Shown here: in pieces, positions 1 to 41,606 of the stretch
Numbering within the stretch: position 1 is the stretch's first letter
How the letters are laid out: each line of letters begins with the position of its first letter
Source: Bigelowiella natans CCMP2755
Lineage: Eukaryota; Protista; Cercozoa
Direction of reading: 5' to 3'
Length of the DNA stretch: 41,606 nucleotides
NCBI GenBank assembly: GCA_000320545.1
Contig: ADNK01002724.1
Location: 1 to 41,606 of the forward strand
Notes under the pieces: generated by a model
What the model was told of the DNA's origin: nothing
Seen by the model: the letters and a program-made list of their open reading frames with translations, nothing else
Database searches by the model: none
Position numbers and translations under genes: made by a program

Positions 1-356
1 GGAGAGAGCTCCGCGCCCTATGCCGAAGGAGAAAATTCTCGTTGAGACCGCATTTTCACCTGCCATCCGCACGATGCGGTCAGTGTCACCGACCTCTCCA
101 TCAGTAAGCAGGAACACTTGTCGCGGGTACCCTGTAAGGTTTCATGTAAGGTTATATGTCGCGAGGAAGGGGTGGATGGGGGGGGAAATAGAAAGTAATT
201 GTCATGGAGAATATGCTAATGTAAGTGGCGTTGTTGGTGTCCAGATCGGAGTTGCGCGATGGCTGTGACGTCGCTGCTGTGGTAGTAATACCTTCGATAG
301 GCTTCGACGTTAGGATCTCGCGAAGAGGTCGGTAGATTTGTGTGCCTCCAGATGCC

Positions 357-394
<38 letters not shown>

Positions 395-1222
395 GGTGCA
401 GAACGACGGGAGAAGCAGGTCGCGGAGGGGATATGATTAACAGCCCGTTAAGCCTCTGATTGCTTTTTGAAATCAGATGGCTATAATTGTTCTTTGCGAC
501 GGAAACAAAATCGCGAGCAAGCTACCTCTTCTCCCCCCCCTCCCCCCCAACTCTTTGTCGGCCCAAAAACAACACAATGCGAAGGAGCCTTACTCAGGTT
601 CTCGACGAAAGAGTTGTGCTTGAGCGAGGGATTCGTTGTTATAGGGTTTAGCGGACGCGAAGAGCATATCGTGGCGATGTGAGAAGGCGACGACGTTGAA
701 GAGGCAGTTGGTGGGGAGAGAATTCAGGAAGATCTGCAGCGTCTCCTTGGTGTTCTTTATCCGTTGGCCTGCCATACTCCCTGTCGCCGTTGTCAATAGT
801 ATTCTTAATATCACTGCTATCGTTTGCACGATATGACGACGTGTCTACTCTAAAAATAACACCGGCACTCCGCCCCCCCCCTCAAACAGATACGAATTTC
901 ACATTCCCCCAGAATGCAGATACTGTCCGCATTCTCATCATCACTGACTTACCAGAGACGTCAACGAGGAAAACAATCTCACAAAACATGTCCGTGTCAG
1001 GCTCGACGAACTCGCGGTTGAAGCTCACTTGCACCACGTGCGATGCTGGGGTGGCAGGGGGGGGGGGTTGGGGTGGTCGGTTTATTATGATTTTGGTTAT
1101 TATGACCGGCGAAGATAGATGTTTATTCATTTTCTCTATATCAGAATATTTTTACACCGTCGTGGATATTTTTGCCTTTTAAACTTAACACGCACACACA
1201 CAGGCGCGCGCGCACTTTTATA

Positions 1223-1264
<42 letters not shown>

Positions 1265-1497
1265 TTATATTTTACACTTGCGTGCATACGTTTCTCACTA
1301 AATAGAAAGGCCATGAGTGTGTGTTTGTGTGTCGATATGGGAGATTTTCCATAGAAGCAAGGTACCTTCGCTGCCACCCTTTTCCTGCTCCTCCTTCTCC
1401 TTCTTGCTGTCGGTTTCCTTTTTCTTAAGGGTGGGGTCTTTGAATGAGCCGCCATTCGCATCGAATTCCTCGATCTGACCGCGCGTCACGTACCTGA

Positions 1498-1538
<41 letters not shown>

Positions 1539-2097
1539 CCAAATTAGAAAGGAGAATGGAGATGTGAGAAATTCATCATCTTGTTGTTTTGAGAAAATGG
1601 TTTTCAGGATTTCAGGACGTTCTCACAAATCTCTTCCTCTCCTTCTCCCCCCCTTCCCTGCCCCCCCCCTCCCCTCTTTCTTCCCCTGTTATTGCCGTAC
1701 GGGTCGCTTTGATCTATCAGCATGACGAAGTCCTTGTCCAGCTTCGTTCCAGTCGTTAGTTTGACGATCTTCCGGTTAGGTTTGTCGTAGACTGTCTTCA
1801 GCGTGTGTTTGGAAGATGCAGCGACTCGCGTGATCTCCGACGTCATTTGCACGTCCGCGACGATCGTTAGCTCATAGTCTATCTCTGAGGCGTCGGCCCG
1901 GTTAATGGATTTAGCTTCCTCCTCCTCCTCCTCCTTAGCCTTTTGCCTTCGACGCTCCTCATCAGCACGGGCTTGGGCCTCACTCTGAATTGGTTACGAC
2001 GATGCCGTTGTCAGCGCGGGATGATGGTGGGGGTTGACAATGGTGAGAACACCGTAGACCTTGGCGCGTGTGCCAGCGATTGCGCGATTTGTGTGTA

Positions 2098-2145
<48 letters not shown>

Positions 2146-3356
2146 GGTGTTTGTGTTAGTTGTACACGTGCTTTGTTGAGCATGAAAATCAACAAGATCG
2201 ACAACATAGGGGCGATATTTACCGGTTTAAGGAAAAATGGATGAATGCGACATGGGGATTCTCCCCTCTTAAGATCTTAACCCTCCCTCCCCTCCCCACC
2301 TGTTTCATCATGTAGTCCATCAGCTGTTGATCTGACATACGAGCCATTTGCTGCTGCGTAAGAATTGGCACTTGTGGCTCCGGTTTCTTCTTATTTACTG
2401 TGGTCCCATCCCATGGGATATGGCCTTTATAGAAAGGAACGAAGGGGGGGGGGAGATTTTATTGCGATAGAACTTCTTGCCGTCGGATGTAAGCAATGCA
2501 CTAGTCGGGGAAAATGCCCTGAGCGCTAACTAGCCACCTACCATTCGAGACTAACGTAGGGAGCACGAATCGAACGCTGGGTCCTTCAGAATCAAGCTCA
2601 GAAACATAGGTAATCTTTATCTGGCAACTGAAGAATCACACAGAGTTGATGTTCGGTGAAAACCGTGGATGATTTTACGTACGCCTCTCGGTTCATCTCG
2701 CACCTTTCCTTCGGAAGCAGGTTACCGACGTGGCAGACAAACGTATTCTCTGTATCGGCTTTCTTCTCCAGGAGAGCTGCAACCTATTCATGCAGAGGAA
2801 AATCGCATTTTTAGACACGTAAAGTGCCGCATAGAACACGATGGGCATGGTGGAGATGCCGCCCCTGTGCACAAAATTCGCACCTGTTTATTTTTTACGG
2901 CGTCGTCGTAAGTTTTTTTGGCTTCCTTTTTCCCTTGAACAATCCCCTTGACAGCTTTGCCATTGATGCGCGCCTCAAAGCCGCACACTGCTGCATCACT
3001 CTCGATTGGGAAAACATACTTGACCTTTATGTTATTAAATCCGTGTGAATGGGAGGTGGAAAAATGGTTGGGGAATATAAGCAGGAGAAGGAGGAGACGG
3101 GAGAGGGACAAAATGAAGAGACCTCAATGGCCTTCGCGCCAAAGTTTGTGAATTTTTGTGTCAGAACTGTTCGGTTGCAGAAGTTGAGGATCTCCACCTA
3201 TGCAGCAAACGACATGACCACCGATGTTGCGTGCCAACGAAGAAAATCACATACCTTTGCATGCACGCTAGTGAGGGCAATCCTCGGCTTTTCCTTCGGG
3301 GTATCGACTGGGACGAGACCGCAGGCAGGGAGGGAGGGCGATGACGATGATGACAT
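1..3356 (-). CDS. VIT + vWA domain protein (VWA5A-like), multi-exon, 3' end runs off the window
   Basis: ATG 3356 MSSSSSPSLPACGLVP...IALTSVHAK. VIT exons VEILNFCNRTVLTQKFTN, VKYVFPIESDAAVCGFEARINGKAVKGIVQGKKEAKKTYDDAV, IKITYVSELD...VRFVLPT. vWA MIDAS EIVFLVDVSG/SM split by a phase-1 intron, then KETLQIFLNSLPTNCLFNVVAF and PRQVFLLTDGEV...RIFSFGIG. Confidence 0.9.
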
Positions 3357-4116
3357 TGCCCTTGACGAAGATTCTTGGAATATGAAGAAATGACGATATC
3401 TTCTCTCTATTTTACACCTGCGACATCAACATTTCGTACTTGCGACATCAAATTTTTCTCTATTTTACACATGCGACAAAGGATCTGCTGCTCCGAGACC
3501 CTCCGAGACATCGAGAGATTTTGGCTCTATTCTTCAAGCAGAGTCAATGTAAATTCTAGGATTAAAGACTCAGAAACCGCAGGAAATCATTTTGGGCATT
3601 TTTGCCCAAAACGAGTTTTGCCCAAAATGAGTCCTGTTGCGAAGAACGACTCACTTAGTAACCAAGGTGTGTGAAGTAAGCATTATTGGGTAAGAGTGAA
3701 CGAAAAAACACCTAAAAATATCCTTGACAAATTACATGGGTAGGTGTTATGAATTTTTTTAAAAAAAAGTCGGTCCTTAAATTTACATAGACTCCAAAGT
3801 GTGTCTCTTCGGTATTCTCTCGGCGCTTTGAGCCCGGAAAAGAAGCGAAATCCTGAAATCCTGGAAATCCGCGATTCAAATCCAGGCGCATAAATGAAAA
3901 AATCACCTGCTATTTCCTCCTGCGACACGGAAAATAAAACGTCGAACTAACATCGTAAGACCCAGGTCGGGTCAATGGTGTGGAGGTCAGGGCACTCCTT
4001 GCACATGAGACGTCCTTTCGCGCCGACGTATAGACCTGATTCCATGCTGCGTATGTCTGAGATTCAATGTATACATCTAGAATCAGTATAACCAACTAAA
4101 AAAGACTCACACCCGC
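3357..4116. promoter_or_regulatory. Divergent intergenic/promoter region (VIT-vWA and ARF-like) with repeated TGCGACA
   Basis: Lies between head-to-head ATGs (3356 -, 4117 +). TGCGACA at 3419, 3441, 3472, 3921; near-perfect repeat TCTCTATTTTACAC(C/A)TGCGACA ending at 3425 and 3478. Confidence 0.55.
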
Positions 4117-5232
4117 ATGGGAACCAACAATTCTGCTCAGCGCCCCATTGTGCATCTCGGAGGTACAAGACGACGGTGATGATGATGCCTATGAAGACAA
4201 CGATGATTGTACCAGTGACGAGCATGATGATCATGCTGATGATGGTCATTTAGTTAAATGAACAAGATGATTGTGGTAATGAAGATTATAGAGATGGCGC
4301 ATCGAATCGCACATGAAATATTATTTCGTTGCAGGAACTAACAATGCGGGGAAAACTGCCTTCCTGATTAGACTAGGTCTGAGCAAATTTAACGAGGAGT
4401 ATAAAGGGGAAATCGTCGACAGCATCACGACTACAAGCACTGTGTAAGTGAATTACTATTTACTACAATGAAAATAAAGACGATGATGATAATGATGATA
4501 ACAACGATGGTGATGACGGTATGGCCATGACGGTGGGATTGACAATGTGTGTAATAGTTACATCAATGGCATATTATGTCCCCACTTGTATTGCATTCTT
4601 CAAATATAACTCTATTGCGCACCCGACAGTACATTGTGGCCATGTGAGAACAACGATGATAGGCATTATAACAATGACAACGATGAAAACTTATGATGAC
4701 GACGATGGCAACGATAATGATAATAACGATGCCAATGAAATACATATGCAGCGGGACAAATAGAGAGGAGACGACACTTAAAGGCGTGAGGGTAGCTATG
4801 GTGGAAAGATCAGGAGGATTGAAGGCATACGGGCTATATCGATACATTAATGATCCCAATACGCCGAAGATGCTCGTATATATAGTCGACAGCAAGACCC
4901 CATCTCCAAATGAGAAGAATCTGATGACAAATACAAAATTACTGTTCCGCTACATCGTTGGGGACGAAACGATCAGTTGTGGGGCAGATAAGAATCTAGT
5001 ACCGTGTGACCTGTCCGCTGACGTTCCAATATTAGTTCTGGCGAATAAGCAAGATTTAGAGGGGGGCTTTACAGCATCTCAGGTGGCTGACCATTTAGGC
5101 CTTCGGGAGTATATGGCCTCCAAGTTCCCAGGTAGAGAGTGGGCATGTTTGCCGCTGAGCTTGAAGACTGGTGAAGGGCTGGACGGGGTTGTGAATTGGA
5201 TATCATCCCATGTCGGCAGAAAGACAAGATGA
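4117..5232 (+). CDS. Divergent ARF/ARL-family small GTPase (exons 4117-4162, 4335-4443, 4752-5232)
   Basis: MGTNNS myristoylation-type start, P-loop GTNNAGKT, switch I TSTVGTNREE, G4 ILVLANKQDL, G5 SLKTGEGLDGVVNWI. Splice phases are consistent; G3 is degenerate (VERSGG). Confidence 0.85.
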
Positions 5233-5840
5233 CGCACTGCGAAACAACACAGCATGCCGCCAAAAAGCGTGATCGATGTCTAGATGTGTAGTAATAGCAT
5301 GACGGAAAAACAAACGAACCGACACGCTCACAATCCGTTTACAATGCAATGGGCTGGTCACGTGTGCATGCGAGAGTGCAACGTATATGTTCATGAAGCG
5401 AAGTGTCATTTATTTATTTGTGTTTTCTGCGCTTTGACGGTGCAATGAATGTGCGCACCACACGCGCGTCTGCTCTCCATCACTAGATCCACAACGTGCA
5501 TGTATGCATGGGCGTCTGTCTTGGGTTGTTCCACAACTTTGCTGCAAGTGATCGAGCAGTTTTCTTGGCCGACCGTGCAACAAAAATCCAATTCTTTTGT
5601 TGACTTTCACAAGCAAAATGCATTCGGACATGGCGCGCACAACGCAGCAACGTGACGTGCCATTTCAGATTCTGCATCACATTAGACAAACACATCAGCG
5701 CTGATTGCCATCATTCAGTGATGATGATCGCATTGCTCCTTTCATTATAGACAACGTATTGCAATGTGTACATTATATAGATCACATTACTATAATAATT
5801 ATGTCTAATATTTTTAAGTCGGATGCAACAAAATGAATCA

Positions 5841-6857
5841 TCAATATCCACCATTGCCATTGCTGGTTCTCTTCTCAGCGCTGCTGCCGATTTTCTGTTG
5901 GAAAGCCCAGCACAACGCATCCAAAATTCTAGTTTCATCCCTAGACCTTGCTGACGATGCCGACGACGATTGTGAGGAGCGTGCGTGATCGTGTCGCCGT
6001 GTATTGCTGCCATACTTGTTAATCCAGTGCCCCAGTATTTGCTTCACTTGCTCTCTTATTCGCTCCAAAACCGCTAAATCGGCCTCGTTTTCGAGCTCGA
6101 AGTAAATCCAATCTTCGACGCCTAGAAACAGCCTACGCCTCTTATTCCCCTGCGTGCAATGCTAGGAAAAAAGGTAGAGTGGTGAAGGCGGAGCGGTGAT
6201 TCGAAACGACGAGTTGCCGCATGTTAATGACACCCGAAATAATAATGCAAATGGTTGAATGTGTTAATACTTAAAACACGTAATTTCTAAACCGAGAAGT
6301 AAGGTACCGGCAAGTACACATTAATTTACAAACAAATTCGGACGATTCCTAAGAAACCAACCAACTTTGCTCTCACACAGATGCGGTGTTAATGCGTCGG
6401 AAAAGTCGAAACTAAGAAATCCCCCCTGCTACCCCTTTCTTTCCCAGTGCGATGCTGCTTGTAGTTGCGCTGTGCTCGCTAATGAGTGCGAGCCGCCAAC
6501 ACGACAGATGACCGTGTCATCCGATAACACTCACCGTTACGAATACAGCTAAGAATGGTTTCATTATTTTTCACCAATACCTTGTATTTTCCATCCCCGT
6601 GCCTTCCACTGCTGCCGTTTCCTTGTTCGCTCTTTCTCAGAACAAGTTCCCAGCGGCCTCGATATTTTTCGAGGAGGAAGAGGTCCTCGTGACGCTCAAT
6701 CCACTGCCGTAATCTTCCCATGCCTGAGAGTTATTTCACATCCAACGGCGCATCAGCATCTCACCAAACTGAGCTAGAGCTTTCCCAGTGTTCGTTTCGT
6801 CTATGTTTGTTAGTGCCAAACCAAATGTATGCACGCATGAAAGATTACTATCTACTA

Positions 6858-6897
<40 letters not shown>

Positions 6898-6944
6898 CGT
6901 GACTCTCGACAACAAGATAGCACATATAAACACACACACGCACG

Positions 6945-6976
<32 letters not shown>

Positions 6977-7200
6977 CACCAAAGACACCAAAGACAGACG
7001 CCATTATGACTGATAGTAGCGCATGTTCATACGCGCTCTTAGTTCGGGTAGTGTGCGTCTCATCAGCGATTGCAGTCGTGCCATCGGATATCGTCCTATG
7101 ATATTGTTTAAAACCCATTTCAAACATATTGTTTCCCCCACACATGTTTTGTGCATATATTCGCATGTGTGAGTATGCGTTCAGATCTTGGTTTTCAGAG

Positions 7201-7238
<38 letters not shown>

Positions 7239-7915
7239 CCTACAATCACTCGCTCTACTCATCTATACGCCTAACCGTTATTGGCCTCGCACATCTGCCT
7301 CACGAAGGCGACAACGTCCCCATCTTCCGTTCCCTGTGCTAATCGCCCACCATCATCCTCGTCGTTCTGCTAAATAATCACAAGCATCGAAAATGCGTGT
7401 GATGCGCTTTGCTGCAGTGCAGCGTACATAGGAAATTGACGAGGAAAAAGGAAGGCGCATTACCCTATCGCTGGGAGAAAACGACCTCATCTTGCACCCG
7501 ACTCTAGAAAATGGGGGGTAGGTTAGAAAGGAGGAGTGACCAGAGGCGTGCAAAATGCACCGCCAAAGCACGCACAGCCGCATGAGGCACTGCTTCGAGG
7601 AGTGTAGAGAATAGTATACGTTTGCAATACGACTGAATTGTGATATTGTAGCTCATAGCGAAGCTTGTTGAGATCATGTAAAAGTCGCCATGCAAGCTGT
7701 TTATTCTCCTATGCTATCTCCCCCCCTCCCCCCCATCTCCCAAGCCTTACCCCCCCCCAAAGATGAAAAGCGGCAAGGGCGAAACTTCGGTCGTGTCATA
7801 GATGAATACCCCTCCCTGACACAAATGGCATTACATCAAAAGTAAGAAAACATCTGGGAAGAGGAGGAGGGGGCGTTGTTGATAACACAATATTACATAC
7901 ACGCTAAATTACACG

Positions 7916-7949
<34 letters not shown>

Positions 7950-10919
7950 TCTGTATATATATATATATATATATACATATGTGTTTGTGTGTGGCAAGCG
8001 AGTTTCTATCGACTATTATCCCCGTTTGAAAGGCTCTAATCCAATCACAACACGAATTGCACACATGATGCCCGAAATCGGAACGCTACTTCATCTAGCC
8101 CTCAGCGCCCTCTTTTCTGCCTCACACCTAGGGAAGAGAATGGCCACTACCTCTGTCTTAACCTTCTCAAAGTACACAGCCCAGCGATGCGTCCAGTACT
8201 CGCTCCCCCATTCCTTGCTATTCACACTAGAGGGGTGCAGCTTCACGAGTCCTTTTTGGGGGAGGGGAGGGGGGGGGGGGGGGGTACGGAAGCAATTGTT
8301 AAATAGCGTCTGTGGTGGGACTTCTTTTCCAAAGAAAAACCACGACACTGACGGCTCCTATAACCATGCGAAACCGACCTGTTTCACTGTGCTTTGAGAC
8401 GAACTTGGAAGACCTCTTCCTCGGATCTATCCGTACCATGTTCGGGTACAGCCCCGCGACGAGGCATGCGTGGACAACCTCCAAGATGACAAAGCAAACA
8501 CACGCACACGCACATGCACGCACACGCTCAGATCGTCGTGGGAAATGGTTCCCAAACGGCCAAAGCTACCTCCAAATATCGCCAGGGAAAAAAAAAGGAA
8601 AATAACAGGACGAAAACAATGCGATGAGACGCAGTGCGGAGCTCTCAGGCCATGCACGAGGGAGGCTAAATCGTTGGCGGATTGATGATGAAAGCGGCGT
8701 TTTGTCATTGAGTTTTGGCTGTTCCATGCCATGCTAATCCAAGCACCTGCCAAGAATGAGCGTGGCGGTCTTCAAACACGTCGATGCGTGGCCTCAACGA
8801 AGAAGAGAAGGAGGAGTAGCGAGAGGGATCGATCTGTGCACATGTGAGGATGCAGTTCGTCTTAATGCGGCGCGGAAGAGATACGGGAAGCAGTAGAATT
8901 TTCTCCTCCAGTTGATAATCTGCCGAACCCCCCCCCCCCCTTCTTCTAAATATGATGCGTGTAGGTGATAATAGAAAAAGAAGGACATTGGTTGTACTAT
9001 TTACAATCCATTTTCTTCTTGTTTTTCCTTGCTTTGAATGTAGTACAAGGGCCAAAGGCCACGTTGCAAAATAGCGCCTCTACGTGTGCTATGGCGTCTA
9101 CCCAACCATACCAAATCGGCGTCTTTGAGGAGCTCAGCATATTGCTCCCTCATTTGCTCGATCATACGCATTGTGCCTTGGAGAAACGACGATCGCCACC
9201 AGCAAGAGAAAGCGTGGAGGGGGAGGGCCGTTGTGAGGCAGGGGAAAGAGGAGAGATAATGAGAAAGATAATGAGAAGGAAAGAGAAAATTAGGTGGTGA
9301 TGCGGCCATCAGAACAAGTCGATATATGCGAAGAAAGATCGGAAAATTCCTGAGGATGACACTGAGGAGGAGGGGGAAGAATGGACTCGCAACCTCCTTT
9401 CAGGAAGTTTTTCCTTGCGAAATCCGCCCCGTAACCACGCCTCTCCGCAGCCCTCCACGCGTTGAAGGCTTCTAAATACCTGTTGCGTAGGCAAAATAGA
9501 ATAAATATTCATCGGCTACCAGCTCTTAATCGGCCATATATTTGAAGATCTTATCAAGACTTACGCGTAATGGTCGGAGGTCTTCCCGCGAGCGAACTTT
9601 CGCTGATTATATAACAATATGTAATGTACAAATATATATATATATATATATATATATTACATATGTATACGTGTGATTAAGCGGTTAGAAGAAAGAGCGC
9701 CCCCCCCCCTCCCCTATCCCCCTGCCGCTGTACACCTTTGCTTGATCGGCCTCGAAGCGCTTGTCGATCGGCACGTAAAACGGCGTCCTGTGCGATAAAA
9801 AGAAGATGGGCGCGCAGGTGGGAGCAGCAGCGGCGTCGCCCCATTTGATGAGCGAGAGCTCTTGCGTGTATATGATGAGTTGCGTACGTCGGAGGAGTAG
9901 CAGCACCACCTGTAGCTGAGAATAGCTGTGATCGTGAGCATTGGGCTCAAACATCCGAATAAGCATGCGAATACTAGTGCCTGGCGGTCAGATAAGGAAG
10001 ACAACATAACCAACACTCAAACGGTGTGTATGCTTTATGCTGTTCCAGTCGTACGCTTGGATGGTGTTCTCCATAATCAGCAGCATCATTCATCACCATC
10101 ATCATCATCAATATCACCGCCACCGCCATTATCGTCACCATTCTCCTCGCCGTTATGACCACCCATATCATCGTCAGCATTTGCACTCCGCTACTTGTAA
10201 CACCAGGCTTCCCCACCCCCCACCTTGCCGATTTTCGGGTCCATGGGCAGCTTCGCGAGGTGCTCTCCCAGAACGGTAAGACTTTCATCTCGCTCATCCA
10301 ACGCCTTATCAAAAATAAGATAAACGATAGAGAAAACGGGATTTGGTGGAGGGCGCGCGCGCGGGGGGGGGGGGGAGGCAGTGTGTGCGCCAATGATGTT
10401 GCACCGCGACAGAGATCATGCCCATTGTAAAAAGCGCGTCTCAGCGAGAAAATCCCTTTGCTAACACGCCGACCGACTCTAAAATTCGGAGACATGTTGT
10501 GTTTTGTGCAGGGAGCTGTATAGCGGGAGACCCGTACCCGCACCACATCTCACACCTGGATGGCGCAAAGGGTGGTGATGGCATTGGCCAAAGATAGATC
10601 CGAGGGAGGGGTCAGTACACGCTTCAGGAACTCTGCGACACCTCCACAGCCTGTCATGTATTTGTCTAAAATATCAGTTTCGTCTTGCAGCAAATCCCTC
10701 ATTTCATCATCTTTTTATTATCCTCACTAGTTGATGTACTGTTCAAATAGTTCTCTAACCCCCCCCTCCCCCCCCCCCGCGCGCGCGCGCACTCTACACA
10801 TCAAATACCAGGGGCGGCAAGATTGAGCTTCCGAACCTGTGATTACGTGTGGATGCGTTTCGCTGATATCAGCTTCGAGTAGGAATTGAATATGAAAACG
10901 TTTGCGTGCTTGCATGTAG

Positions 10920-10954
<35 letters not shown>

Positions 10955-11427
10955 GAGTCATTGTTAGTAGCACCTGCAAGCATAGCTGCTCTAGTGGGGT
11001 GCGTTGTATCTCTGGTAGCTGGTAAGCGCTGAGCTCACGAAGTCTCCACGAAGGAAACAGGTGATAGCATATCTGAATACGAGAAAACAGCACAATCTTT
11101 CAATAACGCTCTCTACCCCCTTCCTCTCTCTTTCTTTCTTTCTTTCTCTTGTCTTTCCTTTGCCCAGAAAACATCTGGCACGTTCAAACTACCGGCGCAA
11201 CCATGGCCTCTTCCTTTTCTCGAGATCATCATCATTATCTCTTATCATCATTATCTCCTATCATCATCATCAGTGAGATAGTAGCATAACGCTGGTTTTT
11301 ACCCCCTTCTGCACCCTTCCCGCCCTCCCCCTCCTTTGCAGCGCCGATGCACGGGATATCTGAGCAGTACAAGACAGAAACATGAAAGCATGAAAGTATA
11401 GTCATCTCAAACCGCACAAATACAAAT

Positions 11428-11458
<31 letters not shown>

Positions 11459-11999
11459 GAAAGCCACGCACCCAAGCTGTGAGAAGGCAAGAGACGTTGT
11501 TCTCCGCGTCGTACGTCTTTTCTCGGTGCTTTCCGCAGTCGATCACGCACGTTATGTCATCGATCGTGATGGAGCTCTCAGCGATGTTTGTGGCGACCAC
11601 GACCTTCAAAGCAGCAGTAGCAGCAGTAGCACCGTATGATGATAATGACGGCGGCGACGATAATGGTGATAAATGAAAACAAATTCCCTCCAAATTATCG
11701 AACGATACGTGGTCCTCCCCCCCTCGACCCCCCCCCCCCCCCCACCCCCCGCTATCCTCTTCCATATTCCTACATGATCTTGATCAAACGTCAATAACAA
11801 CAACAACAACAACGACAATATCGATGGTGCGAATGATTCATACATCGTGGTGCTATACACGCATCTCACCTTCCTTAGATTCTTTGGAGCTGGAGAAAAT
11901 ACCTAAAATCATTGCCAGAGTCGAATATCCGTGTTTGCATTGTCCACGCCTTTCTCTCTTGAATGCGAATGACCCCGTGTGTCCCTCCCCCCCTCCGCT

Positions 12000-12045
<46 letters not shown>

Positions 12046-12078
12046 TTCTCTCCATCTTTCGCTCTCTCTCTTTCATGA

Positions 12079-12117
<39 letters not shown>

Positions 12118-12934
12118 CTTCAACACTCATCATGCGGCACATTGATTTGGGAAACTGACCCTTTGTTGCTCCTTACTTGCCATCATTCCATGTAAAGGAA
12201 GCACCTATACAACAACAACAACAACAAGAAAAAGAGGAAGAAGAAGAAGGATGGAGATGATATCTGATGATGGTATATGACATTGGAACATATCACAACA
12301 CATGACCAGAGTGCCAGAATCAAATACTGTACAAATATATTAAATTGCAGATTTTCTGCTGATCATTCTCTCCCCCCCCCCCCCTCTCCTCCTCCTGCTC
12401 CTACTTCTCCTCGTTATGATCATCATCATCATCATTATCATCATCATCATCATCATCGTGTAAAATCGATATATCGGTGCGATCCAACCAGCAGCGTGGA
12501 ACTGACGCGAGGATGGAGGGACTTCTGCAGGCCTTTGCACACCTACCGACACCATGCGACAACAAGATAAAAGCTAAGCTATAATCATGCCGACGATATA
12601 TCTCTTGAAGGCCTATCATCCCCCTCTCCCCCTCCCCATCACTATCGTCATCGCTATCATCATCATCATTATCGTCATTATCATCATCAAAATCGTTGAC
12701 TTTGGTAATATCGTCCCATCCCGGAAGGAAGACGAGAATGGCGCCCATTGGACCGGCTTTCGTGCTCTCTGTCTGCTCGGTCGCGCTCTCGCTAATGCCG
12801 TCACTGCTGCGAAGGTGAATCTGCTCGATAAGCCCGACGATGAGCGAGTAGAGAACCTCCTCCTCCCCTGTCGTGTTATGGAGAATGAGACTCTTCCTCG
12901 CCGCACATATTGTATACAGATACACCCTCACATG

Positions 12935-12973
<39 letters not shown>

Positions 12974-13181
12974 GTGCGGGGGGGGGAGGAGCGCCTCCCT
13001 CAGCTGTGACATTGCAAAATGAAGAATGGAAAGGCGAACAACATAGCAATAAGAATCGTCGAAAGCACAGGCCCGGAGCACGTGTAGCAAACCATTTAGC
13101 GCCTCTTCTTCAAAGGCCAGAGTCCTCTCGATCACATCCCGACTGAACCCACCTTTTCCCACAAGTATCATTAAAATAAAG

Positions 13182-13223
<42 letters not shown>

Positions 13224-13620
13224 AACGAGTTGTCCAGCAGCGAGGAGGAGGAGGAATTGAATATATATGGCGTGCAAAGACTTGCAACAAGCTGTTCATA
13301 CCAGATGAGAGGAGGTTTTCCTTAGCTTCCATCCCCATTGAATTCTTGCCTAAAGTCACATGAGAGAGAGAGAGTAAAGGCCAGCCTAACATCGACGCAT
13401 TGCATATGCTTTGTGAGTTAAAATAATATACGTTTTGATGAAATATATCAATTTATTTTTGCAGATAATTTACCAGTGCTCTTCTCTTCGCCGTCTCCCC
13501 CCTCTTCTTCCTCCACGATCATGCTGCGATTCTCACGTGATGATGACGTAGGAGTCTCATTCTTCCAACGCGGCTTTCCGCGTGGACGCCGACCTCGCCG
13601 TCTTTTCCTAGCAAAACCAC

Positions 13621-13686
<66 letters not shown>

Positions 13687-14851
13687 TATATACAAAACAA
13701 TTACGTATGTATGCTAAGATGTTACGTCAGGTGTCAGTTTGCAGAGTAAAAATGGCATTTCAGACGATATAGCGCTGCAAACGATTCTTGCAGCAAGCGA
13801 GAAAGAACCGAGGAATTTATACATAAAAGCACTAGACAGCACTTCTGAAAGAGGAGCATCTTCATCTGCTACAGCATTGGCCATACTCACTACATGAAAA
13901 AGCGAAAACCTGTCTTTGACGCCTGGTATCGTTGGAAGTTCCACCTTGGCGTCTGAAATGACCTACGTGCACAAAATATATTCACTTCACACCATCAATA
14001 ACATCATCATCATCATCATCATCACCACCACCACCACCATAATCATCATCAGCCTCACCATTATCATCGCCATTATCATCGTCATCATCATCATCATCGT
14101 CATCATCATCATCCAAGAGACGGAGCGAGGCATGTACGCGCATCTACTCATGAAACCCGCTCAAAGCATCATGCAGAAAACATCTAAAATCGGCGGGAAC
14201 AGGGCGGAGGGAGAACAACCTGATAGGCATCTTCAAGGAAGTACTGGGTCACGGGGAATGTGAAGCTGAAAAACCGCACATATAGCACAACGCTAAAATC
14301 ATCATCTGCGCACCACATTTCGAGAAGGACATTATTTATCTTTATCTTCCGTAATGCCGCCGAGCGCCCTCTCCCCCCCCCCCCCCCCCCCCCCCTGTTC
14401 CCTCCTACCGCTTGCTTTTGTAATGTATAATGCCATCCCTTACCCGGGTATGTTGAAAGAAGGCACCCGCCCGATCTTCGAGTGGCTTTCGAAATATTTC
14501 TGCCAGGTGGACAACAACATTATCAGGGGCTTTAAATGAGCTCCTCCCCGGCCATGCCCCAATGCTGCTATTCACTGATTCATCTTTCCGAATAAAAGGG
14601 GGGGGTGAGTGGGTACCGACCTGAAAATCTTTCGCGTTGAGCGTCGCGGACATGAGGATCACCCTGGCATTTTGAAGTAGCATAAACTATCAATATGATT
14701 AAAGCAGGCAAGAATCTTCAACATCTCTCCTCAAACATCAAAATAGCTCCTGTGAAAAGTAGGTGGGGGTGGTGGCCACGATTTTGCGGATGGTCCTTGA
14801 GGAGTGCCAAGTGTGATTGCCGACTCGCAGATAATAACCAAAAAGTATGTG

Positions 14852-14890
<39 letters not shown>

Positions 14891-17800
14891 ATATTAGAGT
14901 CTTGCTCTCGTGGTTGCTTGCGTGAGCGAATTAATGCGTTCAGACTTAAGATCGGGCCGACGGGGCAGCAAATCACGTAGAATTACGAGCAGAAAATCGG
15001 AATCCACGCTTCTCTCATGCACCTGATGACACCGCATATAGTCGTTCGCTTTGCCGCCTTACACAACCGCAGCACGCGGGAGGAGCGGCAAGCAGCTCGA
15101 AGAAGGAGCGATTAGTTCATCATTCGCGACACCTACCTCGTCCAGAATAATGTGGGATACGCTCGAAAGCTCAGGATCGCCCTGCAGCCTCCGGAGCAAG
15201 ATTCCTGTTTTGCAGATGTCATATAACACGTGTCAGTGGTAAAAATGGGTGGTTTGGGCTCTCTCGCGCGTCCCCCCTCCCCCCATTCATTACTACCTTG
15301 CGTGCAGAAAAGGAGCCTCGTGTTGACCGAGAGGCGCGACTCCAAGCGTATTTGATATCCGACAGTGCCACCCACCCTCTCCGCACGCTCGCTAATTATG
15401 CAGCAGCGATTTCGTAGGAAGTCAATGGTACGTGATTCTGCCTAGCTCTATATTCGTCGCTGTTATTATCATCGAAGCTCTCCTCTCTCTCGTCCTTCTT
15501 CTCCTCCTTCTTCTCCTCCTCCTCCTCATCATCATCCTGATCACAATGCACACGTGCTACTGCTGCTATCGTTGTAGTACCTAGCGACGCGCTCTGCTAC
15601 ACTGACCGCGGAGATCCTCCTGGGCTGCGTGCAGATGATGCTGCATCGTGCCCTGGAACAGAGCAGCGCGAATCCAAAAACACATCATTGGTTAGATCGA
15701 TCAATCTCTTCGCTATTTCGCGCTGGAACGCTTTATTGCTGACCCACCCCTTGCCTGCCATGATAGCTTCATCGAGGACGAATTGAGGCACTTGGGTAGT
15801 CTTACCGCATCCGGTCTCCCCCCTGTCGCATTGTCGTGAAGGCAGCGATTTGTGAAAAAATGGCGGCTTAGGATGGCGACGTGTGATGATCAAAGCACGG
15901 CTCTCGGTCGGAAGGAGAGTGGGTGTTCCCCCATTTCCGTGAGAGCTATCTCGCAATCGTTCGTATATATTCAAAAAAAGGTGTGTTTGCTTGTTTTTGT
16001 AATCATTACGATATGACTGTGACTTGATGGGCGCTGATGGTGCTGATAATCTTCTCTGCAGCTTTGAATGATGGAAGTCTGCCAAGGAGCACGTTTGCAC
16101 GGAAGAAGCAAAAATCACGAAGTAGGAAGAAGTGGAAGAGAAATGAGAAAGATAAGATAGGTTGCACAAGGGCGGCTGCCCTATTACACGATCGGCAAGC
16201 TTTTTAGAAAAGGAGGGGGGGGGAAACCATGATAAGCTGAAGCAGAAAGGTGCTATTTTTGCGAGATCAAGAACGAGAAAGAAGACTAACAACTTCGCAA
16301 TAGCGCTTCCGACCAAAGAATGTGATATTTCACCGTCCGCGACCCTAACCCCTTCCCCCCTCCTCAAATCACACGTTCACTCTATTTTTTTCTACTCCTC
16401 TCTACTGAGGTTATGTGACGTATTCCACAAGCGCCCTCACCTTTGTCGCTGGTCCTGCATCCTTCGATATTCCGCATTAAACCGCCGTTTTTCAATCAAC
16501 GAGTCTCTTAGCGCTTTACTCTCCCTGCCCATTTGCTCACCGTCGTCTCCCTCCTTTAAGTGCTTCATCCTATCATATAGCCTATTCTTTCTTTCATTGC
16601 CTCCAAGATCGCCCCATCGACTGCTCTCGAAAGCGGTTGGCCTCTTCTGCTGCCGTTGCTGGGAGAACCGTGAGCCCCCCCTCCCTCCTGCCTCCGAGTT
16701 TTGCTTATTTCTGTATTGCCCTTCTTTCATTGATGCAGGTTGATGCTCTGGTAGGCATGATTCAAGACGTGCGACGATTTCCTCCGAAAGACCGAAGACC
16801 TCAGGCCTGGGGTCCTGTCGGTATTGATGATTGTGCGTGCGTGTGTGTGTGTGAGTGTTTCTGTGAGATTAAGAAGATGTGTAGATTTGGCGACGGAATA
16901 GGCTTATTAGGTCATGCAAACACGCGCGTCGCGTACGTGCGTGCGAGGATGTAGATACCCAAGCATACAAACGCACAACCGTTCACACACAAACACACAC
17001 AGACACACATACACGCGCGCAATTATTTTCCAGAGAGGAGAGAATGAGAGAAACAGAGAGAAAGATCGAATAGGGAGAAGAGGGGAGGTAGGCGTGGAAA
17101 CGACCATCAATAATTGCTGGAGTTTGATGCGGTTTATTTCCTCCTGCGATACTCGGTTTTCAACTGCCTCATTCTGCAAAGCATCGGTGCCATCTGAAAC
17201 CATCTCCTCACCATCAATCTCCCTGATGCTGCTGCTGCTGCTTCTACATGTATTCGCAGAAGAAGCGGGGATACGAATTCCCATTTGCTGCAAAAGCTTC
17301 CTATCATCCTCCTGCTGCCTTCGCCGCTTTTCCTGCTTGTTTTTCTACGGGGTATGGGGAGGCACATTGAGCATATTGGAAAGCAGCAGAAGACATGGAA
17401 CGGGGAAATGCATGGCAGCGCGGAAGGACAAAACACAGCTTCTCATGACATTGCACACGACCCATCTCATCTCCTGCTCCTCCTGAGACAAATCTTCCCG
17501 TTTGCGAAGATGCTTTCTCCAATTATACCCGCCGCCGCCGCCGCCGCGGCCCCCACCACCGCCACCTCGCCGTCTGTCGCCATCTGAACGATTCCATTCA
17601 TTGTTATATGTGCTTTTGAGGGATAGCTCGTGTATTCGCACATTGCCCACCACTTCAGATGACAGCGGCAGATATCAGGCCCAAACTCATGTTTTAGGGC
17701 AAGCGGTGTATTCTCAAAGAGATGGCGGATGCTACATCAAATAAGTACACATCGTGTTGTCGAAACCTGCCCCGTGCCATCGCCCACGGCCCCTGCCCCT

Positions 17801-17951
17801 CCTTCCACCCCGTCTGAGGCCATTATTGAAGCCACGGACCCATCCTAACCATATAGGCAAATCGAAATGTTTAGTGGGAGCGGTTTTGAAACGTCTCTTT
17901 CAATAGAAAGGACAGCGTGGGGGGGGGGGACGGACCTCCACGCCGGCGCAT
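5841..17951 (-). CDS. DEAH-box RNA helicase, DHX36/DHX57/DHX29-like, many exons, RGG-rich N-terminus
   Basis: Motifs occur in order on the minus strand: [130 protein letters not shown]2 ([16 protein letters not shown]), [54 protein letters not shown]; stop at 5841. Start inferred from phase-compatible exons. Confidence 0.9.
6581..7369 (-). other. LOTUS/OST-HTH-like domain within the helicase (exons 7276-7369, 7033-7095, 6765-6800, 6581-6723)
   Basis: Phase-1 GT-AG junctions join to [78 protein letters not shown], which fits the OST-HTH pattern (helix-G-x-hydrophobic helix...(Y/F)G-x-x-x-L-x-x-h-h...D-L-F). Confidence 0.65.
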
Positions 17952-18289
17952 GTTTTAATTCTGCTTTGCAAATCGGTTTGGTCCTACTCTATTCGATGTT
18001 TCCTGGATGATATTTTATCTAAAATAGACACATTCCGTCAAGAATTTAAGCGAAGCTTGACTGAGGATAATATTTTTTACAAATCCTCCCCGAAGAGTTA
18101 GTCGCAGGTTTTAAAGAGCCTATGTGTGCCATTTCATTTCGTAGGATTTTGTGCGTGTTGGGTCCGGTCGATTTTGAAATCGTGCTTTCATTTTTTTGCT
18201 GGAGAACGATTTTTTCCTCCCCGAAGACATTCCCCCCACCTCGCCCTTCACATCACCCTGCTGTCATCACCATCAAACACCAAGAACCA

Positions 18290-19070
18290 TGTCCACTGCC
18301 GTGTGCATGACGTGTCCATTGCAATGTTCAGCCCATGCATGCACCTCCCTTCATTGCACACCACGATGTTTGATCACAACCAAGCCACACACCTCTCGCC
18401 TTCCAGTGAAAAACTTGCTCACTCACTCACTCACTCGTCGTCCCCCACACGTGCTAGCGTGGTTCGTGTCGCAAAGTGTCACACGTTGCATCGCTGGATC
18501 GTTGTCATCGCTCGATCGGAGGCTGGTGATTGCGCTCGCCATCAGTGGTGGCACTAGCTTTGCCTCTGCGTGCGTCACAGGTTTTTGCACGTGATTGAAC
18601 TGTTTGAAGCTAGCGCAAGGTGCTTTTCTCAAAGGTGGTGACTTCCATGCGCTTTTCCAGTTTTGGCATGATGGTGCTTCTGCAATGATCAATCTTGAGC
18701 TTCGATCATGCTAGGTTCACAGTGCAAGATGTCCCGCTGCTGCAGTGCTGCTCGCATCGCCAGCACGTGCTAGCGCTAGCTAGCTAGCGTGAGTGTTCAG
18801 CTGTGGAGTCAGGCTAGCAGGACGCACGTCACACGCATGCACAGATGCCGCTTCATCTACTTCCATCTTGGTGCTTACATTGAACGTGTGCCCTCGAAGA
18901 TCTAGAGATGCTGCTAGACTGCACTGGGGTGCAACTGATGCTAGTGATGACTGCGTGAGAGATCGATCAAAATCTGGCATTTCAGCGTTGACATCGCGAA
19001 GCTGCGGGTGCGTGGTTGGCGCAATCCCCTTCAATCATGCATGGCGTCCAGCTAGCTAGATCGCACATGG
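18290..19070. repeat. CTAG/GCTAGC- and CA/TG-rich degenerate tract, possible decayed mobile-element relic
   Basis: Dense gctagc/ctagctag/gcatgc words (e.g. 18768-18788) in intergenic DNA; no intact recognisable ORF. Confidence 0.4.
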
Positions 19071-19235
19071 CATAATGATTTTTTTAACATTTGCATTTTC
19101 AAACGAACCAAACTCCAATTGGTTTATCTGCTATGCACATTTTTAATTGACATAATGATGACGAACAACATCCGACGTGCTATCCGCATAATTTCATCGA
19201 AAAATCATGCTGTCTATGATTCTTATTCTAAATCG

Positions 19236-22200
19236 TCATCGTCGTCGTCTTCTCTTGGCTCTACTGTTTGGTTTGGTAGGCGCCTTGCTACTCGAAGATG
19301 ACGAGGATGCTACAGCTCCATCTGCATGTTGCAAAACCAACGCACTCTCCTCGTCCGGCAGCAACCATTTCTGCCGAAGTACCCCAGTAAGGATGAGCTC
19401 TTTGTCATAGATTGCATAGCCTAGTCAAATTGTTCATCATATTGGTGAGTCAAAGGAAGACAAGACCATAACAGACACCAACAATCTCTGGACATAAAGA
19501 TGGATTTTGGTCTATTGAAACCATATTGCCCGAAAATTGTGAAAGGACTGTGTTTTCGAGACATGATTATCCCGACCACCAAAACGCAAGCATAGAAAGA
19601 TTTGATTTGAACAAAACATCTGCCGGGTATGTGCACCAGGAGCAAGTTTTTGCTGCAGCTAACATGTCATTACCTAAACGTTGCAGCTTCTTCACCTGCG
19701 TCTTATTAATGTCGTCAACGCATGAGAGTATAAAAGTGTTCTCTGCGAAGGACTTGGGAGCTGATTTCACTATTCTGCCCCCCGCGCAACTCACGATCAA
19801 AGACATCTAAAATAGTAGTACACACGATAATATGAAGAAAATCGAATTGAGAGAAATGCGTCGAAAAGAAAAACAGACCACTCCGGTCAAATAGAGAAAA
19901 CTTACATCGGAAAGTGATGGCAACACACTGGAGGTTTGGAAAAATGTCTTCCCTTCCAAAAATTCCTCTTTGTGAGCTAGCGATTCCAGGAGCTTGAACC
20001 GCCACTTTCTCTCTGCTGCGGAGTCTTTCACCCAATACGGTTCCTGATGTGCGCATTTGGGAGAAATATCTTATTTATCTTAGAAGTCTCATTGAGTTGC
20101 TATTCATCCTCAGGCCATTCGAAGCAAGGACGGCGTCGAACAGGCCTTGCGTAATAACAAACTCAAAAAGAAACAGCGCCCTAGTCGCGTCACACGATAC
20201 TAAGTTCTCATGCCCTCGCAAGTCGAGCTTGCCTGTCTTTACGTGTGCTAACAAGCCTACACACACGCGCACGCGCTCGCCCTCGCATACACACGCACGC
20301 ACAAACACTATGACCTCTTCCAACCATCGGCCCTTCTTATGGCTGTCGTTAATGAACGACGCTTTTACGACGTGGCGGCATGACGAGAGCGCCGCAAGAA
20401 ACTTCTTTGTTCGGCGCACCTTGTCTGTGACGATGTGCGTACACCTTCCTATCTCCCTAACCGAAAACTTCCGAGTAGAAAGAGTAGCAGTGGAAAATGG
20501 AAAGACATGACGAAAAGATAAAGTAAGTACCACGGTGGGGGAATGGTGTACTCTATCTCAACAGCAGTTGCTGTGCTTCCCTCACACAACTCTTTCCAAC
20601 ATATCATATCGACGACGATGGAATATTGCCGATTGTGCAAACCTTCGAAATCACGGATCCTCCAATGCTACTCACTTTCTTCTCCAACTAGCCAACAACA
20701 CAACCAGAAAAACAGACAGGACGAGTCAGAAGGACTACACCAGGGCTTGTAGGGCATTGCATAATACCTTTCCTTTCTCTTCGTCTGTGAGGCCGGTTAA
20801 CAGGAACACGGGGGGGGAACGCTGCACTTTTGCCGGCTCTTCATCTTCCTCCTCCTGCTCTATGTTCTCCGCTGCTGCCGAAGAATTTCGTTTGTCTTGC
20901 TGGCTATTAGCACCGCTGCGACTGCTGCTTCTTCCATTGCTACGACTGCTTCTTCTCCTTGCCCGTTTGCTGTTGTCATTGCTACTGCTACTAGCGGTTG
21001 TTGCAGTGGTGGTGGCGACGACGACAGGGCTGCTCGGTTTTTTCCTCTTCGACGACTGACGGGACGAAGCAGAGCGAGAGGAACGACGCGAAGAGGATGA
21101 CGAGGACGGAGGCAAAGGACTAGAAACCTTCTCTTCGGCAGGGGTGCCAGCTTTCTCGATTCCTTCTGTCTGCTTTTTGTCTCCATTTCCATCTCCTACG
21201 TTTTTCGCAGTGGATGCAGCCGATATCGCCGCCGAGGACGGTGCAGGCTTCTCCTGCTGTCTACTCCTTCGGGAGTAAGATCTTGTTGCTCGGCGTCTCT
21301 TAGTCGCGGGCTGTTGCTGCCCTTCATCGTCCTGTTTCTGTGCCCTGCTGCCACCCTCCTTGCCCTTCTGCAGTGAGGTTGTCGGAGAAGTGATGACGTC
21401 CGCCCACTTACTATCGCCCTCAACCTCTTTATTCCTCTACACGCACATATCACACACAATAGGACACAAGCAACGTGCCATGTAAATTCGTGTATAACCG
21501 ACAGAATGGTCGTTAAGCTGCTGAAATATAAGGTTCACGTCCCTCGACAGAACTCAGCTGTCGCGGAACGTGACTCGCCGGAAATTCAAGGTAAATTGCC
21601 CGTTTCTTCTCCTCCGTACACCTTTGGAATTCTTTCATTTCAAAGGTGTAATATAATTTGGTTGGAAATTTGTGCTAATGATCCCTTCACCATAACTCAC
21701 ATGCAAGCAAGATCATTTGATATTCTTGCCCTGCCCCCCCATCTCTCTTACTACTACCTTCCGCGCACTACGACGGCGGCTAGGACGAGGAATTTTAGCT
21801 GCTGGTGACCGTGAAGCGTTCTCTCCGCCGCCTTGCCGTTGAGCATTGTTCTCGTTAGTATGTTGATCGTCAACTGAGGTTGGTTGTGGTGGTGGTGCTG
21901 TTGCGACTGCAGCTGTGTCCTGTCTCGTCCTTGTCCGTGTTCTCCTTGTGGATGCTGCTCGCGTCTTCGTTGTCGTTGTCTTTCTTTTTGTTGTCTTTTT
22001 TCCATATTCCTTCTTCTGTTGTTTTTTCTTTGTTTGAACCTCTTCCTCCTGCCCCTCGTCTTTCTCCTCAGGAGCTGCTTTCAGCTTTGCGGCCTTGGGT
22101 TTTGTCTTCTTAGATAATATTCTATTTTCTTTTTTTTTGACTTCCTCTTCGGCTTTTGCCCCCATTTTTTTTTCTTCAGCCTCTTTTCTCGTATTTTCCT

Positions 22201-23261
22201 CGGCCTCCTTCTTGGCCTTTTGTTCTGCCTCTTTCCTTGCATTCTCCTCGGCCTTTTCTCTTTCTTCCTGTTCTTTCTTTGCCTTTTTCTTCTCCACCTC
22301 CTCTCTTCTGGCTTTATCTTCCGCCTCTTTCTTGAGTCTCTCCTCCGTCTCTCTTCTGGCTTTATCTTCTGCCTCTTTCTGGGCTCTCTCCTCCGCCTCT
22401 TTCCTTTCCTTTTCCTCTGCCTCTCTTCTACCTTTTTCTTTCGCCCCTTTCTTGGCTCTCTTCTCGGCCTCTTTCCGTTCATTTTCTTCGGCTTCTTCCT
22501 TTGCTCTGTCCTCCGCCTCTTTCTTCTTCTTTTCTTCGGCTTCTTTCTCTACGTTTCTTTCCTCCGCTTCTTTTTTCCTCTTTTCCTCAGCAGCCTTCTT
22601 ATTTTGGAAAATGAAAAAAAAGAATCCCATCGACATTATCATATATACAGTTCGTCAAAACATATTGTAAAACGAAACGGACTCACTACTTTTCTATGAG
22701 AAATTATCTCCTCTTTCGTGTTGTCTTCTTCTTCTTCTTCTTCTTCTTCTTCTTCTTCTTCTTTTCGTTCTTCTTGGTTTCCTGCCTCAGTGTCTGTCTG
22801 CGGAGTCCCAGCTACCACCTCTTCCTCCGCCCCTTCCTCATCTTCATCAGTGCCCGCAACGAAAGATTCTTCCTCGTCCGCAACTTAATATAACACACAC
22901 GCACACACACACACATAAACATACATAGCAACACGTAATGATTTTTTGTTGTTGATACTACGCATAGGTGAGTGCGCATGAACGTACGGCGAAATGATTT
23001 GAGAGAGAAGACACCTTCATCTTTCTTCGTGTCTCCAACAACTTCACTTGACATTTTCCTCCCCTCAATATTTTCAGGATGGCCTCCTCGTCGTTGTTGC
23101 TGTTGCTCAGAATTTGCGCCCCCATCTAAACGCCCACTAAATTCTAAATCGTTGTATACGGGACTCTCTCCCCCGGCACCTTTCTCGTCACCCTAATACA
23201 GCACATCAAAGATTGGAGGAGAGGAAGCATTCGGTCGTGTGTCTGCTTTCACTGCGTGTGG

Positions 23262-23297
<36 letters not shown>

Positions 23298-23717
23298 CGT
23301 GTGTCTGTTTTAAAAAATAGGAGCAATGATTATGTCCCACATTCTCCCCCCGGATACTCGGAAAATCGACAAAATAATCACATTTTTTCAACAATTGAGT
23401 GTTTCGAATCTTCTTCAAATTGGTCAATCTAATGTACCCCACTCACAGTAGCGGAATCCCCAGCTGCCGAGAAAAGCATGGTACGGGCGAGCGTTGCACC
23501 AGGGGTCGCTGATTGCGGAAGACTTTTATCGAGAGAACTTCCACTTCTACTCCCCCCAATAGGAGCGGGTTGGGTTGCGGACTTTCGCGATGAGGGGGGA
23601 AGAGAGGTTGGACAAGAGGAAGATGCCGTTGATTCGTACCTACATTGCAAACATTTAAGTTAAGAGAATACATATGTGTATTTACATATATTTATATACC
23701 TACAATATAAATATTTA

Positions 23718-23753
<36 letters not shown>

Positions 23754-25590
23754 ATTAGTTTATATAGAGTATACGTATGTAACTATGCATAGGTGTAGAT
23801 ACAATATAATCACTGAGAATCGCAATAAGTAATCACAAAGATACTGATATTTTTGTTGAACACTCACTCAAGCGTCGGAGCCATAACGGCCTGGCTTCCC
23901 CCTTTCTTGCTCGCTCTCGCTTCGTTGCCCCGGCCTTTTTTAGCCTCCTCGTTGCCTTTTCCTTCTTCCTGTTCATCTTTCTCCTTTTTGCGTTGGTCGT
24001 TCATCATGGGGTCGTCCTCATAGTAGGGCTGCGTCACTGCCATTTCGTCAACCTCTTGCTCCTTCTCCTGCACACGGTGTAGGTGTTTGTTGTGACCGAT
24101 TATATCATTGAGGTCATTCAAAATCGATTCCACCATCTCATAGGAATCACTATGCTCATGGGCGATTTCGATCATGATTTGCACACAATGTGCCATGGAC
24201 AAGCAATATGCCTTGGAACGAGGCAAAAATCCAAAACCACACACCTCGTTTCCTCCCCGTCGGTTGACATCCTCATAATCATCTGCGCCCCCTCCCCCGT
24301 AAGCCTGTGTTGCTTCCACTTGTAACGACGCCTGGCGAAAGGCGACGGGCGAAGCATGCACAACAGACGACGACGGTGTTTAAAATCGAAATAACATATT
24401 GAAGTATTGATAAAAATCGCTGCCTCATCAAGGGCACGTTGTTTGCAACGACCTTTTCGCCTTCTGTAGCAATATCATTGGCATTGTCGTCCCCCTCCCC
24501 CTTCTTCCCCTCTTCATCACCCCCCACGTCATAGAGCTGCGTCCCCGGAATCGCTGCCTATTGGATGATATAGTATACGTCATTGCGATTGTCTATGGGC
24601 AATTCGGCCTCTTGTACTTTGCCACGAGGTAGTTTCTCGGTTTATTGACTCTGCACAATTACCCCCTCTCCTCCTCCTTATACAAAGCGATGTTTGTTCG
24701 GATTGACTGTTTTGTCGTGAGAAAGCACCCGGTATTTGTGCATTACAAGAGTTTGGAGGCACTTATGACAGCCAAAAAAACTTAGTAAACAGTATACTTT
24801 TTTTTGTTTCCAAATAAAAATTTTAAGGATTTCCTCACCATTTTGCTGTCTTGGTCGGATAGATCGGGACCGAGATTCTCCTGAGGAAGAATAAAAGAAG
24901 ACGTATGGTTGCAGCTCTATTGGTTACACTGAATATATGATGATACTTACTCATAATATATGAAGAAATGAAGAAATGGGTAAGTGAGGGAATGCGAAAT
25001 GAAGTCGCAAGTACGCTGCAACTAGTCATGCATATCAGAAAGACTGAAGAAAAATTGGAAATTACCTGAGAAGCATACGGAATCGTCTCCTCAATCCCCT
25101 CCCCCCCTGCAGCACTTTTCATTGGCGGGGCGGCAGCAACGCCGTCATCATCGATGTCGTCGTCATCATACCTGCTCATTGCCCCCCATCGTCACCAATG
25201 GCGGAGAAACAAACGTGGATTTTTAAGATAGCTCAAAGATATATCGCAACGACAGGAACGCAGGAAAGAGCGCCCCATTCTGTAGTAATGCAGACGACGA
25301 GTATATAATTTCTTTCTACCTGAATGTGGCCTCGAGAGAAGTTCCCCCCCCTCCTTTAGCTTTATCCTGTGGTGATGATATCGGTGACGCTGTAGCGACA
25401 GCAGGAGGAGAGGGCCGCGCGGCGACCTTGTCGCAGTTAGTCTTCTTTTTCTCCTCCTTCTTAGATGGTGGGGAGCAGGAAGTCCTAGCAGCTTTGGAAG
25501 CACCAACTGCTGCAGTGATAGCAGCAGTGCTGTAATCAGGCGATGATGATCCCATGAGAGCTTTGCTTTGGTCGTAGTCGTACCTGGGCA

Positions 25591-25625
<35 letters not shown>

Positions 25626-25720
25626 AGTGTATACGTTTGTGTGTCCATGCGTCTATTGTAGTATATTGGTTTCACAGCGTGGATATCTACTCTCATAAAT
25701 ATGAGGTCACAGAAACAAAA

Positions 25721-25786
<66 letters not shown>

Positions 25787-27235
25787 TATATTCCTCGCAT
25801 CCGCTCTCACAACTTACTCCTGCGTCTCATCAATGTCTGGTGGTGTTTCTTCCTCCCCCTCTTTGTCCCCCTGCTGCTGCTGCTGCTTACCCCCTCCTTT
25901 CCGAACGGACGGGGAGGATGAAGGTGTTGACGTTGGTGCTGCCGCTGCAGCCGTTTTATTTGTTTTTTTCTCCTTTTCTTCTTCGCTTGCCTCCTCTTCC
26001 TTCTGCAATGAATCGAAGACATATATATATATATATTTATATATATATATATATATATTAATTGTGGGGGGGGGGGGGGGGGGGGAGAGAGAAAGAAACT
26101 AGAACTTATTTCGAAACCTGAGGGCCACGCTCTAACCGGAACTGGCTGATTCGATCTATAAACAGCGATAAAGAAGAGGATGACGCACCACCAAACCCAT
26201 AAGTTTGCAATAAGTCAATAACAAGAGACAAAGGAGCCAAGGCAGGCCGGACCTCCGAAGCAGATGAAAATGCCGTCGTCGAGGAGTCGTGGTTTTCGTG
26301 CAGGGATCATCTTGTTCTTGTGGTAGACATCTCCGCTTGTACCGACCCGCCTTAGTCGTTTGAATTTCATTATTTACGAGGTGTATTTGTGTGGACATAT
26401 AAGGTCCGAAACAGATAGCACAGAACAGCCCAATGTGGTTCGTGCTACTACATTTCCAAATAACGAGGCTACATATTATTACGCGAATTCAGTATTTCTC
26501 TGTTTTTAAGAATCATTTTTGTCGATATATTGACACAAGCGATATCATGCCTCTGGCTAAGCTCTTACGTTCCGTTAGTGCTCCCTAGATCCGTCACATA
26601 CGCACGGATCTTGCCCTCCTCATTCACAATTTCTGTGCAATATTGTACCCATCAGATACTCATTATTTCATATTGTATAAATACACAAATGTCAATGCAA
26701 GAAGTTTGCGTCATCGGCATTTTCGACAGGTTCATCACGATGTTAAAAGTGACCTATCTGCGCGTGGGTGTGGGATACTGATTTGTGCATCAGGACAACC
26801 TAATTGTGGGGAGGGGAAGGAGGGGAGGAACTAAGACCAACTATGGAGAGGAATACAGAGGTTAGCAAAATCACAACCTCGTTCGTATCACTCAACATGT
26901 CTCTCCCGATTTTTGTCACCCCCATGCGCATTCTGAAAGTGCGAGAGTCTTCTATCATTCGCAGAGTCGCCTGGAAAGATATGGTCTTACACATCCAATC
27001 ATTCATTCCTGTTCAACCACCACGGCAACTCTCGCGTCGCTCACCCCCCTCCCCAGTCACTTCGACAAACCTTGATATCCTCCTCTTCCTCATCCTCAAT
27101 TTCCTCGGGGGAGAGGAGCTGCGTGGGATCAACGGACATGAAGGACGGACAGGGCGCTGTGGTGGGGGCAGCAACCGGTTTGTTGCACTTCTCCAAATTT
27201 GAAGGAAGGGCTTCCCGCGAAATTCCTTCTGCCAT
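19236..27235 (-). CDS. MDC1-like protein: N-terminal FHA, long disordered region with TQ motifs and charged coiled coil, C-terminal tandem BRCT
   Basis: FHA: GVTKIGRD, SVSHTHA, YVTDLGSTNGT. BRCT pair: PVFLLTG, CTHIVTDKVRRTKKFLAAL, GRWLEE, PYWVKDSAAERKWRFKL, LIVSCAGGRIV, YDKELILTGVLRQK. Stop TGA at 19236-19238; start at 27235 or 27139. Confidence 0.85.
21950..22600 (-). repeat. Coding K/E/A/R-rich repeat ((K/R)KEAEE(K/R)A-type units), predicted coiled coil or single alpha helix, in the MDC1-like gene
   Basis: ORF 21713-22642 shows many iterated EAEE/EAED/EAEK units followed by a K/T/R-rich basic stretch. Confidence 0.8.
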
Positions 27236-27432
27236 TTGAGTGATGCGACATCCACAATGTCATGTTTTTTAATTGAATTTAAGGCCATTTTGGCACAAAA
27301 TCAAACCCGATGCCATTGCCATGAGCACCCACCTCCTTTCCGCCTCCAGGCACTCTGCTAGGAGGTAGCCTCTGCACGCACAGGCAGAGATGTAGCGGCG
27401 ATAGCAGTGAGGTGATAGGCGGTGAGTGAGAG
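27236..27432. promoter_or_regulatory. Short (~200 bp) bidirectional promoter between MDC1-like and GGCT genes
   Basis: Head-to-head ATGs at 27235 (-) and 27433 (+); TGCGACA at 27244. Confidence 0.5.
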
Positions 27433-28302
27433 ATGAAAAACTTGGCTGCGGTGGCAGCGACATGTGTGGTGCTCCTCTTGGAATATGCGCCGGTGATTAG
27501 GGCAGGAAGAGCGCACTTTCCGACCTTGGCACGCTTGGAAGGCCTGAATGCCCGTAAACCCCGCTGCTCTCGTGCGTTGACTTCGGTTTCTGTGGAGAAA
27601 GTTAAATACTTTGCCTATGGAGCTAACATGGATCCTAAAGTGATGAAAAGACGCGGTGTGCAACTGGAAGATGGAAGCTCTATTCCAGGGATTCTGAGAG
27701 ATCATTCGCTATGCTTTAACCATCAAGGATGTTACGCGAACATCGTTCCTCGATCCGACAGTTTAGCGGCAAGAATCAACAAATTCGACGAGATCATTGG
27801 CCAGTCGCCAAGCGACGTGCATGGAGTAATCTACTTACTGGACCCTGATGACATTAAAAAACTTGCAAAATATGAGGGTGGTTATGTGATAAGCAAGTGT
27901 CGTGTCGAGAAGTACCATCATCATGACGGCGGCACAATGTCGACTAAAGGTGATCTTTCTAACAAGCCTAGCCAGGCCGGAAGCGGCATTTTTGTAGATT
28001 CGGTCATTGTCTTTCAGTCCAGCAAATGGTTCGCTCTCAGAAGGAGGGGTCGCGTACATGGAGACCGCCCATCTGCAATGGGGCTCGTGCCCCGTGAACG
28101 CTATAAGCGCGTCCTGTGTGTTGGTGCAAAGTTTCATGGGCTGGACCGAGGATACCAAGAGTGGTTACGGGCTTTGCCCACTTTAAGTGACGAAGACTTC
28201 AGAGACTTAGGCCGCTATTACTACACAGCTAACTCGTTGCTAACACTAGTTGTATTCATTGGGGTAGGAATTGCCGGGTTCTTTACTTTCCTTAATTCGT
28301 GA
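27433..28302 (+). CDS. Gamma-glutamylcyclotransferase (GGCT/AIG2-like fold), N-terminal signal + transit-like peptide, C-terminal TM anchor, intronless
   Basis: YFAYGANM signature, VHGVIYLL...LAKYEGGY with catalytic-type Glu, PRERYKRVLCVGAKFHGLDRGYQEWL. Hydrophobic N-terminus followed by an R/S/A-rich segment; hydrophobic C-terminus LLTLVVFIGVGIAGFFTFL. Confidence 0.85.
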   Translation: MKNLAAVAATCVVLLLEYAPVIRAGRAHFPTLARLEGLNARKPRCSRALTSVSVEKVKYFAYGANMDPKVMKRRGVQLEDGSSIPGILRDHSLCFNHQGCYANIVPRSDSLAARINKFDEIIGQSPSDVHGVIYLLDPDDIKKLAKYEGGYVISKCRVEKYHHHDGGTMSTKGDLSNKPSQAGSGIFVDSVIVFQSSKWFALRRRGRVHGDRPSAMGLVPRERYKRVLCVGAKFHGLDRGYQEWLRALPTLSDEDFRDLGRYYYTANSLLTLVVFIGVGIAGFFTFLNS

Positions 28303-28479
28303 GCTCTTTCATTATTCGTTTTCCAACAATTATACTTCTACGATAGGCAATGATCTGTGCACGCACACACAGCTTTGCATCCCTGGATCAGATGATAATT
28401 TAGATGATATAGACACAACGTATGTACTCTGCATTTACCTAGCATGTACTGCAACCATAGTTTAACTATCTTCGTACAA

Positions 28480-29310
28480 TGATAACCCAGCTTTAAGTCC
28501 GTTGATTTGAGCCGATTCGAAACATGGCAGTAAACACGCAAGTTTGGCAGGGGACATGTCTAGATTTACACTCACATGCTAGCATGGACAGCGTTGATGA
28601 TGATGACACTTTACAACGCAGCTGTGCACTAGTGCATTGGATTGTATAGCACGCCATTTGCTGCATGTATGCATTCCCATCATCTGCGTGCGGTGTGTTC
28701 CACATGCCACACATCTAGTGTCAGTAAGATGAACAGTGCAAACAATGTACGCAGTAATGCAAGTACAACATCTGGACATACAGCTAGCTATAGCATAGAT
28801 GCTCTACAGCTAGACAGTCTAGTGCGCTGAAATTTTTAAATCACATGATCTAGCTGTGCATCTCTAGACATAGCTAACTAGATAGATAGGCAATACTAGA
28901 ATACTCTAGCTGGCTAGCCAAGCTAGCTAGCTAGATCTCTAGGATCTAGAGGTGCTAGCTAAGCTGAGTGCTTGTAATCAATTCATTGCTTGCTCAAACG
29001 TCCAAAGCTAGCTAGCTAGCAAAGCCAGCTTGTCTGCATTGACATTGCTAGATTTGCATTACACCAACAAACAAATTGCTCACATCTCTAGCCCTCTCTA
29101 CCGTCTAGCCGTGAATAGTTCAGCTTTCTAGCTTTAGTCTAGATCTAGAGATCATGTAAAGTGAAGTAGCATCATATGTTGGGGAAATGGTATGACAAAC
29201 TGGCTAGTATTCATCATTGCGCAGGCTGTAATGAGTAGCTCTCACATCTCAGTGAATGTGGATACGGTGAAGCACATCGCATCAGGATCAGGATGTCTAG
29301 ATGTATGCAA
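28480..29310. repeat. CTAG-rich degenerate tract
   Basis: Very dense ctag/gctagc/tctaga words (e.g. 28906-28960, 29006-29020); non-coding. Confidence 0.45.
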
Positions 29311-29447
29311 ATACGGCCTATAAAAATTTGCTACTAAAAAGAAACATATGCAGTACGCAGTAATGATATAGGCCCAACCGATACATTAACGTTCATAACT
29401 TTAACTTGGTTATCTTTGATGTTGCTAAATTCAAGGCAACAATAACC

Positions 29448-31256
29448 CTACTGTGCTTCAAGGGAGTCCCGGTTGAAGCATTCGGCTGAATTCGCCCATT
29501 GGTTGATTATTGTGGTTGGTGTATTATCAGGATGCGTAATAAGAAGGTGCTGGTACACCGAGTCCCAGTTTTTGATGAGCGTTGAAAGTGGCACATCATT
29601 CTTTGGAAGGAAAGCTCTATCGATCTTCTCCTTAAACCCAAAGAAGTACTCAATTCTCGCTAGTTCAACATCGGTATTGCTACAAAGTTCTCCAAACTCG
29701 ACATTAAGTACTCTGTAGTCCACAATTTTGTTGAGGAACTTCTCTCGTACTTGCTGCTGTTGCGCGATCCAAGAAATACAATCATCAAAGAATTTTTCAG
29801 GAATAACCCACCCGTCAGTAGAGTATTTTCCAGACTTCCTCTGATATTCCTCAAAAATAGAGTAACAATGGCGAAGTCGATTATATCGTGAGAAACTCAC
29901 AATTTTCACGTCTCGTGATTCCACGTATGCCGCAACGTCATCTTCCCGATCCATTGGAATTTCATTAATCATCCACTCGAATCCCAAATACGCCTTAGGC
30001 ACACCTGGAGGTCCCCTTTAAAAATGAATTCATAATACATTAATGCATAATGTATCAGCAATCAGCAATCAGAAAGTAATATAACATACAACATTGATTT
30101 ACCAGAAAAGCATATCTAAAAGCTCTGCAGATTTGTTTGAGTGCATGTTCACATCCTCAGGAAGGGTGTGCGTTGGGTTCCAAGCTGACACACAATCTGA
30201 TAGTTGTGAATAGGTGGGGAAACAACTGTCTTTGTGTGTTAGAACTACGGAATGGTTGGAGAGAAGGGAGTGCAGCATTTCCTCCCCAGAATTCTGAATG
30301 GAAAGGAGGAAGTATTTGATATAGTATTTTGGAGGTTGCGATTCCACTTCTTGCAGAACCGTGGTATTCGTTTCCCTCTGCTCTTCTTCGTTCTTTGGAG
30401 GTTTACTACTTAAAAATTCAGCTTCATTCATATACTTGAGACCAAGTTCACGAGAGATTGTCTCAAACAAATCTACAGCTTCCTCTACGATTGAATTAAC
30501 CGGTCGTAGGGGATCGGTCACTTCGGATGATTCTTGTTCCTCAAACTCTGTAACTCCTGATGTTGGTTCCACATTAGAGTTTTCACTTTGTATTGCGGAC
30601 AAAGGCGTCGTTGGAATCTGGCTTGCAATAGCTGCTGCTTGCTGGTTAGTAATATTGTGTCCTTCGTCATCACTGCTTTGCTTAAAATCAGTATTAGGAT
30701 CATCTAATTGATCTCTTTGAACTTCAGCAACCATCGAGGGTGATTCAGTATCGTAATCCCAGGGCTCTATCTCTGAAATAGATTCGCTAATATGTGGCTT
30801 GGTCTCGATCCCAGTTTCTCTCACAGAGGCTTCGCTTTCAATATTCTGTTTAGCTCCAACGTCGAACAACTGCAATTGTTCATTTTGAGGCTTGACAATG
30901 GTGCTGTCAATAGACCCACTCTCAACGCCTTCTGTAAGTGAATCAGAGTTCAATTTTTCTTGGTTCACATTAGTGCTTAGCATTAAATTTCTTTTCGAAA
31001 GAACGGTAGGTTCATTGATGAAGGTGTCTTGCATCGCTCGAGATGCAGCAATAGCCTCCTCGGTGGCGTCATCGCCGAGCGGTACTAGAGGAGGAACAGT
31101 TACATTGTGGCTTGATTCAAATTGGAGATAGAAAGGATTTACGTCCTCCATCTTAGTTGCTTCTCTGGGGACACGCATCCATACTCCATGTGCTGGGAAG
31201 CCCAGCAGAATGAGCGTCGCCGCAATTGCCACAGGAAGAGTAGAAACGGGAGCCAT
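29448..31256 (-). CDS. Secretory-pathway protein with acidic S/T/E-rich stalk and C-terminal Stf0/NodH-like sulfotransferase fold (exons 30103-31256, 29448-30015)
   Basis: Signal peptide MAPVSTLPVAIAATLILLGFPAHG. YFLLSIQNSGEEMLHSLLSNH resembles the 5'-PSB RSGS..L..LL..HP motif; also LGFEWM, VKIVSFSRYNRLRHCYS (3'-PB-like), LNVEFGELCSNTDVELARIEYFFG and LSTLIKNWDSV. A phase-2 intron joins the two ORFs. Confidence 0.7.
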
Positions 31257-31569
31257 TAGCTCGAATGGAATACAAAAGGCAATTCAGCGCTGGGGCAACA
31301 AAGTGCAGCACAAAGATCTGATTAAAAAAAAGAGAGCAATTTATGATGGAAAAAAGGCCTGAAAACCTGAACTACGACAGCAAATTGCACCACACATCTG
31401 TCAAAAATCGCCCGTGTTGACTTGATGTTATTTCGTGTCGGATGGTGCGTGTGAAATGAAACTGCGAGCATCCATTCTAGCATTGATGTTTTGTCCCATG
31501 ATCTTTTCAGCTGCTCCAATGGAAACACGTGTTTCTTTCTTTCCATCTGTTTTGTTTGTTGTGACTGTT

Positions 31570-32210
31570 CAGACACAGTGTCATGGCAACAATTTCACGC
31601 CGTGCTAGCGTGGGTCACAGCACCAGAGCTAGCTTTTCGTGTGATCAATCCTCCTTCACACTGAAACAAACAAACACGTTTCTGCAAACATCCCTTTGTT
31701 CTGCCTGGACCTCTGCATCTTGTGTGGAACGTTTTGTCTCCCAGTTTGTCCGGTTGCGTGCACCCTTTTCTCATCGAGGATGCTGTTTGCTCTAGTGCTC
31801 TCTGTCTAGCTGTGTTGTCTAGTTGCGGCACGCAGCTTGCTAGCTTGCACTAGTGCATGCACAATGACATCTGAACAGACAAGCCAAAACACACCAAAAC
31901 ACATTGGCATGCACGTCTGAACATGCACAACACACACGTGCTGGCGCATGCACAATTTTCTGTGAAGTCGACTTCTCTTCCACTCATTGCTGCGGAAAGA
32001 GTCGATGAAGATGCAACACAAAATCAAGCAAGCTAGCAAGTGTGCTTTTCATCAAATTTGACAAAAATGAGAGACCGCAATGAATGCGAGCTTTCCATTG
32101 TTGCCACTGCAAGGCTAGCCTAGATTCCTATTGCTGTACTATCGATAAGACATGCTAATTCATACATAATCCGAATGAATTCCTAAAGGCTAACTTGTTA
32201 GCATGCATTC
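31570..32210. repeat. CTAG/CA-TG-rich degenerate tract between sulfotransferase-like and 7TM genes
   Basis: Same word bias as the other tracts; shares the 13-mer CGTGCTAGCGTGG (31601) with ~18450. Confidence 0.4.
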
Positions 32211-32230
32211 CCAACTTTCAGAGGGACCAC

Positions 32231-33548
32231 TTAGCTGCATAATTTCGGCCAAGGACGCCCATAGATATATAACCAATGGTATGAAACGTAAACCATTATG
32301 GCTCTTGCTACCGTGATACTATTTGGCCAGTTGCTTTCTGCATATATTTTTTCGTTTTCTTCCGAATATTTAGCGGAGCTGTTCAAAGCTTGAAGTCCCA
32401 ATGCTAACAACATAACAAACGCGATCACAGAAGTGGTTCCAAAAAAAATAAGAGTATAAATCAATCTGGAATTTAACGCCGATAGTTTGTTGATCCACAC
32501 CAGATTTCCACCAGTCGGAAGCCGTCTATTGAGATTAGCATTTACATTTTTCAGCCAGTTCTCGTCAACGTCTGCTTTAAATGACTTTTCAATAGGAGCA
32601 GCATGAACTTCGTTTATGTTTTCTGTCGTCACAGCTGAGCTTCCAACATTACGTTTCACATAGGAGGGACTAACTAAACGAGTGCTACTAGCGGTCTTCA
32701 ATGCAGAAGAATTGGAATTTCCTTTTAGGGGCAATTTTAATTCAGTGGTGCTATCAACCCGGGTTTGGGTCTGAGGTTCATGTGTCCTAGACTGGCTCTT
32801 AAGAGTTGATACATGAGAATGAATGTTTGTAATCAAAACGTAGCCTGTGTAGAACCCATATGGAGTAATGTGCAAATGCATAGACGCACAAGCTAGAAAT
32901 TGAATAGCCTCGTATCGTTTTTCATCCGTAATGAGAATAGCTGCAAAATAAAAGGCAGGAAACAAATGTTACGATGTCTTCTTCAAAAAGTCAAAACCAT
33001 TCTTTTATTTTTTACCGATCGTGCCTGCAATAGAAGCTATTATGATGTAGGCAATTGTACCATTAAACACAACTTCAAGATGTCTCGGAAGATGCGCAGT
33101 CATTCTTGCAGTGCCATACATGGTCTGCGTTAAGTTCTTAATGATGTAAATTATTGTAACATACATAGTCCCCTAAATACAAAATAATTATCATTTGACT
33201 GAACAATGTTGCTTATATTTCACGTATCAACCAAAAAGTATCCAGTCATTATTTGTATAAGCTGCCAGGGGCCTCTCGTTGGGCCTCGCGGAAGAAGTAT
33301 TGAGAACAAGATAGCTCCAAACATTAATGATGCAGTACCCCTGTGTGCAGGATGTATGTGACAAATTTATCCCCCACTACATTGCTATGTCATGCGCATG
33401 CATTGTGCGTGAGTCAGAATGATTACCAGAGAATTTTAACTCCTGACGTTCCACTCCAAGCCCCTTTTAGATAGATTTTCCATAGAGTCACTGGTAAGGA
33501 AATGCTGCTTGATACCAAAACGAATGCATCGAATGCAGTGGCCCTCAT
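32231..33548 (-). CDS. Orphan seven-transmembrane (GPCR-topology) protein, 365 aa (exons 33427-33548, 33232-33340, 33016-33172, 32231-32940)
   Basis: Exons total 1098 nt with compatible phases (2,0,1). Seven hydrophobic segments: AFDAFVLVSSSISLPVTLW; ILWGTASLMFGAILFSILL; LIQIMTGYFLGTMYVTIIYII; VVFNGTIAYIIIASIAGTIAILI; AIQFLACASMHLHITPYGFYTGYVLI; LIYTLIFFGTTSVIAFVMLLALGL; SITVARAIMVYVSYHWLYIYG. Long S/T-rich loop between TM5 and TM6. Confidence 0.7.
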
Positions 33549-34046
33549 CGTTGTTCCAAGCTCTTCGATGAGGTCGAACTTTTGCCTGTCGGCGTTCAGA
33601 TGATGCGCAGCTATGATAATGTTACGTGCGACAATTGCTATGATAATGTTACGTGCGACAATTATTTTATGTTGTCGCACTTATTTTGTGCGCTAATTTT
33701 GCGAAATTTGCTGATTAACTGATTGAGACTTGGGTCATGATGACCAACAGGTTTTGATGCTGGCAACTTTTTTCCAGCGGAATGCAGCTTCATCGAACGA
33801 TAACTGTGGCAATTCAAGAAGACGACAACATTTCTGCGCATTTTATCAACTGCTGGGACTTTAGTTGTGTGCAATAGATATGCTTCCTTTACGAAGACAT
33901 CATCCGAACTGTGTCGCACAAGATAATTTCAAGGGAATTTGGCTCATCTCTCGCCGGCTGTGATTAGAAATGTTGTGGTTGTCGCAGTTCTAAAATTGAT
34001 GTGATATTAGTATAAATCGTCGGGTATTAGTGCTGTTTTTCAGGCA
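33549..34046. promoter_or_regulatory. Divergent promoter region shared by the 7TM and G-alpha genes
   Basis: Head-to-head orientation; TGCGACA/TGTCGCA at 33627, 33654, 33673, 33912, 33980. Confidence 0.55.
33610..33663. repeat. Perfect 27-bp tandem duplication GCTATGATAATGTTACGTGCGACAATT x2
   Basis: Read directly at 33610-33636 and 33637-33663. Confidence 0.95.
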
Positions 34047-35821
34047 ATGCGATGTTCGGGAAAAATTGTTAATCATGCACTAAATCGAACAATGGGTCCC
34101 CACCTGGCAAAATTGAATTTTGAATTCCCAAATAGAACGAGCTCTCGAACATGATGGTGTTGTTTTTTTAAACTGTACAGGCGCAGGGTTGGCGCGACGA
34201 AAACCGATTGATGCTAGTGATAGGAGTATCATTAAACATATTAATTCCGTGACGTCCACATCAGAGACTGAGCAGGATGAAAAGATACAGAATCCACTGT
34301 TATACTATAGAGAAAAGGTCCTCATCCTTGGAGCATCCCAATGCGGAAAGTCCACAATCTTTAAACAAATGCTACAGCTCTATGGTACTGAAAAGTTTGG
34401 CGACAACAAATTTGACAGGTCTAGTCTGATCGAGATTCTAGAAGATCATTTCGTTCATTGGTTTAGTTCTCTCCTTAAATACCCTGCAATATTTGCAAAC
34501 ATTCCTAGTGGAAACAAATACGTTGGAACTATTAGTAGAAGGGAGCTGTACGAAGTATTAGTTCCTTTTAAAATGGGAAAGTGCATAGTAAATATCGTAC
34601 ATGAATATGATTGCTGGAGAAGTATTTATCACTTAAGCCCTGAGATGGAAAAGTTGAGCGCTGAAACCCTCGAATGTCTTATGGATATGAAGATGCAATC
34701 GAGTGAGAAGGTGCACCTTTGCAAGAACAAATTAGAGAAATTATGGAATTGTCCAGCCATACAGCACGCCTATGAAAGACAAACGGATCCAGGAATAGCC
34801 GAAACGATGCCATATTTCATGGAGAAAGTTTCAAAGATCTTAAACCCGTCTTATCTGCCTACATTCGAAGATTTTTTGAAAGATTGCACTCGAACTAGTG
34901 GACTAGTAGAGGCCAGAATTAGAGATGGCGACATCGAATACGTGACATTCGATTTAGGTGGTGCACGAAGTGAGCGCCGGAAATGGATCCATTGGTAACG
35001 CTAGTTTTTCACATAGTTGCTTCTGCTTATCAAATTGGAAAGATATTACGAATGAATAATCACTCCTCTTAATATTTAAGTGTTTCAGATACTTCGTACA
35101 TAATATTTGTTTCGGCTATTAGTGCATACAATCGGGTTACAGCATTGCTTGCCTTTACATAGCATACTACAAATATGGCTTACTAATTAATACTATTTAG
35201 ACTCTGTTTGAAGACACAAATTCGAATTCGCTCGTAGAGGTTCCAAAAAGTGCTTGTTTGGCGGTATTTGACTAAGATGTCCTTTTTACAGGATATAGAT
35301 CTTTTTTCTGATGTGATCGGTAGCCCTTGGAGTCAAAATGTGCAAGTAATGCTAGTTTTAAATAAGATTGACATATTCAAGGAAAAAATTAAAAGGTAAG
35401 TAGTTGAGAAATGAAACATTGATATTCAAAAACTATGCAGCAACAAATAGTGAGTATTGTAATTCCCAGGGTTCCCATTACAGTGTGTCCCGCCTTGAAA
35501 GGTTATAAAGGGATTCAAACAGGTTAGTAAAAATCTATTATATATTTCTCACACATTACCGCACATTATAAACTGTACATGCTCAGCGGTGTATGCTTTT
35601 ATGCTAAGATTACGAGGCATCATTGCAACATATCAAGGAAAGATTCTTAGAAGTGGCGATGAAATGGGTTCTCCTTTTATTTCATCACCCATTATCAAAA
35701 CTTCAGTTGTTCTCATAATATTTAACAGGATCGAAACTGTGCTCAAAGAATTAAATTAGTTACATTGTGTTCTTTCGATTCGAAAGCCGTTAAGGATGCT
35801 TTTGAATCTTTGCGCAGATGA
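34047..35821 (+). CDS. Heterotrimeric G-protein alpha subunit, catalytically divergent; 5' end uncertain (exons ...-34994, 35081-35135, 35201-35239, 35292-35395, 35470-35522, 35609-35667, 35729-35821)
   Basis: KVLILGASQCGKSTIFKQM, LWNCPAIQHAYER, YLPTFEDFLKDCTRTSGLVE, FDLGGARSERRKWIHC, IIFVSAISAYNRTLFED, LVLNKIDIFKEKI, LCSFDS; six phase-consistent GT-AG introns; stop at 35819-35821. Confidence 0.92.
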
Positions 35822-35929
35822 GATTCACTTGAAGACCCATCAGAAATCAGAACCACATATAAGTGAGAGGTTCGCTCTGCTACATACATTCATTAAATTT
35901 ATCTATTGTATGGATTTGCATTTAATACA

Positions 35930-36690
35930 GCAAGCTTGACATTTGTCATTACTAGATTACATTGCTCGTCAAAGTTACTAAATTAATCAGGCTCAATTGT
36001 AGACATCCACGCACAAACTTTGGGCTTGGCAATTGACACAGCTTCTTGCCACTTGTCACATGTCTAGATCGTCTAGTCTCTAGAGCTAGCTAGAAGGTGA
36101 TGCTGTGTTGTGATGCAGTCTACCAAAATTGGGCTGACAGCTGTGTGAATTAGATTTCTTCGCGCACTTGCCTCTAGATGTGTCTAAGTGTCTAGAGTGC
36201 GCTTAAATTCAATTTGCATCACATCAATCCGTGGATGACTAGATGATTGTAGACCGAACGCAGAGCTCCGCATGGATCACAGCGGCTACGCTAGTTTTCA
36301 CTGAGCAACATTCTAGCATTGAACATTGCTAGATTGCTAGAACAAATGAGCGAGGCTAGGCGTCACTAGCTAGCTAGGTCAATCGAGCACGGCAAAATTT
36401 AGATGTGGATTTCGATCTACTACAACACGACACAACCAACAAACCGTGCTACAAATGAATAATGAATGCAATGCACTGCTATTAGACAACATGCACAGCT
36501 AGACAGCATGCTAGCATGCACGTTGCTAGCAGCTAGGTTGTTGTTGCATTTGTCTAGTCTGTCATCAATATCGTACATTGACATGTAGCCTTTACCATGC
36601 CTCAAATGTGTTGGAAACTTAGTTGTAATGCATTATCTACGCTGGTACGGTTGACTGCCTTACGGCTAGCAGTGTGTTCATCTCTAGATC
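35930..36690. repeat. CTAG-rich degenerate tract
   Basis: Dense tctaga/gctagc words (36062-36095, 36355-36378, 36498-36537); non-coding region between convergent genes. Confidence 0.45.
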
Positions 36691-36714
36691 ATCACTATTA
36701 TGCTTCTATGTCCT

Positions 36715-39095
36715 TCACTGCTGCAGCGCAGTATTCGCAACTGCAAAGACCGCGACTCGGTCAGGCGAGTTTTCATTCCTGCTTCTGCCGCCGCTACTTT
36801 GAGAAACTGCAGCAGGGTGATTGGGAGGATGTTGACGATGACTAGGGTTGGCACCCCTGCTTCCATCTTTCACATCACCATGCCTACTGTCACTAGGGAG
36901 GGGGGCTCCAGCATGGCGAGTGTCTTCGTTTCGTTCATTTTCCCCATCCGCTGTTCGTTGGAAGGAGATCTTCGGTGGAATAGGCCGCTCAGTGCGAAGA
37001 AAATCGATGGCCTTTGCCTGCATAGATGCATGGGGAAGGGGGATTAGTGAGAGGTGGTAGCGTAACACTTATTCTCTTGCTTCGGGTGCGACTGATAAGA
37101 ATGCTTTTGCCCCCAATACCATCATCTTATCTAACTAGCAGCGTTTATATCGATACCGTATCGCCTTTTCGGATGTGGATGTACACGAATAACCTATATT
37201 TCGAAAATACATATTTGTGTATGTATAACATATAATATATCATCTGCTACTATGAACCCACTACCATACTAATCACAAATATTGATTTGCCCCCCCCCCC
37301 CTCCATACATGTAAATAAATACATACAAATATATATTTATTAATTAATTTATATTTATATTCACGTATGACCTGAGAGCGGGAAGATAGTTCGAAACGAC
37401 CATCAGCGCCCTTTTCACGCATTGCAAGCCTTGCGTCAAGTTCCCTGACGATATACGCAATGACGATGAGATCTTTCCAATGATAATTGTGAAATTGAGC
37501 ATGATAACTCCGGACAACACCGTTATGTAGAACCTACCCCGCATAACGTGGCAAATCGCCAGATTTGTGAACAAGGCCGCTCTCGATGCGGATGTCCATT
37601 CCTTATGGTTGTTGATCAAAGGGGGGGGGGGGGGGGGAAGAAACGGTTCTGTACTTAGCGCCTAATCGACGATCTATCGTCGTTGTCATCGTCGTCGTCA
37701 TCATCATCATCGTCATCAAATTTCCAAACATACTCTCTTTCTGCCTAAATCAACAAGGTCGTCGAGAAACCAACGCACATTCCATCACTCATCATACGAA
37801 CCTCACGATGGGCCTCATCAGCCCTGCCGCCGGCCCTGGGCGACGGCGAGCGCGCTTTTGCGTCTCTTCTCGCAGGAGAATCGCCCCTGTCAGCAGCAGC
37901 GGCGGCGGCGGCGGCGTTCCGAGCGATGCGCAGCCTCAGATGTTCCCGGCGCGTAAATTGGTCTGCGGGGACGACGTTGAGGGCGTCGTTGGTCTGCAAG
38001 TACGGCGATTTCAAGTGGCCTGCGGCCTCCTTCGGGCGGTTCAGCGAGCAGAAGGCCTGCGTTTTGTGCAATTGCAAAAGGCGTGTGTTCTTTGGATTGG
38101 GAAGGGGGGAGGGGGGAGGGGGGAAGGGGGGGGAGGGGGGGGATTGGCGCGGAGAAACAGCACGGCTGTTCATTGGATCATCGAGTGTGTCCAAATATGT
38201 GTATCTGTGTATATGTCTATATGTGTGTTCGTGAGTGTGTGTGTGTGTGTGTGTTTAGATAAATTCAGATCTGTGTTACCTCTGCCATGTACGTGCGCAC
38301 GATGTAGTTATAGGAGGGAGGGATGGCGGAGCCGAGCGAAGTTGCGCCTCTCTCATCCGACGGACCCCCCCCTCCTCCTCCTCCTCCTCCCCCTCTTTTC
38401 TTCTTCCTACCGCCCTTGCCCTTCCTCTTATCATCGCTCGCCGCCTTCGCCTTGTCCAGGAGATTGAGAAGCTATATTGTTGTTTCATATCACATAGAGC
38501 ACACACACACGCGCGCGCGCGCGCGCACACACACTTAAAGCATGCGATCCAAAATCGTACGCGAAAATGAACGAAAGCGGCAGAAATCAGCGCGCAACCT
38601 TCTTCCCATGTGATATGGTGACGACGGGGTCATCCAGGCAGAGCGTCAAATACCTGTTGCAGCGCGTGGCGAGTGGGCGTTTTTCTTAGGTGATTTCTCG
38701 TGAAAAATCATGAAATTGTCAATCGAAAGCAGCGAGACAGCATCTCTCACTTTAACACAAACGCACACACACGCGCGCGCGCACCGTGCACCATACACGA
38801 CACACACCGCGTAAACTTACATGATCATGAGCTGAACGTCGCACTCCTTCCTCAGGAGGAGAAGGGGGGGGGCAGGCGTGGCCTTATGCTGCGGGTGGCG
38901 CTGGAGAAGGACGAGCGCGTTGTGCGAGCACATGAGAGCTTCTCGTAGCACCTCTGAATATATGGAAGATGATAATTATGTCAGGAGGAGGAGAGAAGGA
39001 GGAGGAGGAGGAGGAGGAGGAGGAAGAAGAGTAGTGTTGGTAGCATGTTGCTTATCTTAAGATTCATGGCTGCTTGCAGCGCATTTCATCCATAT

Positions 39096-39173
<78 letters not shown>

Positions 39174-40274
39174 GATAACACTCCACTCCGCCCATCATCA
39201 TCCTAATTCACCCTCATGCCCTTTCATCTCACCAAGGCTCTTCGCTCGGGGGTCCTGACAAGTAGGAGGAGGGGGGGGAGACAGGAATAGTAATCGTTGT
39301 TATGCATATCGGGCGGCGGCTGCTGTACTAATGTTATTACTCCTACAACTACCAATCTGCATGTGGTAGCTACAATTGTACTTCTTCTTTTTCTTCTTCT
39401 TCTTCTTCTTCTTCTTCTTCTTCTCCCCCCCCCCCCCCCAAAAAAACACTGAACACCATTCCTACCGAATCTGCCGTTGCGATCTTATAGCGCACACCAG
39501 CTTCCGTTTGAAAGGCAAATCGTGAAACCTAGTACAGAACGAAGGAGAAAACTAATATCAGCATTTTATATATTCACTATTTTTATTATATTATAATATA
39601 TATTTTTTGTTATATATTTAAATACATATCGATCAATACATATTATTCTTGCACGGCGTCTCTTCGGGAGATTGCTTCATATTCTTAAATCTTCCTCGTT
39701 TTCACACAACCCCCCCCCCCTTCCCTCCTCCCCCGTCCTAAATTTCCTCGTTGGGAGCACAGCGACCTTTCTATCCTCCGCGGCAGAGGTGCCTGCTAGC
39801 CCTTTGCTTGTGCCTGATTATGGTAAATAGTAATAATCAATACAAATTTAGGAATCCGACACACACACACACTCACACACTCATACACATATACATATCA
39901 CCACATATTTTGCGTGTGTGCGCACGTGGATCGTACAGATACAAGCGCAGTTTGAGGCGATGTAATCAGCGAAGAAGCTGTGCTGCACGGTGCTATGCAA
40001 TACTATGATATTCGGTGCAATGCGCAATGACGCACGATGTGTTGTGCTATGTGGAAAGCAAGCATCATCAGGAAAGAGGAAAAGGCCAGGTCGGTCACCT
40101 CCTGTGTAGTTGCCGGTATCCTCTAAATAAACCGCTACGGGGGAGGGAGGAAGGTGAGGACGGGGGGGGTTGGGGGATTACACAATCGTGGTGGTAGTAG
40201 TGCGCTGCTACGTCTTTCAACCTTAATGCTCTCTCTCCCCGCCTCCATCATGCCCCCACTCCCCCCCGCCCCTT

Positions 40275-40319
<45 letters not shown>

Positions 40320-40413
40320 ATTTCGATGTTAAGCAGCAAATGACGGGGGTTTATGCGGCGCGATGAGGCCAGGTCATCCACTGCGCGCGCACGCGCGCGC
40401 ACACACACACAAA

Positions 40414-40451
<38 letters not shown>

Positions 40452-41422
40452 TAAATTATTTTCTATTGATTCCATATATACTACCGATCAAGCTCTCTGC
40501 TAGCTGCTGCCACGTCGATGCGACGACGTATATTGTCCCAAATCCGGACATCGATGATGGCAATGACGACGACGATGATGATGACGATGATGATGACGAT
40601 GACGTGGAGGAGAAAGAGGAGAGGGGGGAAGCTTTGCTGGGGCTGCCCTTGCTGTCAAATAGTAGATTTATCCCCTTCTCACTTTGGTTCTTCTTCTTAC
40701 CCCTCCCACTTCGCTGCTGCTGCTGCTGCTGCTGCTGCTTGTGCTGCTTCAGCATCGGAGCGAGTTCAACAGCCTTTCGAAGCCATTCGCACGCCTCGGA
40801 GTACCTACAGAGAAGTTGTGGTAAAGCGAGGGTGGGGGGGGGGGGGGGGGGTTGGTATCATTGATTGGTGGGAAGGTATAAATCCTCAAAATAGTTAGAA
40901 GTGAGCGTGGTGGTGAACCTCACATCTGGAAAGAGGGCAGAATGATACAAAGCTATAGCTTTTCACCCCGCGGTCACCATAAGGCCGTTTCGCTCGATAC
41001 GGAGCGACACCAGCGATGTGCTCAGTGAGCATTGCAAAACTAAAAACTGCTCTATTCTCCAAAGGCCTACCGAAGTTGCCCGTGCACACTGCCAGCTTGA
41101 GCGTGGTAAATGCGACGCACGCGAACGCACTTTTGTCGTGCAGGAACAGTGCGCGCTTCTCCTTGACCCAAACTCCTTCCACGACGCTGAGACCCTGCGA
41201 GGGGCGATGATGGAGGGGATCGATGTTAGTAGCTCATCATTGGGATTGGAGCTTCTCAGCAGCATTCGGTGTGGATACAAGTGCGGGTGAAATCAATGGC
41301 AGAGCACCTTATCGAATTGACGTAGATGGATGTAGGCGTTGGCGATGTTGTAGCTCAACAAGGCTCGGGACTGAACGCGGCGTTTTGCGCATATTTTTTG
41401 TGTAATACAACATAGTATGAAC

Positions 41423-41464
<42 letters not shown>

Positions 41465-41514
41465 CAAGGACGGGGCACATGAGGGATGCGCGTGTAATTC
41501 TTATGGATGGAAGA

Positions 41515-41547
<33 letters not shown>

Positions 41548-41606
41548 TAGAAAGAGGGGGGGAGCGAGAGAAATTGCCTAAAAACAATGGCAAATATCAT
41601 AATTGA
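36715..41606 (-). CDS. CNOT10: CCR4-NOT subunit 10-like TPR protein, multi-exon, 5' end off the window
   Basis: Exons in the expected order: YSEACEWLRKAVEL, ALMCSHNALVLL (cf. LCLRNALLLL), YLTLCLDDPVVTISHG (cf. YVALALGD), LHKTQAFCSLNRPKEAAGHL (cf. LYAAEAL..L.R..A..HL), ASRAALFTNLAICHVMRG/NLTQGLQCVKRAL, QAKAIDFLR; stop at 36715. Confidence 0.7.

What the first reader, a model, noticed from the sequence alone, without database searches (positions are those of the whole stretch)
6581..7369. LOTUS/OST-HTH-like domain inserted into a DHX36-like helicase
Seen: between PLFIFGG (~7750) and [10 protein letters not shown] (~6120), a short loop in DHX36, several small exons add about 200 aa including an ~80-aa LOTUS-like sequence. 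I see no DHX36-specific G4-binding motif at the N-terminus. Established: LOTUS domains (Oskar, TDRD5/7, MARF1) bind G-rich/G-quadruplex RNA and some stimulate the Vasa helicase; DHX36 unwinds G4. Inference: an unusual fusion in which LOTUS supplies substrate recognition in cis, notable given the abundant intronic G-runs. I do not know this architecture from elsewhere.
Basis: partly seen in the sequence, partly recalled or inferred. Interest (0 to 1): 0.75.

Follow-up and report, generated by a model that had tools for sequence, protein, structure and literature searches.

The report
LOTUS-like domain inside protist RNA helicase
A marine alga's RNA-unwinding enzyme carries a spliced-in extra domain, shared with relatives in other protists and missed by current annotation, that is predicted to fold like the RNA-binding LOTUS/Egalitarian domains and likely helps the enzyme hold structured RNA.

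The parts
5841..17951 (-). DHX36-like DEAH/RHA helicase gene, 42 exons, 1280 aa (model)
   Evidence: 41 of 41 GT-AG introns, open frame, [24 protein letters not shown]; RNA joints only for the part below 11800; tblastn with relative P0003
6638..7324 (-). LOTUS/Egalitarian-like winged-helix domain, residues 1090-1155 of the model (167-232 of P0002), split over three exons
   Evidence: fold; WH_Egal E=0.0065, below cut-off; family alignment; coordinates
7751..7815 (-). exon ending the OB subdomain (GGVFIYD...PLFIFGG)
7464..7503 (-). insert exon 1: low-confidence linker
7276..7369 (-). insert exon 2: acidic linker and helix 1
7033..7095 (-). insert exon 3: strand 1, helix 2 and start of the extra helix; skipped in the JGI gene model P0001
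6581..6723 (-). insert exon 4: helix 3, two-strand wing, linker
5841..6161 (-). last exon: return to the helicase C-terminal extension (GVEDWIYF strand, two helices) and stop
8379..8478 (-). exon with the basic OB loop (PRKRSSK) aligned to the DHX36 OI loop KKRK
   Evidence: alignment; loop function from PMC12621225
17462..17951 (-). predicted first three exons: RGG-rich N-terminus and a YNWRKHL motif shared with relatives; no DSM
   Evidence: no RNA laid here

Best explanation
A spliced 66-70-residue domain, predicted to be a LOTUS/Egalitarian-type winged helix, sits on two flexible linkers in the hairpin after the OB subdomain of a DHX36-like helicase and likely acts as a tethered grip for structured RNA. 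Shown: splicing, position, conservation at the same site in a protist helicase subfamily, and absence of the DSM pattern. Predicted: the fold. Inferred: the core clamps a 3' single-stranded tail and translocates 3' to 5' as other DEAH enzymes do; the insert, through conserved basic and polar residues on helix 2, the extra helix, helix 3 and the wing (S191, K195, R196, R202, R209, K223 columns), binds the folded RNA 5' of that tail, raising affinity and selecting substrates, in the role that the DSM has in DHX36 and dsRBD, R3H or YTH domains have in related helicases. Within this reading I put G-quadruplex or G-rich RNA at about 55% and duplex stems at about 45%.
Confidence: 0.6

Rival explanations
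1. The insert is mainly a protein-binding or localisation module (dimerisation, granule or adaptor binding), as for Oskar or MARF1 LOTUS domains, and does not select RNA.
For: LOTUS domains have shown protein-binding roles (PMC5458760, passages); long variable linkers (16-94 aa upstream) suit a docking module.
Against: The most conserved exposed columns are basic; RNA binding is reported as the ancestral activity of minimal LOTUS domains (PMC7498356).
Confidence: 0.2
2. The insert folds back on the RecA2 domain and stimulates the ATPase in cis, as extended LOTUS domains do to Vasa in trans.
For: Precedent of LOTUS-Vasa stimulation (PMC5458760); covalent tethering could replace a weak interface.
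Against: Vasa binding needs a C-terminal helix; in the model the wing runs into a low-confidence linker (residues 237-252, pLDDT under 50) and back into helicase strands, with as few as 8-25 residues to the next strand in most relatives. Vasa is a DEAD-box, not a DEAH enzyme.
Confidence: 0.07
3. The domain is a generic winged helix unrelated to LOTUS/Egl by descent, possibly binding DNA.
Against: Enrichment of LOTUS/Egl rows at the top, the extra helix, and independent weak sequence matches to WH_Egal all point the same way.
Confidence: 0.12
4. The insert is a tolerated passenger in a permissive loop with little effect on function.
For: Absent in 3 clade members; the loop also takes unstructured insertions.
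Against: Kept with a conserved core and basic surface across Rhizaria and Stramenopiles at 14-40% identity to the window's copy, while the linkers vary freely.
Confidence: 0.08

Closest known systems
DHX36/RHAU (DEAH-box G-quadruplex resolvase)
   Different: No DSM pattern; about 115 extra residues with a folded domain in the post-OB hairpin; forms its own clade, apart from DSM-bearing proteins, with an unresolved backbone.
Egalitarian winged-helix (Egl) domain, Pfam PF23713
   Different: Below the Pfam cut-off (17.4 bits against 27); single copy inside a helicase rather than tandem copies before an exonuclease-like domain; about 10% identity.
Minimal LOTUS/OST-HTH domains (MARF1, TDRD5, TDRD7, Tejas; Pfam PF12872)
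   Different: No PF12872 match; Ghxph motif not present in register (Gly lies two residues before the helix-3 Leu, not four); published architectures list no DEAH fusion in the parts read (one Nematostella superfamily-1 helicase + nuclease + OST-HTH entry in the supplement of PMC2848206).
DHX9, DHX29, DHX57, YTHDC2 with accessory domains
   Same: DEAH core plus appended substrate- or partner-binding domains (UBA, RWD, DSRM seen).
   Different: Their domains are mostly terminal or in RecA2; none tested here carries a winged helix in the post-OB hairpin.

Membership tests
DEAH/RHA helicase | Two RecA domains with intact motifs I, II, III, VI | tested here: met
   [24 protein letters not shown] in the gene model; 771 bits to the family profile for the first 811 aa
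DEAH/RHA helicase | HA2 and OB C-terminal subdomains | tested here: met
   OB_NTP_bind 58.6 bits in P0002; HA2 exons by tblastn
DHX36 orthologues | N-terminal DHX36-specific motif (DSM) | tested here: not met
   Pattern recalled from memory; absent from the window model and from 6 of 6 insert-bearing relatives with 170 or more residues before the core; present in 7 stored proteins without the insert. The window's N-terminus is predicted only.
DHX36 orthologues | Basic OI loop | tested here: met
   PRKRSSK aligned to LGKKRKMVK
DHX36 orthologues | RecA2-G4 loop | tested here: inconclusive
   An Arg/Gly-rich segment lies at this place but its sequence is not that of DHX36
DHX36 orthologues | Grouping with DSM-bearing proteins in a core tree | tested here: inconclusive
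   Separate clades, backbone unresolved
DHX36 orthologues | ATP-dependent G4 unwinding | not testable with these tools
   needs biochemistry
LOTUS/OST-HTH | Winged helix-turn-helix of about 80 aa with three helices and a two-strand wing | tested here: met
   AlphaFold2 model, pLDDT 87-96; structural matches
LOTUS/OST-HTH | Helical insert between helix 2 and helix 3 | tested here: met
   Helix 199-205; feature from PMC2848206
LOTUS/OST-HTH | Ghxph motif in the insert | tested here: not met
   Window has R-M-G-R-L; a regex matched at this place in 1 of 28 rows (P0009), its other matches lie at the start of helix 2
LOTUS/OST-HTH | Match to PF12872 at the curated cut-off | tested here: not met
   No PF12872 row
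Extended LOTUS (Vasa activators) | C-terminal helix after the wing | tested here: not met
   Low-confidence linker follows the wing; the Oskar extension is itself disordered until bound, so this is not final
Egalitarian winged helix PF23713 | Match at the curated cut-off of 27 bits | tested here: not met
   13.3-17.4 bits
Egalitarian winged helix PF23713 | Structural likeness to Egl domains | tested here: met
LOTUS / Egl domains | RNA binding (G4 or duplex) | not testable with these tools
   needs binding assays

The most novel reading that the evidence does not exclude
An old protist branch of DHX36-like helicases replaced the DSM helix with a LOTUS-type winged helix wired into the C-terminal hairpin as its G-quadruplex sensor: a second structural solution to G4 recognition by a DEAH motor, and a natural one-chain LOTUS-helicase. 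A probable second, independent fusion of the same domain type at the N-terminus of another DEAH helicase (P0076), where the DSM would sit, would make the pairing recurrent.
Probability: 0.3. Interest if true: 0.75.

Novelty: new variant of a known kind. Interest (0 to 1): 0.55.

Why it matters
LOTUS-type domains are known to work with helicases in trans and to bind G4 or duplex RNA, but how they act on a helicase's substrate is debated. A natural single-chain DEAH-LOTUS enzyme allows a direct deletion and domain-swap test of what the domain does for a helicase, and of whether G4 unwinding can do without the DSM. It also defines a protist helicase subfamily that annotation misses: the domain is under every Pfam cut-off, the JGI model skips one of its exons, and databases call relatives 'DHX36' or 'Helicase-associated domain-containing protein'. 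Accessory domains on this helicase group are common, which limits the surprise.

Tried and rejected
No whole genome is held, so I could not ask whether B. natans also has a DSM-bearing DHX36. No run is on record as an RNA holder; the one raw-read run gave too little depth to count. Single-sequence AlphaFold failed (mean pLDDT 34) and was not used. ESM Atlas: best scores 0.76-0.78, one of them an Egalitarian winged-helix cluster, all under the 0.9 lead threshold; no usable hit for P0003's domain. Sequence search of the domain against PDB: 0 hits. Foldseek against PDB listed only helicases. Word-based protein searches found only 1-2 relatives each. Metagenome contig scan found no confirmed locus; a second try had no conserved stretch to search with. 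Earlier findings of this scan: none. A library-wide search with the domain alone was not run, so its spread outside helicases is open. Oskar and bacterial OST-HTH structures were not among the 50 rows listed, which does not exclude them. Rejected: the stretch 6724-6800 as part of the domain (intronic); intronic G-runs as evidence of substrate; eLOTUS-type activation as the main reading.

Full report
Observation. The window is eukaryotic and the finding lies near the 3' end of a minus-strand, intron-rich gene. Laying four public runs on 5400-11800 showed, among the 15 of 22 joints listed, 13 GT-AG joints of this gene in all three contig runs (three studies) and two repeat artefacts; the raw-read run had 80 reads laid and showed none. 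The five joints from the PLFIFGG exon to the last exon are among the 13. One 1734-nt contig spans 5738-11073, and its coordinates leave 262 nt between the 8150 and 6722 ends, which equals the four exons of 65, 40, 94 and 63 nt. Translation gives 126 residues between PLFIFGG and [10 protein letters not shown], against about 11 in bovine DHX36 (read from the alignments). A search with the last insert exon returned a Bigelowiella natans JGI model (P0001) and an MMETSP transcript ORF (P0002). P0002 holds all four exons; the JGI model starts late and skips the 7095-7033 exon, which removes helix 2. A full model from homology and splice signals has 42 exons, 41 of 41 GT-AG introns and 1280 codons with intact helicase motifs; the part above 11800 has no RNA laid on it.

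The domain by sequence. Pfam gives no OST-HTH match. The only recurring match is WH_Egal (PF23713): E 0.0065, 17.4 bits against a cut-off of 27 for the window's domain, and E 0.01-0.04 in three relatives; most relatives match nothing there. A profile of P0002 and one relative found 962 proteins at E<=0.001 among 1.84 billion representatives. Of the 150 listed, 26 carry the domain as a C-terminal insert (local iterative HMM), besides the window's own JGI model. In 26 of the 28 insert rows (the two queries included) a W-x-x-F/Y strand pattern follows within 8-52 residues; in 10 insert-free proteins where the loop could be measured it is 18-25 residues from the OB end to that strand. The 29 domains fall into 21 groups at 60% identity, median pairwise identity 28%, 14-40% to the window's copy. 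Of the 20 clusters looked up only one names an organism: Aplanochytrium stocchinoi, a stramenopile; B. natans is a rhizarian. The rest are mostly unnamed metagenome proteins, so the range is 'at least two SAR branches'. Two further hits matter: P0066 has 7-9 tandem copies and passes WH_Egal as a sum; its repeats match the insert family at 97.3% in hhalign against at most 1.3% for reversed and 30 shuffled controls, though it was found by my own profile. P0076 is a different DEAH helicase with a probable copy at its N-terminus (23 bits with a profile that leaves it out; not significant at library scale).

The helicase. DHX36 is the best solved match. Trees built on core columns without the insert put all insert-bearing rows in one group: 11 of 11 in a clade of 18 at 98/93, 7 of 7 in a clade of 8 at SH-aLRT 98, and 10 of 10, with the window protein, in a group of 12 at 92/89, under the tool's star threshold. 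Of the 7 other rows in the clade, 3 end before the site, 1 ends inside what looks like helix 1, and 3 lack the domain. The rows were chosen by a profile of insert-bearing proteins and by length (75, 40 and 32 rows), so outgroups are a partial sample. A DSM pattern recalled from memory occurs in 7 stored proteins, none with the insert, and in none of 6 insert-bearing relatives with a long N-terminus nor in the window model. Six of the 7 form their own clade; the backbone between it, the insert clade and the DHX29/57 group is unresolved, so orthology to DHX36 is not shown. The basic OI loop, which contacts the G4 groove in DHX36 (PMC12621225), keeps its basic residues, and an Arg-rich segment lies at the RecA2-G4 loop position. 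The N-terminus is RGG-rich and has an aromatic motif shared with P0007, P0009 and, more loosely, P0022.

Mechanism. The most conserved non-core columns are basic and the domain's net charge is positive in 22 of 24 full-length copies. Minimal LOTUS domains bind G-rich and G4 RNA, with exceptions (PMC7498356); Egl domains insert helix 2 into duplex minor grooves (PMC13186709). I infer a tethered RNA-binding module that holds folded RNA 5' of the loaded tail (0.6), G4 or G-rich RNA slightly ahead of duplex stems. Vasa-type activation needs a C-terminal helix (PMC5458760) that the model lacks.

Literature. Six full-text searches listed no paper describing a LOTUS, OST-HTH or Egl domain within a DEAH helicase; I saw listings and abstract starts for most hits. 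Read in part: PMC7498356 (passages), PMC2848206 (parts 1-2 of 4 of the text; supplement searched, one hit: a Nematostella superfamily-1 helicase + LK nuclease + OST-HTH protein; figures not seen), PMC13186709 (passages and part 2 of 15), PMC12621225 (passages), PMC5458760 (passages), PMC5832417 (passages). Subscription papers, bioRxiv supplements and InterPro architecture tables were not available and could hold a mention.

Verdict. A real, spliced, conserved and unannotated LOTUS/Egalitarian-like insert that marks a protist subfamily of DHX36-like helicases. Both parts are known kinds and accessory domains are common in this helicase group, so it is a new variant of a known kind. Interest 0.55; 0.75 if the domain proves to be the G4 sensor in place of the DSM (probability about 0.3).

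Noticed in passing
P0076 residues 22-92 (database protein): A DEAH helicase outside the insert clade has a probable copy of the same domain type at its N-terminus; suggests a second, independent fusion. 23 bits with a profile that leaves it out.
   Followed up: partly
P0066 and P0173 (database proteins): Proteins of about 1085 aa with 7-9 tandem WH_Egal-like repeats and a low-complexity tail, no enzyme domain found.
   Followed up: partly
window 17462-17583 (-): Aromatic motif YNWRKHL after an RGG box, also in P0007 and P0009 and loosely in P0022; a candidate stand-in for the DSM.
   Followed up: partly
window 6149-6161 (-): Two in-frame acceptors 12 nt apart for the last exon: contigs of three runs use 6161, the MMETSP ORF lacks the four residues.
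   Followed up: partly
window 5841-17951 introns: G runs of 5 or more lie mostly in the 5' half of introns (17 of 23) and C runs in the 3' half (8 of 12); may reflect splicing enhancers or intron-end pairing.
   Followed up: no
window 4795-5226 (+): Arf-family GTPase-like frame (Pfam Arf, E 1.4e-8) converging on the helicase 3' end; no N-terminal P-loop part seen in the frame, perhaps degenerate.
   Followed up: no
window about 19300-24400 (-): Upstream gene with long Lys/Glu-rich repeats and C-terminal BRCT domain (RTT107_BRCT_5, E 6.7e-10).
   Followed up: no
window 27430-28299 (+) and 34117-34995 (+): Long frames matching AIG2-like/GGACT (E 1e-5) and G-protein alpha subunit (E 9.8e-33); 30102-31283 (-) is a 394-codon frame with no Pfam match.
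   Followed up: no

Follow-up and report, generated by a model that had tools for sequence, protein, structure and literature searches.

Does a gene for a seven-helix membrane protein that lies head-to-head with an atypical G-alpha gene form a dedicated receptor/G-protein module with it, or are the two genes simply neighbours? The question is raised by positions 32231 to 35821 of a contig of Bigelowiella natans (ADNK01002724.1), whose stretch of 41,606 nucleotides is hereafter the window. Few receptors of B. natans are, to our knowledge, recognisable by sequence. Among protists, the organism has one of the largest independent expansions of G-alpha and RGS genes, and it possesses 7TM-RGS proteins along with many RGS genes (PMC3971589). 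An earlier note on the window had proposed a co-transcribed pair, in which the seven-helix (7TM) protein would anchor, inhibit or act as effector of an always-on G-alpha, rather than act as its GEF.

The seven-helix gene

The 7TM gene lies on the minus strand and consists of four GT-AG exons, for a total of 1098 nt, or 365 codons and a stop; inner and outer loops are named here after the predicted topology. Exon 1 (33427..33548, 122 nt, donor gtaatc) opens with the ATG at 33548 and encodes an N-terminal tail, helix 1 and the first inner loop; its translation contains a hydropathy peak. Exon 2 (33232..33340, 109 nt, acceptor cacag, donor gttgat) covers helix 2, an outer loop with the conserved motif PRGPxxGPW, which aligns family-wide, and the start of helix 3. 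The remainder of helix 3, the second inner loop and helix 4 are encoded by exon 3 (33016..33172, 157 nt, acceptor tatttag, donor gtaaaa), which can be aligned to the other family members and to P0001, a transcript protein of B. longifila. Exon 4 (32231..32940), whose translation is 70% identical to P0001, yields in order the motif TDExRY, helix 5, a long loop, helix 6, a loop with the motif S-x-x-K/R-YSE, helix 7 and a tail of the form GRPW...Cys. The intron position between exons 3 and 4, just before TDE, is kept in all paralogues, and the junction is mirrored in P0001.

The translation of each exon is also found, in order, within residues 1-339 of a public JGI gene model, P0007 (Bigna1/81125): exons 1, 2 and 3 correspond to residues 1-40, 42-77 and 78-129. 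After residue 339, the public model splices from a GT near 32311, leaves out helix 7 and is fused to two downstream ORFs. Since helix 7 and the GGPW-Cys end are present in all paralogues, the gene itself is likely to end with the stop codon at 32231-32233.

Sequence searches and hydropathy of the 7TM protein were run exon by exon. Hydropathy identifies four strong and three weaker helices, one of the latter crossing the junction of exons 2 and 3, and there are seven membrane segments in each of the paralogues P0010, P0006, P0024 and P0030. Together with the four canonical exons, these results bear out the spliced seven-helix protein of 365 amino acids that the earlier note had described, as well as its tiny tails, which measure 4 amino acids at the N-terminus and 9 at the C-terminus. 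The loop between helices 5 and 6, at the position of ICL3 (32498..32830, minus strand), has 111 amino acids, very near the announced 110. It is variable and rich in K and R (14 residues), but the richness in S and T attributed to it is only mild, because these residues make up 24% of the loop against 19% of the whole exon. Compared with B. longifila, the loop is 61% identical and the flanking helices 81-92%. To judge from these patterns of conservation, the minus-strand gene is genuine and selectively maintained.

A family confined to chlorarachniophytes

The library contains 24 matches to the family at E<=0.001, and all those traced come from Bigelowiella, Amorphochlora, or MMETSP/JGI transcript sets. 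The genome of B. natans has 19 six-frame matches, at about 16 family loci; B. longifila and Amorphochlora have members as well, and P0001 represents an expressed orthologue. A word-based protein search with exon 4 as query has the B. longifila orthologue as its sole match, and the same type of search with the family alignment brings no additions. A scan of metagenome contigs for orthologous loci found none, and exact look-ups of P0001 and P0024 returned no matching contigs.

Comparison of the exons and the 24 members with Pfam (hmmscan, E<=5) gives no GPCR family and no recurring match: the profiles 7tm_1, 7tm_2, 7tm_3, Dicty_CAR, STE2, Git3, Frizzled and others are all unmatched. A profile search against PDB sequences has no match at E<=10. 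Inspection of the family alignment reveals none of the motifs DRY (helix 3), CWxP (helix 6) and NPxxY (helix 7); conservation at these places is limited to a K or R close to where helix 3 ends on the inside, and to the GGPW end that follows helix 7. Helix 7 of the 7TM protein has no Lys, the retinal-binding residue of microbial rhodopsins. Finally, the exons have no match to the RGS domain (PF00615), and a genome-wide search for RGS domains was negative at this locus.

The protein was originally called an orphan, which stands in so far as it has no sequence match in Pfam or PDB; it is nevertheless one of a family with about 16 loci in B. natans and relatives in B. longifila and Amorphochlora. 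This family is previously undescribed and, from the distribution of its sequences, restricted to chlorarachniophytes. Its members in B. natans, about 16 GPCR-shaped proteins that are invisible to profiles, may plausibly account for some of the receptors missing from the known repertoire of this organism, and offer concrete candidates for asking whether canonical receptor-G-protein coupling occurs in Rhizaria.

Fold and predicted topology

The fold was studied on AlphaFold models of two full-length paralogues, P0010 and P0030, which are 17-24% identical to the 7TM protein. Both models have seven long helices, with a pLDDT of 77 and a pTM of 0.68 for P0010, and a pLDDT of 70 for P0030. With VIA-align, the P0010 model is closest to Ste2 (Z 12.6, 251 aligned residues, rmsd 5.2), and GPCRs are the majority of its top 50 matches. 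The P0030 model is closest to GPR6 (Z 15.2, 243 aligned residues, rmsd 4.2), followed by GPR3 and GPR34, both at Z 14.5, and GPCRs account for about 45 of its top 50 matches. PAQR proteins, TMEM87 and rhodopsins score 2-3 Z units below GPCRs in these comparisons: for the P0010 model, AdipoR2 has Z 10.8 and rhodopsins Z 9-10, and TMEM87A has Z 9.9 and 12.7 with the two models. Foldseek, run against PDB, had no match at E<=0.001, and a structure search of the ESM Atlas reached a TM of 0.45 at most; the weak ESM Atlas feature neighbours, the THH1/TOM1-3 cluster at 0.84 and the GPR137B cluster at 0.79, lie below the meaningful level.

The transporter or enzyme fold that would have spoken against a receptor does not appear, and GPCRs outrank the other folds for both models. 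The modelling supports a GPCR-type fold for the family, on the strength of two paralogues whose Z values of 12-15 are close to what unrelated helical bundles can attain. We thus consider that the family is most likely a lineage-specific family of receptor-type 7TM proteins, as its models suggest, in a species whose G-alpha repertoire is very large.

Topology prediction finds K and R concentrated in loops 1, 3 and 5 and in the tail, and an acidic loop between helices 6 and 7; for P0010, an orientation with the N-terminus outside and the C-terminus inside has 20 K/R inside and 6 outside. The 6-7 loop also contains an N-x-S/T sequon, retained in B. longifila, and the tails of the paralogues are rich in Cys; both features agree with this predicted orientation. 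With such an orientation, the N-terminus of the 7TM protein would be outside and its C-terminus inside, and the most conserved motifs, PRGPxxGPW, TDExRY and S-x-x-R/K-YSE, would all fall in outer loops and could build one shared outer face. As the protein lacks an N-terminal domain, this face or the inside of the helix bundle might be where a small ligand or a partner is sensed. Helices 5 and 6 would reach into the cytosol, bearing the variable loop with its K/R and S/T residues; the corresponding stretch has low pLDDT in both models, and the loop, presumably disordered, would be a likely place for phosphorylation or for the docking of partners. The Cys that directly follows GGPW may carry a lipid.

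The neighbouring G-alpha

The G-alpha gene (34181..35821, plus strand) has several exons, with a first large exon that extends to 34994 and a stop at 35819-35821; its exon junctions were taken from P0038, which, like P0039, is a partial G-alpha sequence. The match to PF00503 scores 114 bits for a cut-off of 48.8, and a genome-wide search for G-alpha genes also recovers the locus. The P-loop of this protein reads GASQCGKST, against the canonical GAGESGKS, switch I reads KDCTRTSG, and switch II, DLGGARSE. In a comparison by eye with the established motifs of canonical G-alpha-i, the Arg of switch I is replaced by Cys, and the Gln of switch II by Ala. With both catalytic residues gone, the protein is predicted to be GTPase-dead.

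The protein ends in ...FESLRR in B. natans and in ...ESLRKSI in a transcript of B. longifila type, so that in both Bigelowiella species the alpha5 tail is 12-15 residues short of the canonical one. The C-terminal part of alpha5 is the main receptor contact of a G-alpha, and the shortfall, read from the two sequences, fits a 7TM protein that would not be a classical GEF for this G-alpha. The orthologue of B. longifila is 79% identical and keeps the unusual residues of the P-loop and of both switches; outside Bigelowiella, the next best match is only 29% identical, and the protein is known from this genus alone. A G-alpha that has lost its catalytic residues and its alpha5 tail, and is yet conserved between species, amounts to a natural experiment on a G-alpha without GTPase cycle.

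Adjacency and chance

The first large ORF of the G-alpha begins at 34117, and its sequence is conserved in the transcript of B. longifila type from about 34181 onward. Measured from the ATG of the 7TM gene at 33548 to one or the other of these starts, the head-to-head gap is 0.57-0.63 kb, in keeping with the distance of about 0.5 kb that had been noted between the two opposite-strand genes. The divergent intergenic and 5' region (33549..34180) contains a perfect tandem duplication of 27 bp at 33610-33663, and, even with as many as 3 mismatches allowed, a genome search finds the 27-mer only here.

Head-to-head genes are not co-transcribed. The co-transcription suggested by the earlier note must be abandoned, and the orientation of the genes permits at most a shared promoter region.

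Is such proximity expected by chance? In B. natans, the family was mapped to about 16 loci and G-alpha genes to about 34. A family member and a G-alpha share a contig only here and on contig C546, where they are 19 kb apart. Within the family, the search for further head-to-head pairs that the note had called for gave none: the other 15 or so family loci of B. natans are not next to any of the G-alpha loci, and two family loci of Amorphochlora have no G-alpha within 10 kb. Taking the number of B. natans genes to be about 21,700, a figure of our own, the expected number of neighbouring pairs is about 0.05 for this family alone, which would be low had the family been specified in advance. Because it was not chosen beforehand, the fairer estimate is that for any GPCR-like gene beside a G-alpha, which is several-fold higher, at a few tenths.

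Six-frame searches of the genome with the profiles Dicty_CAR, 7tm_2 and 7tm_1 yield one locus only; being insensitive on intron-rich genes, they are useless as a base rate for adjacency of GPCRs and G-alphas. A six-frame hydropathy scan of the G-alpha flanks for 7TM neighbours was too noisy, and was discarded. An RGS gene beside a G-alpha on contig C2963 was considered as a receptor and rejected: it is a tandem or fused non-7TM RGS protein.

A dedicated 7TM/G-alpha module is not established, since the proposal rests only on adjacency. On present evidence, the two genes should be regarded as neighbours that possibly share a promoter region, rather than as a demonstrated functional pair.

Competing explanations

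The combined reading to which we give a slight preference is that the locus encodes a genuine member, 365 amino acids long, of a receptor-type family with a GPCR fold, found only in chlorarachniophytes, the G-alpha being treated as a neighbour. It is hardly credible that the 7TM locus is non-functional, with its ORFs lined up by chance or left over from a paralogue in decay. Such a reading could invoke the chimeric ab initio model P0007, which is deprived of helix 7, and the fact that no B. natans transcript of the gene was seen; it would have to account for four intact exons with canonical splice sites and no stops, for a transcribed orthologue whose helices are far better conserved than its loop, and for the retention of all family motifs. 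Unlikely, though deserving more attention, is a seven-helix protein that is not a receptor. It might, for instance, serve as a scaffold or in endomembrane trafficking, like TMEM87/GPR107/GPR137/TOM1, or be a membrane hydrolase akin to PAQRs, all of which share the generic bundle. The weak language-model neighbours THH1/TOM1-3 and GPR137B, the presence of AdipoR2 and TMEM87A among the structural matches, the tiny N-terminus and the want of any GPCR sequence motif all lean that way. Against this, the ESM Atlas scores are under the meaningful level, none of the 24 members matches the Pfam families HlyIII, Lung_7-TM_R, THH1_TOM1-3 or GPR137, there is no GOLD or other luminal domain, GPCRs rank above these folds in both model searches, and the predicted orientation is the opposite of that of PAQRs.

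That the two genes form a dedicated module seems to us rather improbable. In this scenario, a shared bidirectional promoter would drive both genes, and the G-alpha, permanently GTP-bound, would be tethered or sequestered by the 7TM protein or would regulate it, the 7TM protein not being its GEF. The head-to-head arrangement with its short gap is as expected, as are the GPCR-type fold of the family, whose best matches are often receptor structures bound to G proteins, the retention of both genes in B. longifila, where the products are 70% and 79% identical and the unusual G-alpha residues are preserved, and the low chance expectation computed for the family. But the family was not preselected, neither the other loci of B. 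natans nor the two of Amorphochlora adjoin a G-alpha, and this G-alpha lacks the very part of alpha5 that receptors contact. A partnership of the two proteins, if true, would be a new signalling logic; at present it is only a positional lead. Its strongest form would be a hard-wired pair under one bidirectional promoter of 0.6 kb, in which a non-canonical interface, such as the long extensions of helices 5 and 6 and the third loop, would let the 7TM protein hold or gate a G-alpha that is permanently GTP-bound. We regard this as a long shot, whose consequence would be receptor-G-protein signalling without a nucleotide cycle.

Comparison with known systems

The family differs from PAQR/adiponectin receptors: there is no HlyIII match, the N-terminus is predicted outside instead of inside, and AdipoR2 scores below GPCRs. 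THH1/TOM1/TOM3 and GPR137 are, like the family, short-tailed eukaryotic 7TM proteins, and weak neighbours of the 7TM protein in feature space, but their scores are sub-significant, no member of the family has a Pfam match to them, and they are outside the top structural matches. With GPCRs, be they the class A orphans GPR6, GPR3 and GPR34 or Ste2 of class D, the family shares seven helices in the same arrangement over 243-253 aligned residues, a Cys just after helix 7 and, by prediction, an N-out/C-in orientation, helices 5 and 6 that run on into the cytosol, and a third inner loop that is long and disordered. It differs from GPCRs in that its sequences have no detectable resemblance to a GPCR family of Pfam or to a chain of PDB, it is devoid of the class A motifs DRY, CWxP and NPxxY, and it carries its conserved motifs in the predicted outer loops, between tails of 4 and 9 amino acids.

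The G-alpha resembles the extra-large and other atypical G-alphas that have lost GTPase residues, in that it retains PF00503 with altered catalytic motifs; unlike the extra-large ones, it is small and truncated in alpha5. The 7TM-RGS receptors of the plant AtRGS1 type act on self-activating G-alphas. The 7TM protein differs from them by having neither an RGS domain nor room for one in its tail of 9 amino acids, and the neighbouring G-alpha has lost the catalytic Arg and Gln which a GAP would assist; the 7TM-RGS receptors are the known case in which an always-on G-alpha is regulated by a 7TM protein in another way than by a GEF, and so provide the precedent.

A four-exon gene and its seven-helix product

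The window is nuclear DNA from a chlorarachniophyte alga, Bigelowiella natans, and is neither human nor animal. The minus-strand gene at positions 32231-33548 has four exons, read from the sequence and checked exon by exon with a script: 33548-33427, 33340-33232, 33172-33016 and 32940-32231. All exon borders are GT..AG, and the total of 1098 nt gives 365 codons and a stop, exactly the spliced 365-aa product claimed by an earlier note on this DNA. The public JGI model Bigna1/81125 (P0007) contains all the exon translations in order, up to residue 339; the junction of exons 3 and 4 is also seen in P0001, the orthologue from a B. longifila transcriptome, which is the sole close match to exon 4.

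The JGI model is an ab initio chimera of 979 aa that spans positions 29448-33548: it follows the gene to residue 339, splices at a GT near 32311, skipping helix 7, and is then fused to two downstream ORFs, an acidic one of 385 aa (30099-31256) and another of 184 aa (29448-30002). No paralogue lacks helix 7 or the GGPW-Cys end, both of which lie inside the same last exon, and the ORF stop at 32231-32233 is thus the credible end of the gene. In the region 29001-36000, G+C content is 0.34-0.41 except for a single 1-kb bin that reaches 0.47, and so lower than in most of the remaining window (0.43-0.54).

Hydropathy, computed exon by exon, gives strong helices 1, 2, 4 and 6 and weaker helices 3, 5 and 7, helix 3 being split by the junction of exons 2 and 3. 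The full-length paralogues have seven hydrophobic segments, and AlphaFold models of two of them have seven long helices, in agreement with the seven helices announced earlier. The tails are tiny, as had been described: 4 aa at the N-terminus and 9 aa at the C-terminus. The loop between helices 5 and 6, put at about 110 aa and rich in Ser and Thr, measures 111 aa, with 24% S+T and 14 K+R. Between B. natans and B. longifila the helices are 81-92% identical and this loop 61%, a contrast that is the pattern of a protein under selection. Counts of K and R favour a topology with the N-terminus outside and the C-terminus inside; the three best-conserved motifs would then lie on the outer face, with the Cys tail and the variable helix 5-6 loop on the inner side.

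A family with a predicted GPCR-like fold

A family profile, built from the last exon of nine sequences, was searched against 1.84 billion cluster representatives and retrieved 24 proteins at E<=0.001. Those whose origin was traced comprise gene models of B. natans, transcripts of the MMETSP/JGI sets and three genes of Amorphochlora amoebiformis. Run on the B. natans genome, the profile gives 19 hits, which correspond to about 16 loci on 13 contigs. On one of them (C2305:24130-33017) three members lie inside 9 kb, two convergent and the third about 6 kb away, which indicates recent tandem duplication within the family.

Between helices 2 and 3 the family conserves PRGPxxGPW, behind helix 4 it has TDExRY, the stretch from helix 6 to helix 7 carries S-x-x-R/K-YSE, and the C-terminal end is marked by GGPW and a Cys after it; the intron immediately 5' of the TDE motif is also conserved. 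At E<=5, no Pfam family matches the exons of the gene and none recurs among the 24 members, and the profile has zero matches at E<=10 among all PDB sequences. The gene, earlier called an orphan, is indeed without a Pfam or PDB sequence match, but with some 16 loci in B. natans it is not a singleton.

The fold was taken from two full-length paralogues, modelled by AlphaFold with the family alignment: P0010 (340 aa, pLDDT 77, pTM 0.68) and P0030 (444 aa, pLDDT 70, pTM 0.62). In both models, helices 5 and 6 reach far past the membrane and the intervening loop is disordered. Foldseek finds nothing significant in PDB for P0010, its weak rows being mainly class A GPCRs. In exhaustive VIA-align comparisons, the best match of P0010 is the class D GPCR Ste2 (Z 12.6, 251 aligned, rmsd 5.2), followed by GPR3 and GPR6, with AdipoR2, TMEM87A and rhodopsins 2-3 Z lower; that of P0030 is GPR6 (Z 15.2, 243 aligned, rmsd 4.2), followed by GPR3 (14.5), GPR34 (14.5) and CB2 (13.9), GPCRs making up about 45 of its 50 top matches. 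Since unrelated helical bundles can score Z ~13 in VIA-align, these likenesses are not proof of homology. The protein is best classed with an undescribed family of GPCR-fold proteins restricted to chlorarachniophytes, and is a candidate, not an established, G-protein-coupled receptor.

The neighbouring G-alpha gene

The plus-strand neighbour (about 34181-35821) matches the G-alpha model PF00503 at 114 bits and has P-loop GASQCGKST, switch I KDCTRTSG and switch II DLGGARSE. Aligned by eye with the canonical G-alpha-i motifs, its catalytic Arg is replaced by Cys and its catalytic Gln by Ala. A protein encoded by a B. longifila-like transcript, at 79% identity, shares these P-loop and switch residues, so the gene is maintained; the next-best database match is only 29% identical.

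The protein ends in ...FESLRR* (35729-35821) and its relative in ...ESLRKSI* (L043, about 1400-1500), so that it stops some 12-15 residues short of the canonical alpha5 C-terminus, a shortening common to both Bigelowiella species. The alpha5 tail is the portion of G-alpha that inserts into the activated receptor. At the other end, the first large ORF, open from 34117, has no in-frame ATG upstream of the P-loop, and conservation with the transcript starts at a CAG acceptor near 34181 (34092-34181 against L043:1-100). This transcript contig, L043 (JGI 3300017007, 2014 nt), keeps at least one intron, reading ...SLVEVSISY* where P0038, a partial B. natans G-alpha, enters the next exon; it is therefore partly unspliced RNA.

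Is the pairing more than positional?

The two genes are divergent and 0.6 kb apart, close to the 0.5 kb first estimated, and the observation as a whole (gene, seven helices, loop and adjacency) is confirmed in full. The sole unusual feature between them is a perfect 27-bp tandem duplication in two copies (33610-33663), whose 27-mer has no other copy in the 91-Mb genome with up to 3 mismatches. Such divergent pairs are ordinary in B. natans, at one gene per ~4 kb.

The G-alpha family is itself very large: the Pfam model matches 96 exon-level places, merged to about 34 loci, which fits the expansion that de Mendoza et al. 2014 (PMC3971589) reported as specific to this lineage. In a segment of another contig (C2963:103000-112999), an RGS-domain ORF of 942 aa, 2796-5624(-), stops 31 nt upstream of a G-alpha ORF, 1503-2765(-), of 420 aa with a long N-terminal extension and P-loop GPGQSGKST; the two form either a tandem pair or a single fused gene. 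This arrangement, considered as a 7TM-RGS/G-alpha pair, was rejected as a non-7TM one.

The earlier note went further and proposed that the 7TM protein and the G-alpha form a dedicated module. In its favour are the GPCR-like fold of the family and the conservation of the two genes alike, but the idea remains a positional lead that we consider unlikely. Against it stands the lack of a second instance among the paralogues: comparison of the contig lists puts a family member and a G-alpha on the same contig in just two cases, this one and C546, in the latter with 19 kb between them, and no 7TM-family contig is numerically adjacent to any G-alpha contig; tblastn finds no G-alpha exon within 10 kb of two Amorphochlora members. 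The background of G-alpha genes is also high. With a B. natans total that we assume to be ~21,700 genes, about 0.05 chance adjacencies are expected for the 7TM family and a few tenths when any GPCR-like gene is counted, the latter being the fair comparison since the family was not chosen beforehand. Finally, the neighbouring G-alpha is without the receptor-contact tail, and any interaction between the two proteins would have to be non-canonical.

Follow-up and report, generated by a model that had tools for sequence, protein, structure and literature searches.

In this work, we are describing a G-alpha gene of the chlorarachniophyte alga Bigelowiella natans CCMP2755, the predicted product of which keeps the motifs for nucleotide binding, with the residues of the hydrolysis machinery replaced. 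The gene is located in a 41,606-nucleotide stretch of DNA (contig ADNK01002724.1), which is referred to here as the window. Judging from the sequence, we consider the chance somewhat better than even that the encoded protein binds GTP but is unable to hydrolyse it, and that it is no longer coupled to receptors. We would give about the same weight to its being a functional, lineage-restricted G-alpha paralogue, in which binding has been kept and both the GTPase machinery and the receptor-coupling tail have been lost. Signalling by such a protein probably takes place outside the usual on/off cycle driven by receptors. G-alpha is the textbook example of a timed switch, the timer being the GTPase built around Arg178 and Gln204 (numbering of G-alpha i1), and the same substitutions, when they arise somatically, drive human tumours and McCune-Albright syndrome. 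To our knowledge, natural G-alphas devoid of this timer are known only from the plant XLGs, where nucleotide binding has been largely lost as well.

The preliminary description of this DNA had assigned positions 34300-35790 to a G-alpha. The assignment to the family holds, but the interval is not a continuous coding sequence, as it spans exons 2 to 8 and six introns. In the spliced model the gene occupies 34092-35821 of the plus strand and codes for 406 amino acids in eight exons, all eight with an open reading frame, separated by seven GT-AG introns of 52-86 nt, each with canonical splice sites. Its parts are as follows.

34092-34095, plus strand: coding end of exon 1, putative; start codon ATG and base 1 of codon 2 (Gly)
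34096-34180, plus strand: intron 1, 85 nt, GT..AG; donor putative, acceptor supported
34181-34994, plus strand: exon 2; PF00503 match, RNA contigs, ungapped alignment with G-alpha i1
34995-35080, plus strand: intron 2, 86 nt; often retained
35081-35135, plus strand: exon 3, 55 nt; finishes the Cys of RKWIHC, then VSDTSYIIFVSAISAYNR (beta4 region)
35201-35239, plus strand: exon 4, TLFEDTNSNSLVE; joints 35135/35201 and 35239/35292
35292-35395, plus strand: exon 5; alpha3/beta5 with the intact G4 motif NKID; joints in RNA
35470-35522, plus strand: exon 6, (R)VPITVCPALKGYKGIQT; joints 35395/35470 and 35522/35609 in X1, X2 and X4
35609-35667, plus strand: exon 7, DYEASLQHIKERFLEVAMKW (alpha4 region); joints 35522/35609 and 35667/35729 in X1, X2 and X4
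35729-35821, plus strand: exon 8; beta6, G5 motif LCSF, shortened alpha5 (SKAVKDAFESLRR), stop codon TGA at 35819-35821
35822-36104, plus strand: 3' UTR, approximate extent; RNA contig coverage to 36009-36104

RNA data containing the stretch were available from 20 runs of 7 studies, and contigs of three runs (X1, X2 and X4) were used to follow splicing. The gene is transcribed and its transcripts are spliced: the six downstream introns are removed exactly as in the model, and the productive joints are present among the contigs. Exon 8 is covered by contigs running unspliced from 35728 through the stop codon to 35994-36009, and at 36104 the contigs diverge from the genome sequence. Exon 2 starts in phase 1, and within it no in-frame ATG precedes the P-loop, so that the start had to be placed upstream; the sequence ATGG/GT together with the acceptor at 34180 would define a GT-AG intron of 85 nt and a protein starting with MG, i.e. 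the N-terminus MGAGLARRKP with a putative Met-Gly lipidation site. Contigs of X1 and X4 begin exactly at 34180, and the acceptor CAG/GCGCAGGG is kept in the orthologue, transcript L013 of a related species. Unspliced contigs start at 34093 (X2) and, in the orthologue, at the position corresponding to 34098, as expected for an assembly branch point.

A large share of the transcripts is unproductive. The joint 34994/35081 was found in X2 and X4, while unspliced contigs in which intron 2 is kept (34965-35109 and 34965-35229) occur in X1, X2 and X4, and a joint that skips exon 3 (34994/35201) and would shift the frame occurs in X1 and X2. Retention of intron 2, which leads to WIHW-stop, or skipping of exon 3 makes up approximately 60-100% of the k-mer depth at this junction in the three runs. 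What looks like RKWIHW-stop at 34993-34998 is the donor site of exon 2, and the spliced protein reads RKWIHC. Intron 2 is removed in the L013 transcript, and the junctions of exon 3 are identical in L013 and in P0001, the public protein model of the gene. The latter is a fragment of 279 amino acids and, being a UniParc entry, is probably a predicted model; its in-frame internal "intron" of 123 nt (34523-34645) was considered as an isoform and rejected, as it does not appear in the RNA contigs. Translated in another frame, intron 2 (VTLVFHIVASAYQ...) resembles the beta4 region of G-alphas; having no Pfam match, this likeness was treated as chance.

For the Pfam, PDB, homologue and representative searches and for the fold model, exon 2 or other single exons served as queries, and the joined 406-residue model was used for translation, local BLAST and dN/dS. 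Exon 2 alone, which carries the N-terminal helix, beta1, the P-loop, the complete helical domain (including an insert specific to the lineage), switch I and switch II, matched PF00503 with 114 bits (E 1e-32; curated cut-off 48.8), and exon 5 alone with 36.5 bits (E 4e-9). All best PDB sequence and fold matches of exon 2 were G-alpha chains. In the phmmer alignment its residues 184-270 lie opposite residues 127-213 of G-alpha i1 (1agr_A, others) without gaps over 87 residues, which places C235 opposite R178 and A261 opposite Q204; MAFFT alignments with 6 and with 84 G-alphas gave the same residue equivalences. The top-scoring PDB chain was 4ekc_A/4ekd_A, G-alpha q(R183C), the engineered Cys of which aligns with the natural Cys of the B. 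natans protein. The helical domain between G1 and switch I is present (approximately 175 residues from GKST to switch I). The AlphaFold model of exon 2 shows helices at residues 76-233 followed by beta2/beta3, with high confidence for the P-loop/alpha1 and switches I/II and low confidence for residues 110-148, the 40-residue insert of the helical domain. AtGPA1 was the nearest solved fold (TM 0.58), and the G42V and A326S mutants of G-alpha i1 have been solved as well (1as2, 1bh2).

Every residue named in the preliminary description was confirmed at its codon, and the residue equivalences hold independently of the hand alignment on which the first reading was based. The Arg178 position is occupied by Cys (TGC, 34885-34887) and the Gln204 position by Ala (GCA, 34963-34965), within the switch II sequence DLGGAR at 34951-34968. 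The P-loop reads GASQCGKST (GGA GCA TCC CAA TGC GGA AAG TCC ACA, 34330-34356), with Ser at the position of G42, the equivalent of Ras G12, and Gln at that of E43. Ser (TCG, 35228-35230, in NSL of exon 4) stands at the Arg242 position, so that all three members of the Glu43-Arg178-Arg242 ionic lock are replaced (Gln, Cys, Ser). The G5 motif is LCSF instead of TCAT (TTG TGT TCT TTC, 35765-35776), which keeps the Cys and carries changes equivalent to Ala326 to Ser and T327F. Conservation in the columns of G42, S44, R178 and Q204 is 90% or more among 84 G-alphas, and the B. natans protein deviates at all four. The motifs described as intact are indeed present: GKST of G1 (GxxxxGKS/T), the G2 Thr at the Thr181 position (34894-96), followed by the switch I Gly at 34900-02, DxxG of G3 and NKID of G4 (35361-35372). 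These changes are not sequencing errors, since the RNA contigs of the three runs match the genome letter for letter over 34180-34994 and the orthologue has the identical residues. The suggestion that the nearby Arg of CTRT might substitute for the catalytic one carries little weight. It corresponds to the Lys180 position, where Arg was found in 116 of 159 sampled G-alphas; most G-alphas bearing Arg178 have Arg there as well, so that this Arg is the usual state in the family rather than a compensating change.

The orthologue L013 is 83% identical in nucleotides over exon 2 and 79% in amino acids over the called ORF. Its frame is open and free of disabling changes, and it keeps every unusual residue as well as the short C-terminus. 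At five of the unusual codons (Ser, Cys, Cys, Ala, Ser) the two species differ synonymously; the orthologue has TGT at the Arg178 position, GCG at the Gln204 position and TCA in place of TCG at the Arg242 position. As the gene was found in two species only, the measure of constraint comes from a single pairwise comparison, in which dN/dS was 0.21 overall (404 codons, dS 0.52), far from the value near 1 that the preliminary description had named as a sign of decay. It was 0.08 both in the P-loop block and in the switch I/II block, and the intact GKST, Thr181, DxxG and NKxD lie in blocks of 0.08-0.14; the helical domain evolves faster (0.33). Purifying selection covers the unusual residues themselves.

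Approximately 30 G-alpha loci, several of them with odd P-loops, are present in the B. natans genome. Among the 27 G-alphas readable at both sites, this locus is the sole one without both Arg178 and Gln204. Its switch region is 39% identical to a canonical reference, and the paralogues range from 25 to 55%; being mid-range, the gene is therefore no outlier in overall divergence. The canonical paralogue C2424 provided no rate baseline for the same species pair, because its identity with the nearest relative outside B. natans is no more than 57%. An exhaustive HMMER search of 1.84 billion representatives returned, below E 1e-30, only the gene's own cluster, and a metagenome scan with an alignment of exon 2 and P0002 gave 593 pattern hits, none of them confirmed, and no further orthologues. 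No Pfam families were detected in the adjoining minus-strand ORFs at 32231-33919 or in the ORFs at 29451-31256.

The C-terminus is the other point of departure from the family. The protein ends 13 residues after the G5 Asp and the orthologue 15 after the same residue, in comparison with 25-27 residues in 56 of 72 representatives, and the RNA contigs hold no splice past the stop codon. In both species the receptor-contacting C-terminal half of alpha5 is absent, with the last 13 residues lost.

The positions changed here are identical to those of known GTPase-deficient mutants (Gs R201C/Q227L; Gq R183C/Q209L; Gi1 R178C, Q204L, G42V and A326S), with exact matches for Arg finger to Cys (Gq R183C) and G5 Ala to Ser (1bh2). 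Each of those mutants carries one change, of somatic or laboratory origin, in a receptor-coupled protein, whereas in the B. natans protein five or six changes stand together as the wild type, maintained by purifying selection in two species and accompanied by a short alpha5. R178C and Q204R abrogate hydrolysis and G42V lowers it (bioRxiv 10.1101/795088). The plant XLG1-3 are likewise natural proteins without the catalytic Arg and Gln and with G42 and A326 replaced. They differ from the B. natans protein, in which every binding motif is kept and an extension is absent, and to which they are related at the family level only: in the XLGs Lys46 and DVGG are lost, a long N-terminal extension is rich in Cys, and the affinity for nucleotide is 100-1000 times lower (bioRxiv 10.1101/795088). 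The Naegleria fowleri G-alpha 1 (GTAQSGKS) also has its G42 and E43 positions replaced, by AQ instead of SQ, and its natural TAQ P-loop results in slower hydrolysis, faster activation and abolished RGS action (PMC9283941). In bikonts, G-alphas as a rule exchange nucleotide without a receptor (PMC3865004). Self-activating G-alphas of protists and plants (N. fowleri G-alpha 1, AtGPA1 and TvG-alpha 5) keep Arg178 and Gln204 and hydrolyse slowly, unlike the B. natans protein, which has neither residue and no alpha5 tail.

A likeness in working logic only can be seen with the small GTPases Rnd1-3 and RhoH. These proteins combine unimpaired binding motifs with natural substitutions at the G12- and Q61-type positions, and how active they are depends on expression, localisation and turnover. 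They differ in belonging to the Rho family, in the lack of a helical domain and in having no intrinsic Arg finger to lose.

From these data a possible mode of action can be outlined. With the ionic lock gone and an A326S-type change in G5, nucleotide would exchange spontaneously, and in the absence of Arg178, Gln204 and Gly42 the bound GTP would stay unhydrolysed. RGS proteins would be unable to help, because they act by positioning Gln204, and without the alpha5 tail exchange could not be driven by any 7TM receptor. The protein would then be mostly in the GTP form and would not return to G-beta-gamma, and its conserved switch II face (RSERRKWIHC) might be offered to an effector. Output would be set by abundance, i.e. 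by transcription, heavy unproductive splicing and turnover or localisation. The full form of this scheme, a permanently "on" effector subunit wholly outside the heterotrimer cycle, loaded with GTP spontaneously, unable to hydrolyse it, invisible to receptors and RGS proteins and dosed through its transcription, its turnover and a regulated unproductive splicing (retention of intron 2, skipping of exon 3), is put forward tentatively, as a conjecture with rather less than an even chance. The earlier suggestion of a GTP-loaded or pseudo-GTPase G-alpha outside the receptor/RGS cycle agrees with the evidence from sequence, expression and evolution, and none of the three computational refutations proposed along with it went against it when applied. 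The large unproductive transcript share, the faster helical domain and the low-confidence insert count against the preferred explanation. Loss of the lock, A326S, T327F and the short alpha5 could also lower nucleotide affinity and leave the protein largely empty.

The last point leads to an alternative that we regard as unlikely, namely a nucleotide-free or very low-affinity "decoy" G-alpha of the XLG kind, a scaffold or sink which keeps the fold and binds G-beta-gamma, RGS proteins or effectors regardless of nucleotide. It would account for the replacement of the whole lock together with Ser at G42 and LCSF at G5 (A326S, T327F), and the absent half of alpha5 is mechanically coupled to the guanine pocket. 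XLG2, which is also devoid of the catalytic Arg and Gln, is functional in the absence of nucleotide, but it additionally lacks Lys46, DVGG and other binding residues (10.1101/795088). The strong constraint on GKST, Thr181, DxxG and NKxD is hard to square with a protein working without nucleotide, and the changes Gly to Ser, Arg to Cys and Gln to Ala are small and compatible with the pocket, whereas those of the XLGs are charge reversals. Having no N-terminal extension, and with GKST and DxxG in place, the predicted protein is not classed as an XLG. It also seems rather improbable that the protein is a real switch receiving its hydrolysis in trans, from a dedicated GAP inserting an Arg finger and/or a catalytic Asn/Gln as RasGAP and RapGAP do, or a very slow timer relying on residual intrinsic hydrolysis. 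Rap, which has no catalytic Gln, and Ras, which has no intrinsic Arg, are switched off in this way, and the strict conservation of switches I and II would fit a GAP interface as well as an effector one. The genome holds at least eight loci with RGS domains, and its signalling repertoire is very large (PMC3971589), but no candidate GAP was found, known RGS domains act via Gln204, which is Ala here, and the natural TAQ P-loop alone was enough to make N. fowleri G-alpha 1 insensitive to RGS (PMC9283941). To judge from Ras G12 mutants, an inserted Arg finger would be obstructed by the Ser at the G12-type position too.

A decaying pseudogene or transcribed relic might be suspected in a large, fast-turnover family of this kind, given the odd P-loops of several members, the abundant intron retention, the frame-breaking exon 3 skipping and the fragmentary public model. 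The frame is nevertheless open in all eight exons with canonical splice sites, the orthologue is open too, synonymous changes have left the unusual residues in place at a dS of 0.52, and productive joints are found in RNA. We consider decay extremely improbable and effectively ruled out, because the orthologue keeps the residues and dN/dS is well below 1.

The corrected model of 406 amino acids is useful in itself, considering the 279-residue public fragment. Should the full form of the scheme outlined above hold, with a subunit wholly outside the heterotrimer cycle, the protein would represent the first G-alpha of the Rnd/RhoH type, maintained by selection in chlorarachniophyte algae. A wild type that retains the binding site, has lost every element of hydrolysis together with the receptor tail and is still strongly constrained would mean that evolution can make a G-alpha into a constitutive signal controlled by dose. 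It would also offer a natural scaffold for learning which residues are enough to lock GTP and which partners recognise a switch II that is permanently active. The gene would further provide a concrete and testable case for the view that receptors do not drive G-protein signalling in bikonts (PMC3865004; PMC3971589).

The preliminary description had placed a G-alpha at 34300-35790; its identity was borne out by Pfam (PF00503), and the locus proved to be a eukaryotic multi-exon gene on the + strand rather than one open reading frame. Most of the G-alpha is encoded by a 292-codon open frame (34120-34998, +) and the remainder by small downstream exons, the eight-exon model being translated without stops into 406 aa. 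Its seven introns, of 52-86 nt, all have GT..AG ends. Against PF00503 (cut-off 48.8 bits), exon 2 alone scored 114 bits and exon 5 a further 36.5; Pfam, homologue and fold searches were run exon by exon, and the joined 406-aa protein was constructed in-script.

Exons and splice joints (last/first base) of the G-alpha gene
34092-95, +, coding end of exon 1, inferred
34181-34994, +, exon 2; model, PF00503 match, RNA contigs
35081-35135, +, exon 3; model, RNA joints
35201-35239, +, exon 4; model, RNA joints
35292-35395, +, exon 5; model, PF00503 match, RNA joints
35470-35522, +, exon 6; model, RNA joints
35609-35667, +, exon 7; model, RNA joints
35729-35821, +, exon 8; model, RNA joint, TGA stop at 35819-21
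34994/35081, 35135/35201, 35239/35292, 35395/35470, 35522/35609, 35667/35729, +, joints in RNA contigs

Since exon 2 starts in phase 1 and has no in-frame ATG upstream of the P-loop, we infer a first exon ending ATGG/GT at 34092-97, which would make the first intron 85 nt long and the protein begin MGAGLARRKP. RNA contigs without the splice begin at 34093 and, in the orthologue, at the position corresponding to 34098, which is what an assembly branch point would produce, and two contigs starting exactly at 34180 support the exon 2 acceptor.

Each of 20 public runs from seven studies contains 13-74% of the sampled words of the stretch, roughly what spliced RNA should give. Three contig sets (X1, X2 and X4) and one raw RNA run were compared with the window at 31800-36400. 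A search for transcripts had been proposed, and spliced ones were present, with the six downstream introns appearing as GT..AG joints exactly where modelled. Over 34180-34994 the contigs showed 0 differing letters from the genome, so RNA of independent studies confirms the unusual Cys and Ala codons described below. The contigs continue unspliced from 35728 through the TGA (35819-21) to about 36009; with no splice across the stop, the short C-terminus is real. Intron 2 was retained in contigs of all three sets, leading to WIHW-stop (34995-35200 region), and the 55-nt exon 3 was skipped in X1 and X2 (joint 34994/35201), which breaks the frame; together these forms make up a large share of depth at the 34994 junction, and the X1 contigs include no productive joint for intron 2. 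Run X1 has G for genomic C at 35308, probably a strain polymorphism, which replaces Ser by Cys in exon 5 (DIDLFSD); two more differences, at 35054 (intron 2) and 35939 (3' UTR), are non-coding.

Residues 184-270 of exon 2 align ungapped (phmmer) to residues 127-213 of solved G-alpha i1, the numbering used here. The substitutions reported from reading the sequence stood: Cys235 aligns with catalytic Arg178 and Ala261 with Gln204, Arg242 is Ser, and the G5 motif TCAT is LCSF. The top PDB sequence match was the G-alpha q(R183C) chain (4ekc/4ekd), whose engineered Cys aligns with the natural one. At the Gly42, Ser44, Arg178 and Gln204 columns, at least 90% conserved in an 84-sequence alignment, the protein deviates every time. 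GKST, Thr181, DxxG and NKxD are kept, as previously stated, and so are Gly183 and Arg205. Substitution by the nearby Arg of CTRT had been raised as an objection; Arg occupies this position (Lys180) in 116 of 159 sampled G-alphas, and is thus no compensating novelty.

The protein ends 13 residues past the G5 Asp (25-27 in 56 of 72 representatives) and lacks the exposed half of alpha5 that contacts receptors. Each element of intrinsic hydrolysis is replaced or missing, and so are the receptor tail and the ionic lock over the nucleotide. In an AlphaFold model of exon 2 (pLDDT 74), beta1/P-loop/alpha1, switch I/II and most of the helical domain were predicted with confidence, the N-terminus and a lineage-specific insert (residues 110-148) poorly; the model's top fold matches were all G-alphas, the nearest being self-activating AtGPA1.

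Among 5.8 billion clustered proteins only two close relatives were found, P0001 and P0002, and HMMER, run exhaustively on 1.84 billion representatives, gave no further cluster below E 1e-30 (next match, 94 bits). P0001 (UniParc UPI00043FAD1E, 279 aa), identical except for a 41-aa gap, is evidently the public fragmentary model of the same gene; the N-terminus and exons 6-8 are missing from it, and it treats as an intron a 123-nt GT..AG segment (34523-34645) that is in frame within the helical domain. This splice was not seen in the RNA contigs compared with the window, and in the orthologue the segment remains conserved coding sequence. P0002, 79% identical, lies on L013, a 2,014-nt JGI metatranscriptome contig; this transcript comes from a related species and is partly spliced, lacking introns 2, 3 and 6 but retaining the others. 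Its reconstructed coding sequence is open and keeps GASQC, DCTRTSG, DLGGAR, NSL, LCSF and the short C-terminus; neither disablement nor a dN/dS near 1, which would have spoken for decay, was found. Over 404 codons dN/dS was 0.21 with dS 0.52 (Nei-Gojobori). The P-loop and switch I/II blocks each gave 0.08, the C-terminal third 0.14 and the helical domain 0.33. At the unusual residues the two species use different but synonymous codons (Ser TCC/TCT, Cys TGC/TGT twice, Ala GCA/GCG, Ser TCG/TCA), hence selection acts to keep exactly those residues. In these searches the gene is restricted to this small lineage.

Lineage-specific G-alpha diversification is on record for B. natans (PMC3971589), and we counted about 30 G-alpha loci in its genome (91 Mb, 3,736 contigs), including an intronless, canonical one on contig C2424, 100% identical to EukProt jgi/Bigna1/54056. 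The gene has no close paralogue, the nearest own-genome match being 41% identical over 85 aa; its overall divergence is mid-range for the family. Among 27 loci readable at both positions it alone lacks both Arg178 and Gln204. Locus L002 (G000:C3601:158758-159705) has Arg178 to Ser, Glu43 to Ser and Arg205 to Glu, L034 (G000:C1936) has Lys at Arg178, and L037 (G000:C2583:37617-38820), unreadable at Arg178, has Gln204 to Met and the P-loop GCGGSGKTT. Glu43 is missing in about 13 loci, so P-loop variation is common here. Of the 150 closest representatives worldwide, about one in eight is missing one of these catalytic residues, and only two other clusters are missing both: P0157 (Ser and Ala, NKxD also lost) and P0065 (Cys and Ser). 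In P0045, from the rhizarian Leptophrys vorax, and the related P0131, Ala replaces Gln204 and TKxD stands in place of NKxD; all four are unrelated G-alphas of metagenomic or protist origin.

The genome holds at least eight RGS-domain loci, and in one place an RGS and a G-alpha match occur about 2 kb apart on one strand (G000:C2963:103411-107651, minus), consistent with an RGS-G-alpha fusion gene. Upstream of and head-to-head with our gene are minus-strand ORFs with hydrophobic stretches (32231-33919), in which no Pfam family was found and whose RNA support is a few raw reads. CTAG-rich tracts (36060-36104 and 36290-36380) flank its 3' end, and X2 and X4 contigs depart from the genome at 36104 (continuing AGCATGCTAGCATGCTAGCATGTC) and at 36341, which points to either a variable repeat or a difference in assembly.

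What is shown is a gene that is transcribed, spliced and under constraint, with its binding motifs intact. A pseudogene, to which we give almost no credence, is refuted by the open frame, the RNA splice joints, the low dN/dS and the synonymous codons. Hydrolysis is lost in R178C and Q204 mutants and lowered in G42V (10.1101/795088); solved structures of A326S and G42V mutants exist in the PDB. In N. fowleri G-alpha 1, a natural AQ P-loop makes hydrolysis slower and activation faster and abolishes the effect of RGS proteins (PMC9283941), and self-activation is common among bikont G-alphas (PMC3865004). A nucleotide-free decoy resembling the plant extra-large G proteins (XLGs) is unlikely, since intact binding motifs under strong constraint speak against it. 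We consider it rather improbable that a dedicated GAP supplies hydrolysis in trans, or that a very slow residual timer operates.

Within what sequence, RNA and evolution can show, the reading of a constitutively GTP-loaded or pseudo-GTPase G-alpha is supported, and we lean, by a little, towards the former kind of behaviour. The protein would load GTP alone, without a receptor, and persist in the GTP-bound state, on which receptors and RGS proteins would have no effect; its conserved switch II face would act on an effector, with the dose set by expression, splicing and turnover. Judged by its residues, it is a catalytically stripped G-alpha, which, in contrast to plant XLGs, retains the nucleotide-binding site and, unlike self-activating protist G-alphas, lacks both catalytic residues and the alpha5 tail.
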